Program-made: the position numbers and the translations under genes | The notes under the pieces: generated by a model | What the model was told of the DNA's origin: nothing | What the model saw: the letters and a program-made list of their open reading frames with translations, nothing else | The model's database searches: none | Shown here: one piece after another, positions 1 through 64,000 of the stretch | Numbering within the stretch: the first letter of the stretch is position 1 | Layout of the letters: every line of letters begins with the position of its first letter | IMG/VR virus record: IMGVR_UViG_3300046468_002660 | DNA from: a virus | DNA: 64,000 nucleotides | Direction: 5' to 3' (one strand)

Positions 1-65
1 TGAGATCTTTTCGTCATGATAGAATTATTTCAATAACAAAAAAATAAAATAATAAAAAATTAAAA

Positions 66-623
66 ATGAGTGAATATTATACGCATCAAAAATATCTAAA
101 AGAAGAATTAAATAAATTACCTCAAAACGCCCACGTTCTAGAGTTAGGCGTTGGTGGTGGTAGCAGCTCTCTTATGAGTGATTTCTGCCTTAAAAATCTA
201 TCTTGTAAGGTGCAAGGTTTTGAAACTTCAAATCAATGGTTAAAAGAAACTGAAAAAAAGTATGGTCTCTCCTCTAATTACACCTTTACTTATTTATCTT
301 CTTGGGATTTGCTTGAATCACATCTAGACATTAAAAATAATATTTACGACTTAGTGTTTGTCGATCAATCTCCTTGGAAAGCTAGGATTGATTCAATTAA
401 ATTGCTCTCTAGCTGCACAAAAGTTTTTATTCTACATGATTATGATACATTTAATACTGAAAAATGGCATAAAAGTGAAGGTCTTACAGTTCAATCTAAA
501 AATATACGCGTTAATGATGATAGCACTTACTTAGGCTTAACTTTTGGAGAAAAGTTTATATTAGAAGATAACTTTGAGATTCTCCCACCAACTTTAGTAA
601 TGAGAAATAAAGCATTGTCTTGA
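66..623 (+). CDS. Putative class I SAM-dependent methyltransferase
   Basis: Motif I VLELGVGGGSS and downstream DLVFVD; glycan-island context. Confidence 0.6.
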   Translation: MSEYYTHQKYLKEELNKLPQNAHVLELGVGGGSSSLMSDFCLKNLSCKVQGFETSNQWLKETEKKYGLSSNYTFTYLSSWDLLESHLDIKNNIYDLVFVDQSPWKARIDSIKLLSSCTKVFILHDYDTFNTEKWHKSEGLTVQSKNIRVNDDSTYLGLTFGEKFILEDNFEILPPTLVMRNKALS

Positions 624-1189
624 ACTTTTTTTTTGAATTTTGTTTATTTTTGTGTATAATATTTGCACTAGTAAGTTTATTTTTTTACCGTAAATTTCGT
701 AAATCTCATTTTGAATATGAATCCAGCTCTAGTATTAACGTCGATCTTATGCGCAAAGAAAATGCGCTTCTTAAAGATCAATTAACCCAAATTCAAAACT
801 CTCTTGAATATGAACGAGAACTTATTAACTCTCAGCGAGAAGAATTTAACCAAAAAGAAAAAGAATTAATTAAATCTAATAGTGACCTACAAAATCAACT
901 CACTGAAGAAACAGAAGCTCGCAGAAAAGTATTAAGTCAAAAAAAAAGCAGTGAGGTCCGCCTCGGTAACATAGCTGAAACTCTAGCTCCTTTTTTAGAA
1001 CAATTTGAATTTGACCCAGAAAACTGTACTTTTTTAGGAAAACCTGTAGACTATATCTCTTTTGGGGACGACGAAATAACAATTATTGAAATTAAAAGTG
1101 GTAACAGCCAATTAAATCAAAAACAAAGACACATTAGAGATCTTGTAAAAAACAAGTTAATAAGCTGGAAAGAAGTAAGAATAAAATAA
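620..1189 (+). CDS. Holliday-junction-resolvase-like PD-(D/E)xK endonuclease (Endonuc_Holl type) with N-terminal TM helix and coiled coil
   Basis: SEVRLGNIAETLAPFL...FLGKPVDYISF...IEIKSGNSQLN..QR.IRD signature. Confidence 0.75.
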   Translation: MNFFFEFCLFLCIIFALVSLFFYRKFRKSHFEYESSSSINVDLMRKENALLKDQLTQIQNSLEYERELINSQREEFNQKEKELIKSNSDLQNQLTEETEARRKVLSQKKSSEVRLGNIAETLAPFLEQFEFDPENCTFLGKPVDYISFGDDEITIIEIKSGNSQLNQKQRHIRDLVKNKLISWKEVRIK

Positions 1190-1209
1190 TTTTAACAAAA
1201 CTAAATAAT

Positions 1210-1851
1210 ATGAAAAACAAAATCGTATCATTACTATTAGCCTTCGGGCTGTCTAACGCTGTTTTTGCAAATTCTGCAAAACTAGGATATGCATCTGATT
1301 ATTTTTATCGTGGTGTACAAAAGTCGGAAGAAGCTGTTCAAGCTTCACTTGCTTTGTCTGCCGACCTTGAAGGTGTAACTGTTTCCGCTGGAGCTTTTAC
1401 AAATCAATCGGTAAATACTGGATCTGATTCATATCAATTAACGCTTGGCGCTGAAAAGTCCTTGAATGAGCTTTTCTCTATTTATGGAGGCTTAAATCAC
1501 TTCGAGGACGTATCTGGAGAAGCTTTGTTTGAAGCTCAGATCGGCGTTCAGCTTAACGCATTGCTGTCTCCTTCTGTTAATGTATATCGTTCTTTTGACG
1601 ATGAATTGTATACATTTGAGGTTGGCGTAAACCATAAGTTTGATCTTGAATTAGCTAACTTATGCTTACACGCTTCCGCTGGCCAAACTGATCTGACAGA
1701 AGCTATAGATAGCGATTACTATGCTTTTGGGGCAAACGTTTCTCGAGATCTATCAGAAAATGCGTCGGTTGTAGTTTCTGCTGACCGTATTGATTCTGAT
1801 TTAATTGATTCAGAATGGGTGTTCGGTCTATCAGTTTCCACAAACTTTTAA
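1210..1851 (+). CDS. Outer-membrane beta-barrel, TorF/Gcw_chp (TIGR02001)-like putative porin
   Basis: Signal peptide, ASDYFYRG motif, alternating beta-strands, C-terminal Phe. Confidence 0.7.
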   Translation: MKNKIVSLLLAFGLSNAVFANSAKLGYASDYFYRGVQKSEEAVQASLALSADLEGVTVSAGAFTNQSVNTGSDSYQLTLGAEKSLNELFSIYGGLNHFEDVSGEALFEAQIGVQLNALLSPSVNVYRSFDDELYTFEVGVNHKFDLELANLCLHASAGQTDLTEAIDSDYYAFGANVSRDLSENASVVVSADRIDSDLIDSEWVFGLSVSTNF

Positions 1852-1870
1852 CTTTTAATAAAATAAAATT

Positions 1871-2134
1871 ATGAAAAATACACTAGATACAATCACTTGT
1901 GCTGTAAAAGGTATTGCAGCCACATTGCTTAGCGTTCTTGGACTTCTTGTTATTGTCCAAGCTGTTTTTGGTTCATCTGCTCCTGTGGATGTGATCGGAA
2001 ATCTACAAGCTTTAATTGGAGGGTTTGTTGGGCCAGAGACTGGCTTCACGTCTTTCCTCACTCTTGTTCTTGTAGTAGCTTTGTTAGCTAAGAATAGTTC
2101 CTGCTCTCAAAGCAAATGCGACAAAGAAGGTTAA
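1871..2134 (+). CDS. Small membrane protein
   Basis: Two hydrophobic segments; follows the porin and precedes a terminator. Confidence 0.6.
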   Translation: MKNTLDTITCAVKGIAATLLSVLGLLVIVQAVFGSSAPVDVIGNLQALIGGFVGPETGFTSFLTLVLVVALLAKNSSCSQSKCDKEG

Positions 2135-2155
2135 TTATTTATTAACCTTTAAATT

Positions 2156-2182
2156 AAGGGGGGCTTTGCCCCCCTTTTTTTT
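2156..2182 (+). terminator. Rho-independent terminator
   Basis: AAGGGGGGC-TTT-GCCCCCCTT hairpin followed by a T-tract. Confidence 0.85.
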
Positions 2183-2197
2183 GTGTAATTATGTTTA

Positions 2198-3814
2198 ATG
2201 AAAAAAATAACAATACGCACGGGATCTAACCTAAGCCCTATACTTCAGTCAACTGTTAATATTCCGCAAGCTTTTACAGAACTTGTTAAAAATTCGATTC
2301 AAAATTTATCTACAATAGTAAGTATTGAAATCAAAAATGATACCATTTTGATTGCAGACAACGGTATTGGTTTTAATTATTTAAATGACAGTGATGGCAA
2401 GAATGATTTTGATCGTTATTTTGTTTTTGGGAATTCTTATGATGCAACCCGTGGAGAAGGTTTAAGGTTAGGGCATATGGGTTTAGGTGGAAAATTATCT
2501 AACGACAAATTATCTAAAGCAGGTGCGCCAAATTGGTCTTTGTATACAAAAAATAAAACGGGTGAAGCTTTTATTGTAAACTACAATCCACCTAAATCAG
2601 AATTCTTAGATGATTATTCCCCTGAAATTCAACCTGTTAACTCAAAAGACTCGTTGGTAAACACAACCACAGGAACTACAGTTGTCATTAATGATGTTAA
2701 TGATATTTTTCATAATAACAATCGCTTAATCCATGAAATAAAAGAAGAGTTGAGGAATTTCTTCGGGACTTTAGTTACTTCAATCCATCAAGAAGGAAAA
2801 AATCTTGAAGTTATTTTCAATGGTGAATCTTTAAATTTTGATTATCGTTTACCTGGAATATCTTTCGCTCCTTTGGTGAAAAGTTTTAGTTATGACTATT
2901 ATGGTGAAGAAAAAACATCTGAAATAACTTTTAATTTATCTTATGTAAAGACAAGAGAATTTTTAAAAGACCATCCTGTGCAGAATGTTCAAATAGTTTC
3001 TAATGTAAAAATCAGTGACTTGTATTTATCAAACTCAGATCTTTTAGATCTTTTAACAGAAGATGAAGATGAAAAACTTGAAATTATGAATTTGTTTCAT
3101 AATACGATTGGTTATGTAAGTTGTCCAGATATAAGTTCTGTTTTGGATGATTCAGGAATGCCAGCAAAAGATCTCTCACATCATAGTCTACGTTCGGATC
3201 ATCCGATCACAACCGCTTTCTTGGAAAAAACCTACGAAGTTATCATTGATCTACTTAGAGCTTATAAAAAACTTAAACGAGAAAACGAATTCAAACATTT
3301 TAATAATTTTGTAGGTCAAATTACTGATTTCTTAAAGTCAACAAATATGTTAAGTAAAGATATGCTAGTCACAATCCGTAAACCATCAAAAAACCTTAAC
3401 GATGTAGAGCGTTCAGCGTCTTCGGCTATACGCAATGCTAGAGAATTCAATCCAAAAAACAAAACCCAAAAAGATAGATCTAATTGGGAAACAGAAGTAA
3501 AAGCTAGTGAAAATTATTTAAACCAAGAAGTAATTGATTACAATATTATTGATTTTGGTGAAGGTAACGAAGAAGAAATGTCGAAGCATTTGAATGCTAA
3601 TAATTTTCAAATTTTAATTAATTCTACAAATTATAAATATCAAAAAGTAAACAATTCCAAAAACCCTCTTTTTATAATGCTACATCTTTCTGAATGTTTA
3701 ATTTCGGAAATATGTACTTTTCATAACCCAAGCGTTACAAGAAAAGAAATTGAAAAATGTGTCGCTAACTTTTATAAAAATTATTTTGATGAAATGTTAA
3801 CTTTAGTAAAGTAA
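2198..3814 (+). CDS. GHKL (HATPase_c, MORC/MutL-like) ATPase domain protein
   Basis: ELVKNS, DNGIGF, GHMGLGGK and GTTV boxes. Confidence 0.7.
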   Translation: MKKITIRTGSNLSPILQSTVNIPQAFTELVKNSIQNLSTIVSIEIKNDTILIADNGIGFNYLNDSDGKNDFDRYFVFGNSYDATRGEGLRLGHMGLGGKLSNDKLSKAGAPNWSLYTKNKTGEAFIVNYNPPKSEFLDDYSPEIQPVNSKDSLVNTTTGTTVVINDVNDIFHNNNRLIHEIKEELRNFFGTLVTSIHQEGKNLEVIFNGESLNFDYRLPGISFAPLVKSFSYDYYGEEKTSEITFNLSYVKTREFLKDHPVQNVQIVSNVKISDLYLSNSDLLDLLTEDEDEKLEIMNLFHNTIGYVSCPDISSVLDDSGMPAKDLSHHSLRSDHPITTAFLEKTYEVIIDLLRAYKKLKRENEFKHFNNFVGQITDFLKSTNMLSKDMLVTIRKPSKNLNDVERSASSAIRNAREFNPKNKTQKDRSNWETEVKASENYLNQEVIDYNIIDFGEGNEEEMSKHLNANNFQILINSTNYKYQKVNNSKNPLFIMLHLSECLISEICTFHNPSVTRKEIEKCVANFYKNYFDEMLTLVK

Positions 3815-3881
3815 ATTTTTCTGTGTAATTGACTATAATGAATGATTGATTTTTATTGTTTTATTTTTATTATAATTTTGA

Positions 3882-5168
3882 ATGGAAGATAAAAATATAG
3901 TTTATGTCGGAATGAGTGCCGATTTAATTCATCCTGGTCATATAAACATACTAGAGTCAGCTTCTAAATATGGTTTAGTAACAGTTGGACTTCTAACAGA
4001 TAAAGCTATTGCAAGTTATAAAAGGCTTCCAGCCTTAACTTACGATCAAAGAAAAAGAGTTATCGAAAATTTCAAATTTGTATCTAATGTTATTCCTCAA
4101 ACAACTTTAGATTATAGTGAAAATCTAAATAAAATTCGACCTAAATATGTTGTTCATGGAGATGATTGGCGAACAGGGATTCAAAAAAGTAGTCGCCAAA
4201 AAGTCATTGATTTATTAGATTCTTGGGGTGGCGAATTAATTGAGCTCGAATATACTCCAGGTATCTCTTCAACTCAATTACATCAAAGCGTTCAAGAGGT
4301 TGGGGTTACCCCACAGATTAGACAAGATAAATTAAAAAGATTATTAAAAGCTAAAGATTATGTTCGAGTTATTGAGTCTCATAATGGACTAAGCGGTTTA
4401 ATAGCTGAAAATGTAAACTTTGAAGGTAAAGAATTTGATGCAATCTGGCTTTCTAGCTTAACAGATTCTACAGTTAGAGGAAAACCTGATATAGAGCTGC
4501 TAGATCGATACGGAACTTTAAATGATATTATTGAGGTAACAACTAAACCCATAATTGTAGATGGAGACACTGGAGGAAAAATAGAGCACTTTTCTTTCAC
4601 TGTTAAAACTTTAGAAAGATTAGGGGTTTCCGCTATAATTATTGAAGACAAAATTGGATTGAAAAAAAACTCCTTGCTTGGAACTGAGGTTAAACAAGAG
4701 CAAGATTCAATAGAAAATTTTTGCAGTAAAATTAAAGCGGGGAAACATTCACAACGCTCAGAAAACTTCATGATTATTGCGAGGGTGGAGAGTTTTATTT
4801 TAGGGAAAACAGTGGAAGATGCAATTGATCGTGCAAAAGCTTATATAGAAGCTGGCGCTGACGGAATTATGATTCATAGCAAAGAGTCCAATGGTGAAGA
4901 AATTATTGATTTCTGTAATGAATACAGCCTCCTGAACCAAAGAGTACCACTTGTTGTTGTGCCATCTTCATACAATCATTTCACAGAACAAGAATTGAAT
5001 GATCTTGGGGCAGATGTTATTATTTACGCAAACCATTTACTAAGAAGCGCTTATCCTAGTATGGTTAAAACAGCAGAATCGATACTTAAACACTCTCGCT
5101 CTCTAGAAGCTTCAAATGAGTGCATGTCTATAAAAAATATTTTAAATTTAATTCCAGGAACGAAATGA
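3882..5168 (+). CDS. pepM: Phosphoenolpyruvate mutase fused to an N-terminal cytidylyltransferase
   Basis: HPGH (HxGH) nucleotidyltransferase motif; PEP-mutase-specific EDKx5NS motif ([10 protein letters not shown]); DGDTGG. Confidence 0.93.
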
Positions 5169-5560
5169 AAAATATTTTATTTAATAAATTAATCGAGGAG
5201 GGGTATAATTTTTTTTGTGGAGTTCCAGATAGCGGCTTGAAAGAATTCCAAAATTCGATAATAGAATCTAATTTTAAAAACGTTATTGCTACAAACGAAG
5301 GGCAAGCTATTGGAATTGCTGTGGGAGCGATGATGACTGGCTTAAAACCTTGCGTCTACATGCAAAATTCTGGTTTAGGAAATGCAATTAATCCTTTGAC
5401 AAGTTTATGCGCTCCTTTTAACCTAAATCCTTTGTTAGTCATAGGTCATAGGCATACATTACCTCAACACAAAATAATGGGAAAGGTTGATGAAGATTTG
5501 CTGGATTTAATAGGTTACAAAAATTACCTTTTAATAAAAGGAGATAATAATGAAAAGTAG
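5165..5560 (+). CDS. Phosphonopyruvate decarboxylase, N-terminal (pyrimidine-binding) subunit
   Basis: [30 protein letters not shown]; ATG at 5165 overlaps the pepM stop (ORF track extends to 5120). Confidence 0.85.
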
Positions 5561-6008
5561 AAAAGAAGCTTTATTGGAAATATTTAATTCTCACCCCAAA
5601 AACTCTCTCTTTGTTATTTCTACTGGGTTTTTATGCAGATCTGTCTATAATTTATTCCCTGATAAAAAAAATATTTTTTATATGCAGGGTAGTATGGGTC
5701 TTGCTCCTTGCATTGCTCTTGGTGTTGCCCTTAACACTTCAAAAGATGTTGTAGTTATTAATGGAGATGGAGCGCATTTAATGCACTTAGGTATAACTCA
5801 TACTATTAGAGATGAAAACCTCAAAAATTTATATCACTATATTCTTGACAATGGATCTCATGAATCTGTTGGCGGTTATAAATGCGCATCCTTAGAAAAA
5901 TCTTATTGTGGGGTTAATAAAATATTTAAAATCTCTAAAGATGGCAAATCTTCACGGGTTGGTTTTGATTTTGAAGATAATAAAAACAATTTTGTAGAAT
6001 CGATATGA
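5550..6008 (+). CDS. Phosphonopyruvate decarboxylase, C-terminal TPP-binding subunit
   Basis: GSMG, GDGA..MH.G, DNGSHESVGG; own SD AAGGAG at 5538-5543. Confidence 0.85.
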   Translation: MKSRKEALLEIFNSHPKNSLFVISTGFLCRSVYNLFPDKKNIFYMQGSMGLAPCIALGVALNTSKDVVVINGDGAHLMHLGITHTIRDENLKNLYHYILDNGSHESVGGYKCASLEKSYCGVNKIFKISKDGKSSRVGFDFEDNKNNFVESI

Positions 6009-6763
6009 CAGATTTTTTTGTATGCTCAAAATCTACTAAAAAATATATAAAAGGCGAAAACTATTATTTAGTTACCGCTCCCCCAACTAAAGATATATTA
6101 AAAAAAGCTCAAAAATTCTCTAATGTCATTGCAATTGGTGGTGGAGCCGTAATCGATACAGCTAAAATTTTATCAAAAACCCCAATCACTTGTTACCCGA
6201 CAACAGCTGCTGGAGCCTCAGATACCAGCCACTCTGTTTACTGGGATGGTTCGAATAAAAAAAATTTTAATTCATTTTTACCAAAACAAGTTTTTTTAAA
6301 AAAAGAATATGTAGAAACTCTCCCAAGCCAGTTAGTATTGGAAACTAAAAGTGACTTAATAGCTCATTGTCTTGATGTTATTTGGTCGAAAGATAAAACA
6401 GAAGATAGTGAATTTTTTGCGAAAAAAGGTTTGAGCATAATATCAAAAGACCCCACTAATCTTGCATTAATTAAAGCTGGTCGCTTTGGAGGAAAAGCTA
6501 TAGAGATTACCCCTACCACCATTCTTCACTCTCTGTCTTACCCATTAACAGGTATATATAATATCTCTCACGGTTTAGCTTTATCTTTTCTCATACCAAA
6601 AGTTTCGTCTTTAATGAATTTTGACCCTCCGAATATAAATTACACAAAAAACTTGCCTGGAATAGACTGGGATATTGTTGTCAGAAAAGCAATGCAATAT
6701 CCAAAGTTTCATAATACTCACAAAAAACTTAGTGTTAAAAATTTAACAAGCGCTTTAATTTAG
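6005..6763 (+). CDS. Iron-containing alcohol dehydrogenase, probable phosphonoacetaldehyde reductase (PhpC-like), compact
   Basis: GGGAVIDTAK, PTTAAG, HSLSYPLT..HG; translationally coupled to the decarboxylase. Confidence 0.75.
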   Translation: MTDFFVCSKSTKKYIKGENYYLVTAPPTKDILKKAQKFSNVIAIGGGAVIDTAKILSKTPITCYPTTAAGASDTSHSVYWDGSNKKNFNSFLPKQVFLKKEYVETLPSQLVLETKSDLIAHCLDVIWSKDKTEDSEFFAKKGLSIISKDPTNLALIKAGRFGGKAIEITPTTILHSLSYPLTGIYNISHGLALSFLIPKVSSLMNFDPPNINYTKNLPGIDWDIVVRKAMQYPKFHNTHKKLSVKNLTSALI

Positions 6764-6786
6764 TGTAATTTTTAATTGATTGTAAC

Positions 6787-7014
6787 ATGGATGATGATTT
6801 TTATATTGGTGGCCCTCGAGATTATGATGAGCAAACAGATGCTTTAAGATTTGATCTTGATGATTTAATAGCTAGATATTTTGAAGAATTTGATCTAAAT
6901 ACTCTTACTATTATTGGAGCTTTGCAAGAAAAAGTTGAAGAATTATGTTCTGGAGGTAATATAGAATTTGAAATGGATGATGATTTTTTTGACGATGAAA
7001 AAGATGAAATTTAA
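6787..7014 (+). CDS. Acidic hypothetical protein
   Basis: Clean ORF between operons. Confidence 0.5.
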   Translation: MDDDFYIGGPRDYDEQTDALRFDLDDLIARYFEEFDLNTLTIIGALQEKVEELCSGGNIEFEMDDDFFDDEKDEI

Positions 7015-7297
7015 GGAATACTATAAACACTATTTAAGCTTACATCAAAACAAAACTTGTATATTATTGCACTACATAGGTCAATGGGCTACAATTGGAG
7101 TTATTTATTTAATTATAAAATATAACTTGTGGTTATTGATACCCATTATACCTTTTGTAGTTTATCCATTTGCTTGGAGCGGACATTATTTTTTTGAAAA
7201 AAATAAACCTGCAGCCTTTAAAAACCCTTGGCTTGCAAAGCTTTCTGACTGGAGAATGTTTTCTGAAATTACCATCGGTAAAATTAAACTTTTTTAA
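6968..7297 (+). CDS. Mpo1-like / DUF962 membrane protein (real start probably 6995 or 7004)
   Basis: YL..H.N..C..LH..G, FAWSGHYFFEKNKPA.F..P. Confidence 0.75.
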   Translation: MKWMMIFLTMKKMKFKEYYKHYLSLHQNKTCILLHYIGQWATIGVIYLIIKYNLWLLIPIIPFVVYPFAWSGHYFFEKNKPAAFKNPWLAKLSDWRMFSEITIGKIKLF

Positions 7298-7358
7298 AAT
7301 TCAATATGTAAAAAAAAATATTCCACGAAAACCTTAACAGTGGACTATATACATTAAA

Positions 7359-8186
7359 ATGAAAATACTAGTAACAGGACATAAAGGGTATATAGGATCC
7401 CATCTTTATACCGAACTTAAGCAGCGTAAAGATATTACTGAGATTATAGGTGTAGATCTTCAAGATGGAGATGATATTCTTTATTGTTTACCAGATAAAG
7501 ATGTGGATGTTGTATTTCATTTTGCAGCTTTTCCTAGGGTAGAGTACTCTGTTTTAAACCCAAGCTATACCTTTAAACAAAACTGTTTAGTTACTTCTAC
7601 ATTGCTTGATTGGTCTAGAAAACATAATGTCAAAAAATTTATTTTCTCTTCTTCTTCTGCAATTATGGGGGATGGTGACGGAAAACCTAAATCCCCATAT
7701 GGTTTACATAAACTAATTTCTGAGATGGAGTGCAACTTGTATCAAGATCTATACGGAATACAAACGACATGTTTAAGATATTTTAACGCGTATTCGGAAG
7801 ACCAACCTTATGGAGGAGCCTACACAACTGCAATATCAGCATGGATGGAAATGATTCGTCAAAATAAGCCTTTAAGACTTGATGGAGACGGGGAGCAGAC
7901 TAGAGATTTTGTTCACGTTAATGACATTGTCTCAGCAAATATTCTAGCTATGGATCATGACAATATGGATTCTTCCTACTATGATGTTGGATGTGGAGAG
8001 TCTTTTTCGTTAAATTATATTAAAAAATTTATAGATTCTAAAATTGATGTTGAGTGGGATTTTGCTCCACCTCGAAAAGGTGACGCTAGAAACACTTTAG
8101 CTAATATATCACCACTAAAAGATCGTGGCTGGCTCCCTAAAGTTTCTTTTGATGAGGGATTGCAAAAATGTTTCGGCAACTTTTAA
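7359..8186 (+). CDS. NAD-dependent nucleotide-sugar epimerase/dehydratase
   Basis: GHKGYIG, SSSA, YGLHK (YxxxK), RYFN, RDFVHV. Confidence 0.9.
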   Translation: MKILVTGHKGYIGSHLYTELKQRKDITEIIGVDLQDGDDILYCLPDKDVDVVFHFAAFPRVEYSVLNPSYTFKQNCLVTSTLLDWSRKHNVKKFIFSSSSAIMGDGDGKPKSPYGLHKLISEMECNLYQDLYGIQTTCLRYFNAYSEDQPYGGAYTTAISAWMEMIRQNKPLRLDGDGEQTRDFVHVNDIVSANILAMDHDNMDSSYYDVGCGESFSLNYIKKFIDSKIDVEWDFAPPRKGDARNTLANISPLKDRGWLPKVSFDEGLQKCFGNF

Positions 8187-8206
8187 TTTATTGTGTAAAT
8201 TGATAT

Positions 8207-8801
8207 GTGAATGATCGATCTTGCATTTATTTTTTATTTTTTCTATTAGTTTTAGTTACATATTTTTTATATGATAAAGTTATAGACAATAATCGATTAT
8301 ATCAAATATGCAAAGATCAAGATGAAACTATACACTTGCAATCAGAAGCTATTGCTAAACAAAATTTGTATATTAATATATTAAACAACTCAAGCAATTA
8401 TAAATCTATATATTCTCCCATTCATTAAAATGACAATTAGAAGTTTAATTTCAGAATGTAATTATAAATACTTTTTTAATGCTATCTACAAGTATTACTT
8501 AAAAGATAATACTCATGATTTTGTGAGAGGGTTTGACACCCTGCTTTTTAATTATTTTAAGTTGACAAGGAACAATAAGTTAATTGAAGATTTGGATCAA
8601 AATTTTCAGCTATACCTTTCAAATCCTTCTGATCAGATTATTGATGTCAGCGTTTTGGATCTTGCTTTAGATGAACTGCAAACGACTGATAAATTCAAAT
8701 TAGATCAAGTCTTAAATTTTGAAATTATTACCTCTGTGCAATTAAACAAACAAGAAATTTTAGCTCATTGTATCTGGGCCTTTAAAAGTGAGCTTGTATA
8801 A
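8207..8801 (+). CDS. Two hypothetical proteins (8207-8428 with TM helix; 8430-8801)
   Basis: Tightly packed ORFs after a GTGTAA motif. Confidence 0.45.
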
Positions 8802-9294
8802 CCTCCCAACTCACATAAAATCTCCACAAATTGTTTATGGTGTTGTGGAAATAGAAGAAGGTCATAAAAACAAGTATGAGTACGACCCTAATTTAGGCGG
8901 TTTTCTTTATGATCGATGTCTTACTTCAGCAATGGTATATCCTGCAAGCTATGGTTTCATACCAAACACTTTATGTGAAGATGGAGATCCCTTAGATATA
9001 TTGATTATCAGTCCAGAACCAATAAAACGGGCCACTATTGTTGAGTCGAAAGTTTTGGGTGTTTTAGATATGGAAGATGAAGGAGATAAAGATTTTAAAA
9101 TCTTGGCTGTTCCTAATTTTTACACTCATAAATATTCTAACTTACAATCCATTGATAAAGCTTTTTTAGAGATATGTAAAAACTTTTTTGCGCATTATAA
9201 AGATTTATCAGCTTCTGGAGATAGGGTAAAAGTTTTTGATTGGCATGACAAAAAACATGCGCAAAACATTATAAAAGAAAGGATTATAAAATGA
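8788..9294 (+). CDS. ppa: Family I inorganic pyrophosphatase
   Basis: KYEYD, YP..YGFIP.T..EDGDPLD, DEGDKDFK. Confidence 0.95.
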   Translation: MSLYNLPTHIKSPQIVYGVVEIEEGHKNKYEYDPNLGGFLYDRCLTSAMVYPASYGFIPNTLCEDGDPLDILIISPEPIKRATIVESKVLGVLDMEDEGDKDFKILAVPNFYTHKYSNLQSIDKAFLEICKNFFAHYKDLSASGDRVKVFDWHDKKHAQNIIKERIIK

Positions 9295-9384
9295 GTGTTA
9301 TTGCTGTAATTGGGCTTCTTGCTGTTATATATACTGTTTGTTCTTGGGAAAAATATAAATGGTGAATAATGTGTAACATATTAT

Positions 9385-9585
9385 GTGTCTAAATTTTTTT
9401 GTTTGGTTTTTTTATTCGGTTGCACAACAACTCAAAATCTAAAAGTCACTGATACAAAGTTTACTGATTCTAACCGTGACTGGTCAGCTGTATACAGAGA
9501 AGAAATAAGAATCGCTATTGAAAACGGGGATAAAGAAGCACATTATTTTTTTATTCAAGAGTTGGTTAAGTTGAAGTTTAAATAA
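9385..9585 (+). CDS. Small putative lipoprotein
   Basis: Lipobox LFGC; paralogous to 45755-46069. Confidence 0.55.
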   Translation: MSKFFCLVFLFGCTTTQNLKVTDTKFTDSNRDWSAVYREEIRIAIENGDKEAHYFFIQELVKLKFK

Positions 9586-9630
9586 GTTTTTAAAAAAAAT
9601 AGAAATTTTTACTTATTTTCTTATGATATA

Positions 9631-10398
9631 TTGCAGAAAGAAAGTTTTAAAAATTTAGTAAAACAAAGAATTATGACAAACGATAATCCTTCATCACTCA
9701 AAAATATTTTTTGTGTATCGTACGGTCATGAAGTGAGTATTAAATTCGACACTTCTCCAGAATTTGATTTGGTGGTTCTTAATTATAGCGATGAAGGGTC
9801 AGAAAATAAATTTCCTCATGATTGCACTCATGAGATGCACGTTAAGACAGAATGTAAAGGCGATCTAATGTTGTTGGCATTAAATTTTGTAAACTTAAAT
9901 TATAAAGATTACTCTAGAGTATGTGTGTTTGATGATGATATTACAATAACAATTTCACAGATCAATCAATTATTCGCAATAGCAGAACAGCACTCGCTCG
10001 ATCAATTTGCTCCATCATTATCACGAGACAGTGTCTTTACTCATGCACACACGTTGTGTCACAACAAGGGTGTGCGGAAAGTGCAATGGGTGGAAGTTAT
10101 GATGCCTGGTTTCAGCAAAAGATTTGTTGACCAGATGTTACCATTGTATAATGACTTATATGATACACACAACTTAAAAAGTTCATGGGGGCTGGATACT
10201 CATGTATTCCCAGCAGTCAATAGCAGCATCAATGGCGGTTGTGCGATTATAGATGACATAATTGTGAAGCATCATAGAGCAATACGTAGTCAAGATATAC
10301 AGTTTTCTAATGGTCGATACGCCTCTCAAGAAGCGGCGATAATATGGAGCAAAATAAATGAATTTTCAAAGAAACACCTTTTTCAAAAACATGATTAA
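9631..10398 (+). CDS. DUF707-like putative glycosyltransferase
   Basis: FDDDI, VEVMMP.FS, SWGLD motifs. Confidence 0.6.
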   Translation: MQKESFKNLVKQRIMTNDNPSSLKNIFCVSYGHEVSIKFDTSPEFDLVVLNYSDEGSENKFPHDCTHEMHVKTECKGDLMLLALNFVNLNYKDYSRVCVFDDDITITISQINQLFAIAEQHSLDQFAPSLSRDSVFTHAHTLCHNKGVRKVQWVEVMMPGFSKRFVDQMLPLYNDLYDTHNLKSSWGLDTHVFPAVNSSINGGCAIIDDIIVKHHRAIRSQDIQFSNGRYASQEAAIIWSKINEFSKKHLFQKHD

Positions 10399-11116
10399 CA
10401 ACTTTTTTAATAAAATTTTTGTGATTAATCTTCAGAGATGTTCTGATCGAAAAAATCACGTTGAGAAAATAATGTCTGAACAAAATGTTGACTTTGATTT
10501 TGTGGAAGCTGTTGATGGAGAAGCTGAATTTAAAGATCACGAATATTATGTCGATTTTTTAAAAAAAAATTGTTATAACTGCAACAACTGGAACCAAAGC
10601 AAAGCTCAACTTGGTTGTTGGTTAAGTCATATAAAAATTTGGGAAAAAATTGTAGCAGAAAACATTGAATCTTGTTTAATTTTAGAAGATGATTTTCTTT
10701 TTAATAAAAACGCAAGTGTTGAAGAAACATTAAAAGATCTACCTAAAGACTGGAACATCTTTATGGCTGGTTATGGTAGCGCTCAGATTTCAGATGTGAT
10801 AAATGACAATATTGTTAGGCTTACCACTCCTTCTTGCACTCATGCTTATGCTTTAAAATATGAAGCTGCAAAAATTATTTTAGATAATTGCTATCCATTA
10901 ATGGGAGCTTTAGATAGTTTCACTGGGCATATATTTTTTACTAGAGACAATAATAAAATCTTTAAAAATGGTTTTGAAACTAGGTGTAATTTTACCGCAG
11001 AAGAAATGCAAAAAAGAAACCCTAAATATAGTCTAAATTCTTTGGATAATCTATTTAGTTACGCACCAAAAGAACCTCTTTTTACCCAAGGAGGTTCTAA
11101 TTACTCTACAATTTAA
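10391..11116 (+). CDS. Glycosyltransferase family 25
   Basis: INL.R..DR, AVDG, GCWLSH, ILEDD, THAY. Confidence 0.85.
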   Translation: MINNFFNKIFVINLQRCSDRKNHVEKIMSEQNVDFDFVEAVDGEAEFKDHEYYVDFLKKNCYNCNNWNQSKAQLGCWLSHIKIWEKIVAENIESCLILEDDFLFNKNASVEETLKDLPKDWNIFMAGYGSAQISDVINDNIVRLTTPSCTHAYALKYEAAKIILDNCYPLMGALDSFTGHIFFTRDNNKIFKNGFETRCNFTAEEMQKRNPKYSLNSLDNLFSYAPKEPLFTQGGSNYSTI

Positions 11117-11120
11117 TTCT

Positions 11121-12119
11121 ATGAATTATTTAATTAACTTTGCTCATGGCACTTACTTAGGAGCTCAAAAACAAAACTCTAAGACAGGGATAGAATCTGG
11201 ATGTTTCGATGCTGTTATTCAATATAAATATAAAGACATTGAAGAAAGTTTTGAAGTTGAAAATTCGGAAATTTTAAATGGCGGTAATAGCAAGGGTGCT
11301 GGTTTTTGGCTCTGGAAACCTTATTTTTTACTTAAAACTTTAAAATCCGTCAATGAAGGAGATATAATTTTTTATTCTGACTCTGGAGCCTCCTTTGTGA
11401 GAGATGTTAAACCCTTGATAAATGAAGTTAAAAATTCCCCCCAAGGTCTCGCTTGTTTTCATTTAGGTGGAGATCATAAAGAAGGTCTTTGGACTCAAAA
11501 AACTACGCTTTATGGAATGGAGATGGATACTGAAGAAATAAGAAGTTCAACTCAAATAATGGCGAGTTTTGTCGTTGCAAAAAAATGCGCAAGTGCAATA
11601 TCTATTATTGAAGATTGGTTATCTTTTTGCAAAAAACCTGAGCTTATACGTGATAATAAAAATCTTGGTAAAAACTATCCTGGATTCAGATCTCATAGAC
11701 ATGATCAATCAATTTGGAGTTTAATTTGCAAAAAGCATAAAGTTAAGATTCTTCCCGATCCAACTCATTGGGGATTACATTATAATGGAGATCGCAAAGA
11801 CTTTTTTATATTTCATCATCGCCAAGATCCTCCACCAAAAGAAATTCCTTTGGATTTAATCAATATCGCAAATAATTTCAATAAAATAGATTTAAAAAAT
11901 CATCCAGCTCTAGGAACTTGGAATTATCACAATGTTTTTTATCGTGATGTCTCTGAAGACGGTTCTGTTGTACTTAGGAAAAATGACGATATTATATGGA
12001 CTAAAAATTGCATTTCTAAAACTAAAGATTCTTTTTTATTGGAAGACGATCTTTTTCATCAATTTGTTGATGGAAGTTTAAACATAGAGGGCAAATACAA
12101 AGGAGCAAGAGTTCAATGA
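11121..12119 (+). CDS. Putative glycosyltransferase-like protein
   Basis: GAGFWLWKP, YSDSG, HRHDQSIWSL motifs typical of viral glycan loci. Confidence 0.55.
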   Translation: MNYLINFAHGTYLGAQKQNSKTGIESGCFDAVIQYKYKDIEESFEVENSEILNGGNSKGAGFWLWKPYFLLKTLKSVNEGDIIFYSDSGASFVRDVKPLINEVKNSPQGLACFHLGGDHKEGLWTQKTTLYGMEMDTEEIRSSTQIMASFVVAKKCASAISIIEDWLSFCKKPELIRDNKNLGKNYPGFRSHRHDQSIWSLICKKHKVKILPDPTHWGLHYNGDRKDFFIFHHRQDPPPKEIPLDLINIANNFNKIDLKNHPALGTWNYHNVFYRDVSEDGSVVLRKNDDIIWTKNCISKTKDSFLLEDDLFHQFVDGSLNIEGKYKGARVQ

Positions 12120-13069
12120 ATTTTGAATTTAAAAAATTAGATTATAAAAATCTTTTAAATAAGTATTCTATTGAAATAGCTAGCAATGAACCCTCAGAAA
12201 GAGAGTTTGCCTATGCTAAAGTTTCTTTTAATCAACTTTCTGAAATTGATTACTCTATTGTGATGCCAGTGTTCAATCAAGAAGATTTAATTAAAAAACA
12301 TATAGAATCTATATTAAAATATACTAAAGACAATTATGAACTAATTTTAATATTGGATTTTTGTGTAGACAACACAGAAAAAGAAATTTTAAATTTTTTC
12401 TCGAACTACGCTAATAGTTACAATAATTTAGAATCTGTTACTATTGTTAAGCACTGTAAATTTCCAATTTTCGAAGCTTCTTGTGATAACGTTGGCTTTA
12501 TGCTTGCTAAAGGAAAATTCCTACTAGAAATACAATCAGATATGGAAATGACTGAAAGTGGTTATAATTTACAATTAAAAAGACCTTTTGATCATTTTGA
12601 TAACTGTATAGGTGTTTCTGGAAGATGCACGGCTAACTTTTCTAAAAGTTGGCTTACTGGTTCCAAATGTCACAGCACCTTAACTAAAGTATCTGACACT
12701 GGTACTAGTAGAGATATTTTTTATCAACATGATACTTGCTGTCGAGGTCCATTATTACTAGATAGAGAAAAATCTGCAAGCTTATCTTTTTTAAATGAAA
12801 AAGATTTTCATCTAGACGATGCTGATCATCACTTTTTCGCAAGAGCTTCAGCTGAAAACTATATATGTGGATACATGGCAATTGATTTTTATTCTAATCT
12901 AAACATGGGATCTTCAAGAAAGAGGGGTAAATTACCTCGTGATTCATATTTAATAAATGAAGAATACCTACATTTAAGACAGCAAAACTATAGTGTTAAT
13001 TTTTATGATGGCACTAACTTTATACAAATGCCAAATGTCATTAAACACGAACTTATAAAAAATAATTAA
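12116..13069 (+). CDS. Glycosyltransferase family 2
   Basis: SIVMPVFNQE, ELILILD.C.D.T. Confidence 0.75.
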   Translation: MNFEFKKLDYKNLLNKYSIEIASNEPSEREFAYAKVSFNQLSEIDYSIVMPVFNQEDLIKKHIESILKYTKDNYELILILDFCVDNTEKEILNFFSNYANSYNNLESVTIVKHCKFPIFEASCDNVGFMLAKGKFLLEIQSDMEMTESGYNLQLKRPFDHFDNCIGVSGRCTANFSKSWLTGSKCHSTLTKVSDTGTSRDIFYQHDTCCRGPLLLDREKSASLSFLNEKDFHLDDADHHFFARASAENYICGYMAIDFYSNLNMGSSRKRGKLPRDSYLINEEYLHLRQQNYSVNFYDGTNFIQMPNVIKHELIKNN

Positions 13070-13077
13070 AAAATAAT

Positions 13078-13869
13078 ATGGAAATCACAGATTCAGAAAA
13101 AGCAAAATTACTAAACGCCTTTAGAAGTTCGTCTGCAAACGACGAATCTTTTAAAAACTTATGGTATAAAGGAGCCTCTTTATATATTCCACAAATTAAT
13201 GAACTTTTAAATTTAACTCCTGATAATTCGTTTGAATTAAAAGATATTGATCATTTTAAAAACGAAGATCAAAATTATTTAGGGGATATTTTCTCCAAGT
13301 ATAAATCTGATAAATCTACACAACATAATTATCATATTTTATATTCTTTTATCTTAAACTCTCTAGGTAAAGACAAGGAATTAAACCTCCTTGAGATAGG
13401 TCTGGGCACAAACAACGGCAGTCTTGTATCGTCAATGGGTGCTGACGGCACTCCAGGAGCTTCAACTAGAGCTTTTAAAGAGTATTTACCTAATGGTAAT
13501 ATATATGGAGCTGATATAGATAAAGAAATTTTATTTGAAGAAGATAGAATTAAAACTTGTTATGTAGATCAACTTGAAATTGATTCTTTCTCCAACATCA
13601 CTGAAACTTTTGGTGATATAAAATATGATTTAATTATAGACGATGGACTTCATTCAACTGGCGCTAATCTTAATACATTACTCTTTGCTCTAAATAATGT
13701 AAAGGGTGGGGGCTGGATAGTTATAGAAGACATAGGATTTGAAACTTTTGGTTTATATAACAACTGGAAGATAGTTCATTATATATTGTCTAAACTACCC
13801 TTGGAAGTTTACATGGTCAAGGCTAGGCATCATTGCTTATTTTGTGTCCGTAAAAATTATATTAATTAA
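13078..13869 (+). CDS. Class I SAM-dependent (sugar O-)methyltransferase
   Basis: SDK..HNY, LEIGLG, GADID, DLIIDDGLH, GG.IVIED. Confidence 0.75.
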   Translation: MEITDSEKAKLLNAFRSSSANDESFKNLWYKGASLYIPQINELLNLTPDNSFELKDIDHFKNEDQNYLGDIFSKYKSDKSTQHNYHILYSFILNSLGKDKELNLLEIGLGTNNGSLVSSMGADGTPGASTRAFKEYLPNGNIYGADIDKEILFEEDRIKTCYVDQLEIDSFSNITETFGDIKYDLIIDDGLHSTGANLNTLLFALNNVKGGGWIVIEDIGFETFGLYNNWKIVHYILSKLPLEVYMVKARHHCLFCVRKNYIN

Positions 13870-13905
13870 TTGCATATCCTCGTTCTAGAAGTGTAAGTAT
13901 GTTTA

Positions 13906-14619
13906 GTGAATTATATTAGTTACAGTTTGTGGGGGGGTGAGTCTATTTATAATCAAGGTGCCATTCAAAACGCCAAACAAATCTCCGAAATATACCCAAA
14001 TTGGAAAATGGTAGTTTTTCACTCCCAAAAAACCTCCAAAAAAATTTTAAACGAATTAGTATCGTTAGATTGTCTTTGCATAAAAGCTGACGAGTCTTTT
14101 TATGGAATGTTTTGGAGGTTTTTTGCTCATGATTTAGCTGATGCTGATTATATTATCTTTCGAGATGTTGATTCTAGATTGAGTTTGAGAGAAAAATTTG
14201 CGGTTGAAGAGTGGATTGCTTCTGGTAAAAGCGCTCATTGCATTAGAGACCATCCTTTGCATAGAATCCCAGCGAGATGCGCTTACCCTTCTTTCTTGGG
14301 AGGCATGTGGGGAATAAAAAAAAGCTCTTATCCATCATTGATTAGTGAAATTAAAAAATCTCCACTTTCAAAATGCTTTGCTGGGGAAAATAAAAACTCT
14401 CGTGCGCTATATGGCTTTGATCAAGAATTTTTGCAAAACATTTATAATTATTTTAATAACAAAAATGACATTTTTATCCATGATGAATTTGGTGATGGCA
14501 ATAAAATAGATTACCCTAGAGATAATTATGCCTTTATAGGAGAAAGAATGACAGTTAATAATCTACCAACTTGTTCAGACAGAAACTATATTAAAGCTTG
14601 GTACAATGAAAATAAATAA
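13906..14619 (+). CDS. Putative glycosyltransferase-like protein
   Basis: SYSLWG, MFWRF, RDVDSR, IRDHP.H, GGMWG, DQEFL. Confidence 0.55.
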   Translation: MNYISYSLWGGESIYNQGAIQNAKQISEIYPNWKMVVFHSQKTSKKILNELVSLDCLCIKADESFYGMFWRFFAHDLADADYIIFRDVDSRLSLREKFAVEEWIASGKSAHCIRDHPLHRIPARCAYPSFLGGMWGIKKSSYPSLISEIKKSPLSKCFAGENKNSRALYGFDQEFLQNIYNYFNNKNDIFIHDEFGDGNKIDYPRDNYAFIGERMTVNNLPTCSDRNYIKAWYNENK

Positions 14620-15364
14620 AGTTATACTCTCCTCAAATAACAACCCTAACTATATAGAGTTTTGGCCTTCGGTTTACGAAACTTGGTCTAAACTTGGGGT
14701 TGAAGCTTATTTATTTTACATCGGCAAAAGCTCTAAACATTTAAACTACTCGGAAAACGTTCTTACTTTCGATATTGACCTTATGGGTGTAAACGATTGT
14801 TTTGCATCTCAATGTTTAAGGTTATTGGGGCCAAGCCTTTTCCCTGATGACTTTGTTATTATATCTGATGTGGACATGTATCCGTTAAGTTATGATTATT
14901 TTCACAAAAGTGTAGAAAACCTTAAAGATGATTTATTTATTAATTATAGAGGCGGTGTAGTGAGAAGTTCAGAGTTGCCAATGTGTTATAATTTAGCCAA
15001 AGGTTCGACTTGGAGGGAAGTTTTTGAAATTGAAAGCGAAGACTTGGCAAATTCTTGGAAATCTATTTTTCGAGACATTTTAATAAAATGGTTTCCAGTT
15101 GAATATAAAACTCCTTGGGAGGTTCACCAAGGCTACCTCTGGGAAACTGATCAATCTCAACTCAGAAGTCACATTAATAAATGGAACGCAAAGACAAAGA
15201 GATTTTATCAACTTTATGATCGTGATACTAATTTTTCCAGGCTAGATCATAGAGGTGGCAGATTACATGATTCGTATACTGATGGTAATACTGATTTTTC
15301 GCCCGCAAGACCCTTTTCTGAACATGAAGATCGCATTTTAAAAGTTATAAATCAAATAGTATGA
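14606..15364 (+). CDS. Putative glycosyltransferase-like protein
   Basis: SDVDM (DxD), W.TDQ; operon context. Confidence 0.5.
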   Translation: MKINKVILSSNNNPNYIEFWPSVYETWSKLGVEAYLFYIGKSSKHLNYSENVLTFDIDLMGVNDCFASQCLRLLGPSLFPDDFVIISDVDMYPLSYDYFHKSVENLKDDLFINYRGGVVRSSELPMCYNLAKGSTWREVFEIESEDLANSWKSIFRDILIKWFPVEYKTPWEVHQGYLWETDQSQLRSHINKWNAKTKRFYQLYDRDTNFSRLDHRGGRLHDSYTDGNTDFSPARPFSEHEDRILKVINQIV

Positions 15365-16143
15365 ACAACTTTATAGAAATTAATAAATTCTCACATCTTC
15401 ATGACGGCGATAAAGTTTTCTTTTGTAAAACTGATTTTTTGAACAACCAATTTCGTGAAATTTCTAAACTAAAACATGACGTTCTTTTAATTTCTGGGAA
15501 TTCAGATTATTGTATTACTGACAATCATATTAAAGAGCTGCCAAGTAACGTTAAGTTTTGGTTTGCTCACAACTGCTTGGTTGATGATGACAGAGTTCAT
15601 CCACTTCCAATGGGTATAGAAAATCAATCAGAGTCAGCCTTGGGTGCAAGACATGGAGTATCTTGGGGAGGGAGAAAACGAGACATCTTATTATCTAACA
15701 TAAAACAAAAACCTCCTACAAAATTTGCTTATTCAAATTTTCGAATTTGGACAAACTCTGAACATAGATCCTTAATTCGTGATATCAGCATTGAAGCTGA
15801 TTATATTGACTGGGAAAATCCATCTCTTACAAATGAAGGCTTTTATAATAAATGTTTAGATTACGAATTAGTTGTTTGTGCTCAGGGTAATGGCCCAGGA
15901 GATAATCATAGAATCTATGAAACTCTTTATCTTGAAAGAATTCCTATTACTTTTAATCAGTGTATGTACAAAAAATTGCATCATAACTTTCCTGTTATTT
16001 GCCTAGATGATCCCAATAAATTAAAAGATAAAAAATTTTTAGATGAAGAGCTAAAGAAAATAAAATCGAAAACATTTAATAGGAACATGTTACACCCAGA
16101 ATGGTGGATTAACGAAATAAAAAATAAAATAGAATTATTATGA
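15361..16143 (+). CDS. Exostosin/GT47-like protein
   Basis: GNG..D.HRIYETLYL..IP motif. Confidence 0.6.
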   Translation: MNNFIEINKFSHLHDGDKVFFCKTDFLNNQFREISKLKHDVLLISGNSDYCITDNHIKELPSNVKFWFAHNCLVDDDRVHPLPMGIENQSESALGARHGVSWGGRKRDILLSNIKQKPPTKFAYSNFRIWTNSEHRSLIRDISIEADYIDWENPSLTNEGFYNKCLDYELVVCAQGNGPGDNHRIYETLYLERIPITFNQCMYKKLHHNFPVICLDDPNKLKDKKFLDEELKKIKSKTFNRNMLHPEWWINEIKNKIELL

Positions 16144-16556
16144 AATCAATCAATGATGTTAAACAAGGTAAAAATGTAAAAATTAGTGACTTTACAAATC
16201 TTTATGGCTGTGAATTGGAGGATGATGTTTTCGTCGGTCCCTTTGTTGAAATACAGTCTAACGTAAAAATCGGAAAATCAACAAGAGTTTCATCACATTC
16301 TTTTATTTGCTCGAATGTAAATGTAGGCAAAAATTGCTTCATAGCGCATGGAGTTATGTTTACAAATGATAAATTTACAGAAAACAAAAGTGAGTGGATA
16401 GAAAGACCGACCCAAATTGGAAATAATGTCAGAATTGGATCTAATGCAACTATATTACCAGTGACTATTGGAGATAATGTTATTATTGGTGCAGGAGCTG
16501 TTGTTACAAAAGATGTTCCTAGTAACTCTGTAGTGAAAGGTAATCCAGCAAAATGA
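16140..16556 (+). CDS. Hexapeptide-repeat sugar N-acetyltransferase (WbpD/WlbB-like)
   Basis: Left-handed beta-helix repeats, FTND, GAGAVVTKDVP, GNPA. Confidence 0.85.
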   Translation: MKSINDVKQGKNVKISDFTNLYGCELEDDVFVGPFVEIQSNVKIGKSTRVSSHSFICSNVNVGKNCFIAHGVMFTNDKFTENKSEWIERPTQIGNNVRIGSNATILPVTIGDNVIIGAGAVVTKDVPSNSVVKGNPAK

Positions 16557-17434
16557 ATCTTAAAATAGGTATAGTTGGTCTTGGTTATTGGGGAAAAATA
16601 ATTTTAAAAAACTTAAAAGGTTTAGGGTATAAAAATATAAAAGTATATGAACCAAATAAAATTAATTGGGGAGATATAGGCTTTAAGGTTCCCACGGCAG
16701 AAAGTATGGAGGATTTGCTTGATAGAGATAAAATCTTTGTTGTAACTCCGACTAATACTCATTCTTTAGTTTGTAATTTTTTTATTAAGCATGGTGTAGA
16801 TATTTTTTGCGAAAAACCTTTAACAAATGATTTAAGCGCGACTCTAGATTTGTACAAAAACATTAACGAAAACTCTTCAAAACTTTTTGTTGACTGGCTT
16901 TTTACTTTTAACCCTGCTGTCAAAAAAATAAAGGAAATCATTCAATCGAAAGGAGCTCCCAAAACAATTATTTCAAATCGCTTGAATTATGGACCTCAAA
17001 GATTTGATGTCGATGCGAGGCTAGACTTATCATCGCACGATGTTTCTATAATGTTGCATTGGCTTGAAGTTTTTCCAACTACAATAAACTGGGTTGACTT
17101 TAAAAGAAATAAGTCCTCTGTCACCAATGATAGCAATATTGGAGTTCTTTCATTCGACAAGGGGGACAACACCACATCAGTTCAAATTAATTCTAGTTGG
17201 GAATTTGGAGAAAAAAATAGGGATGTTATAATTGAATTTTACGATGGCGAATTTTTAAAATGGAATGATTTCTCTGGATTGCTTACCTTAAATGGCTCAA
17301 ACATATCTTTTGAAAATTACTCCCCTTTAGAAAAAAGTATTTCTACTTTTTTAGAAAACAAATTTGATCAAGAAAAAAACAAGCTGTTAACTATAAATAT
17401 TAATAAAATTTTGCAAAATGAAGATACAATTTAA
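16553..17434 (+). CDS. Gfo/Idh/MocA oxidoreductase (WbpB/WlbA-like)
   Basis: GLGYWG, CEKP, DL..HD. Confidence 0.8.
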   Translation: MNLKIGIVGLGYWGKIILKNLKGLGYKNIKVYEPNKINWGDIGFKVPTAESMEDLLDRDKIFVVTPTNTHSLVCNFFIKHGVDIFCEKPLTNDLSATLDLYKNINENSSKLFVDWLFTFNPAVKKIKEIIQSKGAPKTIISNRLNYGPQRFDVDARLDLSSHDVSIMLHWLEVFPTTINWVDFKRNKSSVTNDSNIGVLSFDKGDNTTSVQINSSWEFGEKNRDVIIEFYDGEFLKWNDFSGLLTLNGSNISFENYSPLEKSISTFLENKFDQEKNKLLTININKILQNEDTI

Positions 17435-18524
17435 CGACCTTAATGCTCAGTGGCAAATAATCAAAAAAAATACGCTTAAAGAGTTTGAAAAACTTTTTAA
17501 AAAGTCTAATTTTATTTTAGGGGATCAAGTCAAAACTTTTGAAGATAATTTCTCTAAATACATCAACTCAAAATACTCTGTTGGCGTTTCAAATGGAACA
17601 GATGCATTAAAATTGTCAACTCAGGCTCTTGACCTTCAAGGTTCTATATGTTTTATATTGCCAGCAAATACATATGTTGCAACAATCCTCGGTCCTGAGC
17701 AAGCTTACCCAAATGCACATTTTGAAATTGTTGACTGCGATAATTTTCATCAAATTGACACAAAAAAGACAGAAAACTTTTTAAAGAAAAATTCTTCCCG
17801 CTTTGACAGTATTGTGTTAATTCCTGTTCACCTTTATGGATATTCTTGCGACATGGATGAATTAATGAGAATAAAAAAGCAATACAATTGCTACATGATT
17901 GAAGATTCTTCTCAAGCTCATGGAGCACAATGGAAAGGCAAGACGGTAGGGACTTTTGGTGATGTCTCAGCTTTTTCCTTATACCCTGGGAAAAATTTAG
18001 GTGCGGCTGGAGACGCGGGTGTAATATCTACGAACAACAAACAAATTTACGATAAATTATTAAAGCTTAGAGGTTTAGGTTCAGTTAAAAAATATATTCA
18101 TGACATGAAAGGTGGTAATCATCGTTTAGACACTCTTCAAGCAATTATTTTAAATGAAAAAATTAAATTTATTGAAGATTGGAATGAATCGAGAAGAAGA
18201 GTGGTTAAATTTTTTGAGTCGAAAATATCAAATCCAAAGATAAAACTGCCAAAAACTCAAAACTATTGCTTGCCTGTTCATCATATCTACCCAGTTTTAG
18301 TAGATAATAGAGATGATTTTACAAATTTTTTAGATAAACATTCTATCCAGTGGGGTATACATTACCCAATATGTATAGAAGATATGTGCATGTATAAAAA
18401 TTTAGTCCCCAAGCCAAATGTTAAGGCATTATCTTTTAGCAAACGGATGGTAAGCCTGCCAATACATCCTTTTTTAAACGAGCAACAGCTTGACTATTTA
18501 GTTGAAATTTTAAATATTTATTAA
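17418..18524 (+). CDS. DegT/DnrJ/EryC1/StrS sugar aminotransferase (WbpE/WlbC-like)
   Basis: NGTDAL, VHLYG, EDSSQAHG, SLYPGKNLG.GDAG. Confidence 0.92.
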   Translation: MKIQFNDLNAQWQIIKKNTLKEFEKLFKKSNFILGDQVKTFEDNFSKYINSKYSVGVSNGTDALKLSTQALDLQGSICFILPANTYVATILGPEQAYPNAHFEIVDCDNFHQIDTKKTENFLKKNSSRFDSIVLIPVHLYGYSCDMDELMRIKKQYNCYMIEDSSQAHGAQWKGKTVGTFGDVSAFSLYPGKNLGAAGDAGVISTNNKQIYDKLLKLRGLGSVKKYIHDMKGGNHRLDTLQAIILNEKIKFIEDWNESRRRVVKFFESKISNPKIKLPKTQNYCLPVHHIYPVLVDNRDDFTNFLDKHSIQWGIHYPICIEDMCMYKNLVPKPNVKALSFSKRMVSLPIHPFLNEQQLDYLVEILNIY

Positions 18525-18599
18525 ATTTTAAAGAAACTTTTAGCGTTGTGAATGTGTATAGTTGATTTTTTAAAGTTTTATTTTAATATCTAAATATAG

Positions 18600-19592
18600 A
18601 TGAGCGAAAGCATTCGAGAAAAAAATAAAAAAATAATCAAAAATATGCTTTTTTGGTTACATCAAGTTTGCTTAAAGCATAATTTAAGATATATGGCGAA
18701 AGGTGGAACATTAATTGGAGCGGTAAGACATAAAGGAGTAATTCCTTGGGATGGAGATGGTGACGTTTTTATGCCTATTGATGATTGGCTAAAACTCCAT
18801 AAACTTATTACTGAAATTGAAGACCCTTATTTCTTAAATTCAGATGGGTCATGGACTTCGGCAAGAACTCCAACTTGGGGAAGTTTAAGCTCTGGTCACC
18901 CACAAAAAGGAGTTGTTAAAAAGTTCAACATGCCGAATGATCTTTTTTTTCAATGTGCTGCAACCGATTATCATATGGCAGGTAGAATTATTAAAATAAG
19001 GTCAAAAGAACTCTATAATACCCCCGCCTCAACCTGGGGACCATCTCACGCAGGTGTGCAGTTAGATATATTCCCAATAACAATTCAACACGATCACATC
19101 TTAATAGATTATGAAGAAACCCCAACTGGTCATTATCATTGGCAACCTCTAAGCGAAGTATTTCCTTTAGTTACATTGCCGTTTGAAGATAGAGAAATTT
19201 TTTGCGCAAAAAACCATTTATCTAGATTAAAAGATTCTTACGGAGCAGAAATTCCCCCATTCCCCGAAAACTATAGACATCTTTTAGGGGATGGTTGGTC
19301 TCATGAAGGTCCAGTTGCAGAAATAAAATCACGCCCATTAAATTATTATCTTGAACATTTTCCTCATTTTTACAATGAAGATATGTCTTTAAAAGATTCT
19401 ACTATTTCTGGAAACCCAGAGTCTGTTGAAGAATTTCTTTCAAAGAATACATTAAAAGCTGCAACTCCAGACACTTACGTTCCTCAAAACACTAAACCAA
19501 GAAAAGGGACGGACCCTTTTTGGAAATTATTTTCTCAACACGAAAAAACAAAAGGTAAAGAATTTGTTCAAACTCGCCCTCCTAAACTTTAA
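18600..19592 (+). CDS. LicD-family phospho-substituent transferase
   Basis: GTLIGAVRHKGVIPWD.DGD, QLDIFP. Confidence 0.85.
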   Translation: MSESIREKNKKIIKNMLFWLHQVCLKHNLRYMAKGGTLIGAVRHKGVIPWDGDGDVFMPIDDWLKLHKLITEIEDPYFLNSDGSWTSARTPTWGSLSSGHPQKGVVKKFNMPNDLFFQCAATDYHMAGRIIKIRSKELYNTPASTWGPSHAGVQLDIFPITIQHDHILIDYEETPTGHYHWQPLSEVFPLVTLPFEDREIFCAKNHLSRLKDSYGAEIPPFPENYRHLLGDGWSHEGPVAEIKSRPLNYYLEHFPHFYNEDMSLKDSTISGNPESVEEFLSKNTLKAATPDTYVPQNTKPRKGTDPFWKLFSQHEKTKGKEFVQTRPPKL

Positions 19593-19698
19593 ATAATTTA
19601 CACCTTGATCTTGCAAAAAATTTGTGTTAAAATTCAAAACATGGATTTTATTGAGTTTCTGCTTGACACTTTACTTCTAATAGTATAAACTAATAAAC

Positions 19699-20421
19699 AT
19701 GCTTAAGAAAAAATGTACTACATGTGGTAAAACATTACCTGTAGAAAACTTTTACAAACAGCAAGAAAAAATTTTAGAAGCTCGAGCTGAAAAAATAAAA
19801 AATCCAAAGATAAATAAAGACGGAACCCCCAGAAAATATAAAAAATTTACTGAAGCTGATAACTATATAAACGTGTGTATGTCATGCCATCTCGCTAACT
19901 GCAAAAAGCAACATAAAAAAAATAAAGACAAAAACAATGCTAGAAAGAAAAGGAATTACAGAGCAAGGCACGAGTATTATTTAAATCAAGTTCGCAATTT
20001 TAGAAAAAACTTTCCAGAAAAAGTTAAAGCCCAAAGACAAAAGCATTGGCACGAAGTTCAAAAACCAAGAATGCATAATGACCCCTTTGAAAAATTTAAA
20101 GTTTATACAAAAACAAGAGCTTCAAGAATAATGAATAGCCTTGCCTCAGGTAAAGTTTGCGAAAATGACTTGCTAGATTGCGATTCAAATACTTTTATTA
20201 AACACATTGAATCTCAATTTACAGAAGAGATGAATTGGGATAACTATGCAGAAGAATGGGAGTACGACCACATTAAACCATTAGCAGCTTTTGATTTCTC
20301 TAATGAAGATGAAGTGAAAGAGGCTTTCAACTATAAAAATGTAAGACCTTTAAATAAAAAACAAAATCAATTAAAAGGTTCAACTTGGAATGGGAAAAAA
20401 CAATATTACAATGAAAATTAG
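19699..20421 (+). CDS. HNH endonuclease with Zn-finger N-terminus (homing-endonuclease-like)
   Basis: CxxC...CxxC, M.W.NY..W..DHIKP, NV.PL...N..K. Confidence 0.8.
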   Translation: MLKKKCTTCGKTLPVENFYKQQEKILEARAEKIKNPKINKDGTPRKYKKFTEADNYINVCMSCHLANCKKQHKKNKDKNNARKKRNYRARHEYYLNQVRNFRKNFPEKVKAQRQKHWHEVQKPRMHNDPFEKFKVYTKTRASRIMNSLASGKVCENDLLDCDSNTFIKHIESQFTEEMNWDNYAEEWEYDHIKPLAAFDFSNEDEVKEAFNYKNVRPLNKKQNQLKGSTWNGKKQYYNEN

Positions 20422-22167
20422 AAAAAAACTAAAAAACGCAGAGTTTGAATATGACGAAGAAACTAAAAAGTTTCTAATAATAGATGGTGAAGGCGACGCT
20501 GTTGTTGAATTAAATAAAGTTTATGCTTTTGCATTTATGCGTTTTGTTGTACGCATGGCTCAAAGAAATTGGTTAAGAAATAAAAAATCTTCAGATAAAA
20601 ATGAAGATTCTATATTTAAACCAAAAAATCAAATGGAAATATTTCAATAATAAATTATCATAATAGCATGAATCAAGAAAAAAAAATACAGAACGTTGAA
20701 GAAATAACATCAGAATTACTTTCTTCTTCTGATGTCGTATACGCTTCAGAAGAACAAGAATTTTTTTATAAATCAACTGACGACCCAGTGCCTTATGGAG
20801 AACCAGTTGGTTTAGATGTACCTATTTATAACTTTAATTATTTAAAGCATGAAGTTGATGAACATGATAATAGTCGTGATGCAAGCAAATGGAGAAGTTA
20901 CGCAAGTGAAGAATATGAAGCTCTTCTTAAAGATCAATTAAGCCCTAAAGAAATAAAACTTGTTTTATTTAAAGATATTTATTGGAAGCCAAGCTATGAC
21001 TGTGAAAAAGAATGATTACCCTAAATTATATGAGTATCGTATAAAATATAATGCTGGAGAAAACCACTCAGCTTTAGACAATTTTCATTACTACAATGCT
21101 GAAACAGCAGCTCAAGCCTTAGATTACCACAAGGCAATGATGCAAAAACATGGCTTTGAGAGTCAAACAATTTCTATTGAAAAAAAGAATCCTTATGCAA
21201 ATCGATGGGAAGATCGAAGTGAAATTTTAAAAGAACAAATATAATTGACATGAAAAATACTGAGAGAACTTGTTGGATAATAGCTATAATTTTATTAGCT
21301 CTTTTTTGTGACCGAAAAATGGCTAAAGTTGAAAATATGGAGTCTTTAATTACTTCCTACGATTTAAACAATCAGGTTAAATCCGATCAAATAATAGACT
21401 TGATGCATCAAATAAATAATGGCAGCCAAGATCAATACAGACAAGGCTTTGAAGAAGGTAAAGCTTACGCAATGATCGCCGCCATCAATAATGAAGATTT
21501 GCATAAATATGCTGATGGATATCACGCAGCAATGTCCCAAATGGAATTCAGCCAAAAAGCTAGGGATTACAATAACTCAAATGAAATATACAGCTTGTTT
21601 CTTGAAGTTTTAAATATGCTTGATGAGTCAGATCACGAATATCGAGAATTATTAAACTTTGTTGCTGAAGATGGAAATTAGTTCCGAGCAAATTATTTAT
21701 TCTGAACATGGTTACGATGAATGCTTTGAATACATTAATGGAGGTAGAGTTCCTGAAGGAATTGCTGTTGGATATGAAACTGAATCCACTACCCCTCATA
21801 GAGTTTTAATTTTGTTTAACGACATTAAATATAGCGCTTATGACCATGATTATTGGGATAATTTAGATTTGGAAAATGATGTAAACCGCGTAATTTTACC
21901 ATGATAGCTTTTAACAAATATTACTCAGAACAGCCTCAAGATCCTTTAAAAAAATTACAACAGCTTCTAAATAAAATTGATCTTTTTGAAGAAGATGATT
22001 TTTTAGAAGAAGCCTTCGACGAAAACACTTCAAATAATTCAAATTTATCAGAGCTTTTAGAGATTGTATATTTTCATTTATTTACTGAAAATTATTCCAA
22101 CATCGACCTTTCCATAACGAAAAACAAAAATAATTCACTAGAAATAAAGATCAAAAAACTATCATGA
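20411..22167 (+). CDS. Run of six small hypothetical proteins (20411-20650, 20668-21015, 20996-21244, 21250-21681, ~21671-21904, 21901-22167)
   Basis: Abutting or overlapping ORFs with phage-like packing. Confidence 0.5.
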
Positions 22168-22691
22168 AAAAGAGAGTAGATAACGAGAAAGATTATTCAA
22201 AAAAAATTGAGTTAATTAAGCCGCCTTTATTTAATTTTATACGCTCAAAGATTTATAATCATAGTGATGCTGAAGACATCTTGCAAAACACTCTTCTAAT
22301 TTTAGTTGAAAAGCAAAATTCTTATAATTCAAATAAGAGTTTTTATAGCTGGGCTTTTACAATTTGCAAATTTCAAATTAAAAGATATTTAACAATATCT
22401 AAAAGAAATAGAGAGGATAATTGGGAATCTTTCGAATCTGTTCCTATTACTAATACGTCTAGTCCTTTTTGTGATTTAGCTCAAAAAGAATATATAAAAC
22501 AAAAAGATTACGCTATATCACAAATTAAATCTAAGTTCTTGACGCCCAGAGAGTTAGAGTTCTTTTCTTTAATACAAAAAGGTAAAAATAGAGAAGAAAT
22601 AATGAATTCAATGGGCATTAAAATAATTAATTATTATCAATATCGCAATAGAGTTTCAAAAAGATTTGTAGAAAATTACGTAGAAGTTTAA
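22164..22691 (+). CDS. ECF-like RNA polymerase sigma factor
   Basis: Region 2 DAEDILQ...F.SW...I; region 4 LTPRE...HTH. Confidence 0.8.
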   Translation: MKKRVDNEKDYSKKIELIKPPLFNFIRSKIYNHSDAEDILQNTLLILVEKQNSYNSNKSFYSWAFTICKFQIKRYLTISKRNREDNWESFESVPITNTSSPFCDLAQKEYIKQKDYAISQIKSKFLTPRELEFFSLIQKGKNREEIMNSMGIKIINYYQYRNRVSKRFVENYVEV

Positions 22692-23105
22692 TTGAACACA
22701 GAATTACATATTTTTAAAAGTGCTGAGTCAATTTTTGATTTAAAATATAAAAGTTTTATCAACAATCATCTGGGAGAAGTTTTAATTGGAGGAAGAGGTC
22801 TTAAAAGAGACCCCATAACTTCTTTTAATTTATATTTTAAACCAAATTATGATGTCGAAAATTTAATTTCAATACTTATTGAAATGTTAAAACAAACCCC
22901 TTTAATAGAAATAAAGTCTTTCAATAAATATGACGAACTAGAGTCTTCTTTTAAAATTTTTTATTTAAATTCAGATGAATCAATAGAAGATTTTTATTGC
23001 TTAGAAGATGCTTTTGATTTTGTTCAAGATGATTATCGTGTAGTGCAAATTTGCGAAGTGAAGACTAAAAGTTTAACTTTGTTGAACCGTTTTTGGCTAA
23101 ATTAA
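22692..23105 (+). CDS. Hypothetical protein
   Basis: ORF abutting the sigma gene. Confidence 0.45.
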   Translation: MNTELHIFKSAESIFDLKYKSFINNHLGEVLIGGRGLKRDPITSFNLYFKPNYDVENLISILIEMLKQTPLIEIKSFNKYDELESSFKIFYLNSDESIEDFYCLEDAFDFVQDDYRVVQICEVKTKSLTLLNRFWLN

Positions 23106-23680
23106 TGAGAAAAAAATTAAACAACAAGCGCAGGAAAGCTGACATTTTAAAATTGCGAGCAGAGGGGAAAAGCTTTCGTCAAATATCTAAAGAGTTAGGG
23201 TGTTCAAGAAGCTTAGTGTCTTACCATTGCGGAAATGGAAATGAAAACTTAAGATCAAGAACTCAACATAAAACAAGAAATCCTTTGTGCAAGAAAGTCT
23301 CAAATTTTAAATGTCGGTGTTCACGATCTAATTATAAAGCAATTTCTAGTAAACTTAAAACTTTTAAAAGAAAACCTTCAGTTTCTTCAGGTAACCCTTC
23401 AGATACAGTTGTAAATAACATTTCTAAAAATTACACTTGTAAAGATGTTATTGATAAATTAGGTGCAGAACCTGTTTGTTATTTGACTGGAGAAAAAATT
23501 GATTTAACAAAACCTGAAACTTATCACTTAGATCACATTATTCCATCTTCCAAAGGAGGGACTAATGATTTAGATAACCTGCAAATATGTTTGAAAGAAG
23601 CTAATTTTGCAAAAGGAGAGCTATCATTGGATGAATTTTATAAACTTTGTGAAAAAGTTTTAAATTGGCGCAAAAAGTAG
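23105..23680 (+). CDS. HNH endonuclease with N-terminal HTH
   Basis: G.SFRQIS.ELG.S.S.V HTH; HLDHIIP.SKGG.N..NLQ...AN..K. Confidence 0.85.
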   Translation: MRKKLNNKRRKADILKLRAEGKSFRQISKELGCSRSLVSYHCGNGNENLRSRTQHKTRNPLCKKVSNFKCRCSRSNYKAISSKLKTFKRKPSVSSGNPSDTVVNNISKNYTCKDVIDKLGAEPVCYLTGEKIDLTKPETYHLDHIIPSSKGGTNDLDNLQICLKEANFAKGELSLDEFYKLCEKVLNWRKK

Positions 23681-24075
23681 ATTTTTCAATAAAAACCGTT
23701 AATATAAATAATATGCAACCATTACCACAATTATCAGAAGATCAACAAAAAATTCTTCAAAATTTCGTAAAACTTGAAGAAGATTTAGTTGATTCAGAAC
23801 ATAAAAATGACTTCGAAATTCTAAGAGAAGCTTGGAATGTAGAAATACAAAAGCCAGGATGCACTCAATGCATTAAAAACTCTGCTCAAGCTAAATATGC
23901 AGGTTTAGCCACTTTGATTGTTGAGCATAAAGTTTCGATTGAGCAAGCTAAAGAGATTCAAGATTTAAGAGTTGAGTTAAGTAAAGAACATCAAATTATT
24001 CAACAAAAAATTAACGCCGAAATACAAACAAAAATTTCTGATATTAAAAATCAAGGAGAAACCGCTAATGCGTAA
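23665..24075 (+). CDS. Hypothetical protein with CxxC and coiled coil
   Basis: GCTQC; probable start 23713. Confidence 0.45.
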   Translation: MAQKVDFSIKTVNINNMQPLPQLSEDQQKILQNFVKLEEDLVDSEHKNDFEILREAWNVEIQKPGCTQCIKNSAQAKYAGLATLIVEHKVSIEQAKEIQDLRVELSKEHQIIQQKINAEIQTKISDIKNQGETANA

Positions 24076-24076
24076 A

Positions 24077-24331
24077 ATGAATAATTTAAAATATTTTACA
24101 GCATCTTGGTGTGGACCTTGCAGATTTTTTAAACCTACTATTGAAGAATTGATTGAAGAAGGAGAAAATATTGAAATCATTGATATTGACGAAAATCAGT
24201 CTTTATCTTCGGACTATCAAATTATGAGTGTACCCACATTAGTTTTTGAGAATAATGGATCTACATATGCTCGTTCTAGTGGAGCCATGCCAAAAGAACA
24301 AGTTAAGCAGATTTTAGCTCATAGCTCATAA
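24077..24331 (+). CDS. trxA: Thioredoxin
   Basis: WCGPC active site, SVPTL. Confidence 0.92.
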   Translation: MNNLKYFTASWCGPCRFFKPTIEELIEEGENIEIIDIDENQSLSSDYQIMSVPTLVFENNGSTYARSSGAMPKEQVKQILAHSS

Positions 24332-24339
24332 TCTCTTCT

Positions 24340-24415
<76 letters not shown>

Positions 24416-24470
24416 TACACTTCTCAGTAAAGTAAAATTGCAGGTTGTAGGTTACAAGGGGTTTTAATAA

Positions 24471-25013
24471 ATGAAAATTAAGGATTATATAGATTATATA
24501 TCATTAAAAAGAAAAGAGCTTGGAGGTCACTCAATTTGTCCCTTCGCTAAAACTTTTTTAGATAAAATAAAAATAATTGAGTCTACTAATTTTATGGCAG
24601 ATGCATTTGATTGTATACAAAATAAAAATCATCCAATGCTGTATTTAATTTATGGTGACTCAAAACAATTTGATAAAAAATGGCTAGAAGAATTTTGCAA
24701 TGATCACCAGCAGTTTGCAAAAATAAATGACCTGTGGTTAATATGGGATCATCCCGATCAAATAAATAAAATAAATGGCGTAGAGACAAATAATAAAGAA
24801 TATGCTATATTGTTAATACAAGGGTTAAGCGAGTTAAATAAATACTCAAAAAGATTACATAAAACAAATTATTATGAATTTTGGGATAAAGATTATTATA
24901 ATAAAATAGTTAAGAGTCGAGGTGAAATAGATGGTTTTGAAAAATATAAAAATTTATCTGATGATTGTTTTGAAGAAATGTTGATTCATAAATTATCTAA
25001 AAATAAAGATTAA
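24471..25013 (+). CDS. Hypothetical protein (DUF1415-like CPFA/HP motifs)
   Basis: ICPFAK, WDHPD. Confidence 0.45.
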   Translation: MKIKDYIDYISLKRKELGGHSICPFAKTFLDKIKIIESTNFMADAFDCIQNKNHPMLYLIYGDSKQFDKKWLEEFCNDHQQFAKINDLWLIWDHPDQINKINGVETNNKEYAILLIQGLSELNKYSKRLHKTNYYEFWDKDYYNKIVKSRGEIDGFEKYKNLSDDCFEEMLIHKLSKNKD

Positions 25014-25038
25014 AGTGTAATTAATTACATTAATAATC

Positions 25039-25704
25039 ATGATCCCTAGTCGAAAAACCCATTGTCAAAAAACCACTAAAACACCAGAAGAGACGGTGGA
25101 TTTTTCTAGTCTTGAATCGTCAAGCTTAAAAGAAAACTCTGTTAAAAAAGATATTTGTTATATAAAATTAACTAAATGTGGGTCTACTTCAATCAATCGT
25201 TGGTTGCAAACAATAGGTAAAAGTTTTTATTTCATTCGTCATAGACCAAGTAGACACTTATCAAATATAGAAGTTCTTGAAAAATCTGATTTCATCTTTT
25301 CTGTTGCTCGAAACCCTTATTCAAGAGCCGTATCTTCATGGGCTTTCTTAGAGGGTGGAAGAAGAGGTAAAGAAGATAGACCTCGTTTATCGTTTAAAGA
25401 ATTTATGGAAAATGATATATATATCACTCATTTTCGAAATGTTCATACCAAAAGTCAATATGAACTTCTAAAACCCTTTTTGCATTTTAATAATTTTCAT
25501 TTAGGAAAATTAGAAGAAATTGACATTACTCTTTCTTTAATTTGCGAAAAATTTAACCTAAATAAAAGTGATTTTAGTTTTCCACAAATAAGATCAAGCA
25601 AGCATGATGATTATAAAAGTTATTATAATGATGAAATTCAAGAGTTAGTTTATAATAAATTTAAAAAAGATTTTCTTTTTTTTGGTTACTCTGAAAATCT
25701 TTAA
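25039..25704 (+). CDS. Sulfotransferase (Sulfotransfer_2 family)
   Basis: 5'-PSB KCGSTS, 3'-PB RNPYSRAVS, C-terminal DF..FGY. Confidence 0.8.
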   Translation: MIPSRKTHCQKTTKTPEETVDFSSLESSSLKENSVKKDICYIKLTKCGSTSINRWLQTIGKSFYFIRHRPSRHLSNIEVLEKSDFIFSVARNPYSRAVSSWAFLEGGRRGKEDRPRLSFKEFMENDIYITHFRNVHTKSQYELLKPFLHFNNFHLGKLEEIDITLSLICEKFNLNKSDFSFPQIRSSKHDDYKSYYNDEIQELVYNKFKKDFLFFGYSENL

Positions 25705-26086
25705 CTAGCTCCCAGCGATTATCGTAATTTAATCGAAAAGAACCTTTGCACTTTTCTCCCCAAGAACACTCATTTGGAGCAAATAAACTCATAAAATATT
25801 TCCCATTATCTTTTTTATATAAATGATATATTTGCCCAATAACAGGTTTCATTCTCATTTCTGCATTAAATATTATTTCGTTCCATTTAACATCTTCAGC
25901 TAATTGCTCAAGTTCTTTTTTTAATTTATTAAATCTTTCTTCGTAGTGTTTGTTTGCAGAATGTACCGCACCAACTTTCCATCCACCAAGACTATGATCG
26001 GGTTTAATTACGGGAGCAGATAAGTTGCTTCCATAAGGTAAAGCATAAGCATTTGGCACATAACTATCGGGTAAATCTTTATCCAT
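25661..26086 (-). CDS. DUF2452-like protein
   Basis: LPY...SAP, KPVIGQIYHLY, S..P.E. Confidence 0.6.
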   Translation of the reverse strand: MDKDLPDSYVPNAYALPYGSNLSAPVIKPDHSLGGWKVGAVHSANKHYEERFNKLKKELEQLAEDVKWNEIIFNAEMRMKPVIGQIYHLYKKDNGKYFMSLFAPNECSWGEKCKGSFRLNYDNRWELVKDFQSNQKKENLF

Positions 26087-26294
26087 TTTTTTCTAATTTA
26101 GTTAATATTTTTTTTAAAACATCAATTCTCGCCTCTTGTTCAGAAATTGCTCTACCCCACTTGCTTAAAGGTAACATCGGCATATATGATTCCTTGGAAT
26201 TGTATTCGCAAATTTTTTCATTCTCTAAAAAAGAAATTTCTTCTTTTATTAAATTTATAAAATCTTTTTTGCTCATTACATAATAACATTCCAC
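26079..26294 (-). CDS. Hypothetical protein
   Basis: Overlaps neighbours in the minus-strand operon. Confidence 0.45.
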   Translation of the reverse strand: MECYYVMSKKDFINLIKEEISFLENEKICEYNSKESYMPMLPLSKWGRAISEQEARIDVLKKILTKLEKNG

Positions 26295-26710
26295 TCTTCT
26301 TCTTTGTCAACCCAATCTTTAAATTTTTCAAATCCACCTCTTGCAGACCAATCTGAATCAATGGTTAATTTTGAAGATATTCCACCTCTTGGATTAAAAA
26401 CCATAACCAATCTTAATCGTTCGGGTTCATAAACTTCTATTAGATGTTCGTAAAATATATTAATTAATCTTTCGTAAGAAACAACTATATCTCTTAAATG
26501 AAAGACATATTGCTTGAGGCTTTTTAGCTCTATAATTTTATCTTTTGGATAAAAACTGAGGTAAGCATTTGCAAAATCGGGTTGCTCTTTAACTCCAAGA
26601 AAAGTAAATTCGGGAACTTTTACTTTTATTTCGTATGCACCTTTGCTTGGATTAGGCAGAGATTTTAATATTTCTTTATTTATTTGATCGTATTTTTTCA
26701 TATTTACCAA
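26276..26710 (-). CDS. QueF (preQ0 reductase, T-fold)-like protein lacking the catalytic Cys
   Basis: PEFT.LG..QPDFA, ELKSLK.Y, S.E, PRGGI; canonical EFTxLCP replaced by EFTFLGV. Confidence 0.8.
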   Translation of the reverse strand: MVNMKKYDQINKEILKSLPNPSKGAYEIKVKVPEFTFLGVKEQPDFANAYLSFYPKDKIIELKSLKQYVFHLRDIVVSYERLINIFYEHLIEVYEPERLRLVMVFNPRGGISSKLTIDSDWSARGGFEKFKDWVDKEEEWNVIM

Positions 26711-26895
26711 TTTTTAATAATATTTCCTATAATAAATAAACAAGTCGTCATATTTAAAACGACTATAATTGTTCTTAGGATTAAACTAAATCTAGCTTCC
26801 TTCAATGAAAGAATAGGTATGTCGGGCTGATCTTCATCCGTTTTACCGACTCGATGATCTAATGTTCTAGCCCAAATTAACCAAAGTTTTTTCAT
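26704..26895 (-). CDS. Small membrane protein
   Basis: W..WA..L...G, C-terminal TM helix. Confidence 0.5.
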   Translation of the reverse strand: MKKLWLIWARTLDHRVGKTDEDQPDIPILSLKEARFSLILRTIIVVLNMTTCLFIIGNIIKNW

Positions 26896-27662
26896 TTAAA
26901 AAAAAGATTATCATCATGTTTTTTAATACTATCTAAATCGCTTACTTTTTCAACATTAGAATCTCGTTCGCATAAAAATTTATAACGCTCAATATCGTCT
27001 GACCACTCTTCTCCTGTCCAAAATTCAAACCCTGCGTAATCTGCTTTGTATATACATGATTTTTCGTAGCCAAAGCCGAGATACATATAATCTTTACCGC
27101 TTTCGATACAATAATCAATTTCTGCAAGATTAGCATATTTACCAAGGTATAGTTTTGGCTCTTCATAATCCCATGCGAATTGAGTTGAAAAAACGCTATT
27201 TGAACCAACATCCCGCATAAATGTAAATGCGATTGGTTTTTCATTTAAATAATAAATTAAAAAATATTTACGATGGGATTCTGATAAAATTAAAGGAGCT
27301 AAATCCCATTTTTTAAACCCTCTATATTCAAAATATTTATCAAAAATTTCGTTTAATATATTTATATTAATTTCTTTTGCATTTAAACACTTTGTGGTAA
27401 TGTTTTTGCATTTCTTGCGAGCTTTTCTAGTGCTTCTAGTGTCGGAAAATTTTTTAAGATTAATTCTTGTTTGTCTCGCTTGATACCAATGTGATTTTAA
27501 TATGTTTCCGAGAGAATCTTTTTTTATTAAATAATCGTCGGGTAACCAACCCTCTTTTAAAGCAATATCTTCCTCAACCAAGGGAACTTCTGCCATACAA
27601 TCAAAAAACATATAATCATACTCTGTAATTGCTCCCGAATAGTGTTTAAAATATATTCTCAT
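26892..27662 (-). CDS. ATE/Bpt-like aminoacyl-tRNA:protein transferase (GNAT fold)
   Basis: RI.L..F..TRSTRK (ATE_N-like); LG.YA.L.EI......Y.YLG.....S..YK..Y (ATE_C-like). Confidence 0.65.
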   Translation of the reverse strand: MRIYFKHYSGAITEYDYMFFDCMAEVPLVEEDIALKEGWLPDDYLIKKDSLGNILKSHWYQARQTRINLKKFSDTRSTRKARKKCKNITTKCLNAKEININILNEIFDKYFEYRGFKKWDLAPLILSESHRKYFLIYYLNEKPIAFTFMRDVGSNSVFSTQFAWDYEEPKLYLGKYANLAEIDYCIESGKDYMYLGFGYEKSCIYKADYAGFEFWTGEEWSDDIERYKFLCERDSNVEKVSDLDSIKKHDDNLFFK

Positions 27663-28048
27663 GCCATACCTTCGTCAAACATTCTCCACCCTCTTGTGTT
27701 TTCAGTAGCTCGATCAAGAAATTTACAACCTAAAGATAAAGGATTGAACTTATTTAATTCTTTTGTTATAATTGTCTGATCAAAATCTTTACAACTATAA
27801 ACATCTAATTGGATAAAATTTGGATTAGTTTTTTCCCAAGAATGTAAGGCTATGTGACTTGTAGTGATTAAACAAAATGCACTAATTCCTTCATTATATT
27901 TTTCGTCGCAACGAACTGCTTTTGCAGGAGACAGAAGCTCCATGTTTATTAAATCTACAATATTATGAATCCAATTTTCTGTGAATTTAATTTCCGTAAA
28001 AGGAGTTTTTTCAAAAGTTGCATTAACTAAAAGTTGTTTGTGTTCCAC
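27659..28048 (-). CDS. speD: Pyruvoyl-dependent S-adenosylmethionine decarboxylase-family proenzyme
   Basis: G.S...LITTSHIALHSW, QLDVYSCK.F; GTG start. Confidence 0.8.
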   Translation of the reverse strand: MEHKQLLVNATFEKTPFTEIKFTENWIHNIVDLINMELLSPAKAVRCDEKYNEGISAFCLITTSHIALHSWEKTNPNFIQLDVYSCKDFDQTIITKELNKFNPLSLGCKFLDRATENTRGWRMFDEGMA

Positions 28049-28062
28049 ATAAATATGTTACA

Positions 28063-28515
28063 CTATTTCAGCTTCCAATGTTTAATATCTTTAACAAAAT
28101 CTTTAATTTTTACCATTGAAATAATATCTTTTCTATGTTTTCTTTGGTAAAGTCTGTACAAAGCATCTTTAGAATTATGAACTAATTTTTTATTAGTTAT
28201 TTTTTTTCTAAGCCAAGTTAACAAATCTTCTCTACGAACAACAATATAACATTTTTTTTGTTCAAAAGCTATAAAATCAGCTTTCCCTTTCAACCATCCA
28301 ATGTTTCCTCGTACATTTTGAATTTCAAGCCAAGCAATATCGTAATTATATTCTTGATCTGAGCGTGATATTTTTTTTGCTCCCTTAACATCAATTAAAG
28401 AATTATTGACTCGAAAATCCCAATGTTCGTAAATGTCTTGATCCTTACTTGATTTAGTAATAGTAAAATTATTTTTAACGCAAAGTTTATGAAATCTTTC
28501 TTCACTTTGATTCAT
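28063..28515 (-). CDS. Putative PD-(D/E)xK nuclease
   Basis: HWDF....IDVKG, WLE..NV.G..GWL.G.AD. Confidence 0.6.
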   Translation of the reverse strand: MNQSEERFHKLCVKNNFTITKSSKDQDIYEHWDFRVNNSLIDVKGAKKISRSDQEYNYDIAWLEIQNVRGNIGWLKGKADFIAFEQKKCYIVVRREDLLTWLRKKITNKKLVHNSKDALYRLYQRKHRKDIISMVKIKDFVKDIKHWKLK

Positions 28516-29069
28516 TAATTGTAGCTAATTCTTTTTTTGAAAAAGGTCTAAGCCAACCTTGTCCACTATGGATTTCTGCTGTATCTTCGGGTTGTTTATA
28601 TTCAATATTTAATGAATACGCTAAATCTCTAATTTGCTTAGGTGTGAGTTTAAGTTTTTTTCCGTTCAGCCACACGGCATAAGGAATACTTCCGTTAATA
28701 TTTAAAGGGTGAGGAATTGGATTAATTTGAATTTGAAAAACTTCTTCAATATTTGGGGTAAAATTTGGAGGAGTTGTAGGTATCAAAAAATGTTTCGGCA
28801 AACTTGGGGGTGGAGGAATAGGTAGATTTATTTCTTCTTTTAATTTAGAAGATTTGCATCCAATCACAAATAAAAGCAGTAACCAATTAAGTTTCATAAA
28901 ATTGCATTAACATTTTAAGCTGATTTTGTACATCTTTTATCTCTCTTTTTATGCTTTTTGTATAATCTTTTTTTTTGTTAACTTGTTGTAACAACCTCGT
29001 TGATAACTCATTTAACTCTTCAGCACATTTCAAGAGAACTTTATCATGTTCGCTTATAACGCTTTGCAT
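28502..29069 (-). CDS. Pro-rich putative lipoprotein (28502-28897) and small coiled-coil protein (28887-29069)
   Basis: Lipobox VIGC; AEE..EL motif in the second ORF. Confidence 0.45.
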
Positions 29070-29986
29070 AGCTCTAAACCTTTACCTGTGATTTTTCTTT
29101 TACCATCTATTTCAATGAGATTTTTATTCAACAAATATAATTCATGATCTCTTTGAAGAGCGGTTTTACTCATCCCAATTTTTGCCGCAAGCCCTGTGAG
29201 TGTAGCTGATCCACAATTGTTTAAAGCTTGTAGAATTTGTTTCTCTGTGTATGTGATACCATAAGGCAAGATACCTACTTGGTCACATAAATCAGCAAAT
29301 TGTTGCAAACCAAAAATATAATTATCTTTTGATCCACAATATAATTCTATTTCTTTGGCTCGTTTTACCGCACTACGAGCGTTTCCTCTAATTGTACTAG
29401 CAATTTCTTCTTCGACATTGTTTATAAATTTAACTTCGGGAGCACATAATTTCAATATGTTTGATAAATCTTTTGTGCTATAAGGTTCAAAGTCAACTAC
29501 TGTCAATCTATCCTTTAAGGGTGGAAAAATTTTATCTGTCTCCGTAGTTGCAAACAAAAATGTTTGTTTTTTAAAATTGAACTCGAAAGTCATTTCGTTC
29601 CACTCAAAGGTTTTTCTAGTATTTGCTTCGGCATTAAAAATTGTAAGAAATGCCATTGTTAAATCTTGGGGAAGGGCATGGCATTCGTCAAATAAGATAG
29701 TTATTTCATTATCTGCTATAAGGGGGAGAAATATTTGTTCAAAAAATTGCTCATTATTTTTAATCGTAGAGCAGTTTAATTCAATAAATGATCTTCTATC
29801 TCCATCTCTGTTGGATAAATTTCTAGCAAATGCTTTAGCAAACTCAGTCTTACCCAAGCCTTTTGCTCCCGACATTAATAAAAATGGACATTGCGAAGTT
29901 TTGTCAAAAGCATCTAAATAAAAAGATAACTTTTTCTTTACAGCGTTTTGCCCAACTAATCCTTTAAAATAATTACTCATCATCAA
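29054..29986 (-). CDS. ruvB: RuvB-like Holliday junction branch-migration AAA+ ATPase
   Basis: GQ..VK, GAKGLGKT, FDECH, ATTE, PL.DR, RG..R.A, C-terminal wHTH with E.YL. Confidence 0.85.
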   Translation of the reverse strand: MMMSNYFKGLVGQNAVKKKLSFYLDAFDKTSQCPFLLMSGAKGLGKTEFAKAFARNLSNRDGDRRSFIELNCSTIKNNEQFFEQIFLPLIADNEITILFDECHALPQDLTMAFLTIFNAEANTRKTFEWNEMTFEFNFKKQTFLFATTETDKIFPPLKDRLTVVDFEPYSTKDLSNILKLCAPEVKFINNVEEEIASTIRGNARSAVKRAKEIELYCGSKDNYIFGLQQFADLCDQVGILPYGITYTEKQILQALNNCGSATLTGLAAKIGMSKTALQRDHELYLLNKNLIEIDGKRKITGKGLELCKAL

Positions 29987-30197
29987 ATTTGGTTAAGGTG
30001 TACTCTATTTTAGACTCAATATTATCATTCGTTTCTTCGGAAATGTCAAGGGATAAATCTTGCGATTCAGTTCCCATAAGCATCTCCAACCACTTTTTAG
30101 AAACAGGAACTTTGGTTTTTTTTCCAACCCAATCTCCTAGTTCTTCGTAGCTTATTTCCGTATAAGGGCTATATCCTTTTGGTCTTCCTCTTTTCAT
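29973..30197 (-). CDS. Small protein with AT-hook-like KRGRPK N-terminus
   Basis: Leaderless promoter TTGACT-17-TAAGAT; co-transcribed with ruvB. Confidence 0.55.
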   Translation of the reverse strand: MKRGRPKGYSPYTEISYEELGDWVGKKTKVPVSKKWLEMLMGTESQDLSLDISEETNDNIESKIEYTLTKFDDE

Positions 30198-30221
30198 ATC
30201 AATAATCTTATAAAAAATGTT

Positions 30222-31136
30222 TCATCGAGTCAAGATTTTTCCTGAAAAAATTTGTCCATTATATTGAAAATCTCTCAACTTTAATACAGCAGAACGATTC
30301 AATCCTTCCTTTGACCAAATAACTTCGGCATTTATTTGAGAGGCTAACTGATTCACTGCATCATCCAAGTACCTTTCTGTGATATAAACTTTTTTATTAT
30401 TTAAATAATCACGAAGAGGTTTGGGGATATTGTTATTTTTTTTCGTCCAATCGCTCCAAGAAAAATGAGAAGCCATAGGTTCTAAATATAAATTTAAGTA
30501 GCGACCATTTGTCTTTTTCATGAACCAAAAAGTCTCTGCGATAGAATCGTGAATACAATTTCTCCAAACTTTTGGTCTATCGTTTTTTGGGCAAGTTAAA
30601 TGAAGAAAATAATTTTTTATTTTAGCGTCATAGACTACTGCTGAATCGAATTTGTATTCTCCATCAGCAGTTTTTGTTTTTCTCAAAGAGTAATCTAAAG
30701 AAAGAATTATTTGTGTATTAAATCTGAAACCAAAACGATTATAATCAAATTTATCTCTGATAAATTCTTGGTAACTCATCCAAAACCAAAGCCCATCTCC
30801 GATCAAATCTCTTCCACATAATTGTCCCACAAAAGTATATATTTTTCTTAAAGCAATAATTGCTAAATCCCCTCTTTTTCTTTCGCGGGGATTAAGACCT
30901 TTGTGTTGACCTTTGTATTTTGACGGAAACCATGATTCACCGCCACTAACATTTAAATCTTTATCAGAGATATGTTTGTGTATGACGAGTTCCGAACCTT
31001 TGAATGAGTGATTGTTATAGACTCCTTCAACATTTAGATAAAGACCATTAGGAGTTTGTTCGGTTTCAAACCTAAGATTTATCTTTGCGTAGATAAATAA
31101 AGGGCAAAGCAGTATTATATATAATATATGTTTCAC
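30222..31136 (-). CDS. Secreted/membrane-anchored hypothetical protein
   Basis: N-terminal signal-like segment, 304-aa ORF. Confidence 0.55.
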   Translation of the reverse strand: MKHILYIILLCPLFIYAKINLRFETEQTPNGLYLNVEGVYNNHSFKGSELVIHKHISDKDLNVSGGESWFPSKYKGQHKGLNPRERKRGDLAIIALRKIYTFVGQLCGRDLIGDGLWFWMSYQEFIRDKFDYNRFGFRFNTQIILSLDYSLRKTKTADGEYKFDSAVVYDAKIKNYFLHLTCPKNDRPKVWRNCIHDSIAETFWFMKKTNGRYLNLYLEPMASHFSWSDWTKKNNNIPKPLRDYLNNKKVYITERYLDDAVNQLASQINAEVIWSKEGLNRSAVLKLRDFQYNGQIFSGKILTR

Positions 31137-31306
31137 AAGAATTTGTATAAGATATTCAATTGATTAACTCCGCAGTATTTAGCAAAATAAGCACAAAATT
31201 CCGCAACTTTTTGGGGTGACCATTGTTCTTTTTGCATAATATTTCCGAGTTCGGCATATTCGCCATCGTTCCATAAATCAGTTAATGTAATGTATTTTGT
31301 TTTCAT
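31133..31306 (-). CDS. Small hypothetical protein (57 aa, not in ORF track)
   Basis: MKTKYITLTDLWND...YKFL; stop overlaps the next GTG start. Confidence 0.5.
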   Translation of the reverse strand: MKTKYITLTDLWNDGEYAELGNIMQKEQWSPQKVAEFCAYFAKYCGVNQLNILYKFL

Positions 31307-31338
31307 AATGAGTTTTAATAATTAATAATATGTTGACC

Positions 31339-31405
31339 ATCATGAATCAAAAAACATAATCTGTCAAGCTTTATTGTTGACAACCTAATTAAATTTATGT
31401 AGTGT
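31339..31405. promoter_or_regulatory. Back-to-back divergent sigma70 promoters at the strand switch
   Basis: TGTCAA (31362-31367) and TTGACA (31377-31382)-17-TAGTGT. Confidence 0.7.
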
Positions 31406-31411
31406 AATGAT

Positions 31412-32407
31412 ATGACACAAATACTAGGTTTAACTTGCATCAGTGAAGAGTTGAAGGATAGAGACAAGAAGAAATATTCTTTTCGTACAATGACTCGTAA
31501 AAGATTTAATGACTTGTGTAACCAAGAAAGTAGAGATGAAGCAGTCAATCAATTATCTGAAAGAGTTTTGCACAATGTTATTGTTACTCAATATATTGTC
31601 AATCATTGTCATTCCTCAAATATTAGGCATTATCGTCTTAGTTCTGCTCTTTTTCCTCTCCTTACCGATAAAACTTTGGACATCTCTTTTGAAGATTTGC
31701 CTCACAAAGCTAGAATCGAAGGAGAATTAGAACTTATTGGATTAATCGCTAAAAAGTTCGACATCTCAATAGGTTCGCATCCCGATCAATTCAATGTTCT
31801 TGCGTCTACTGACAGAGAAAAAGTTGATCGCACAATAAATGAACTAAATTTTCAAGCTAGTGTTCTTGATATGATCGGGTTGCCTCAAGATCATACTACT
31901 CCAATGAATATTCACATAAACTATACTCCAAAAACGGATGAAAGTTTAGAAATAGTTGCAACTAGATTTTTTCGCAATCTTTCTATGTGCGACAAGGGTG
32001 TTTACAAACGATTAACTATTGAGAATGAAGATAAAGGTTTTTTCAATGTAGATAATTGTATTGAATTTAGCAATTACTTGTTTGAAACATTCGGGGCAAT
32101 GATCCCTGTTTGTTTTGATAATCTACATCATATGTGTAATCCATCAGAAGAATCTTCCGTAGAATGGCAAGCCGAGCGTTGTGCTTACACATGGGTTAAC
32201 AATGGAAAAGGTGATAACAATTTTATTTCCCCTGTGTTTCATTGGTCAGAAGGTACTCCCGAAAAACCTCGATCTCACGCAGATTATTTTGCTCTAGGTC
32301 GATTTCCACCAAATATTGCCATTGAACCCGATAAACCTGTTAAGTGGGAATGTGAAGTAAAACAAAAAGATAAAGCTATCAAATTACTTCAAGAGCAAAT
32401 GTCATGA
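31412..32407 (+). CDS. uvsE: UV-damage endonuclease UvsE/UvdE
   Basis: YRLSS.LFP, HPDQF.VL, NIH, RLTIEN.D, FD.LHH, HWSE, HADY, E.K.K. Confidence 0.9.
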   Translation: MTQILGLTCISEELKDRDKKKYSFRTMTRKRFNDLCNQESRDEAVNQLSERVLHNVIVTQYIVNHCHSSNIRHYRLSSALFPLLTDKTLDISFEDLPHKARIEGELELIGLIAKKFDISIGSHPDQFNVLASTDREKVDRTINELNFQASVLDMIGLPQDHTTPMNIHINYTPKTDESLEIVATRFFRNLSMCDKGVYKRLTIENEDKGFFNVDNCIEFSNYLFETFGAMIPVCFDNLHHMCNPSEESSVEWQAERCAYTWVNNGKGDNNFISPVFHWSEGTPEKPRSHADYFALGRFPPNIAIEPDKPVKWECEVKQKDKAIKLLQEQMS

Positions 32408-32955
32408 AAAAAAATATTAAAAAATTATCCATTGGAGATTACATAAAAGAGAAATCTTTTAAATTTAAAAGGCGAGTTGGTTTAGTTACTACTATTCTTG
32501 ATGATAATCAAGATAACCCAACAATAGAATGTATTTTAGTTAATTCAAAAACATTATTGCCGATTGAAAATTTTCATGGAAAACATAAAATATTTAAAAT
32601 AAAAAGAAATAACATCAAATATCATGTGCCTCGTCACGAATTATTTGAAAAAAAATCTTTTGAAATTGGGGGTTATATTTACTTTAAAGGGAAAACTCGT
32701 TTCAAATATGGCAGAATAATTTGCTATCTTAATCAAGAAGAAGGTTTGTACCCAAAATCTTATGATCTCCACAAACATAATGGTAAAGATTTATTGGAGT
32801 GCGTTGAAATTAACCCAAATAATTTAAAAAGAATATTAGACGAAGAAAATCATCCTCGTATTTTTATTGCCGATCCTTCTAAAGCTAAAATAGTCCTTCC
32901 TTTGGATAAAGATGAGCATGGCAATTCAATAATACCAAGAAAACTTGATATATGA
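32404..32955 (+). CDS. Hypothetical protein with an internal two-fold repeat
   Basis: IGDYI...ECI vs IGGYI...ECV halves. Confidence 0.5.
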   Translation: MKKNIKKLSIGDYIKEKSFKFKRRVGLVTTILDDNQDNPTIECILVNSKTLLPIENFHGKHKIFKIKRNNIKYHVPRHELFEKKSFEIGGYIYFKGKTRFKYGRIICYLNQEEGLYPKSYDLHKHNGKDLLECVEINPNNLKRILDEENHPRIFIADPSKAKIVLPLDKDEHGNSIIPRKLDI

Positions 32956-33053
32956 TTAATTATTTAATTAATATTCTATTAATTTTAGCAATCGTAGCAT
33001 TTAGTTGTTTATTAATGCTTGACTCTTGATATTATTTATGCAACATTATTGGC

Positions 33054-35348
33054 ATGGCAAAAAAACAAAAGGTCAGAAAAGCTCCCAAATACCGCTTGCG
33101 TAAACTTAGCTTTGGGGAAGATAAAAAAAAGTATTTTCCACGACCATACCAACGAAAATCATTGGATGAAATCATGCATGGATTCATGGTTAATAAAGTT
33201 GATCGAGGTCAAGCGATTTTACCTTGTGGTGCAGGAAAAACAGCTATAGCTCTTTGGGCAATCGAAGCTCTTCAATCAAAGTCTACATTAATGCTTTGCC
33301 CTAGTTTGTTTTTGGTTAATCAAATTTATAAATTCTTTGCTAAAAATTTGCCTAAAAACATTCAAGTTTTATGTGTTTGTTCCTCAAAGGATGATTTAGG
33401 CAATGGTACTGACCAATGGAATCCTAAAGAATTTATTGATGATTTAAATCCTACAACAGACCCAAAAGAAATAGCTGATTTCATAAAGTCTCCAAAGCAA
33501 GGTATGGAAAAAAGAAGAGGTAAATCGGGCTATATGTCTCGTCATCAAAAATTTATTATTATTTCCACTTACCAAAGTTCGCCTCGTATAACAGAATCGT
33601 TTAGTTATTTAGGTAAAAACTTTCAATTTAATTTAGCTATTTGCGATGAAGCACATAGAACAGCGGGAAAAATAGATAAGCAAGCGACTGATATCCACTT
33701 TGACGCTAAAATTAGATGTCAACGCAGATTATACATGACTGCCACTCCTAAAGTTAGTCGATCCTCTGATCAAGATTGTGCTTCTATGAGTGATGCCTCT
33801 GTTTATGGGAAAGAATTAACCTATATGTCATTCAATGATGGCATCGAGAGTGGGTTTCTCTCCGATTTTCAAGTGCAAATTTGCGGTCATGAGCAAGCTG
33901 ATATTTTATTAGATCAGCAAGATGAGCAAAGTGCAAAAATTAAAATAGCTGAACAATTTCTTGGTCGCAACAATTGCTCCCATGTTGTAGTTTTTTGCCA
34001 AAATATTGAGAGAGCTAAATTTTTTGCAGATAATATTAAGCTAGAAGGTTTTGAAATTTTTCACATCAATGGGGATATGCCAAATAAAACCGAAATCCTA
34101 CAACGATTTAGTGCTTCACCAAAAGCTCTCATTACTAATGCTAGATGCTTAACTGAAGGAGTTGATATTCCGAACATTGATTGCGTTATATTTAATGACC
34201 CAAAACAATCAGTTGTTGACATAGTTCAAGGTATTGGTAGAGCTTTGAGGGGTGGAGATAAGGTCAGTCAAGTTATGATTCCTCTTTTGCAATCTGATAA
34301 TGAATTGATAGATGATCTAGTTGTTGCAAAACATTATAAATCAATTTTAAATGTTGTTCGTGCAATCATGAGTCATGATCAACGAATTGCAGAAAATATC
34401 AATGCTTATGTTCATGCTAATGACGCAGAAGCTTTAGACAGGCTTCGTGCAACCATTGTTTTTCAAAACTTACCACAACTTTTGGAAGATGGTTTAATTG
34501 CCCATACTCTCAAAAGATCAAGTCCTTTTTTGCCATTAGGTCAAGCATTAAATTTTACACATAGCTTGGGTTTTTTATCAAGCGAAACATGGGAAGACTA
34601 TGCTTATTCTCGCAAGCCTTTCCCCAATTTACCCGAAAAACCTAGCAATATTCCTGCTAGTCCTGATGCTTATTATAAAAGAACAGGCGAATGGATATCT
34701 TGGGGGCATTTTTTAGGCTATCGAAATAAATACCAAAAGTGGATGTCTTATGATGAGGCGAAAAAGTTCGTGCATTCTTTAAAACTTAAAAGCCAACAAG
34801 AATGGAGAAATTATATTAAAGGGCAAATTTTAAATCTTCCTGCTAAACCCGAAGACATTCCTAATGCACCCGAACAAACTTACGGAAAAAAAGGTGATTG
34901 GGTTAATTGGGGTGACTTTTTAGGGTATAAAAACCTTCACCAAAATTGGTTATCGTATGAAGATGCAAAGAAATTCCTACGCCCTTTAGGTTTAAACTCT
35001 AGCGATTACAAAAAATGGGCGAAAGGCGAAATGCCACACTTACCTGCGAAACCAGACGATATTCCGTACGATCCAACCAATGTTTACAAAAGAACAGGTG
35101 ATTGGATTGATTTTGGTGACTTTTTAGGATATGATCTATGCCGTCAAGATTGGTTGGAATTACATGAATGTCCTGTATTTGTACATCCTTTAGGCTTAAA
35201 AAGCTATAAGGAATGGAAAGATTATTGTAATGGACTCATGCCTCATCTACCAAAGAAGCATAAGCGTATAGGAAAAGCTCCTCATTTAATTTATAAAAAT
35301 GATTGGAAAGAGTTTGGGGGATGGAAAGCTTTTTTAGGATATAAATAG
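33054..35348 (+). CDS. Superfamily II DEAH helicase with four C-terminal integrase-repeat-like units
   Basis: PCGAGKT, DEAH, TAT, L.EGVD.P, Q.IGRALR; repeats P.DIP..P..Y..G.W..WG.FLGY. Confidence 0.88.
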   Translation: MAKKQKVRKAPKYRLRKLSFGEDKKKYFPRPYQRKSLDEIMHGFMVNKVDRGQAILPCGAGKTAIALWAIEALQSKSTLMLCPSLFLVNQIYKFFAKNLPKNIQVLCVCSSKDDLGNGTDQWNPKEFIDDLNPTTDPKEIADFIKSPKQGMEKRRGKSGYMSRHQKFIIISTYQSSPRITESFSYLGKNFQFNLAICDEAHRTAGKIDKQATDIHFDAKIRCQRRLYMTATPKVSRSSDQDCASMSDASVYGKELTYMSFNDGIESGFLSDFQVQICGHEQADILLDQQDEQSAKIKIAEQFLGRNNCSHVVVFCQNIERAKFFADNIKLEGFEIFHINGDMPNKTEILQRFSASPKALITNARCLTEGVDIPNIDCVIFNDPKQSVVDIVQGIGRALRGGDKVSQVMIPLLQSDNELIDDLVVAKHYKSILNVVRAIMSHDQRIAENINAYVHANDAEALDRLRATIVFQNLPQLLEDGLIAHTLKRSSPFLPLGQALNFTHSLGFLSSETWEDYAYSRKPFPNLPEKPSNIPASPDAYYKRTGEWISWGHFLGYRNKYQKWMSYDEAKKFVHSLKLKSQQEWRNYIKGQILNLPAKPEDIPNAPEQTYGKKGDWVNWGDFLGYKNLHQNWLSYEDAKKFLRPLGLNSSDYKKWAKGEMPHLPAKPDDIPYDPTNVYKRTGDWIDFGDFLGYDLCRQDWLELHECPVFVHPLGLKSYKEWKDYCNGLMPHLPKKHKRIGKAPHLIYKNDWKEFGGWKAFLGYK

Positions 35349-35386
35349 AGCTTGACTCTTAATTAATAATTTATTAAGGTGTTGGT

Positions 35387-35866
35387 ATGGTACAAATAAT
35401 AGATGGTAATCTTCTTGATTTCCCTAATGAAATAGATTTTATCGCTCACTCTTGCAATACTCATAATGTTATGGGTGCAGGAGTTGCTCGACAAATAAAA
35501 GATCGCTACCCTAAAGCTTATGAAGCTGATTGTTATGCAATGTACGAAGGGGCTAATATTTTAGGGGATTATAGTTTTTCAGTAACAGATGCTACTCAAA
35601 ATAAAGGTATTTATAATATGTATACCCAATCTAAAATTGGAGACAAAAGATCAGTTAATTACGAAGCATTTTATGTAGCATTAAATAAAGTGGCGGGTCA
35701 TATTGAATGGCAATCCAAGCATGAAGGGGTAGAAAAGATTTTGGGCTTGCCTTGGATGATTTCTTGTGGACTTGCAGGGGGGAGTTGGAATGTAATTTTT
35801 TCAATGATAAATGATATTTTGATTGACAGAAAGTTTAAAACCTATATTGTTAAATACGATGAATAA
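35387..35866 (+). CDS. Macro domain (ADP-ribose binding/hydrolase) protein
   Basis: GNLL, H.CN...MGAGVA..IK, P..CGLAGG.W. Confidence 0.85.
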   Translation: MVQIIDGNLLDFPNEIDFIAHSCNTHNVMGAGVARQIKDRYPKAYEADCYAMYEGANILGDYSFSVTDATQNKGIYNMYTQSKIGDKRSVNYEAFYVALNKVAGHIEWQSKHEGVEKILGLPWMISCGLAGGSWNVIFSMINDILIDRKFKTYIVKYDE

Positions 35867-38800
35867 ATTAGAAGAAGCAATGGGCAGAATGAATCATATC
35901 GAGCAAGATATAGAAGCAATGATATATGCAATCGGAGATTCTGCTCGCAAATATACAGAAGATGAATTATTAAATATGTTAATTGGAATGAATCAGTTAC
36001 ATAAAACTCGTTATCAAATGATGTGGCAAGAGTACGAAAATTTTACTAAAAAAAGTGTTGCCAATTTTGATTTCCACAATTATGATGGCAAAACAAAAAC
36101 AACAAATCCTCTTGATGAATACATCATAGATGGAGACGATGGAGAATAGAACAATGATTGAATTAGAAAAACCTTGGCAAGCACCTAAAGAAGTTGCGTT
36201 AGCAATAACTGATTTAGCGTTAACTCATATCAAAAAAGTTGAAGCTAATCCCGAAGTAGAAACTGAAGGAGATAATTTTGATTATTGGAATAGCTATGAG
36301 CTAGAAGATGGTACTTATATAGATTACAATATCTATTGTGGTGATGATATTGGAGAATTTACTGATGGTGGTAATTTTATATATTATGATCCTAGCGAAT
36401 GGACTTGGGATGTTGCTTGCTATGCAGTTGATCCACCAAATGAAGATAATCCTTATCATCAAATAGATACAGATAGAACACAATATTTATTTAGTTACAA
36501 CAAAAAAGGAAATAGAGAGGTAGAATTTGAATCATGAAACATATCCACTTATACATATTATTCCCCATTTTCTTGTCAAGCGTCCAAGGAGAAAAAGGTT
36601 CAATTTGGGATTTCTCTAAATTTAACAATAGTGTTAGAGTTATTGATGTAAATAAAACTTCAAATAAACAACAAAGTTTTACAGAAACTAGGCAATGGGT
36701 TATTCATCTTGAGAAAAAAAAAGAGCAAGAATTTTCAAAATATAAAGAAGTGTTTCAGAAAAACAAAAAACAATGCAAGTGCAGAGAATGTTTTGAAAAA
36801 GCAAAAGCTAAAGACTCAAAGCTTAGATATGTTGACTATCTTCATCAACTTCATAAAAACAAATAAAATAGAAAAAACCATTCTAAATATTATTATATAA
36901 ATAATGAAATATTTATTTTTGTTATGTTTGTTTATAGCGGGGTGCGGTCAAAAAAAACCTATGCCAACATTGCATAATTACCCAATGCTTGACCCACATA
37001 ACTGCCCTTTACCAACAGATGATTATGACAATCCTATTTTAAAAGCACAAGCTAAAACATTAAATATGCGTTATGTGGATTACCTTCATTTCGTGAATAA
37101 CAAAAAAAATGAAGAAGTATTGGTCTTGGGCGAGTGAACGATTGGTTGGCTTTTTTACTTATAATGATTATCTTGTCATTGAGCTTTTGGTTATTTTTTT
37201 CTTGACGGCTGTTATATTATTTGCTAATGTTTGAGTTATGAGCGGAGAAGGATTATCAGTAAGTTTTAGAAGAACGCAAATGACTACAAAGTCTAATCAA
37301 GAACTCCTTGCGGAATTTCAAAAGATTATCTATGCGAGTCCTGTCACTAGACACATGAAATGGTATGGCAAAGATCATAGCGTTGACATACTAGAGCATG
37401 GTGACGATAATCGCCAAAAATGGGAGCAAGAATATGTTGCAATCAAAGATACTTTTCAATTTGAGATTAGTGTTTGCGAGTCTTGGTATAAAGATGCCGA
37501 TTTATATGAGTCACATGAAAGAGAAGATAGTTTTGTTTCTCTTGCTAGAAGGTTTGCAAACGACAATGCTCTTATGTATTTTCCAAATGGTTTCCCTGCT
37601 GAATGGATAGAGACAGAAACTGCTGATGGAGAAAGGTGTTGGAATCATTATAAAGTAAAACCCAATGATAAAAACATTGACAAGATATGCGATCTATGGT
37701 ATCGTTATGGAATAATGAACTTACAAGCATTTGATAAAGAAGTCGAATCTCAACTTTGGGTTGAAGCTAGAGATAACATAAAAGAATTAATGGAGTTAAA
37801 TTATGAAAATACAAAGTTGGCTAACAATTAGACAAGAAGACGATACAGATGATTGGTCTGCACCCATTATGTGGTTAGACGATATGTCCGAAGATGACCT
37901 TTTTCCATCTGATGATTTAAATATTGATTGGGTAGAAGAAATGGACAAAGAAGGAGCACCAATTTTGGAAGATGACCATCTTGGCAGAGATATTTGCATT
38001 GAAGTCACTTGCCCATCGAAAAAACTTGACAAGCGTAGGGCGGTAGGTTACAATATAGACTTTGATTGGAACTAATTATGAAAATATCAATTACAACAGA
38101 TAAAAAAGTATTTAGTGTTGAAGATGAATATGGATTTGATTGCTCAACTATTCAGGATGCAGTGGAAATGTTCAAAGGCTTACTTGTATGTGCAGGATTT
38201 CATCCTAGTAATGTAGATGATGCTTTTAATACCGAGTACACATGGTTTACAGAAGAAGAGAGAAACGAAAATATGCAAGGACATACAAAAGAAGAAGTCC
38301 AAAATTGGCAAAACAATTTGTTTAAACAAGACGATAAAGACAATGATTATGTTTTTTAATTATGAATCCGTTTGATGAATTTAGAAGTTTAATAAATAAA
38401 ATATTTATTTTAATTATATTGATTACGATATTTTTATTTCTATTTTCTTGCAAAACTAATGCGTCAATGTACAATATTTATTTAGAGCATCAACCAAATG
38501 AACCACTTTATAGCACATCATCTCTTGAAGATGCTAAAGACTATTATAGGTATTTTAAACCATTTCATTCTGATATGTATATCACAACAATTGAAGAAAA
38601 TAATAATTTAGTAATTTTAAAATATGACTGAAAAACAAGAAGAGCAAATGCTAGAACTTTCTGCTGAATTATGTGATTTACTAAAAAACAATTTAACAAT
38701 AGCAACAATAGAGCAAAAACATAAATTTGAAGAAATGCTAGATTCAGCCTCTTTCTTTTTTGACAATTCATCTTACGATAGGTCAATTGATGAGATGAAA

Positions 38801-41800
38801 TCTTTAATTAAACAATTAAAAACACATAAAAATGATACAGATAGAGGATGCAAATAACGAAAGTTACCACATTAACCCACAAAATGTTGTCTATGTAAAA
38901 GCTAGAATTGACCCTATGAAAAGAGAAAAGTGGTGGAAAATTACTTTTGTTAATGGAGAGCAATTGCACACTAAAAATGAAGAAGGTGTTCGGTCTATTA
39001 TAAACGCAATAAAAGTAAAATTTAGAGCGTAATGGATTTTTTGCTTGCTATGGTAGTGGGTGTTGTGCTATTATATATATCAATTAATAATTTATGGAAT
39101 CACAATGATTGAAAAAGAAATAATTTTAAAAGAAACTGCCGATGGCGATTTATTTTTTACTATACCCGATGATGTTCTTGAAAGATTAGGGTGGAAAGAA
39201 GGAGACGATCTAAAGTTTGAAGAAAGAAATGCTTCGGTTTTAATTCGTAAAGTAAAATATGAAAGTGTTGAGTTGGAATTTGATGACGAAGAATTACTCA
39301 AATACATGAAGTTTGCACATGAAAAAGGGATCACATTTAACGAACTTTGTGAAGAAGCAGTTAAAGTTAAATTAAATGAGGTTGATTCTAAGTAAAATAT
39401 TATATTATGTCGGAGATTTAATTAGTAAATTGTTTTATTATAATTTTTTTTGCAGAAGAGCGAGAGTTTTATACCCAATTTATAGTAAAATAATGATTTT
39501 AAGTTCTGATCTCGACAAAGATGGAAGAACATGGAAAAGAATTAAGAAAAGAAAATTAAATGAATAATCTTTTTCCAAATAATAAAGAACCCGAAATACC
39601 GCCCGACACTTGTCCGTATATAAATTTTATTCAAGAAGTTTTAGATCAAATTAAAGATAAAAATAAATCTCAAACATTAAATTCTCAAATACAATTGATA
39701 AATGATACTCTTGAATATGTTAGAGACGCTAATTCTGCTTTAAGAGATTGTGGAAAATATTGGAAAAGAAAATATGATAGCAAAGGAAAAAGAAAATGAA
39801 CGAACAAATGATAGAAGAAATTAATTATCGTAAAGGTTATGATAAAGGATGGGCAGATGCACAAGAATATCTTGTTAAAAAATTTGAAAAAATATTATCA
39901 AAAAATTCGCATCAATCTTACGACAAGGGTTATCAAGATGGAGCAAATCAAAAAGATAATAAACCTTGCGTGTGTGGATTTTGGGGGGATAAAAAATGAC
40001 AGAAGAAAAACAAGAATATATTATAATTGATTGGAATCGCCCACATGGTCACGAAAGAGTACCAACAAATAAAAAAATTCTCTTGACAAAAGATGAGGCT
40101 TATGATTTAAATAAGTTACTTACATTAAATGGAGAAAATAAAAGATATATAAAATTGTGAAACCAATACACAACACTAGAAACTGCAATTACAGAAGGTT
40201 CTTGTACAAAAAATTAAAACACGGCAAAATAAGTGGCAAGTTTTATAAGTTTCTTTATAGAAACTTTCCCTATCGAGTTACCGCAAGAGAAGTGCAAGTT
40301 TGTGTTCAAAAAGTTCTTTACGCTGACATGAACGAAGACAAAGCTATCGCTATTTTACAAAAACAAAGCAATGAACTCAGAAGACAAAGAGAAATGGCAA
40401 AATCAAATTGGGAGTGCAGAAAAAAAATTGAAAAATAACATGAAACAAATTATACTTGAAACTTTAAAAGAAATTGCTTGTAGCAATACAGGTACTTGCC
40501 AAATAAACTTACAATCAGAATCTGCACAAGAAATGATTGCGAATAAATTGCTTGACAAGTTAGAGCCTTTTGTGCAAAATCAGACTATGCAAATAGTAGA
40601 AGATATTGTTTTATCAAATGGCGATTATGTAGGAGAAGCCCATGAATAACGAACAAATACAAAGTGTTGTTGAAGCAAATAAATTAATTCTTGAAGATAT
40701 TCTTTCTAATGATAGTTTTCAAGTTGAAGATTTACTTAGAATATCAAAAAATATGGAAGATTTAATTGAAAATCTCCACTTTTGGCTTGAGCAAGATAAT
40801 TCTGAAAGATTTTTTTACGAACTAAAAAATTATATGAATTGGTTGTTAGATAACTTTTCCTAACATGGCTTGCAAAGATAAAAATTGCGTCTGCAACGAC
40901 AACAAAAAGAAAAACATGGATACTTTAGATAAAATTAGAAAAATTCGATCTGAACGAGTCGAACAATTAAAGGAAACGATTGCCGAATACAATCCCGAAG
41001 CATTATTCGCTGATGGTCACGATCATGCTATCATGGGCTATTCTAGTGACGGCAGGGTTGTTTACTCTGCCGACCAAATAATTGGTGGACTAATGAACGA
41101 AGGCATGACAAATGAAGAGGCAATAGAGTATTTTCATTTTAATATTGAGGGTGCTTATGTCGGTGAATTTACTCCAATTTATATGTACGAGGAATAATCA
41201 ATGTGGAATTATAGAATAATTAAAGACGAAAATAATTATGGTCTTTACGAAGTTATGTATAATGACGATGGAGAAATATTCGCTCATAGCGAAAAACCCG
41301 AAATTGTTGGCGAAAACCCAAAAGATTTACTTGATACTTTAGAATTAATGATTCACGATGTAAATAAACACATTATTGATGGTAAAGAAATATTAGAAAT
41401 AGATAAAATAAAATTCGCAAAACCATGCGAAGATTATGATAAAAGTGAAGCTATAACTTATGAAGAGTTAAAAAAAATGCTTGACAAGTTAGAATAGCTA
41501 TAATAGTATTTTAGTTATGACAAAAAAAACATACGAAGTAGAAATTGCGAGTACAACATATCGTACTTTTCAAGTAGAAGCAGATTCACCCGAAAAGGCT
41601 CAAGACATTGCATTTGATGAAATGTATGAAGATTATGAGATAAGTAAGACATGGAAGCAAAATGCTGAAGTTAGTTTTATAGAAGAGCAAGAAAAACCTA
41701 AAGATGATTCGGAGCTTGACAAACTAAACCAAGACTTATAAGGTAAAGACATGAATAAACACGAAGAAGCACAAAAAATAGATAGTTTGTTTGAAGTTGA

Positions 41801-44800
41801 AAGTGGATTAGACACTCGCCTTTTTGAGTTGGCGGGTTATCCTCTCATTGAAGACCTTGTAGAAAAAATGTTTCAATTAAAAGAAGAGATGAACAAGAGA
41901 CTTAATGACAGAGCAAAACTTTTAGGTATAGGTGGAGAGTTTGGTGTTGTTCCACCCGATACATCTCATTTAAATAATGATGATTTTGGTGCATTTATTA
42001 GAGGTGAAATAACGCAAGAGCAAGTGGAAGCAAAAAGATGAAAATAATTCGCACAATAATTAATTGGTTTCACCGCAAACGAAATATGCGTTCATCTAAA
42101 AAACAAATGGATAAAATAATGAGTGAAGTTAATGCTGACTTTATGGATTATGATGGCATGGGGAACTATGGAAGATTTCCTCCCGAAAAATAAACGCTTG
42201 ACAATAATAAATAAAAGATATAAGGTATAGACATGAAAGAAATTATAGGAGACGATCACCCAACTTACGAAGAATCCGTCAATATGACTCTTGCAGAAAA
42301 ACAAAAGGCTGAGGCTTTGACTTATCTCACAGAAGTAGAGAGCGAAATCAATAAGCAAAACATTGAAAGATTAATGAAAGAAAATCTTGAGCTTAGACAT
42401 CGCTTGTCATGTATTGCTGATGATATTGAAATTATTGATAGGCACATTAAAAATAATTGCAATAAAAGATTTAAAAGACCAAGCTTGAATAAAGATGGTA
42501 GCACCTATGCAGATGAAGCATGGCACAATGTTACAAATATAGAAATTGCTTGTGATTTAAATGATGACGAGCCATTATATTGGGGAAGTAAAATCAAAGG
42601 AGAACTCACTCAAGACCAAATCATGGAAATGGAACAACAAATACGATGAATATCGACTATACATTATTAGAAAAACAAAGAGATCACTTATTATCTATTT
42701 TATGGCATGACTTTAAACCCGCTGAAGAAAAAGAAGGTCAACCTGTTCCATTAGACAGAGAGTTAGGTTGGGGAATTGTACATTTACTAGATGATTTATT
42801 AGATCAAAATTATTACAAAGAAAAAAATGGATAATAAAAAAAGAGAATATTGCGTTGGAATTAAAATAATCAACGCTTTTTATGTTGAAGCAGAAAGTCG
42901 AGATGAAGCAGAGCAAATAGTCAGAGAGTATGATCCATACAAAACTCTTGACGATTGTGATTTTAGTATTGAATATGCTGATCCTACAAATGGAGAAATC
43001 GCATGGAAAATAAAAGCGGATGAAGTGGATTGGAAAAAACTTCGCGATGAAGATGATAATTGGCTTGACAAACGCATTGACGATCTCTATGGTGATGATC
43101 CTACTTATAACACATAATGAATAATAAAGAATTAAAAACAGAAATTCGTAAATTAGAAATTGAATTAGATTATATTGAAGCTAAAGAACCTCATAATATA
43201 AAATATATAATGGAATTAGAAAGAAATATAGATAATTTATATAAACAATTAGAGGAATCAGAAAATGAAACTAACTAAATATCAGAAAGCTAGATTATTA
43301 GAGCATGAGTGGGATGTTATCTCCAATGATCAAGGAAATTGTGCTTGGGTAAGTATTGCTCCCGAAGATGGATCAATCTTTGGTGAGATTGTAGAAACTT
43401 TAGGTTTGACAGGGGAAGGTAAAGATGTTAAGTTATTGGTCGTAGCAACTAATGAAGGAGATTAAAATATGAGAACAACAAAACAAAAATTAAGAAAAGA
43501 TGATGAAGAACCATCAATTGATGATATGCGTGAAGACATTGCAGAAAGAGAAGCAATGAATATGAGTGTGTCTGACATAATGGATTTATTACTTGATGGT
43601 TGCGTTGGCTTAAATGAAATGCCAAGCATTGAAATAAAAGATGAATGGAATCAAATTTTTAACAAATAAATTATGAAATTAGAAAAAGCAATGCAATTAG
43701 TTTTAAACGAAGCAGAAACTTCTGCTCTTGGAGAATCCTCTTCAGCGGGAGAGAAGGTGCTAGAAGCAGTTGAACTTCTTCAAGCCTTTTACGATGAGCA
43801 TGGTCATCACTTTGCAAATTTTTCTGTTGACATGGCAGAAGAAGTTTAGTAAAGTACAATCATTAATCATAAACACAAGGAATAAAAATGAATCATTTCG
43901 CAAATACAAATGTCCGTTGGAAAACATGGTCGCCCGAAAATGTTATCTTCAAAAGCAATCAATTAGTAAAGAAGGTTTTGCCCTCTGAACATATTTTATC
44001 ATGGAAGAGCAAAAGTGATCGTGATCAAAAAATGTGCGAGAAAACAGGTTGCAAAGCAACTCAAACAAATCAATTTGGTGGGCAACCATATACATATTAT
44101 ACCAAAGAAAACTACAAAGGAATTATGGTTCAATTAACCGATGTTAAATCAGATTTTCCATCTGCTAATATTGACTTTATTGATTGGACAGAAAAAAAAG
44201 ATAGTGTTGGCAACCCAAAGGGTGCTTTAGATATTTTGGTTTACCTTAACTCTTTTCATCAGCCTTGGCAATATGTTAAATGCCCTCAAACAGGAAATTG
44301 GGTTAGAAAAAGCACAGGTAAAACTGCACCATTACGAGAAGGTTATCGTATGTCTTATGGTGGACAAGGTGATGCTCACGCTTTAGACTTTGACGAATTT
44401 CACGAATTGGTTCAAATAACAGAAATGATCAGAGATTTTCTTGTTGATGTTGTTATCCCCACAAAGAATGGTGAATTAGTTGAAGAAGATTTGTTAGTAG
44501 CATAATGAAAGAAGAAGCAAATAGAGAAGATATAAGTAAAGAAGAATATCATTTATATGATATTATTAGTGCTTGTGAGAATATACTTGACGATCTTGAG
44601 AATGGGGCAAAAATTGAACAATCAGATTTTAATAATCTTGGATATGTAGATGGCATTATGCTTCGTATGCAACATAATGTAAATAGACAATTAAATCCAA
44701 CAAATATAAAAGATGATTAATAGGATAATAATGGATGATTATGATGCAGGGTTTATGGATGCAGTAAAATTATTAGAGAAAAAATTAGATACCCTTATTG

Positions 44801-47800
44801 AGGATCAAGCTATTGCTTGTCAAGAAGATAAAACCCAACAAAAAAATTTATTCTTTTTAGAGTTCATCAAGCAAAAACTTTTTCAAGAATAGTGTTGACA
44901 TGATTTGATTTTTAGTTTAGTGTTTTATTATGAACAAAGAAATCGTAGTCAAAGAAAAAAAAGCAAAAGGTGTAATGGGTACTCTATGGGTAGTTATATC
45001 AGATCATGCTGAAAACATTAATTTACTAACCCGCAGAAAAAGTCTTGACAGGGTTGATCTTTTATGCTTAACTGATCTTGGTTTTAAAATTAAATACGAA
45101 AAATAATATGACTTATATATGGAATAGAGCAGATCGAGTAGACCCAAAACTCATGCCAAAAGTTATTGAGGATGCTTTTAATAAATGGACTAAAGAACAA
45201 TACAAAAATTTTAAAGAATTAACTGAAGAGCAAAAAAATAAAGTTAATTACAAAGTAGTAGTTCAAATGGGTAAAATGAATTACAATTTAAAACAACTAG
45301 GTTATATAAAATAAGGAGAAAATATTATGGGATTAGATATGTATGCTTACGCTCGTCCACCTCGCAAGAGGAATGGTGACAATGATGTTTCAATCTGCGA
45401 TTGGAGAAAACATAATCGCTTACAAGGTTGGATGGAAGACTTATGGGAAGCTAAGGGCAGACCAAATTGGAAACCATCTGAAGAAGAGAATGGCTTTGGC
45501 GGTGATTTCAATTCTGTTGAATTGCAATTAACTAGAGCAGACCTTTATAATCTTCAAGATGATATTGTAAATCTTAATTTACCCGAAGCAAATGGATTCT
45601 TTTGGGGTAGTGATTCTTATTTTTGGCATAATGAAGATGATAAACCATATCCCGATAACGAATATTATTACAAAGAACAAGATTTAAATTTTGTGGCAGA
45701 AGCACATAAAATGCTTGACAAGGGTTATAGGGTATTTTATAGTTGTTGGTACTGATGAAATATTTAACCTTAACAATTTTATTTTTTGCGGGATGCAATC
45801 ATTCTTCTAACCTTCAACCCGAAGATACTAAAGTTTCTCGTTCAGCAGATATGCAAGAAGAAATAGATTATATATTATCTTTAGATGAAGCATATAAAGC
45901 GGAAGAAAAAATGTATTTAGAAGAAATAAGAAAAGCTCAACTAAATGATGATGAAATCGCATTTCAATTTTTCATTAGAGAATACGCTAAAGTAAAAAGA
46001 CTAGATTTGCCCGAATGGATAAAGAAAGAACCAAATTATGTCAAAGGGGGAGTCAACATCAAATATTAATACAAAACAATTTAATTCGCATGGTAGCCAA
46101 GTGGTAAGGCAGGAGTCTGCAAAACTCCCATTCGTCAGTTCGATTCTGATCCATGCGTCCACTTTATGTAGATGGGTTCACCTCTTTCCCCTGCTTGATC
46201 AACAAAAAAAGACTAGCAAGTAACTCGATTACTGCTATATCGGAGTTAGTCATGGATACTCTCCATGCAAATATTTAAAATAACTTATGAAAATAAAATT
46301 AGGAATACGAGGAAGCACAGATGCAATCAATCATATTATCATTAAATTAGATGATCTTATGCTTGTAACTGCTGATAATTTATTCCTCGCAGGAGATGAA
46401 AGCAGAGGTAAAACAGGAAAAAATTTAGTTGAGTTATTAAATACTTTATCTAAAGATCACGAAATATCTGTTGGTGAAGGTATAGCTAAAGAAATTGAAA
46501 GAGAATTAAATTTAGAAAATCAAGAGTTGCAAAAATTTGTTGTTGACAAATAAATTAAACTGCTTTAGTGTTTGGGCATGAACACATCAGAAGCATTCTT
46601 AGATAGCATCAACCAATCAATCGCTAACGCTGAAAAGATAGCAAACTCGATCCCCAAGAAGGGTCTTAATGTTTATCTCGACAAATCAACTATGGTCATG
46701 CAAACATTCAATGATCCTAATGCATTTGCTCATGCCAAGAAAGTTACTTCAAGAGCAGGTCAATCAAGTTGTCTTCGTAATGTATTGGATGCAGGGGGCA
46801 GATTGCAATAATGCATGATGAAAGATGCAGAATAATAGTTTTCGCACTTAAATACAAACTTTTTATTAAAGAATTATAATTATGCTTGACATATCATGCA
46901 AAATCAACTTGAATAACGACATGGAAAAATTACCAACATACGAAGAGTGGACAAAAGACATGGACTTAGAATCTCAAATAAAATTCTATTATGATGTTGA
47001 CATTGATAATTATTTGGGTGATCCTTGGCAAATAGTAGCAGAGATTGCAGAGGAATGTCCTAATTGGTTAGTAGAGTTTAAAGCTAATTTTAAAGAATAT
47101 TTACAAGAGAGAGAATACATACAATGAAAGAAACAAGAGATCATTTTACAGAAAAAAATCTTCATGTTCAAATGAAGTGGAATGTTGAGCCACAAAAAAT
47201 GCTAGATTATATTATTGAAGCAGATAAATCAAATGGAAGAGATTCAGACGAATATTCTCCTTCGTTTTATGTAGGTAAATCTCTCAAATATATTCGTGAA
47301 GTCTATGAAGACTATAATGGTCTTGAATCTTTAACTGATACTGAATTAATCGAGAATGGTTATTATAGATTGGAGATCGCATGAAAGAATTAAAAGAAAA
47401 ATTAAATAAAGTTATTTCTAAACAAGTTGAGATGGTAAATAAGTATGGGTCAAATACTCTCTCTACTTGTGATCATTATAATTGGGATAAAGATATTTGG
47501 AATTATAGACATTCTATTGTTGACAAGCTAATTGATCTAGGTTTTAATGTCGATACTCAAATGAATTGGGGGGTATTAGATATAACAATCACAAAGGAAT
47601 TAGAATTATGAAAGTAACAAGTGTTAGATATTTTGAAACAAATAAAGGGGTTGGTTATCAATGCAAAACTAATATCAAAGATATTCAAATATGCAATGAT
47701 GGCACAGGGGGAGCAACTTATGTAGATGGAGATTTAAAAAAATTAATTAAAGAATATACAGAATGGGATTTAGAAGATTTAATTGATCAATACGAAAATA

Positions 47801-48488
47801 ATTCTTGACATACAAAACACAATAATATAAGGTACAAATATGAATGATTACATAGACGATTATATAGAAGAAAACTTAAACAAGTTGGAATACGATTCTT
47901 TCTCAGGTACTTATTGGTTGCAAGATGAAGAGTGGGAAGAACCAAGAGAGTTTACTGCTGACGAATTAATTAATGAAGGAATTTATTTAAATGAATACTG
48001 CGAAAGAGTATAATGTAGAAATAGGCTTGACTCCAAGCGATATTAAAGCTATTCTCGATGGAGAAATGTCAACTCTTCACTTTTTACCAACTGATGATAC
48101 TGATTATGAAGATAAGATTAGTGTTCACCTCAAACCAATTAGTGAAGATGCAACTTTATCAGAACAAATGAATTTAGTTGTTGACACATGGAGCAGAAAA
48201 GAGTTATAGTATCGACATATTAATAACTATATGTTTACAAAAGGAGAAAACATCGACATGAATTACATCACAGAGAAAGTTTCTTTTAGAGTTCCGCAAA
48301 ATGGTGGAGATCAATATCGCTTATATGAGTGTGTTGATCAAGTGGCAGATTTAATTGATATGTATTTCGGTACTGCAATAGAAGATACAACTAATATACA
48401 TAATTTAATTGAACAAGAAATTAAAACAAGTAAACTTAGAGAAGTGGAACATAATAGATTAGAAAATATAAATGGGGGAAGTAAATAA
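35859..48488 (+). CDS. Array of about 45 small, mostly orphan early-type phage ORFs
   Basis: Co-oriented 50-200 aa ORFs, many acidic, many with their own TTGACA promoter. Confidence 0.6.
39105..39395 (+). CDS. AbrB/MazE/SpoVT-like DNA-binding protein
   Basis: G....IP.D.L..LGW.EGD.L.F...V.IRK. Confidence 0.65.
   Translation: MIEKEIILKETADGDLFFTIPDDVLERLGWKEGDDLKFEERNASVLIRKVKYESVELEFDDEELLKYMKFAHEKGITFNELCEEAVKVKLNEVDSK
45327..45755 (+). CDS. Conserved phage hypothetical protein
   Basis: MGLDMY...WRK.N.L.GW...GFF.G...Y.CW motif set; SD AAGGAG. Confidence 0.65.
   Translation: MGLDMYAYARPPRKRNGDNDVSICDWRKHNRLQGWMEDLWEAKGRPNWKPSEEENGFGGDFNSVELQLTRADLYNLQDDIVNLNLPEANGFFWGSDSYFWHNEDDKPYPDNEYYYKEQDLNFVAEAHKMLDKGYRVFYSCWY
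46087..46161 (+). tRNA. tRNA-Cys(GCA)
   Basis: CGCATGG/CCATGCG acceptor stem, anticodon arm GGAGT-CTGCAAA-ACTCC, GTTCGA, encoded CCA. Confidence 0.93.
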
Positions 48489-48822
48489 AAATATTTAGAA
48501 GATTAAATTAATTCTTTATTAAAATAAATTTTAATATTCAAATTAATTTATTTAATAAATTGTTAAAATAAAAATTATAAGAAAAATGCAAGAAGTAATA
48601 CAATTAATTGAAGAAAAAATTCAAAACATTAAAAATTACCCAATCACAACACAAGAAGAAGAACAACTTCATATTCTTGAGGTTGGTTGTTTAAATCAGT
48701 TACTTAGAGTAGCAAAGGAACTTTCTGAATAAAAAAAGAAAAAAAGTATTGACACACACTCATGTGTAATTTAGTATAGCATCATAACTTAAATTTTCAC
48801 ACACACAACAAGGAAAACAAAA

Positions 48823-51129
48823 ATGATAATCACACAAAACAAATCAAAAGAGGTAATCAGTTCTCACGACTTTGAACAAGTCAATTGCACGATTGATGCT
48901 GAAGATATGCGTTATGTCGCATCCCTTCTTCGCAACAATTATTCAAACACAAGACTTGCAGTAGTACGCGAAATTAGTGCAAATGCACTAGATGCAAATG
49001 CTGAAGCAGGTGTTAATCGTCCTATTGAAATTAAGTTGCCAACTTCAATGAATCCAACATTTGCAGTTCGTGATTTCGGGGGTGGACTTAGCCAAGAAGA
49101 TGTTTTCGGTCTTTACTCTAAGTATGGTAAATCAACCAAGCGTACATCCAACAATTATATTGGTGCTTTCGGTATCGGTAAATTTGCTCCACTTTCTTAT
49201 GGTGACAACTTCACTTGTGTTTCTTTTCACAATGGGCTAAAAACTTCTTACAATGTATTTGTCGATGAGAATGACGATACCAAAATCACAAAGTTGTTTG
49301 AAGAACCAAGTAATGAACCAACAGGGTTATCTATTGAAGTTGCAGTTTCGGAAGATGATCGTAACGAATTTAGAGAAGTTGTACAAAAATTCTTTCGTTT
49401 CTTTTCTGATTCTGATATGCCAAAATTTCTTGGAGTCGAAGAAGGTTTTATACAAACTCCTAAAAAAGTTTTATCAAGTAAAACTGATGAATGGTTCTTT
49501 GCGGAAGACGAGAGTCGTGGATATGGTTATAATTATTACTCTCATGTTCTTATGGGTAGAGTTGCTTACCCTATTGATCCAAATGCAATAAATGTAGAAA
49601 ATTTTGTATCCAATGAAAGTTCTCGCAGAATAGTTCAACAACTTTTACAACAAAGTAATTTCTACTTTCGTGTTCCTCTTGGTTCAGTAAGATTGCATCA
49701 TAGTCGTGAGTCGCTAGAATACAACAAAGCAACTCAAAAAGAAATTTGTGCGATTCTTTACAAAGTTAGTCAAGATATTCAAACTATTGCAAAAGAAAAA
49801 CTTGCCGATAGTGAAGATTTGTGGGATGCAAAGAGAAATTACGCTCAAGTTATTAATGCTTTACCTTATCAAGTAAGAGGAGTATTTGAGAATAGTTTTG
49901 AGTGGAATAGTATCAAAATTACAGATTCTACATTTCAAAGAGATTATCAATTACAAGACGATCTAATTATTACTGATTACGAAAAAATTGAAGATAAAGA
50001 TTCTCGCAATGGTTTCAAGGTAAAAGCCACTAAAACAAATCGCATTTATTGTCAAGACAATTATCTTGTGATGATTCAAGATATTGATTCTTCTCATGGC
50101 AACAATCTAAGAGTTCGCACATTGATGAATGATTTACCCGACCTCAAAGGTGTTTATGTTGTTCATGCAACATCCGAATGTGGTAAATCAGAAGTTTATG
50201 ATAATTGGCAATTTGATCTTGTTGACGCAAAACATAAGAGATATTCTTCACAAGTAGATAAAGAAAAAATTGTTCGCAATAAAGTTTCGGGTACAAGTCG
50301 TGCTTCTATTCCATTGTTCAAAATGAGAATGGATAAATCTTCTTATGCTTATCGTAATGCAGATTATTGGCAAAATGTCAACGAACCAATCAATTCACTT
50401 GAGCTAGATGAAGTCGAAGGTTCTGTCAATAATAAAATCATTTATGTTCCAATCAAAAACTATAAGGTTGATAGTGAATCTTATGATCTTGACAGAGTTT
50501 ACAAAATATGCAGAGGTATCCGCAAAAGTGCTGAAGATAATTCAGAAGAAAAAAATCTTCAATTATTCGGTGTTCGTGCAGGTGATGTTAAAAAGTTAGA
50601 TAAAAGCACATGGGTATCATTCTTTGACTTTTATCTTGACTATTGCAAAAACATCATTCGTGACAATAAGAAAGAATGTCAATCAGCATACAAAACAATT
50701 CAATTCAAAAAATCTGTTAATAATGAATTCGCAGAATATCGTTGGAATTATGGTCAATTATTCACTAATAATACGCTTGACATTTCTAGTCTCGGTGATG
50801 ATCACTTGTTAGTTCGTTGTGCAGAGAATTGGAATCTTCTCATGCAAGAAAGTACAGATGATCGTAGATTTAGTGTGGCAATCAATGTAGTTTCATTAGG
50901 AGATCAAAAATGGTTAGATGATGTATTAGATACAAAAGTAAATGCCGAATCTATCATGCAAGAATTTAAATCATTGAAAGAAAAATATCCTTTACTTAAA
51001 ATAATCTCGCATAGTGTTAATCAATGGATCAACTTAAAACACAATAAAGATTATGACAATCGTAATACCAATGAAGATATTACCGAATATATTTCCTTGT
51101 GTGATCAAAAAGAGAGGGGGGAGAAGTGA
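48823..51129 (+). CDS. rIIA: RIIA-like protein (N-terminal GHKL domain)
   Basis: YS...AVVREI..NALDA, RDFG.GLS, STK..SN..IG.FGIG; precedes rIIB. Confidence 0.85.
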   Translation: MIITQNKSKEVISSHDFEQVNCTIDAEDMRYVASLLRNNYSNTRLAVVREISANALDANAEAGVNRPIEIKLPTSMNPTFAVRDFGGGLSQEDVFGLYSKYGKSTKRTSNNYIGAFGIGKFAPLSYGDNFTCVSFHNGLKTSYNVFVDENDDTKITKLFEEPSNEPTGLSIEVAVSEDDRNEFREVVQKFFRFFSDSDMPKFLGVEEGFIQTPKKVLSSKTDEWFFAEDESRGYGYNYYSHVLMGRVAYPIDPNAINVENFVSNESSRRIVQQLLQQSNFYFRVPLGSVRLHHSRESLEYNKATQKEICAILYKVSQDIQTIAKEKLADSEDLWDAKRNYAQVINALPYQVRGVFENSFEWNSIKITDSTFQRDYQLQDDLIITDYEKIEDKDSRNGFKVKATKTNRIYCQDNYLVMIQDIDSSHGNNLRVRTLMNDLPDLKGVYVVHATSECGKSEVYDNWQFDLVDAKHKRYSSQVDKEKIVRNKVSGTSRASIPLFKMRMDKSSYAYRNADYWQNVNEPINSLELDEVEGSVNNKIIYVPIKNYKVDSESYDLDRVYKICRGIRKSAEDNSEEKNLQLFGVRAGDVKKLDKSTWVSFFDFYLDYCKNIIRDNKKECQSAYKTIQFKKSVNNEFAEYRWNYGQLFTNNTLDISSLGDDHLLVRCAENWNLLMQESTDDRRFSVAINVVSLGDQKWLDDVLDTKVNAESIMQEFKSLKEKYPLLKIISHSVNQWINLKHNKDYDNRNTNEDITEYISLCDQKERGEK

Positions 51130-51154
51130 AAACTCCTCTCTCTCTCAATTTTTT
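51112..51154 (+). terminator. Probable terminator between rIIA and rIIB, followed by a new TTGACA promoter
   Basis: GAGAGGGGGGAG...CTCCTCTCTCTC stem plus T-run. Confidence 0.55.
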
Positions 51155-51227
51155 AAAATAATTCTTGACAATAATAGCAAAACAAATTAAGATATAGATA
51201 TATTAAACAAAATAGGAGAATAAAATT

Positions 51228-52388
51228 ATGAATCAAGTACCATATCAACTCACAGAAAATTCACTCACAATCTTTTGGGATGGCAAGCCTTATACATTGC
51301 GTAAGGATCATGCCAACTTTCAACTTGCTAAGAAAGCTATTCTTGATGCTAGGTATGATGATCTCGGTGATCTTATTGACATTTCCAAGGCGGTAGAAAA
51401 CTTTGTCGAAGGTGATATTGAAGTAAAAGATGAAGTTGTTTATTACAAAGGTCATCGTTTGCATGGTGTTGTTGTGGATAAATTGCTTGAAATGCTTCGT
51501 GCAGGAATGAAAGATTCTGCTCCACTCACTAACTTTATTTCTCGCTTGCAAGCTAATCCAAGTGCAAATTCAGTAAATGAACTTTATTCTTTTATGAGTT
51601 ATAAGTCTCTTGCGAATACTTCCGAAGGTAAGGTTTTAGGTTACAAAGGTGTACAATCCGATTATTGGAGTACAACAGGTAATGCTGATACAATTGTATT
51701 ACAAGGCGAAACTAATGATCGTCACCAAATTCTCAATGAGGTTGGTGCAACAATTGAAGTCGCTCGCAGATGCGTAGATGACAATAAGGATAATCATTGC
51801 TCTTTCGGTCTTCATGTTGGTTCATTTGATTATGCCGATAGTTGGGCAGGAGAAGGTGGAAGATTACTTCTAGTCGAATTTGATCCTGCTGATGCAGTAT
51901 CTGTACCAACTGATTGCGATTTTCAAAAACTTAGGGTTTCTAAGTACAAGGTGATCTCTGATATTAGTGATACAAGAAAAGAGCTTAATAAACCTGTCTA
52001 CGAGGCTAATAAGCCTATTTATGGATCAGATGATGATGAGGATTTCGGGGGTCACAATGAAGATGATTCAGATTATGTAGATATGGAATCTAATATTGAT
52101 GATGGTTCGGGCATTGAATATGATGATGATAATTGGGAACAATTGGGCGAAGAAGTATTAGAAGAAGATATGGATCAAACAGAAAAAGATATAAGTGAAT
52201 ATATAGAAACTTATATAAATAATAAACACGATAATTCTGTCAATCCAACTCTTAAAAACATTGCTGATCTTAGAGCTTGTAAGAATGAGAGATTAACTTG
52301 TAAAGAAATTTATAAAATTGTTGATGATCTTAATTTCGTTGTTGAAGAAGATGATAACAAACCTTTAAATCAATTACGAGTACTTTAA
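51228..52388 (+). CDS. rIIB: RIIB-like protein with acidic C-terminal extension
   Basis: NPS.....LY.F, GYK.V, CS.GLHVG...YA, P.D.VSVP.D....KLRV..Y.V. Confidence 0.85.
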   Translation: MNQVPYQLTENSLTIFWDGKPYTLRKDHANFQLAKKAILDARYDDLGDLIDISKAVENFVEGDIEVKDEVVYYKGHRLHGVVVDKLLEMLRAGMKDSAPLTNFISRLQANPSANSVNELYSFMSYKSLANTSEGKVLGYKGVQSDYWSTTGNADTIVLQGETNDRHQILNEVGATIEVARRCVDDNKDNHCSFGLHVGSFDYADSWAGEGGRLLLVEFDPADAVSVPTDCDFQKLRVSKYKVISDISDTRKELNKPVYEANKPIYGSDDDEDFGGHNEDDSDYVDMESNIDDGSGIEYDDDNWEQLGEEVLEEDMDQTEKDISEYIETYINNKHDNSVNPTLKNIADLRACKNERLTCKEIYKIVDDLNFVVEEDDNKPLNQLRVL

Positions 52389-52629
52389 TTATGGTAAAAA
52401 CCATTAAAAATAAAAAACTAAATAATAATACAAAAAATCATTATAAACAAATTTTTGCTAACCCGATGAAAACATATACAAAGAAAGAAGAAGAGGTTAT
52501 CGCAAAACATTTAAATAAACTAAAAAGAGATAAGTAAATCTATCTCCTATGGGTATTGTGGCGAGGTTTTCTCTTTGTCCTTGGTCAAAATTCATCACCC
52601 GATTCGTAACCACATAAAAGCGAATCAAT

Positions 52630-53130
52630 TTTATAATTTCAAATAATCCTTAAAATTATTAATTCACACATAAAAACAATAATTTCAAATAGTTTTTACT
52701 TCGTGCTTGCTTCTTATATCAATATCCCTTACAATATATAACATAATACAATATACTAATAAGGAATATATATAGGCAAAATATAAACAATCACACATAA
52801 ATAACAAAAATATATTGAAATTTAATAAATAATAAATATAATGATAAGGGAGTACGCAAATTAATTATATAAAAATAAGATGAAAATAAAAGTATTGGCA
52901 ATTATAAAAAATTTTATTTCAAATAAAAAAAAGAAACTAAAGCAAAACAATTCAAAACAAAATAATTTACAATATGAACGAAATAAATATGGTTTTTTTT
53001 CAGTTAAAAATAAAGAAAATTAAATAATAATAAATAAAAACAAATTAAATTAGACTTAAATAATAAATAATAATAAATAATAAAATTTTTCAAAGTTGAA
53101 ATAATAAAAAACCAAATAATATAAACCAAA
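52630..53130. other. Extremely AT-rich non-coding tract with (AAATAAT)n low-complexity repeats
   Basis: No credible ORF; tandem AAATAAT units near 53058-53083. Confidence 0.6.
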
Positions 53131-53456
53131 ATAATTGCAAATAAAAGTGGATGTTGGCGAACAGAGCGTAATATTTGTCGAAAAACAAATGGAAACGAAT
53201 TTCAGTCAAATAATGTCGCAAAACATAATAAAAGAAATGTATTGGATTGATGTTTCGGATGGAGCAAGGGCGGTAGCAATAATGGGCGAAATAACTGATG
53301 AAAAAAAAATAGAAAGTAATTTAATATGCCTCTTTCCAATATTTAAACCAAAAGAGGATTAACGCAAATAATTACTTACTAGGATAAAAAATAATAATAA
53401 TTAAAACAAATATTATTGTTAATAAAAAAGCATCCCAAATTTCATTGAATGTCATA

Positions 53457-53657
53457 TTAATTTTTTTTATTTTTTCGTTTATTAATTTCTACTCGTTGTA
53501 GCAATATTTCAAACTCTTCTGTTCCCATATTATTATATAAATACCAAGCATATTCTTGTATTCTCAATAATCTCTTTTCGGGAGTACCATTGACATGGTA
53601 AAAAGCGTTTGAGCTTAATAATTTGTTGACCAAATAATTATAAACATCAATATTCAT
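53457..53657 (-). CDS. Isolated minus-strand hypothetical protein (start refined to 53657)
   Basis: GTGTAA motif 8 nt upstream of the ATG at 53657. Confidence 0.45.
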   Translation of the reverse strand: MNIDVYNYLVNKLLSSNAFYHVNGTPEKRLLRIQEYAWYLYNNMGTEEFEILLQRVEINKRKNKKN

Positions 53658-53803
53658 GCCAAGAATTACACCCAAATAATTATACAAAAAATTTAATATA
53701 ATAAAACACACATAAAATAATTCTTGACAATGTGTGAAAAATATTTTAATGTATTCTCATCAATCACAAATAATGTGTTAAAAGCGTTAAACAAAGGAAA
53801 ACA

Positions 53804-54670
53804 ATGAGTCTAGCAAAAGAAATCAACGAAAAATTAGATGCAATACTTTTCATGCGTAGTGAAATGCAACGCATGGATCACGACTTGGATGACGACCAAG
53901 TTCTAAATAATATAACAACAGGTGAGAAGACAAATAAAGAACAAGCGTTTGAAATAGTTGAAGGTATGATAAATGATATTAAAAGAGAATTGAATCAAAT
54001 AACAAATAACGGATTAAATATAAAAAATATTTTTACAAATAAATATTATATAAATGATTTTATGCAAGATAAAGTATGTTCTGATATAGAATTGAATAAT
54101 ACTCTTAATGCTCAACAACCAAATGATATAGAATCTAATTAATTAAAATATTTGTTTGACAGGTTTTATATTTGATGCTAGTATATTCTTATAACATTCA
54201 AAAAAGGAGATAATAATTATGGCTAATATAGCAAAATGTGCAAGAGCGACAGCAGTAATGAACAAAGTAAGAGGCAGAGACCCTTTCGCTTTTACTCGCA
54301 GGTTCATGGGTTACAACGAGGCAACCGAAGGTATTCTCGCCCAACAAAGGGAAGCGGATCGTAGGTTAAGACAAATACAAGCTAAAAAACTAGCAAAAGG
54401 GGTAGCGTAATGGATGCGACAATTAAACCTCTTAGTGATAAAGTTAGTATGTTTGCATCTAACGATGAATTATACGAACAATTAACCAACAAAGAATTAA
54501 TGTTAATTAAAATGGTTAAGGCGGAAGAATTCGTTGATGATTTATATAGAGCACACGATTCTGAAGCAAATAAAAAACTATTTCCCCCCGAAAAAAGTTG
54601 GTTTAAAATAAAAGAATTATTGAGAGAATTACGCGAATTAAATAAAAAACAAATAACCCCTAAAATATAA
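53804..54670 (+). CDS. Three hypothetical proteins (53804-54142, 54219-54410, 54410-54670)
   Basis: TTGACA promoters plus SD (AAGGA/AAGGAG). Confidence 0.6.
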
Positions 54671-54786
54671 AAATAATAGTTGACAAATAACAAATAATAT
54701 AGTAATATATAATATATAAAATTGAGAAGGATAAACTCAAATAAATAAAATAATCCAAAATTTTTGTTCTTTTACATTTTAAATTT

Positions 54787-55060
54787 TGAGCATAGATCTC
54801 GCAAGCATTAAGTTGCTAAAAGCCAATTCTTGTAAGTCTCAATTCACTTTGGAAGGGCTTATAATCCTTCCTGTGGGTGACCGAATGAGCCTGTCGTGAG
54901 CGGGCTAAGGTATGCAGATCCCTGTGGTGGGGTTGGTAGAGTCCAATCGGATGAGCCAAATGACAACACCAAGTCTAGTCTGTAGTTGGAAGTAGGTACA
55001 CCATGAACTGATGTTCACGCCGAAAACTTGAGGGTATACAGTAGCCCCTCCCCACACAAT
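54787..55060 (+). ncRNA. Candidate structured non-coding RNA
   Basis: GC-rich ORF-free island with its own promoter (TTGACA 54680, TAATAT 54703), multiple stems and a downstream terminator. Confidence 0.65.
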
Positions 55061-55077
55061 TTTCTCTGATATCCTCG

Positions 55078-55127
55078 ACCCTCCTTGGTTCTCTCTTGCC
55101 CGCCACCTGAACCAAGGAGGGTTTTTG
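55078..55127 (+). terminator. Terminator-like 14-bp hairpin
   Basis: ACCCTCCTTGGTTC / GAACCAAGGAGGGT followed by Ts. Confidence 0.7.
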
Positions 55128-55163
55128 TTTGACAGCTGCTTTTTTATTTATTATAGTATACTC

Positions 55164-55418
55164 ATGAAAACATTAAAAGATATCTTATCAAACTACGGGT
55201 ACATGAACAGCAATCAGCTTAAAGAAATAGCTGAGCACTTCCCTGCATTCAGGGTTGTCATTAAATGGGGCGGACTTCCCCGCGAGCGTCTTCCAGCCTG
55301 GGAGGCAATATCCAGGATTAAATCAGTGGAGACCCAAAACATCGATTACTGTAGAGAGGTGTTTATCTCAGGTACTGAATACAACGCACTCAAACAAGCT
55401 TTCAACATCGCCGACTAA
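55164..55418 (+). CDS. Hypothetical protein (leaderless, start refined to 55164)
   Basis: TTGACA(55129)-17-TATAGT-6-ATG. Confidence 0.6.
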   Translation: MKTLKDILSNYGYMNSNQLKEIAEHFPAFRVVIKWGGLPRERLPAWEAISRIKSVETQNIDYCREVFISGTEYNALKQAFNIAD

Positions 55419-55651
55419 CAAACATTATTAACCAAAAAACATATGGAACCATTGCTAATATTAACATTGGCGATTACACTAGGAATAAAATTATTAGTAG
55501 AGGAAGTAATATAATAATATACAGTATAATATATAACAAATAATAAAAATAAAAATTTAATCAAAATGGACTAGTATAAATAATAAATAATCAAAATAAA
55601 TAATAAAAAAATTTTAAATAAATAAATAATTTGATTATGATTACCTCCTTG

Positions 55652-55680
55652 GCCCCCACCGTAATTGGTGGGGGTTTTTT
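55652..55680 (+). terminator. Rho-independent terminator
   Basis: GCCCCCACC-GTAATT-GGTGGGGGT plus T-tract. Confidence 0.85.
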
Positions 55681-55702
55681 ATTGGTCAACTTTACGCTTT
55701 TG

Positions 55703-55774
55703 TAAGTCTTTGTTTATCAAGCACTTCTGAGATCGGCTGCCGCGCTAGCTAAGTCTTTGATATTCAATGAATTA
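55703..55774. repeat. Double-palindrome element copy 1
   Basis: 25-bp box, 22-bp spacer with GGCTGCCGCG, 25-bp box. Confidence 0.85.
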
Positions 55775-55836
55775 AAAAACTCAAATTAATTCACTTTTTT
55801 CTTGTGTTAAATTGTTTTTTATGCGATACTATGTAT

Positions 55837-55953
55837 ATGAAAGCGAGAGACATAAAGATCAGAAAACCAATTGTCTTCACTAAGTCAAGACCTCACAAGG
55901 TCAAGATTAAAACAATCCACAGAAAACTAAAACACAAGGAATTATTAGCATGA
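55837..55953 (+). CDS. 38-aa basic peptide (not in ORF track)
   Basis: MKARDIKIRKPIVFTKSRPHKVKIKTIHRKLKHKELLA; leaderless after TTGTGT-17-GATACT. Confidence 0.6.
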   Translation: MKARDIKIRKPIVFTKSRPHKVKIKTIHRKLKHKELLA

Positions 55954-56177
55954 ATATTAACGAAGATTATTTAAGTTCAGATTGCCCAAACGCAGATGAA
56001 GTAATGACTCAAGGCATGGGTTGGATTTGGAAACATTTCATTGAACCTAACGCAGATCAAATTACAGAAGAACAAGCAGAAATGCTTACAATGATTGGGA
56101 TCAGTTTTAAAATGGTCGCAGAACAAGCAGATGCTTACGATCAAACTTTTGAAGAAAGCCCATATTTAAACAATTAA
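55950..56177 (+). CDS. Hypothetical protein
   Basis: ATGA overlap with the preceding peptide. Confidence 0.55.
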   Translation: MNINEDYLSSDCPNADEVMTQGMGWIWKHFIEPNADQITEEQAEMLTMIGISFKMVAEQADAYDQTFEESPYLNN

Positions 56178-56215
56178 CTCTTGACAAAAAACATTATAAC
56201 TATTATATTACTATC

Positions 56216-57088
56216 ATGAATACAGAAGAAAACACCAATATCGCTCCTCGCAAATCCGTTAACTTGCACATTTGCGGAGGTAATCGTACAATCGTAGACT
56301 TTGACGAAGTTCAAGCTGTACCAACTCCAATGCCTACAATGCGTACAAAACCAAACAAAAGAACAGGGGAATTTGCCATTTCTCACCAACCAATTGCTCA
56401 TGAAGCTCTTGTAGTTCGCACTAAAGATTCTCTCACTAGCAGAGGTTTCACCATTCAAGATGAGCTACACTCTCTCGCTAGGGACAACCAACATTACTTT
56501 GGATTGTTCTCTGTAGATCATCCTGATCGTGATCCATCAGATCGTGGGTGCGTTGTAGGGGTTCGTAATTCTCACGACAAAACTTTTCCTGCGGGACTTT
56601 GTGCAGGTGATGCACCATTTGTTTGCGATAATTTAATTTTTACAAACACCATAAAACTTGCTCGCAGACATACTCGCAACATTATGAACGATCTCGATTT
56701 TATGATCAATCGTGCTTTGGGTAAATTGTTTGGCTTTTGGCATGGGCAAGATGAGAGAGTAAAGGCTTATCAAGATCGCTCTGTTGGCAATGTTCTAGCT
56801 CACGATCTTATCATAAAAGCAGTTCGTGCAGGTGCTTTACCAAAATCAAAAATTCTTGATGTTGCAGATCAATGGGAATCAAGCGATCATGTTGAATTCA
56901 AAGATCGCAATATAAATTCTCTCTACAACGCTTTCACAGAGATTTACAAAGGTAACTTGGTTGCCTTGCCAAATCGTTCAGACGCTCTTCATTCTGTTCT
57001 TGATAGTTATGTTGACTTCAATATTGATAACCATGTTGAAAATACTATTGACATGGAAGTCGTAGAGGGCGAATTGGTAGAAGTTTAA
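56216..57088 (+). CDS. DUF932/DUF945-like protein
   Basis: RNSHD, FVC.N, RHT, LYNA.TE. Confidence 0.7.
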   Translation: MNTEENTNIAPRKSVNLHICGGNRTIVDFDEVQAVPTPMPTMRTKPNKRTGEFAISHQPIAHEALVVRTKDSLTSRGFTIQDELHSLARDNQHYFGLFSVDHPDRDPSDRGCVVGVRNSHDKTFPAGLCAGDAPFVCDNLIFTNTIKLARRHTRNIMNDLDFMINRALGKLFGFWHGQDERVKAYQDRSVGNVLAHDLIIKAVRAGALPKSKILDVADQWESSDHVEFKDRNINSLYNAFTEIYKGNLVALPNRSDALHSVLDSYVDFNIDNHVENTIDMEVVEGELVEV

Positions 57089-57109
57089 ATATTGGTTTGT
57101 CGTTTCGTT

Positions 57110-57138
57110 GACTCCCCCCAAATGGGGGGAGTTTTTTT
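57110..57138 (+). terminator. Rho-independent terminator
   Basis: GACTCCCCCCA-AA-TGGGGGGAGTT plus T-tract. Confidence 0.85.
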
Positions 57139-57159
57139 ATGCCCAAAATTACTAAAGCG

Positions 57160-57231
57160 CAAGTCCTTGTTTATCAAGCACTTATGAGCGCGGCAGCCGA
57201 ATGATATAAGTATTTGATTGACAAGCGTTTA
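57160..57231. repeat. Double-palindrome element copy 2 (spacer core inverted)
   Basis: Spacer carries CGCGGCAGCCG. Confidence 0.85.
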
Positions 57232-57293
57232 AAAATTTAAAATTATTTAACTTTTTTCTTGCAGTAATTATAAAAATGGCTTAGTATGTTTAC

Positions 57294-57707
57294 ATGATAC
57301 TGAGAAACCAACAAGACCCACGATATAGAATCAAAAAGAATCGTCCCGTATATGTTTACAAGAATCTTCATAAAGATTGTTGGAGCATCAAGCAACATGG
57401 TTTAGTTAAAGCTCACATCCCAAAGGATCATGCTATTGGATTATGGGATTGCTATTTTCATGTCGATGCCAAAGGCAGAGAAAAAGTTCTTCGTGAGAAG
57501 CGTAAGAATGTTCATGCTTTTGTTAAGGGTTATCTTCAGGATGCAGAAAATGTATCTTGCAATCCCCAAGTTATCAGCAGGGAAGTCGAGGTAACATATA
57601 ACCCCTACAAGTATGAGACTTTTGTAGAGAAGGAAACCGAAAAGTTTGCATACTATGCAGACGAAGTATTATTAACACACAACAAAGTAACCGCTTATAT
57701 ATCATGA
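57294..57707 (+). CDS. Conserved phage hypothetical protein
   Basis: VY.NLHK..WS, G..V.REKRKNVHAFV.G, YNPY motifs. Confidence 0.65.
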   Translation: MILRNQQDPRYRIKKNRPVYVYKNLHKDCWSIKQHGLVKAHIPKDHAIGLWDCYFHVDAKGREKVLREKRKNVHAFVKGYLQDAENVSCNPQVISREVEVTYNPYKYETFVEKETEKFAYYADEVLLTHNKVTAYIS

Positions 57708-58092
57708 ATTACACAGACGAAAATATTACGGAAGTAGCACAAAAAATTGTAGAAGATATGGATCTTGATGATCTTATAAGTTATGTCTATGATGACCTTG
57801 TAGCTCTTTTTGAAAAAGATGAAGAATTGTTTAATGCCAATTGGGATTGTTTGGATATGGACACATACCTTGAAAAGGAAAAGTAAAATGAAAGAAGAAT
57901 TATACTCAATTAAAACCGCCATTGACGGACTTAGCGATGAGATACTAGAACATCGCAGACACGCAAACATGGAGGATCTCGTCAAGGTAATGAAGAACAT
58001 TAACGATAACCTTGTTGCAATTAGTTTTGACTTAAAAGATTTAGTTGAAGCAAAAAAATTCGAAAACGAGTTGAAAACTGCACTCAGATAGG

Positions 58093-58164
58093 TAAATCCT
58101 TTATAGTCAATCACTTAGGTGGCTGGCTGCCGCGCTAGCTAAGTGCTTAACATTCAACGATTTA
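58093..58164. repeat. Double-palindrome element copy 3
   Basis: Same 25-22-25 architecture. Confidence 0.85.
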
Positions 58165-58225
58165 CAAAAGCATTTTTATTTAGTTTTTATTTGACAGAAA
58201 CTAAAAATTGCCTTAGTTTTATGTT

Positions 58226-58402
58226 ATGCAAGAAACAATAGATATGACACCAAAATGGACAGCAGTCGTTAGAATATTAACTGAAGTGCTTATGAGCCCA
58301 AAAGCAGGACACGCGGATAAATGCAATGCTGTAACTGAATTACTAAACCTCGCAAAGATTGTAGACGATCAAAACGAAAGGATAAAAAATGACACAAAGT
58401 GA
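58226..58402 (+). CDS. 58-aa hypothetical protein (not in ORF track)
   Basis: MQETIDMTPKW...; leaderless after TTGACA-17-TAGTTT. Confidence 0.55.
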   Translation: MQETIDMTPKWTAVVRILTEVLMSPKAGHADKCNAVTELLNLAKIVDDQNERIKNDTK

Positions 58403-58635
58403 AATTAGAATAATGATATTAAACATCGTTAACGGAAACATTCGCTATGCGAATCCCGCAGATCCAATGAATGTCAAGAAAGCTGAAGACTTGGGTATTG
58501 ATTACTTCACTACTCAATCAGCGGAAGAAGTCTTAGATGATATCATTACAGACTTGACAAGCTTGCAAGATGAGCTTAGGATAGAATCATCTTTTCAATC
58601 AGCACAACTATAACACACAGGACACAAGGAGAAAA

Positions 58636-59628
58636 ATGACAACTATAGCACAATTACAAACCAAAAAAAGAAAAAGCAAGAAAACTACTTCTTTGCAAGT
58701 TAACCAAAGCAAAGTTACCGCAGAAAAACAATTCAACAAAATTTTTAAACAAAAAGAGTTTAAGCATTTTATCTACGATTTTGGTGTCAAAGATTTACCT
58801 TTGCTCGATCATATGCTATCCGATCAAGTAAACAATCCCTCAAGAAATCGTGGCAAAGCAGATGACAACATCAAGAGATTATTTCGTTGTCTTCAAGCGG
58901 GTCAATGGTTTTTCGAGTCAATCGACATTCTCATCAATGAAAGAGGCGAGCTTCTTAATGGTCAACATACATTGGAGGCTATTAACCAACACCTTCTTGA
59001 CGCAAAAACACCAAGAGATGCTGTAGTGAAAGTTGGCTTCAAGTTAGGAGTTGATTCAAGAGCAATGCCTTATCTCGACACTCAAAAGAAAAGAAGTCCA
59101 CATCAAAATCTTAGAATTAAACAAGGTGGTGTGGATATTAAACTTAATCGAGCACAAGAGTATATTGTATTAACTGAAGGTAAAAATTTAGTACATGGTT
59201 CTCCTTTCGCTAAAGGTAAGATCGTAAACTTTTTTGAATACGATAGCGTTATTAAAAAGCATTCTAGTATGTTAAACAGAGTGTTTGGTAATCGAGTATT
59301 CTGCTCAGACTTTCCTCATATTGGCATCAGTTACCCTTTGTTCTGTGTTGCCAAAGAAGATGAAGAGCTTGCAAACACTATTCTTGATGAGATTTGCGAC
59401 ATTCATAACGAAAGCAATCGAGGAGTCTCAAAATGGTATCCTTATGAGAAACAAATTCCTGTAGAGCACGAATTGATAGAAAAGTTTAGACAAGAAAAAC
59501 ATCTCAAAATGTCAGGAATGACAAGCAAGACGGGCAGAGATTGTTATCGTGCCGAAGAGTTTTATCCATTAGCAGTTAATTGGTTAGTTGAGAAGTGCGA
59601 TCTTGATCGCAACATTTTTCCAAAATGA
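58636..59628 (+). CDS. ParB/Srx-like N-terminal domain protein
   Basis: NR.....M/L..GQW, G.LLNGQH.L.AI, D..K.RS; SD AAGGAG. Confidence 0.55.
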   Translation: MTTIAQLQTKKRKSKKTTSLQVNQSKVTAEKQFNKIFKQKEFKHFIYDFGVKDLPLLDHMLSDQVNNPSRNRGKADDNIKRLFRCLQAGQWFFESIDILINERGELLNGQHTLEAINQHLLDAKTPRDAVVKVGFKLGVDSRAMPYLDTQKKRSPHQNLRIKQGGVDIKLNRAQEYIVLTEGKNLVHGSPFAKGKIVNFFEYDSVIKKHSSMLNRVFGNRVFCSDFPHIGISYPLFCVAKEDEELANTILDEICDIHNESNRGVSKWYPYEKQIPVEHELIEKFRQEKHLKMSGMTSKTGRDCYRAEEFYPLAVNWLVEKCDLDRNIFPK

Positions 59629-59954
59629 ATTATTACATAAAACAAGCAAACTCACTCGAAATGGCTTTTTACATTGGTAAAACCAGGAAAAACCCCTTCA
59701 CCCAAAGGGGTAATCCTACCAACAAGACAATCTGTCAATGGATCAAAGATTATGGTGAAATTGCATGGACAACACTTATGGTTATACCCGAATACGCATT
59801 GCACAATGAATACGGAGAAACTTATCTCATAAATTGTTTCAAAGAAAAATTTAGCAATTTAAAATTATTGAATGTAGCCACGCCACATTCGGGAGCAATT
59901 AATTACGATAAAAAATCTGAGTTAATTATTGACAAACTCAAGAAAATGCTTTAG
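59625..59954 (+). CDS. GIY-YIG-like small protein
   Basis: Y....FYIG.T....R, E..LI, LLN. Confidence 0.45.
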   Translation: MNYYIKQANSLEMAFYIGKTRKNPFTQRGNPTNKTICQWIKDYGEIAWTTLMVIPEYALHNEYGETYLINCFKEKFSNLKLLNVATPHSGAINYDKKSELIIDKLKKML

Positions 59955-59985
59955 TGTTTAACTAAATCACAACGAAAGGAAAATC

Positions 59986-61017
59986 ATGACAACAGTATTA
60001 GACAAACCCGAACAAATCGAAATGTTTCGCTACAAAACTCTTCTTAGAGGCTTAAAACTTGAGACGCTAGGAATGCAAATGAGTAGAGGCAGATCTTGCT
60101 ACTCTATCGTCAAACAAGAGTTTGGACTTAAAGGTAGCAAACAAAAAGTTTTCGATCAATTTAAACTTATGTTAGAACAAGTAGACGAAAGGGCACTATA
60201 ATGACAGCATCACAAGTAGAAGCGAGAGTAGAGAGTTGGAATTGGAACATGAATGTCTTTGAGATATATGACGAACTCAGAGACGGGCACACAGCGAAAC
60301 AACAAGAGGATTTACTTTCTTTTGCCTATCGTTACTTTAACAAAGATAAAATGATTTTAGAGCTTGCCAATCACTTTGGAATCTATAACATAGAGGATAA
60401 TGAAAATGAATAATTACATTGAAGCAACCTGCATCGGTAGTCCACTAGGTTTACCTGAGTACAACGAAGAAACTGAACAATACGAAGTTTTCTTCGAAGA
60501 AAATTACGACGAGTTTAACCCGTACTTTGAGAGAGATATTATTTCTTATAGTTGCGAAGACGCTGAGGAAGCGACTGAGATCTACAACTATTACAACCAA
60601 AATCCCGTACAAGAAGAACATGAAGAAATTGTTTCTTAAAATACTCCGTTGGTTTACTCCGATATATCAAATAGTATATCACACCAAAGACGGCAGAACA
60701 GAAATGTACACAATCACCCCGCCAAAACATGAAAATGAATTTGGCAACAAGCAAGAAGGCAAGTCAGTCGTTGGCTTCAGGTCCTTCTGCCTAAATCGTG
60801 GTGGTATTCGTTCATTTCGCTACAATCAAATAATCTCATTAAACAAAATTTAATCATGAAGAAAAAAGTTAAAAATAAAGATTCACTACAAGATAGCTTA
60901 AGAAGATTCGGGCACATGCTCGCAATACGAGAGCGACGCGGGGACACATCCGAAGAGTACAAACAAAAACAAGCTCTTCACGAATCGATGTTAAGAAAGC
61001 TTTATAATCGAGCGTAA
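59986..61017 (+). CDS. Five small hypothetical proteins (59986-60201, 60201-60413, ~60400-60639, 60620-60853, 60856-61017)
   Basis: Coupled ORFs; the last stop codon is the first TAA of repeat copy 4. Confidence 0.55.
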
Positions 61018-61086
61018 GTCCTTTATATTCAGTCACTTAGGTGGCTGGCTGCCGCGCGGCATAAGTGCTTGATATTCAATGAGTTA
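61015..61086. repeat. Double-palindrome element copy 4
   Basis: Same architecture. Confidence 0.85.
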
Positions 61087-61148
61087 AAAATGTTATTTTA
61101 ATTCACTTTTTTCTTGCGTCTGGTAGTCTTTTTTGCGATAGTGTAACC

Positions 61149-61355
61149 ATGCAAAGAATAGTAAAAATCCTAATGGAGCGTGACGGACTTTCCCTCGAAG
61201 ACGCTACTCACCAAACCGCAACTTTTTTTAGAGAAATGTCTGAAGACATCGCAATGGGTGGTGACCCTTTCGAGTGGGAGCATTCGTTCACTAGCGAGTT
61301 TTCTCTAGAGCCAGATTTTTTTGAAGATCTTATTTTTTCGCTTGCAATTGCATAA
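61149..61355 (+). CDS. Hypothetical protein
   Basis: ILM.RDG.S..DA motif; leaderless. Confidence 0.6.
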   Translation: MQRIVKILMERDGLSLEDATHQTATFFREMSEDIAMGGDPFEWEHSFTSEFSLEPDFFEDLIFSLAIA

Positions 61356-61376
61356 AAATTTGTTTAGTTTTATATC

Positions 61377-62102
61377 ATGAATCTATTATCAAATCCTTCT
61401 AAAATGCCTTGTTTAGGCTTTAACATTCCCGCTTTCAAGTATTGCCCCGCAGCTCAACTTATGGCAAAAGTCAAAGACAAAGCAAAAAAGTTTATTTGTG
61501 ATGCTTGTTATGCTTGCAAAGGTTTTTATATGTTTGCCAATGTCAAACAAAGCTTGCAAGACAAAGCAAATTTTGTTACCAAGTCTTTACATCAAGACAA
61601 TGGGCAATCTTTTGTAAATGAGATGTCAAAGCAAATTACTAAAAAGTATTTTGACAAGCAAGGCAACAAAAAAGTTTTAAAGAATGTCAACACAGATCTT
61701 TTTCGCGTTCATGATTCAGGAGATCTTTTTTCCCCAAAGTATATCGAGGCATGGATTAAGATTTGCGAAAATTTTCCTTCAATTCGCTTTTGGTTTCCAA
61801 CTCGTGAGTGGGCAAGAGATAGTCAATTGCCTTCACTTCGCAAGCTTGCAAGTTTAAAGAATGTTTGTTTAAAACCAAGTGCTTTATATGTAGACGAACC
61901 CGCTCCACAAATCGATGGTCTAGATGCGGGAACTTCCGTCTATAGCTCAAAAGAGAAAGCCGAGCAAGATGGTCATTTTGTTTGCCCCGCAACTTATGTT
62001 AAGGGCGAAGACGGCAAGATTTTAGCAACTTGTAACGCTCATAATTGCAACTTATGCTTTATCAAGGGATGCAAAAAAGGTATTGCATATTTAGCTCATT
62101 AA
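61377..62102 (+). CDS. GP88-like Cys-rich protein
   Basis: SKMP, CP, C..CYA.KG, FR.HDSGD, W.PTRE, CPA...C...C..C. Confidence 0.75.
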   Translation: MNLLSNPSKMPCLGFNIPAFKYCPAAQLMAKVKDKAKKFICDACYACKGFYMFANVKQSLQDKANFVTKSLHQDNGQSFVNEMSKQITKKYFDKQGNKKVLKNVNTDLFRVHDSGDLFSPKYIEAWIKICENFPSIRFWFPTREWARDSQLPSLRKLASLKNVCLKPSALYVDEPAPQIDGLDAGTSVYSSKEKAEQDGHFVCPATYVKGEDGKILATCNAHNCNLCFIKGCKKGIAYLAH

Positions 62103-62117
62103 CCTATAATTAAAGCC

Positions 62118-62297
62118 ATGAATGAAGAAACTTATTTTGACTCAGCCCAAGGAATTGACATTTCACAAGATCGTGCTTTGCAAGAATTAGCAAGGCACGA
62201 CATTACTTCAAGTGAAGAAATTATTGAATTCTTTGAAGACATGGGTGACAAGGAAGGATACTCAGCCCAAAAAGTTCTTGAGTGGTTAGGCTACTAA
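62118..62297 (+). CDS. 59-aa hypothetical protein (not in ORF track)
   Basis: MNEETYFDSA...VLEWLGY; stop is the first TAA of repeat copy 5. Confidence 0.6.
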   Translation: MNEETYFDSAQGIDISQDRALQELARHDITSSEEIIEFFEDMGDKEGYSAQKVLEWLGY

Positions 62298-62366
62298 AGC
62301 CTTGACCATCAAGCACTTAGGGGCGCGGCAGCCGCCCAAGCTAACTGCCTGTTAGTCAACGACTTG
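62295..62366. repeat. Double-palindrome element copy 5 (spacer core inverted)
   Basis: Spacer carries CGCGGCAGCCG. Confidence 0.85.
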
Positions 62367-62428
62367 CGCAAGCATTTTTATTTAACTTTTTTCTTGCGTT
62401 AATTGTAAAAAGAGTTTAATGTGTTTAT

Positions 62429-63112
62429 ATGATTAACTACGACATACCAGACTCAATCTCACAATTCAACCCACAACCTTCTATGCTAGATTTTGACGAT
62501 TTAGATTTTCAACCACATCGTGGTGCTGATGATGCAGTCCAAGCAAGACTTGACTTTGGCAACGGGCTAGAAATTTCTGTTGTTGCAGGTAATGACGATA
62601 GAAGAGGATTATATGGTAGTGTGAAAGAAGATTTATACGAAGTTGCAATCTTTGATAAAAACGGCATGATTCCACTTTCTCCTTCTGACGATGTTGTCGG
62701 ATGGCAATCTCCCGCCCAAGTATCTATCTTAATGGCAAAAGCTCAAGTCGAAGGAAGTGTTTGGGTTGACGAGCTAATCGAAGACAAAGCAGAATTTAGA
62801 AGAGATTTAGGACTTGACGACTAAACCAAATTAAACTATATTATTACTATGACAGAAGAACAAAGAATATCAATTATCCGACACGCTCACCAAAATTCTC
62901 AAAAGATTTGTCCTCCAAAATCTATTCAAGAGTTTATTGGTGATATTTTAGTCGAACAATTAGTAACCGAGCATGGTTTGCTTGATACTCAAAAAGAAGA
63001 TCTAGCAGACGAGTCTCAATTTCTCTTCACTGATTCAGCAGAAAACATTGATGAGGAAGACGAACAATTCGGAATATCCGATGAAATGAAAGGAATATAT
63101 CATGATAGTTGA
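62429..63112 (+). CDS. Two hypothetical proteins (62429-62824, 62849-63112)
   Basis: Each leaderless with its own promoter; first has F.NG..ISV..YG..YEVA..DV.GW. Confidence 0.6.
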
Positions 63113-63294
63113 ATTATTATTTTTCACTCCTTGGCTTTTTGTTTTCTACTTAATGTGGCAAGATTTAAAAGAGGAATGATGCCATTAATAATAATTATGG
63201 CAATTTTATTATTTTTTTATATATCAGATTAAATAGGGCAAATATCAAATAAACTTTTAGTAGTAGTTAGGTTGTCTGGATTAGTCCCCCGCTC

Positions 63295-63366
63295 TAAGTT
63301 GCTGATTATCAAGCACTTAGGGTGGGCGGCTGCCGCGATCATAAGTGCTTAACATTCAACGACTTA
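63295..63366. repeat. Double-palindrome element copy 6
   Basis: Same architecture. Confidence 0.85.
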
Positions 63367-63427
63367 CGAAAGCATTTTTATTCATTTTTTTCTTGTGTAT
63401 TTTTATTTTTTCGCTTAGTCTGTATGT

Positions 63428-63634
63428 ATGAAACATTCAGAGAGCGGAACCAAAAAGATATTAAAGCAGTTACGGAAATGTCCCGATATTAAAGACATCC
63501 GTGCCACGGCAAAAGGTCACATGATCCTTGCTCAAAATGGGGAGCAATTACTTGTGCATTTTAGTGCCAAAGCTTTTCATCCATTGCGTAGGTGGTTAAA
63601 AAGAAACACTTCGCTAAAAGCGTTAAAATTTTAG
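63428..63634 (+). CDS. Small basic protein, possibly HicA-like
   Basis: helix-KGH-strands-H-helix pattern. Confidence 0.4.
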   Translation: MKHSESGTKKILKQLRKCPDIKDIRATAKGHMILAQNGEQLLVHFSAKAFHPLRRWLKRNTSLKALKF

Positions 63635-63676
63635 TTTTAGCTTGCAATTATTTTAAATTTAGTTTACTTTACTATT

Positions 63677-63862
63677 ATGGAAACATTAAAAGACTTACTT
63701 AACAGAATTAACGAACTTCAGGAAATCATCGACAGGGAGACCCCTGACGCAGACGCAGGATGCGATTGGTCAAAGTCTCTCGTTATTAACGCTGAGGTAG
63801 AAAAGGATCAAGTCCAAGACATGATCGACAAATTAGCTATTAACTCTCAACTTGTTTATTAA
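63677..63862 (+). CDS. Hypothetical protein
   Basis: Leaderless after TTGCAA-17-TACTTT. Confidence 0.55.
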   Translation: METLKDLLNRINELQEIIDRETPDADAGCDWSKSLVINAEVEKDQVQDMIDKLAINSQLVY

Positions 63863-63864
63863 TT

Positions 63865-64000
63865 ATGGATACTTACAACGGCTGGAAAAACTGGGCGACC
63901 TGGAATGTTGCTCTTTGGTTAGGGAATGACGAATATCTTTACAAACTTTCTCGTAGATTTGTTCATTACAAAGATCTTGCAAATACGCTAATAGAAATGG
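63865..64000 (+). CDS. Conserved phage protein, truncated by the window edge
   Basis: YNGWKNWATWNVALWLGND motif. Confidence 0.6.
   Translation, partial: MDTYNGWKNWATWNVALWLGNDEYLYKLSRRFVHYKDLANTLIEM

Follow-up and report, generated by a model that had tools for sequence, protein, structure and literature searches.

The window, a 64,000-nucleotide stretch of DNA from an uncultured virus, carries on its plus strand, at positions 3882-6763, four translationally coupled genes that overlap, in order, by 4, 11 and 4 nt, an arrangement that agrees in coordinates with the four overlapping phosphonate genes of the original prediction. Comparison with a related phage (L122) places all four under purifying selection (dN/dS 0.06-0.09; 0.073, 0.089, 0.059 and 0.067 in gene order), indicating that their function has been retained. 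Between 44 and 59 nt upstream of the cassette lies a GTGTAA-N5-TATAA element (3823-3838, plus strand). The pattern GTGTAANNNNNTWTAR occurs four times in the window against 0.17 expected, a count in which the fourth site alone is independent, the pattern having been derived from the other three, and all four sites are on the plus strand upstream of genes (2198, the cassette, 13906 and rIIA). By itself, TGTGTAAT is not enriched in the window (6 found, 3.4 expected), and a sigma-70 scan returned 119 sites where 91 are expected, which in DNA of 31% GC is uninformative. The element may conceivably be a phage-specific regulatory or promoter-like motif.

The first gene (3882-5168, plus strand) encodes a Fom1-type bifunctional protein of 428 aa, with a cytidylyltransferase (CyTase) domain at residues ~4-140 and a PEP mutase (PepM) domain at residues ~150-428, where Pfam places PF01467 (residues 12-133, 45.9 bits) and PF13714 (residues 151-402). 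The PepM domain scores 386.3 bits against the PEP_mutase equivalog TIGR02320, above its cut-off of 319.55, while the next families, phosphonopyruvate hydrolase and methylisocitrate lyase, fall far under theirs. It contains the EDKX5NS motif that separates Ppm from other members of the isocitrate-lyase superfamily, here E255-D-K-I-G-L-K-K-N-S264, and residues 144-414 match the PepM structure 5UNC (E 1.4e-43), with the DGDTG, ARVES and IHSK blocks aligned. The CyTase domain (residues 4-140) matches PDB 5X3D, the CyTase of Fom1, at E 2.6e-60 and with ~66% identity (91 of 137 aligned positions, counted by hand), and possesses the Fom1-type motifs HPGH (H17-P-G-H20) and TPGISST (T125-P-G-I-S-S-T131).

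Phosphonopyruvate decarboxylase (Ppd), the next enzyme, is divided between two genes. The first encodes an N-terminal, PYR-domain subunit, PpdN (5165-5560, plus strand; PF02776), of 131 aa when counted from the ATG of the gene caller, with an alternative GTG start at 5120; the gene overlaps the pepM stop codon. The second encodes a C-terminal, PP-domain subunit, PpdC (5550-6008, plus strand; PF02775), of 152 aa. For each half the best NCBIfam match is to the Ppd model TIGR03297, over model positions 2-123 for PpdN (116.2 bits, against 77 bits for sulfopyruvate decarboxylase alpha) and 172-296 for PpdC (110.6 bits, against 83 bits for ComD/ComE). Both scores lie below the cut-off of 312.5 bits set for the one-polypeptide equivalog, and model positions 124-171 and ~297-360 are uncovered; judged by score, the pair is a variant Ppd architecture and not a canonical member. 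The ThDP-enzyme features, a catalytic glutamate in the PYR domain and the Mg/ThDP motif GDG-X(24-27)-N(N) in the PP domain, are present as the conserved catalytic Glu45 within TNEGQA of PpdN and as G72-D-G, X25, D100-N101 of PpdC. A similar division of a ThDP enzyme is known from the two-subunit sulfopyruvate decarboxylase ComD/ComE, in which the PYR and PP domains likewise reside on separate alpha and beta polypeptides, and whose models are the second-best NCBIfam matches for both halves. Unlike ComD/ComE, however, PpdN and PpdC sit between PepM and a phosphonate-type alcohol dehydrogenase (ADH), and they group with Ppd over sulfopyruvate decarboxylase. In a tree of Ppd sequences the split forms branch within Ppd as one lineage, a grouping that shared deletions could inflate. 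A sulfopyruvate/isethionate reading of the split decarboxylase and ADH was rejected, given the presence of PepM and the higher scores of the Ppd and phosphonate-ADH models.

The fourth gene (6005-6763, plus strand) encodes a compact group-III iron alcohol dehydrogenase of 252 aa, a predicted HEP-forming phosphonoacetaldehyde reductase (HEP, 2-hydroxyethylphosphonate). Its Fe-ADH Pfam matches are weak, and the best NCBIfam match, to the phosphonate-associated Fe-ADH model TIGR03405, reaches 69.1 bits over model positions 127-284 (next family, 36 bits), as against an equivalog cut-off of 423.7 bits and a full length of ~355-390 aa. The protein nonetheless has the Fe-ADH fold: its AlphaFold model (pLDDT 94.8) finds the Fe-ADH 1O2D as its top Foldseek match (E 1.7e-15, TM(query) 0.80), and 52 homologues share invariant residues G45-G-G47, D51, K54, D117, H121, H175 and H189, among which are those of a GGGS-type dinucleotide loop and the Asp/His/His/His metal ligands. 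The compact family numbers 334 members, all of ~250-270 aa. Because the ~120 residues by which the enzyme is shorter than a normal Fe-ADH include part of the nucleotide-binding domain, its cofactor use is uncertain. The original prediction had named a cytidylyltransferase-PEP mutase with EDKx5NS, two TPP decarboxylase halves and an Fe-ADH, and all of these identities hold, the last on its best-scoring family, metal site and fold; the shortness of the ADH had gone unnoted.

Taken together, the four genes suggest a pathway in which each activity is assigned from sequence. The PepM domain is predicted to convert PEP to phosphonopyruvate, and a two-subunit ThDP decarboxylase formed by PpdN and PpdC would decarboxylate this product to phosphonoacetaldehyde, pulling the unfavourable PepM step forward. 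The miniaturised ADH would then reduce phosphonoacetaldehyde to HEP, which the Fom1-type CyTase domain would join with CTP to give CMP-HEP. The gene identities support this order of reactions, which had been proposed for the locus at the outset, and homology favours HEP over other phosphonates as the predicted product. A catabolic reading, in which HEP would be oxidized to scavenge phosphorus, was rejected, as there is no phosphonatase and a biosynthetic PepM/Ppd pair is present.

Because PF01467 domains fused to Ppm are found in AEP-type neighbourhoods too (PMC8942020), the CyTase fold alone leaves the substrate unfixed, and HEP is put forward as substrate from the identity to Fom1 together with the co-conserved ADH. 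The CyTase might instead activate AEP made by a host or unseen transaminase, another product derived from phosphonoacetaldehyde, or a HEP derivative made by an Mpo1-like protein of the Fe(II)-dioxygenase family. Besides the AEP-type fusions, this alternative draws on the score of the short ADH, far under the PhpC/PsrA equivalog cut-off, and on the Mpo1-like gene that follows the ADH (6977-7297, plus strand; PF06127, 94.5 bits), which is strongly constrained (dN/dS 0.03 against L122) and is found close to the cassette in three further viral contigs (L013, L015 and L016). The Mpo1-like gene is missing, however, from most cassette carriers, whereas virtually all copies, viral and cellular, have the ADH next to Ppd, and the CyTase domain resembles the single enzyme for which cytidylylation of HEP has been demonstrated (PMC6697681). 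As the original prediction had stated for the AEP transaminase, the scanned ORFs of positions 1-22.7 kb include no class-V (PhnW-type) aminotransferase, their sole aminotransferase being a DegT-family enzyme at 17418, and the scanned window ORFs likewise lack an MpnS/HEPD-sized cupin and PhnY. These searches belong to a genome of ~160 kb of which the 64-kb window and a further ~18 kb are covered, and an AEP transaminase or HEP-modifying enzyme could lie elsewhere. On balance, a phosphonate other than HEP is an unlikely substrate.

The window is part of an uncultured tailed phage of ~160 kb. It encodes rIIA (6.4e-92), rIIB (1.9e-57), a clamp loader and a helicase, and a T4-type terminase starts 6.9 kb beyond its end (PF03237, 38.5 bits; PHROG_2, 1.6e-22) on contig L124, which overlaps the window end exactly and also gives a weak portal match; the viral origin that the original prediction had asked to see established is thus confirmed. 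The capsid and tail ORFs beyond the window are too divergent to match PHROGs, and no PHROG family matches the PepM domain, either Ppd half, the ADH, or the Mpo1-like, LicD and pyrophosphatase proteins of the region. rIIA is at most 27% identical to that of any cultured phage, too distant for a lineage or host to be assigned. An SD-like motif precedes 14 of 75 ORFs, and the two tRNAs are not diagnostic of host; the names of the samples that yielded relatives hint at a marine origin. No isolated phage in INPHARED was found to carry the CyTase-PepM fusion, the matches there being two unannotated 6-8-kb gut 'Bacteriophage sp.' fragments (~50% identity) and one PEP-mutase-annotated gene of a Vibrio phage (29% identity over half the length).

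Residence in a phage has to be weighed against the possibility that the island comes from a host genome, through chimeric assembly or through the mis-binning of a bacterial surface-glycan island as viral, in which case it would be silent on viruses. The CyTase-PepM/Ppd/Fe-ADH order is indeed common as a module in bacteria and archaea (70 of the 80 nearest GTDB loci have it), and PepM is 60-69% identical to cellular homologues. Yet at least six independent assemblies (ENA, JGI and Logan) share identical flanks and junctions, a diverged syntenic related phage also carries the cassette, GC is uniform at 0.30-0.33, and the cassette is flanked on either side by phage genes of the same strand, with the terminase downstream. 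The structure of the cassette itself separates viral from cellular copies: the split Ppd with short ADH is found in 20 of 21 IMG/VR contigs and in none of the 80 nearest cellular loci, all of which possess a single Ppd of ~375 aa and an ADH of ~345-400 aa. A host origin, including the mis-assembled host fragment that the original prediction had named as its refutation, is already largely refuted and has next to no probability.

Among viral loci, Ppd is encoded as polypeptides of ~129 and ~155 aa and the ADH as one of 207-270 aa, mostly 252-270. Identity to the window proteins is 57-71% for PpdN, 56-66% for PpdC and 42-49% for the ADH in most of these loci (34-45% in two divergent ones), as compared to bacterial maxima of 48%, 50% and 35%, respectively. 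The carriers include a 293-kb contig and a complete 189-kb genome with direct terminal repeats, in which Gp23 and Terminase_6N were not matched and the sheath match is weak. The IMG/VR carriers were considered as kin of the present phage and this was rejected, since the terminase of the window phage finds nothing convincing in ten of them; by this comparison of terminase sequences the ten are different phages. The PepM phylogeny that the original prediction had proposed was built and does not resolve a single viral origin: the tree needs five label changes, of which at least two are forced, and places the window only weakly beside L001 and a gammaproteobacterium. What is new here is a compact cassette of predicted HEP synthesis, with split Ppd and short ADH, that is recurrent and apparently virus-associated. 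The original prediction had not recognised this distinct miniature form associated with viruses.

Downstream of the cassette, on the same strand, are genes for sugar-nucleotide and glycan synthesis. An NAD-dependent nucleotide-sugar epimerase/dehydratase (7359-8186; PF01370, 1.3e-46; PHROG 540) is followed by an inorganic pyrophosphatase (8788-9294; PF00719, 1.4e-45), which would pull the reaction of CTP and HEP toward CMP-HEP and PPi, and by glycosyltransferases between 10358 and 13069 of families GT25 (10358-11116; PF01755) and GT2 (12116-13069; PF00535), with an unannotated 332-aa ORF between them. A Wbp-like trio of hexapeptide acyltransferase, Gfo/Idh/MocA oxidoreductase and DegT aminotransferase (16140-18524; PF00132, PF01408 and PF01041) probably serves synthesis of an acetamido-sugar donor. 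Next is a LicD-family phosphotransferase (18600-19592; PF04991, 91.3 bits against a cut-off of 22.6), a candidate CMP-HEP:glycan HEP transferase. In the present phage LicD is 12 kb away from the cassette; in the 76% relative the LicD gene directly adjoins the CyTase-PepM start, in the order pyrophosphatase-epimerase-LicD-cassette, with the pyrophosphatase three genes upstream of the cassette. This linkage supports LicD as a candidate enzyme taking CMP-HEP as donor, and elsewhere among viral lineages the gene adjoining the cassette encodes a TagF-like CDP-alcohol phosphotransferase. Unannotated ORFs of 380-408 aa also travel with it.

The association of LicD or TagF-like phosphotransferases, pyrophosphatase and glycosyltransferases with the cassette supports transfer of HEP onto a glycan built by the phage. 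In the last step of the proposed pathway, the LicD-family transferase would attach HEP through a phosphonate ester to the glycan that the glycosyltransferases and sugar-modifying enzymes encoded downstream by the phage would produce; the gene context suggests both this role of LicD and a glycan acceptor. We know of no LicD for which phosphonate transfer has been biochemically demonstrated. In bacteria, LicD-like transferases accompany cytidylyl-activated phosphonates (PMC6697681), and HEP is present on exopolysaccharide and on polysaccharide of marine dissolved organic matter (PMC8942020). No exporter, priming transferase or acceptor was identified. The host cell surface and virion proteins are roughly even as destinations of the glycan. 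The original prediction had also allowed for modification of DNA, and here its proposals part: the link to glycan decoration is strengthened by these neighbouring genes, and a use of the product on DNA is unlikely.

Among the closest known systems is the early part of fosfomycin synthesis in Streptomyces wedmorensis, where Fom1, Fom2 and FomC provide the same three activities along the same lines: an N-terminal PF01467 CyTase and PepM in one fused protein, followed by Ppd and Fe-ADH, yielding the HEP and CMP-HEP that are predicted for the phage. This homology to the first fosfomycin steps (PMC6697681), and the ability of CMP-activated phosphonates to feed lipid synthesis, leave some room for CMP-HEP as an intermediate to a small-molecule phosphonate, such as a fosfomycin-like inhibitor, or to a phosphonolipid head group, rather than to glycan decoration. 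The phage cassette differs, however, in having none of the Fom3/Fom4 tailoring, and neither a B12 radical-SAM methyltransferase (Fom3), nor an HppE-type epoxidase, nor a CDP-alcohol phosphatidyltransferase was found among the scanned ORFs; in place of an antibiotic cluster, it is surrounded by genes for glycosyltransferases, sugar-nucleotide enzymes and LicD or TagF-like transferases, both here and in unrelated viral lineages. A small-molecule or lipid end product is accordingly very unlikely. Further differences from the Fom system are the two Ppd ORFs, the shortened ADH and the phage location.

Gene order, fusion and glycan-gene neighbourhood are shared with bacterial and archaeal cell-surface HEP cassettes (CyTase-Ppm, Ppd and a PhpC-like Fe-ADH), from which the phage form differs in its split Ppd and short ADH; these belong to the HEP branch described by Li & Horsman (2022), with the HEP-exopolysaccharide of Stackebrandtia (PMC8942020). 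The same work reports a giant-virus (NCLDV) MAG that encodes an AEP pathway, with a Ppm-Ppd fusion and AEP transaminase, on a single eukaryotic-virus contig; in its purpose-made survey, Ppm was absent from RefSeq viruses and 364 huge phages, and this lone case came as a surprise (Li & Horsman 2022, PMC8942020). As in the phage, a virus-borne Ppm-Ppd core stands beside amino-sugar genes and was read as making a viral phosphonoglycan; in contrast, the present carrier is a bacteriophage, the branch is that of HEP, and the cassette is recurrent. The searchable literature contains no report of a phage PepM, and the viral phosphonate pathway reported there is this one AEP case. Cytidylylation followed by LicD-like transfer, as proposed for the phage, parallels the PntC/LicD scheme of Rice et al. 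(2019, PMC6697681), in which a phosphonate is cytidylylated and then passed by a LicD-like phosphotransferase to surface glycans. The PntC enzymes characterised so far belong to PF12804 and are specific for AEP, whereas the activating domain of the phage is PF01467, with HEP as its predicted substrate.

The identities of the four genes, their conserved catalytic motifs, the purifying selection on them, their residence in a phage and their recurrence are matters of observation, and we regard it as probable that positions 3882-6763 constitute a functional phage-resident cassette leading from PEP to HEP and CMP-HEP, with HEP then passed to a glycan. A broader reading, which is tentative, is of one virus-adapted miniature HEP cassette among unrelated large phages, such that phage-infected cells are an uncounted source of the HEP-esterified polysaccharide in marine high-molecular-weight dissolved organic phosphorus, the glycan may coat the virion by O-glycosylation of Thr/Pro-rich tails of structural proteins, and the 380-408-aa ORFs and Mpo1-like protein could be new enzymes of phosphonate transfer or tailoring.

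Phosphonates account for a large part of the dissolved organic phosphorus in the sea, a pool in which polysaccharide-bound esters of HEP and methylphosphonate are a recognised component, and the known producers, among them SAR11, Prochlorococcus and Thaumarchaeota, are cellular. Virocells now join the list of candidate producers, and some phosphonate-bearing polysaccharide may come from infected cells, a source that would have been overlooked. The split Ppd and short ADH could serve as marker genes to tell viral from cellular phosphonate synthesis in metagenomes and metatranscriptomes, and offer biochemistry minimal versions of two enzymes, while LicD, the TagF-like proteins and the unannotated neighbours are genetic candidates for the uncharacterised transfer of a cytidylyl-activated phosphonate onto glycan. 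If the phosphonoglycan is indeed carried on the virion, this would be the first virus particle decorated with phosphonate.

The four genes of the original prediction were recovered at its positions, all on the plus strand, and are translationally coupled, consecutive genes overlapping by 4, 11 and 4 nt. The first (3882-5168) encodes a 428-residue fusion of a cytidylyltransferase domain (CyTase; PF01467, residues 12-133) to PEP mutase (PepM; PF13714, residues 151-402), which scores above the PEP-mutase equivalog cut-off (TIGR02320, 386.3 bits versus 319.55) and carries both the Ppm-specific motif E255-D-K-IGLKK-N-S264 and the nucleotidyltransferase motifs HPGH (17-20) and TPGISST (125-131). Over residues 4-140 the protein matches a crystallised cytidylyltransferase domain, that of Fom1 (5X3D, E 2.6e-60), with 91 of 137 aligned positions identical by our count, and residues 144-414 align with the PepM structures 5UNC and 1M1B. 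Phosphonopyruvate decarboxylase (Ppd) is split into a PYR half, PpdN (131 aa, 5165-5560, plus strand), and a PP half, PpdC (152 aa, 5550-6008, plus strand), both of which match TIGR03297 best (116 and 111 bits), ahead of the two sulfopyruvate decarboxylase subunits as second-best models. Residues typical of ThDP enzymes are retained, namely the catalytic glutamate E45 in PpdN and GDG-X25-DN in PpdC. Measured against the related phage L122 (dS 0.37-0.98), dN/dS is 0.073 for CyTase-PepM, 0.089 for PpdN, 0.059 for PpdC and 0.067 for the fourth gene.

That fourth gene (6005-6763, plus strand) encodes an iron alcohol dehydrogenase (Fe-ADH) of only 252 aa, which scores highest against the phosphonate-associated family TIGR03405, though its 69 bits fall far short of the cut-off. 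Its own family comprises 334 clusters, every one of about 250-270 aa, and the dinucleotide loop (G45-G-G47, D51, K54) and four metal ligands (D117, H121, H175, H189) are invariant among 52 aligned members. An AlphaFold model (pLDDT 94.8, pTM 0.91) is placed by Foldseek onto Fe-ADHs, including 1O2D (E 1.7e-15; TM 0.80 by query, 0.58 by target). Uniform family length, invariant loop and ligands, and a confident fold rule out a gene fragment; with the Foldseek match, they argue for a trimmed yet complete two-domain Fe-ADH.

The viral origin of the stretch, also predicted, is borne out by several lines of evidence. Phage genes in the window include rIIA (6.4e-92), rIIB (1.9e-57), a clamp loader, helicase and endonuclease, as well as a sigma-factor-like protein, HNH endonucleases, a Holliday-junction resolvase and two tRNAs. 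A contig that matches the final 300 nt of the window exactly (L124) continues into PhoH and then a large terminase beginning 6.9 kb beyond the window end (PF03237, 38.5 bits, cut-off 22; PHROG_2, 1.6e-22), followed by a weak portal match. Six assemblies from three sources carry PepM with identical flanking genes, and in L122, whose PepM is 93% identical, the cassette lies at the same place amid phage genes; GC is flat at 0.30-0.33 over the island and its flanks. A close cultured phage was not found, rIIA being at most 27% identical to any. Only 14 of 75 plus-strand window ORFs have GGAG, GAGG or AGGA at -20 to -5 (background 7%), and such sparse motifs hint that Shine-Dalgarno use is weak in the host.

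Full CyTase-PepM relatives (52-71% identity) occur in 21 IMG/VR contigs, 20 of which carry the compact cassette, as does a 293-kb metagenome contig whose gene content is phage-like. In this viral form the Ppd halves are about 114-141 and 152-169 aa long and the ADH ranges from 207 to 270 aa (252-270 in most), whereas the compact form is absent from all 80 cellular loci with the best PepM matches (GTDB species representatives of many phyla, PepM 60-69% identical). There Ppd is without exception a single ORF of about 345-430 aa or fused to the ADH, which is itself about 345-400 aa. Most viral copies are 57-71%, 56-66% and 42-49% identical to the window's PpdN, PpdC and ADH, against best bacterial values of 48%, 50% and 35%; two divergent viral loci are at 34-45%. 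In an exhaustive HMMER search with PpdN every match to E 1e-25 was a short protein (91-141 aa), and forms of about 375 aa appeared from E 1e-22. In the Ppd tree one branch (SH-aLRT 93) separates the 16 distinct split sequences from all others, and 14 of them, the window's included, fall in a 99% clade. The picture from PepM is less sharp: 12 viral sequences form one strongly supported clade and the window is placed elsewhere with weak support. The cassette is apparently of single origin. Its carriers span more than one phage lineage: one has a T4-type Gp23 and another a Terminase_6N, one 189-kb genome is complete and has direct terminal repeats, and a search of ten carriers for the window's terminase gave nothing convincing. 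In some cellular cassettes, apparent fusion of Ppd to ADH or enlargement of the ADH is a trend opposite to the viral split; Ppd and Fe-ADH appear fused in one ORF of about 700 aa in Gammaproteobacteria bacterium Psp_hYS2021, and the ADH ORF appears enlarged (667-887 aa) at two other cellular loci (L041, L097).

LicD enzymes move a phospho-alcohol from a CDP-alcohol donor. A LicD-family gene lies downstream of the cassette (18600-19592, plus strand), beyond a plus-strand series of Mpo1-like, epimerase, inorganic pyrophosphatase (PPase), GT25, GT2 and methyltransferase-like genes and an acetyltransferase/Gfo-oxidoreductase/DegT trio. Linkage is tighter in a relative at 76% (PPase-epimerase-LicD-CyTase/PepM-PpdN-PpdC-ADH), while a TagF-like CDP-glycerol-type phosphotransferase (PF04464) lies directly 5' of the cassette in the 189-kb virus and the 293-kb contig, amid GDP-mannose dehydratase, epimerase, DegT and GT2 genes. 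Two distinct CDP-alcohol phosphotransferase families therefore accompany the same cassette, and this is the best evidence supporting CMP-HEP (cytidylyl-activated 2-hydroxyethylphosphonate, HEP) as a putative donor for glycan decoration, unlike the transient intermediate of fosfomycin synthesis. The predicted glycan decoration gains support from these phosphotransferases and the glycosyltransferase genes near the cassette. LicD-like genes alongside cytidylyl-activated phosphonate pathways were described by Rice et al. (PMC6697681), and HEP is documented on exopolysaccharide and on marine DOM polysaccharide (PMC8942020). Among the ORFs scanned there were no Fom3/HppE-type, MpnS/HEPD-type or CDP-alcohol phosphatidyltransferase genes and no PhnW-type AEP transaminase; the window holds no exporter or priming enzyme. 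Because a 179-aa structural-region protein (L124:19811-20350) ends in INTPPTPT, virion O-glycosylation is in play, with Thr/Pro tails as possible sites. A 354-aa NAD-dependent epimerase/dehydratase (L124:14007-15071) sits inside the structural module, between putative portal and head genes. An ORF at 25039-25704 matches a PHROG annotated as galactose-3-O-sulfotransferase (4.1e-11), a hint that sulfation, too, may occur on the phage glycan.

Several accessory ORFs adjoin the cassette. The Mpo1-like gene 3' of the ADH (6977-7297, plus strand; PF06127, an Fe(II)-dependent 2-hydroxy-acid dioxygenase family) encodes a small protein under strong constraint (dN/dS 0.03; L122:8408-8704), turns up close to the cassette in three further viral contigs (L013:5296-5574, L015:6809-7090, L016:39-329) and had no tblastn match among the 80 bacterial loci; a role as a phosphonate-tailoring or membrane partner is possible. 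Members of the main viral clade have an ORF of 379-408 aa that overlaps the CyTase-PepM start (L005:8812-9999, L007:8769-9995, L009:8869-10008, L011:8848-9999, L012:8827-9987, L014:8850-9995), occupying the slot that in other carriers holds a TagF-like or LicD gene. The three of these six that were scanned gave no Pfam match. The ORF is a candidate gene for a new CMP-phosphonate transferase. In another viral carrier (L020) the overlapping slot holds a sulfatase/alkaline-phosphatase-superfamily gene.

Upstream, a 538-aa protein (2198-3814) has a weak N-terminal HATPase_c_3 match and no NCBIfam or PHROG family. A strong terminator (2156-2176) and a GTGTAA motif lie 5' of its gene, which L122 lacks at this position: there the cassette comes straight after the 87-aa ORF. 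The gene has the look of a recent insertion (moron) beside the cassette. The pattern GTGTAA-N5-T(A/T)TA(A/G) occurs at four window sites (2183, 3823, 13891, 48764) versus 0.17 expected, a count in which only one site is independent, the pattern having been derived from the other three. All lie on the plus strand upstream of genes, including rIIA; that at 3823 precedes by 15 nt a mini-ORF of three codons (ATG AAT GAT TGA, 3838) ahead of pepM. The element could be a phage promoter or translation signal.

The chemistry is common to Fom1/Fom2/FomC, and so not new, and to the widespread cell-surface HEP cassette, from which the phage form differs in carrier and architecture. A search by Li and Horsman detected no Ppm among RefSeq viruses and 364 huge phages, and their highlight was a single NCLDV contig encoding an AEP pathway (PMC8942020); Acker et al. 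and Lockwood et al. reported no viral pepM, and the viral phosphonate genes of AMG papers are for degradation, pepM not among them. No earlier report of a phage pepM was found in open-access papers and bioRxiv. We infer the enzyme activities, product, transferase, acceptor and ecological weight of the cassette. Overall, the predicted observation is confirmed and its interpretation supported, that of a phage-borne, miniaturised HEP/CMP-HEP cassette linked with glycan synthesis by the phage, in which carrier and architecture are new and the pathway is known.

Follow-up and report, generated by a model that had tools for sequence, protein, structure and literature searches.

The GC-rich island at 54851–55060 (+) of the window, i.e. 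of the whole 64,000-nt stretch of viral DNA analysed here (IMG/VR record IMGVR_UViG_3300046468_002660), is by sequence comparison a member of the known manA RNA family and falls in a divergent clade of large uncultured marine phages. What stands out is its setting, which we read as an uncultured marine phage with manA as a separate RNA gene and not as the leader of a protein gene.

Identification of the manA RNA and its clade

Scanning of the whole window against Rfam 15 gave three matches above threshold, two tRNAs and the manA RNA (RF01745). The manA match (54851–55060, +; 82.6 bits against a gathering score of 55.2, E 1.7e-19) spans model positions 1–192 of 192, so that it represents the whole model, and this region, with helices P1 to P9 supported by the Rfam match and by covariation, was assigned as the manA core. 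The manA motif was first described by Weinberg et al. in 2010 as a riboswitch candidate, drawn with a "pseudoknot?", from marine metagenomes, T4-like cyanophages and two gamma-proteobacteria (PMC2864571), and Rfam catalogues it as type Cis-reg, riboswitch candidate. An initial annotation, made from the sequence alone, had proposed a novel RNA belonging to no known family and had named an Rfam scan as the check on that claim; the full-length match to a known family shows the novelty claim to be wrong. Its broader description as a structured non-coding phage RNA is upheld by the manA match and by covariation in relatives. The island is also GC-rich (GC 0.48–0.50 at 54800–55100 versus 0.18–0.30 in the flanks) and free of ORFs, as had been stated, in that no ORF of more than 50 aa lies within it and ORFs of only 37–50 aa overlap the region. 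Nothing points to the ribozyme-like character that had been suggested, and no sign of a self-cleavage motif was seen. Beyond manA, no other family matched the island above threshold in the Rfam scan of the window. A candidate RybB sRNA (RF00110; 23.7 bits against a gathering score of 40), in which the terminator hairpin alone aligns, was rejected.

Relatives were fetched from IMG/VR with three short patterns, and a covariance model built from six of them found 51 copies of the window type and 92 copies of a second type. Rfam scores are 61–83 bits in the window's clade versus 133–194 bits for the classical cyanophage copies. In the classical clade the next ORF begins at least 6 nt after manA (median about 45 nt), and these downstream ORFs include gp32-, transaldolase-, ThyX- and HAD phosphatase-like genes; the second clade therefore matches the published description of manA. 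In one classical-clade locus (L155), a glutamine riboswitch (glnA RNA, 38.9 bits; 2112–2160, −) lies about 240 nt from manA, an example of the clustering of structured RNAs in such cyanophage regions.

Contigs with window-type manA reach 180–214 kb. Homologues of rIIA and rIIB are encoded just upstream of manA in the window, the rIIA homologue being 22–27% identical to that of any cultured phage, and a blastn search with the locus among 50,697 phage records yielded nothing beyond chance matches of 20–24 nt. Elsewhere in the window, a sugar-nucleotide gene cluster (3882–5168, 7359–8186 and 17418–18524) has homologues that include heptose kinase/adenylyltransferase, nucleotide-sugar epimerase and aminotransferase.

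Helices supported by covariation

Covariation was tested on 44 distinct window-type sequences from viral metagenomes. With the family structure plus two loop–loop pairs, 90.3% of the cells were paired and two-sided changes were found in 31 base pairs, and the covariation score was 0.240 versus 0.114 in shuffles (0 of 500 as high) and at most 0.066 with slid partners. The multi-stem architecture of manA, consisting of the P1 hairpin and a closing helix around P3 to P9, is thus backed by compensatory changes, and RNAalifold, run on 13 whole transcripts independently of the model, recovered P1 to P9. The single-sequence folding energy was no better than chance for either 54787–55060 (z −0.16) or the core (z −1.26); since these scores are not significant, the evidence for structure consists of homology and covariation, not thermodynamics.

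About seven of the helices drawn in the initial annotation agree with the family structure and co-vary, and three do not. GGAAGG/CCTTCC is P1 of the Rfam manA consensus, TGTGGG/CCCACA is the closing helix P2, GCCTG/CGGGC is P3a, TTGGT/GCCAA with its inner TCC/GGA is P6, TGAA/TTCA is P8 and GAGGG/CCCTC is P9, all of them kept or co-varying in the relatives. For GATCCC/GGGGTT, the inner CCC/GGG (P5) holds, but the outer part is no better than shuffles, and CAAGT/ACTTG is likewise no better than shuffled controls among the 44 distinct relatives. Tested jointly, the three divergent helices scored 0.153 versus 0.149 in shuffles, with 127 of 500 shuffles as high. In P4, all six pairs show compensatory changes (e.g. 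GCAGAU/GUCUGU, GCAAAU/AUUUGU and CGCACU/AGUGCG). The outer P8 helix AGUU/AACU, in which 63.8% of the cells pair with no two-sided change, was dropped in this clade.

Two other origins of the island have to be weighed against these data. A new RNA class, be it a ribozyme or another type unrelated to the catalogued families, would accord with the position of the window's clade at the edge of the Rfam model and with its additional 5' modules, but is very improbable and already refuted by the Rfam match and the alignment: RF01745 is matched over its full length above the gathering score, the helices and conserved loop words are the same, the covariance model built from the window's clade recovers the classical copies at 27–71 bits, and self-cleavage motifs and other Rfam families left no trace in the searches described above. 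The chance is smaller still, practically negligible, that the island is a mere by-product, either a recombination module boundary or a coding remnant without RNA function. Two contigs from RNA libraries that diverge from the window right after 55067 do suggest a module boundary, and the short ORFs of 37–50 aa could be taken for a coding remnant; however, compensatory changes in 31 base pairs already contradict this explanation, the sequence is conserved over more than 140 viral contigs, and the length differences among relatives are not multiples of three. 

Complementary loops and probable assembly

The initial annotation had proposed a kissing loop between CTGTA (54980) and TACAG (55037). 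No two-sided change supports this pair in the 44 relatives, and CTGTA lies within the 3' strand of P4; the idea of mutually complementary loops was correct, but the partner had been misassigned. TACAG lies in loop L9 (UAUACAGUAGC, 55035–55045, +), which, as covariation indicates, goes with loop L8 (ACUGAUG, 55007–55013, +), ACUG at 55007–55010 pairing with CAGU at 55039–55042. A two-sided change occurs in this contact (G-C in 33 distinct relatives, A-U in 4), and complementarity is kept through at least four different sequence pairs, the variants being ACUGA/UCAGU, ACUAA/GUAGU and ACUAAA/UUUAGU in the window-type clade and CUGUA/UACAG, UAAUG/CAUUA and CUUUA/UGAAG in the classical clade. When the longest complement between L8 and L9 was compared between a sequence's own loops and the loops of other sequences, the gap was modest (4.81 versus 4.20 bp), the core being identical in most sequences, so that the loop types listed above are more informative.

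A second pair is formed by loop L5 (UGUGGU, 54923–54928, +) and loop L7 (AACACCAA, 54965–54972, +), identified by alignment and loop comparison and, for L7, by covariation. UGGU pairs with ACCA, extended to GUGGU with UACCA in most relatives, and U:A to C:G changes are seen where L5 is GUGGC, which is matched by UGCCA or GCCG in L7 in 5 of 7 cases. In the single-sequence fold, a nested helix between L5 and L7 is also possible, and covariation as such is the same for contacts within a molecule and contacts between molecules.

Contacts between molecules have been described for other members of the family. In a bioRxiv cryo-EM preprint of July 2026, manA RNAs were seen to form decamers and octamers as well as an icosahedral cage of 60 subunits; pentamers joined through intermolecular L5–L7' and L8–L9' kissing loops are the building blocks of all of them, and assembly took place free of ligand (10.64898/2026.07.01.735769). 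The helix numbering that we derived from the Rfam consensus fits the loop names given in the preprint. The window's manA, which has both loop pairs, is probably also a self-assembling RNA, judging from this comparison. The "scaffold RNA" of the initial annotation is compatible with the self-assembly described there and seems a plausible idea for the window.

The P1 loop (54857–54865) contains the palindrome UUAUAA, which is invariant in the window's clade; in the relative L063 the loop reads UUGCAA, a double change that preserves the palindrome. Some P1 loops of classical copies contain UGAUCA, UAAUUA, GAUC or AGCU, and most are a GACG tetraloop. It may be speculated from the sequence that a self-complementary P1 loop could give a two-fold self-kissing contact between subunits.

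Promoter, leader and boxA-like element

The promoter that the initial annotation had ascribed to the island was found upstream as a sigma70-type promoter at 54680–54708 (+; TTGACA, 17-nt spacer, TAATAT; 10 of 12 consensus matches), from whose position a transcription start near 54716 is predicted. It is followed by a 5' leader hairpin, TTGAG-N9-CTCAA (54722–54740, +), supported by its folding energy (z −3.3) and by RNAalifold on 13 transcripts; in the relative L006 the stem is TTAAG/CTTAA, a compensatory change. Among 41 distinct relatives, 33 have a TTGAC −35 box 30–60 nt ahead of this hairpin.

The unpaired part of the leader contains a putative boxA-like element, TGTTCTTTTACA (54765–54776, +), assigned by sequence match. 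It is the sole exact match to TGWTCTTTWAYA on the + strand of the window, and the leader is not reused elsewhere there. Exact copies of this 12-mer were found in 35 loci, once each except in L083, and all of these except L159 are window-type manA loci; checked against the manA coordinates, the matches lie just upstream of manA. Of 41 distinct window-type relatives, 39 have a looser 11-mer, G[AT]TCTTT[AT]A[ACT]A, ahead of manA, and in 33 it occurs together with the leader hairpin and the −35 box. The published boxA consensus is GYTCTTTAANA (PMC5725501). The window site GTTCTTTTACA agrees with 10 of its 11 positions; 6 relatives match it exactly, 19 have GATCTTTAACA and 10 have GATCTTTTACA, most of the sites having A where the consensus has a pyrimidine (position 2). 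The site is unpaired in the RNAalifold consensus fold.

Bacterial genomes searched for the clade's 18-mer TGATCTTTAACATTTTAA gave 29 matches, and no rRNA gene was seen near any of the 16 matches that were examined in addition to L225. As no rRNA leader emerged, the scan offers neither a clue to the host nor support for boxA. L225 is the sole manA carrier among the 29 matches. Its window-type copy (1481–1690, −; 228 bits with the clade model) is on an 11.5-kb contig that has been binned in the MAG "Rickettsiales bacterium MED606", and may represent either a mis-binned phage contig or a weak hint of a host.

Between the leader and P1, the TTGAG/CTCAA-closed domain of the initial annotation does exist (54786–54842, +), but comparison of relatives identifies it as a variable peripheral hairpin insert that is not itself unusually stable (z 0.07). 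L080 and L058 carry the domain as well, 15 relatives lack it, and 24 have unrelated hairpins of 25–220 nt in its place. Among the relatives, zero, one or two such unrelated modules (25–220 nt) are located between the boxA-like site and P1. They were compared in L002, L006, L018, L043, L052, L055 and L058, of which L058 carries the window's module and that of L006 in tandem, and the word CUGAGUAUCGG is common to several of them. From their sequences, the 5' hairpins look like exchangeable peripheral RNA modules.

Terminator, downstream gene and the riboswitch question

The manA core is followed, after 17 nt, by an intrinsic terminator with a 15-bp stem and then a U run (55077–55127, +; −26.9 kcal/mol, z −6.2). 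None of 200 shuffles was as stable, in keeping with the earlier claim that the island has its own terminator. Terminators no more than 150 nt from manA were found in 34 of 44 window-clade loci, with unrelated stem sequences, and in 26 of 89 loci of the classical clade; in the other 10 of the 44 window-clade loci the terminator scan showed none. Immediately downstream is the promoter of the next gene (55129–55157, +; TTGACA, 17-nt spacer, TATAGT; 11 of 12 consensus matches), with its end 6 nt ahead of the ATG at 55164. The distance from the start of the −35 (TTGAC) box to the next ATG is 34–36 nt in 25 of 39 distinct relatives, and from this spacing we infer that the next gene is expressed as a leaderless mRNA from its own promoter.

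That gene (55164–55418, +; 93 metagenome clusters) encodes 84 aa and is not part of the RNA. The protein belongs to no Pfam or PHROG family, and its AF2 model, although confident (pLDDT 93.3), gave no fold match in the PDB at E ≤0.001. In many relatives the gene after manA encodes a homologue with MKTLKDILSNYGY at the N-terminus, in every case expressed from a leaderless promoter.

The main alternative to a free-standing RNA is a cis-acting riboswitch, in which the core would bind a metabolite and the hairpin at 55077–55127 would serve as the expression platform that decides on read-through into the 84-aa gene. Such a reading agrees with the catalogue entry of manA as Cis-reg and riboswitch candidate, with the location of the RNA upstream of a gene on the same strand, with the order of aptamer and terminator that is usual in transcriptional riboswitches, and with the classical clade, where ORFs start so shortly after manA. 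However, the gene downstream has a near-consensus promoter 6 nt before its ATG, a pattern shared by 25 of 39 loci, and the terminator, 17 nt past the core, lacks locus-specific complementarity to it. The latter was examined by an antiterminator test, in which the 3'-terminal 60 nt of manA, together with the linker, were paired with the 5' arm of the terminator from the same or from other loci; among 24 distinct loci, own pairs (−8.0 kcal/mol) were no better than cross-locus pairs (−8.3 kcal/mol), a weak negative result. In addition, no ligand for manA has been reported since 2010 in the literature searched, and the cryo-EM preprint describes self-assembly in the absence of ligand (10.64898/2026.07.01.735769). 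The riboswitch is accordingly rated as unlikely, and a free-standing RNA is favoured because there is no antiterminator signal and the next gene has a separate, leaderless promoter.

As the product of a free-standing RNA gene, the manA of the window's clade would come from its own transcription unit of ~410 nt (roughly 54716–55127) and not be a gene leader, which we consider likely. The 5'-UTR position that goes with the Cis-reg type of Rfam was not found in the window, since a terminator and a separate promoter intervene, and the window's clade shows this same pattern; the difference concerns the genomic context, not the RNA model. The label "Cis-reg" thus does not hold for the whole manA family.

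Occurrence in RNA libraries

Fourteen seawater DNA runs hold at least 80% of the sampled words of window 54400–55500, and six RNA-library runs hold 8–22% of them. Contigs from four RNA-library runs, belonging to four studies, cover 54777–55067 with 0–3 differences per piece. As assembled contigs, these allow for DNA carry-over and bear on presence, not on starts, ends, strand or level; likewise, the flanks of 54777–55067 are uncovered in the four runs, which is not evidence of silence. RNA contigs from two studies match the window up to 55067 and then share the same unlike sequence, so that in a close relative the manA core is directly followed by another module.

Proposed mode of action

The unit is proposed to consist, in order, of a sigma70-type promoter, a 5' hairpin, an unpaired A-rich leader with the boxA-like element, an optional variable hairpin, the manA core and the terminator, after which the next gene would start from its own leaderless promoter. 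It may be envisaged that i) host RNA polymerase transcribes the untranslated RNA early, ii) NusB/NusE bind the boxA-like leader, as they do in rRNA operons, and thereby protect the transcript from Rho and help it to fold, iii) the folded core presents the complementary loop pairs L5–L7 and L8–L9, as covariation shows, iv) these pairs, by homology with the particles described for other family members, link one copy to the next, giving pentamers and closed particles of larger size, and v) speculatively, the palindromic L1 loop UUAUAA adds a two-fold contact.

We thus favour a trans-acting, self-assembling RNA produced by a Nus-assisted unit; the architecture and covariation are observed features of the locus, and assembly, Nus dependence and function are its putative ones. 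In an infected cell, the particles could possibly act as a scaffold, a decoy or a means of sequestration. Taken with all its parts, i.e. a dedicated RNA gene with a boxA/Nus leader whose product forms RNA-only closed particles through L5–L7', L8–L9' and L1–L1' contacts and acts in trans as a cage and not as a riboswitch, the proposal is tentative and, as a whole, rather unlikely. If true, it would describe a virus-encoded RNA cage with a role in trans (sequestration, scaffold or decoy). Ever since its description in 2010, manA has remained an orphan "riboswitch candidate", and the RNA-only cages obtained in vitro in 2026 are still without biological context. The window's clade may offer such a context, with a dedicated promoter and terminator and a boxA-like leader resembling that of rRNA operons; since the neighbouring gene is also transcribed separately, it is argued that the RNA acts on its own.

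Comparison with known systems

The window's RNA shares with the manA family the match to the whole model, the P1 hairpin and closing helix around P3 to P9, the occurrence in marine phages, the conserved words GUGGU in L5 and ACCA in L7, and the L8–L9 complementarity. Unlike classical manA, the window's clade has an invariant P1 with the UUAUAA loop and variable hairpin modules 5' of P1, and it forms its own unit, with a boxA-like leader and a terminator, instead of lying 6–60 nt before a start codon. The carrier also differs, as it is not a T4-like cyanophage, its rIIA homologue being at most 27% identical to those of cultured phages.

In the leader of the E. coli rrn operons, the boxB hairpin and then an unpaired boxA, the site of NusB/NusE, precede a long untranslated RNA, which is the arrangement of rRNA operons. 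The window's leader resembles this antitermination leader in having a promoter-proximal hairpin, then an unpaired boxA-like 11-mer and then a long untranslated structured RNA; it differs in being phage-encoded, in preceding an RNA of ~210 nt and, across the clade, in having mostly A at position 2 of the consensus.

The dimerization initiation site (DIS) of HIV-1 is a kissing loop of the palindromic type. By analogy only, the P1 loop is like it in offering a six-base self-complementary hairpin loop, here UUAUAA, that could pair with a second copy; the likeness does not extend to most classical manA copies, which carry a GACG tetraloop instead. Other natural RNAs from bacteria and phages that are large or ornate, namely ROOL, GOLLD and OLE, assemble into RNA-only homo-oligomers by way of loop–loop contacts, as reported in the cryo-EM literature of 2024–2025. 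None of the three was matched in the Rfam scan of the window. They are much longer (several hundred nt) and are unrelated to manA in sequence and fold.

Follow-up and report, generated by a model that had tools for sequence, protein, structure and literature searches.

Small early-gene cassettes in a 64,000-nt stretch of viral DNA (the window; IMG/VR record IMGVR_UViG_3300046468_002660) each appear to be headed by a composite boundary-plus-promoter module, the copies of which serve as points of genetic exchange; we give this reading a probability of roughly 0.6. The module has a defined architecture, its copies are confined to a single array, cassettes are permuted at them, and one element is a hybrid. 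The right half would be a sigma-70-type promoter behind a T-rich tract, with transcription starting at the A of the ATG and the first gene consequently leaderless, and the left half would be a dyad that directly adjoins the end of the upstream cassette and in which two palindromic boxes of 25 bp enclose a GC palindrome. Recombination between two copies would delete, insert or move a whole cassette together with its own promoter and, because the dyad (71–73 bp) is nearly its own reverse complement, could also invert it. Such exchange would probably proceed by general or short-homology recombination, possibly aided by a protein, and not by a classical site-specific recombinase.

In phages, the turnover of host-takeover and anti-defence functions is most rapid among the variable early genes. 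To our knowledge, their exchange is known in detail only for the promoter-early stem-loop (PeSL) cassettes of T4-type coliphages and vibriophages. The array described here would be a clear second case of early-gene cassette exchange, in a marine phage group that is large, uncultured and apparently not T4-like. Its boundary element is far more specific, expression would be leaderless, and permutation, gain, loss and inversion of cassettes are visible among natural relatives. With the 72-bp profile of the element as a practical marker, the variable early region can be located in phage contigs from metagenomes. Transcriptional insulation and cassette exchange would be linked if a protein binds the dyad.

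The module is a direct repeat of ∼137 nt, present six times in the window, that consists of the dyad, an A/T stretch, a promoter and an ATG. In each unit, box L (25 bp), a 22-bp spacer with the core CGGCWGCCG, and box R (25 bp) are followed by 27 nt of A/T, a -35 box (TTGnnn), 17 nt, a -10 box, 6 nt and an ATG without leader. An earlier reading, made from the sequence only, had placed six such double palindromes in the window, and pattern matching found all six at the stated places, on the plus strand: copy 1 (box L 55703–55727, box R 55750–55774, spacer core CGGCTGCCG), copy 2 (57160–57184 and 57207–57231), copy 3 (58093–58117 and 58140–58164), copy 4 (61015–61039 and 61062–61086), copy 5 (62295–62319 and 62342–62366) and copy 6 (63295–63319 and 63342–63366), with exactly 22 bp between box L and box R in each. 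Box L of copy 6 is clamped by the flanks CCCCGCTC and GGGTGGG, which covary among orthologous copies. The motif GGCTGCCG occurs six times in the window against 0.14 expected. The box pattern was matched 12 times in the 64 kb against 0.21 expected; 11 of the matches lie within elements and one, at 22532, is attributed to chance, and the pattern scan gave no solitary boxes outside the elements. The pairwise likeness of the copies is only 61–79%, and their unbroken identity extends over 8–25 nt.

The flush left edge and the terminators that had been described for these elements were also recovered. The first TAA of the box is the stop codon of the upstream ORF in copy 4 (ORF 60856–61017) and copy 5 (ORF 62118–62297), a stop codon lies 1 nt before the box in copy 3, and the terminator scan placed canonical intrinsic terminators of the plus strand just 5' of copy 1 (55651–55686, or more narrowly 55651–55676) and, at the end of cassette A, just 5' of copy 2 (57110–57140, or more narrowly 57110–57133). 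A supposed inversion of the core in copies 2 and 5, by contrast, did not survive. The core is the palindrome CGGCWGCCG (in relatives, the longer form GCGCGGCWGCCGCGC), and in these two copies only its centre base is flipped, to A instead of T, while the other flank keeps CGC. Since the core keeps the register of copies 1, 3 and 4 (10 nt to the left and 11 nt to the right of W), no physical inversion of a segment is needed; inversion of the whole element was ruled out, and the orientation flip loses its value as an argument for recombination.

A promoter was predicted on the plus strand behind every copy: promoter 1 at 55802–55839 (-35 TTGTGT at 55802–55807, -10 GATACT at 55825–55830, leaderless ATG at 55837), promoter 2 at 57259–57296 (TTGCAG, TAGTAT, ATG at 57294), promoter 3 at 58191–58228 (TTGACA, TAGTTT, ATG at 58226), promoter 4 at 61114–61151 (TTGCGT at 61114–61119, GATAGT at 61137–61142, ATG at 61149), promoter 5 at 62394–62431 (TTGCGT, TAATGT, ATG at 62429) and promoter 6 at 63393–63430 (TTGTGT, TAGTCT, ATG at 63428). 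As read from the sequence, the two boxes are 17 nt apart in all six, and the ATG stands 6 nt 3' of the -10 box with no Shine-Dalgarno site. The gene of promoter 1 encodes 38 amino acid residues and ends at 55953, and the gene of promoter 2 (57294–57707) is L5 gp82-like. The A/T-rich tract before the -35 box ends in ACTTTTTTC; the gap from box R to the -35 box was counted as 27 nt in copy 1 and seems to be the same, within 1 nt, in the others. The element is present at only six of the at least 18 leaderless promoters in the window.

The -35 boxes bear on an alternative in which the palindromic boxes are tandem operators of a dimeric (or dimer-of-dimers) phage or host regulator that activates or silences a subset of weak -35 early promoters, with shuffling as a by-product of the repeats. 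The non-consensus -35 sequence claimed for five of the six copies (TTGTGT, TTGCAG, TTGCGT) was confirmed, only copy 3 having TTGACA, versus TTGACA in 7 of the 10 element-free leaderless promoters of the window; this, and the near-constant gap behind box R, would suit an operator array. The spacing, which the sequence-only reading had counted in favour of operators, is fixed in the plus-strand subtype but not beyond it: in relatives, the promoters of minus-strand cassettes lie ∼100–190 nt from the element, and the copy at the convergence point lacks one altogether, so that the dyad also occurs apart from a promoter. Moreover, common descent of the 137-nt unit may be enough to account for the fixed spacing, no regulator gene was found, and the concentration of breakpoints within the elements would by itself be left unexplained. 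We consider the operator array rather unlikely as the full account.

Searches of IMG/VR and of marine metagenome contigs also recovered the element, in the latter in 67 stretches. A scan of related uncultured marine phages, which the earlier reading had proposed, gave 9–11 copies per genome, all within one array of ∼10 kb that is made up of small genes annotated without function; in a complete relative of 205,857 bp the copies are confined to 25.2–34.3 kb. When 185,579 bacterial and archaeal genomes were scanned twice, no arrays came up, and either nothing or seven scattered single matches, approximately the number expected by chance; an origin of the element in host genomes was rejected on these results. 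Neither the region nor one unit of it had a DNA match among cultured phages, and the protein matches were distant only. T4 Gp23 and the T4 portal had no match in two relatives rated complete, in searches with weak controls.

The cassettes comprise one to nine genes each, single-gene cassettes included, and most of their genes belong to no family. Their order in the window is A-B-C-D-E-F, and in relatives the orders C'-B-A-D-E-F, C'-A-D-B-E-F and B-C'-A-... were found; the gene order between copies, for which a check had been suggested, is thus permuted and not fully syntenic. Gene adjacencies that span an element were broken in 107 of 127 comparisons (84%) versus 121 of 375 (32%) for adjacencies without one, an odds ratio of 11 that is descriptive only, because the genome comparisons are not independent. 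Cassettes were also gained and lost among relatives with breakpoints within the elements, and one cassette is inverted between two relatives, although most moves keep the orientation. Within cassette C of the window, an insert of two genes (330 and 109 amino acid residues; 58636–59954, plus strand) was identified by comparison with relatives; it is missing in three of them and forms a free-standing cassette between two elements in another (G004). Misassembly at the repeats is an unlikely source of the differing orders, since no exact match between copies exceeds 25 nt and identical orders recur across independent assemblies.

Within the element, linkage to the upstream cassette extends over box L and the left spacer, linkage to the downstream cassette extends over the AT tract and promoter, and box R is linked with neither. 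Linkage decays at two places, and crossovers are spread across the core and the box R/AT tract; in one hybrid element the crossover, inside the 72 bp, separates the inner arm of box L from the core. These observations bear on a dedicated site-specific recombination system, integron- or lox-like, in which an unrecognised recombinase would bind the boxes, exchange strands in the GC core, excise circles and reinsert or invert them. Two inverted protein-type sites flanking a central core, the mapping of several crossovers to the core or left spacer, and the prevalence of orientation-keeping moves with one inversion are consistent with such a system, and the shortness of the uninterrupted identity between copies argues for protein help. 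Against it, the crossovers do not fall at one point, because box R is linked to neither neighbour, the cassettes bring their own promoters, and variation of the centre base, which would determine polarity in such a system, is not accompanied by corresponding inversions. Furthermore, in five relatives including the complete 206-kb genome, no match was obtained for tyrosine recombinases (PF00589; 14 of 14 controls positive), serine recombinases (PF00239) or Y1 (HUH) transposases (PF01797). A dedicated system of this kind is judged highly improbable. The recombination-boundary interpretation offered by the sequence-only reading is thus supported in its PeSL sense, by permutation, gain and loss, inversion and breakpoints in the elements, and unsupported in its integron sense, given the missing recombinase, the separate promoter of each cassette and the dispersed crossovers. 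For the favoured reading of a boundary-plus-promoter module exchanged by general or short-homology recombination, an unbroken identity of this length is short for efficient homologous recombination and counts against it, as do the missing matches to RecA/UvsX and endonuclease VII (PF00154, PF02945) in two relatives and the failure of a search for a dyad-binding protein to yield a candidate.

Whether the dyad acts as DNA or as RNA was assessed from its patterns of conservation. Base-pair covariation did not exceed that of shuffles and chimeras for the long hairpin, the two local 11-3-11 hairpins or the spacer palindrome (60–139 copies), and an unbiased mutual-information scan of 89 non-redundant copies returned no complementary pair. 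Many positions are nevertheless invariant across 139 distinct copies, among them a symmetrically arranged AA/T/A/TT, and it is the lack of covariation alongside so many invariant bases by which we infer that a protein-bound DNA site is favoured over an RNA hairpin. Conserved, dyad-symmetric half-sites without pairing covariation are as in the operator of a dimeric regulator, and this pattern also speaks for the operator array discussed above. The dyad would then be conserved as a double-stranded protein-binding site, with four half-sites TAAGTnnTTGA and the GC core, that acts as a boundary or operator between transcription units.

An element working at the RNA level was considered as well, in which the dyad, transcribed at the 3' end of a cassette, would terminate or attenuate transcription, be processed by an RNase III-type enzyme, or stabilise the 3' end. 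Precedents are the PeSL stem-loop and the intergenic RNase III sites of T7. The dyad is flush with the upstream stop codon, most copies can be folded into a long imperfect hairpin (mean z -3.0), and the scan gave no further terminator for cassettes B, C and D. On the sense strand, T is the centre base of 26 of the 34 plus-strand copies and of 8 of the 15 on the minus strand, all of which would be in keeping with a function in RNA. In relatives, the copies located where gene ends converge are built into canonical terminators, as GC-clamped hairpins with UUUU behind them, and in 19% of copies the flanks lengthen the box L stem, compensatory changes being seen among orthologues. These hairpin-like copies, together with weak covariation in the inner-arm and spacer hairpins, count against the boundary-plus-promoter reading. 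However, Watson-Crick pairing reaches only 65–80%, G-U is no commoner than A-C on the sense strand, and no U tract follows any of the six copies in the window, where the scan flagged only the terminators at 55651 and 57110 and no GC-rich stem with U tract within an element. Cassette A already has its own canonical terminator immediately ahead of the element. A hairpin of the boxes in RNA or DNA was rejected on the covariation, mutual-information and G-U results, and a known RNA family was ruled out, as no element had an Rfam match; the sole match nearby was manA at 54851–55060. An RNA-level role as the main explanation is quite unlikely.

It is similarly doubtful that the dyad is the site of an unrecognised phage or host protein that both insulates the leaderless units and pairs the elements for exchange near the GC core. 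If this were true, it would represent an integron-like, phage-borne cassette exchange without a known recombinase family, and it would be the force behind the turnover of early genes (probably for host takeover or anti-defence) in marine phages of a widespread group. The first gene of cassette F (63428–63634) encodes a conserved and strongly basic protein of 68 amino acid residues, the model of which has an alpha-beta3-alpha arrangement (pLDDT 78.7; four of five models poor). It was rejected as a candidate dyad binder, having no Pfam or PDB sequence match, no Atlas lead and no fold match at E <= 0.001; a likeness to HicA was likewise unsupported.

Among known systems, PeSL are regulatory cassettes of T4-type phages (Arbiol et al. 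2010, PMC2839356; Comeau et al. 2014, PMC4122927). Their stem-loop terminates transcription, exchange between neighbouring motifs gives mini-circles, a Shine-Dalgarno site and start codon stand at the end, and crossovers lie in the loop or between stem-loop and AT tract (PMC2839356, PMC4122927). As in PeSL, a dyad is followed here by an A/T tract and a predicted sigma-70-like promoter with a 17-nt spacer, many copies are clustered in a hyperplastic region of small genes without known function, and where related phages differ, the breakpoints lie in the motifs, with crossovers in mid-dyad or between dyad and AT tract. In contrast to PeSL, a short G(n)-loop-C(n) hairpin with a Shine-Dalgarno site, the present element is a sequence-conserved 72-bp double palindrome with a GC core, without pairing covariation and with a leaderless first gene; its dyad is also found apart from the promoter, its cassettes of one to nine genes are permuted and not just inserted or deleted, and the T4-type capsid and portal matches are lacking in the two relatives searched with weak controls.

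Integrons resemble the array in that an imperfect, composite inverted repeat whose arms are nested (attC in integrons) delimits each cassette, reordering retains orientation and single-gene cassettes exist. Unlike integrons, in which the cassettes are promoterless, each cassette here has its own promoter; no IntI-type integrase was found, the 139 copies contain no conserved GTTRRRY 7-mer, and the crossovers are dispersed. The stoperators of mycobacteriophage L5-type phages are 13-bp asymmetric repressor sites that occur genome-wide in the intergenic gaps of these temperate phages, oriented with transcription. Shared with them are the recurrence of sequence-specific sites in the short intervals that separate transcription units, a tendency of site polarity to agree with the direction of transcription, and some cassette genes of the L5 gp82 and GP88 families; the 72-bp dyads differ in their confinement to one 10-kb array, and no repressor or integrase was found. 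Finally, REP/BIME elements with RAYT transposases are comparable in having pairs of imperfect palindromes with a linker, located intergenically just behind stop codons. The absence of arrays from the 185,579 bacterial and archaeal genomes and of the Y1 transposase PF01797 from the relatives searched sets the present element apart from these, as does its being phage-borne and linked to promoters.

The window derives from a large uncultured phage with a GC content of ∼32%, in which the rIIA (48823–51129) and rIIB (51228–52388) genes are followed by an AT-rich stretch containing a manA RNA (54851–55060, plus strand; Rfam RF01745, 82.6 bits, full length), and six direct repeats of ∼137 nt each come after it (starts at 55703, 57160, 58093, 61015, 62295, and 63295). 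Promoter-like sites were found upstream of the manA RNA, with a strong terminator (55651–55676) ∼600 nt downstream. The window also carries a tRNA-Thr (TGT; 24340–24415) and a tRNA-Cys (GCA; 46087–46161), both on the plus strand.

Each repeat consists of box L (25 bp, consensus TAAGTCnTTGA-nnn-TCAAGCACTTA), a 22-bp spacer with the core CGGCWGCCG, box R (25 bp, consensus TAAGTGCTTGA-nnn-TCAAnGACTTA), A/T-rich DNA of about 27 nt ending in ACTTTTTTC, and a promoter part (-35 TTGnnn, 17 nt, -10 hexamer, 6 nt, and ATG). This layout was found in all six copies; the box pattern occurred 12 times, 11 of them inside elements (0.21 expected), and the core 8-mer occurred six times (0.14 expected), which bears out the six-copy double palindrome of the sequence-only reading. 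The stop codons that it placed at or next to the left edge, and the two terminators upstream of elements, were likewise as described. The core that had been called inverted in copies 2 and 5 proved instead to have A for T at the centre base and to have lost the opposite CGC flank, and the register between the boxes was unchanged. Given that the outer arms of box L and box R match each other, as do the inner arms, the entire 72 bp forms a single dyad with four half-sites. In some relatives, the core palindrome grows to GCGCGGCWGCCGCGC.

When IMG/VR was searched by a pattern scan and then by a profile, the element was present in about a dozen related contigs, and a metagenome scan added 67 more stretches, many of them multi-copy and several labelled marine. 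The pooled loci comprised 353 sites and 139 distinct full-length copies. All five relatives searched whole carried 9–11 copies per genome, confined to one ∼10-kb stretch; on a 205,857-bp contig rated complete, copies lay only at 25.2–34.3 kb. No array of the element was found in 185,579 bacterial and archaeal genomes, and the cultured phages gave no DNA match to the element region or to a single repeat unit.

The motif TTG-N20-TAnnnT-N6-ATG matched the window 16 times (1.7 expected), on the plus strand in every case, a count that leaves out copies 1 and 4 (-10 GATACT and GATAGT). Leaderless promoter–gene units appear to be a general habit of the phage, the dyad standing at only 6 of at least 18. 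The -35 box was non-consensus in five of the six element-linked promoters (TTGTGT, TTGCAG, and TTGCGT), as had been noted from the sequence, and TTGACA in the remaining one; it was TTGACA in 7 of the 10 leaderless promoters without the element. Beyond the element-linked promoters, promoter–ATG units of the exact geometry lie on the plus strand at 31377, 35352, 41716, 42198, 44895, 46543, 47805, 55129, 56181, 61342, 62814, and 63642, mostly with a consensus TTGACA -35 and without a dyad, and would imply many leaderless genes.

The fixed 137-nt unit of dyad and promoter is the form found on plus-strand cassettes. Past the position of the window's end, relatives carry cassettes on the minus strand that are read towards those on the plus strand, with a similar leaderless promoter ∼100–190 nt beyond the dyad in the direction of transcription, and one dyad lies exactly at the convergence point without a promoter. 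The fixed spacing between dyad and promoter proposed earlier thus holds on plus-strand cassettes, but not on minus-strand ones or at the convergence point. The dyad's slight asymmetries tended to be oriented with transcription: read on the sense strand, the centre base was T in 26 of 34 copies on plus-strand cassettes and in 8 of 15 on minus-strand ones. Between a dyad and the next minus-strand promoter of the closest relative (locus L039, 1694–1759, minus strand), three copies of AAGTTGCMCWAT are spaced by 27 nt (4 matches against 0.4 expected), possibly another binding site.

Most copies could be folded into a long imperfect hairpin (mean z -3.0), as follows from the symmetry of the consensus, but only 65–80% of the pairing was Watson–Crick, and G-U pairs were not enriched on the sense strand. 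Covariation of the long hairpin and of two local hairpins did not exceed that of shuffles, self-complementarity of the spacer was no higher in real copies than in chimeras, and no complementary pair stood out in a mutual-information scan of the copies. Across the 139 copies, by contrast, many positions were invariant and symmetrically placed, namely AA (box positions 2–3), T (9), A (17), TT (23–24), and GGC/GCC of the core; this conservation pattern would be better explained by a symmetric protein that recognizes double-stranded DNA than by an RNA structure. A candidate dyad-binding protein was sought and not found. Some support for hairpins persists: the inner-arm/spacer stems showed weak covariation, in 19% of copies the flanking sequence lengthens box L, and orthologous copies show compensatory changes there, and in relatives the copies at convergent junctions form hairpins with a GC clamp and UUUU after them. 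Cassette A has a canonical terminator of its own right before the dyad, which argues against termination as the sole role of the dyad; apart from the convergent-junction copies of relatives, the dyad did not show the defining features of an intrinsic terminator.

The gene groups headed by the six copies follow the order A (55703), B (57160), C (58093), D (61015), E (62295), and F (63295) in the window. Nucleotide comparison revealed the order C'-B-A-D-E-F (C' being the counterpart of C) in the closest relative (83–92% identity), C'-A-D-B-E-F in a second lineage, and B-C'-A-... in a third. Clustering of all array ORFs into families agreed on the shuffled cassettes, and also revealed one cassette inverted between two relatives. 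Differing orders could arise by misassembly at repeated elements, although this is unlikely, given that exact identity between copies is at most 25 nt and that orders recur in independent assemblies (three for the second lineage). A two-gene insert (58636–59954, plus strand) lies inside cassette C in the window, is missing from three relatives, and is free-standing between two elements in one relative genome, where a 5-codon mini-ORF takes the leaderless start position (locus L086, ∼6600).

Across all genome pairs, which are non-independent comparisons and thus descriptive, 107 of 127 element-spanning adjacencies were broken, compared with 121 of 375 element-free ones; in the closest pair, the values were 4/5 and 1/12. 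Identity profiles were compared for element pairs sharing the upstream cassette alone or the downstream cassette alone. Linkage to the upstream cassette was seen for box L and the left spacer, and linkage to the downstream gene for the AT tract and promoter; box R was linked to neither, a pattern that places some crossovers close to the core and others at box R's right end. On a metagenome contig with 94% identity, one cassette was missing and a hybrid element was present, whose switch point separates the inner arm of box L from the core.

No tyrosine recombinase, serine recombinase, or Y1 transposase was detected in five relatives (one a complete 206-kb genome), nor RecA/UvsX or endonuclease VII in two. 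The dispersed crossovers favour recombination of a general or short-homology kind, the mode of exchange put forward for the promoter-early stem-loop (PeSL) cassettes of T4-type phages; since identical stretches between copies are short, help from a protein is possible. PeSL cassettes, which combine a terminator stem-loop, an AT tract, and a sigma-70-like early promoter and are clustered amid genes of unknown function (PMC2839356, PMC4122927), are the closest known system, which the present element resembles in its layout, its location, and its evolutionary effect. However, no T4-type capsid or portal gene was found in two relatives rated complete (with weak controls), and the dyad differs in size and sequence specificity, lacks pairing covariation, and is also present away from promoters; the cassettes are multi-gene and permuted, and their gene starts are leaderless. 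The orders, broken adjacencies, and hybrid element support the earlier suggestion of PeSL-like reordering at the elements, but not its comparison with integrons, as the defining features of attC were not found. Those of REP/BIME elements were likewise not found.

The two-gene insert encodes proteins of 330 and 109 aa; the latter had no Pfam match, and its YYIK...FYIGKT, judged by eye, recalls a GIY-YIG motif. Three conserved plus-strand cassette proteins without a family match are strongly acidic: 61149–61355 (68 aa; D/E 15 vs K/R 4), 62429–62824 (131 aa; 27 vs 10), and 62849–63112 (87 aa; 21 vs 6). Such a composition is frequent among DNA-mimic anti-restriction proteins. A very basic 68-aa protein (63428–63634, plus strand; K/R 16 vs D/E 4) is conserved throughout the seven arrays compared, in most of which its gene opens the cassette; its predicted model is alpha-beta3-alpha (pLDDT 78.7), with neither a fold nor a family match. 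The plus-strand genes 56216–57088, 57294–57707, and 61377–62102 are related to families that occur in early regions of actinophages and in mobile elements (weak DUF932; L5 gp82, E 3e-31; GP88, E 2.5e-24), and the best cultured-phage match of the GP88-like gene was in Pelagibacter phage HTVC033P (29%). In L039, the last minus-strand cassette includes a Kyanoviridae Gp96-like gene (3032–3328, minus strand), and a PhoH-like gene follows the array (3996–4724, plus strand).
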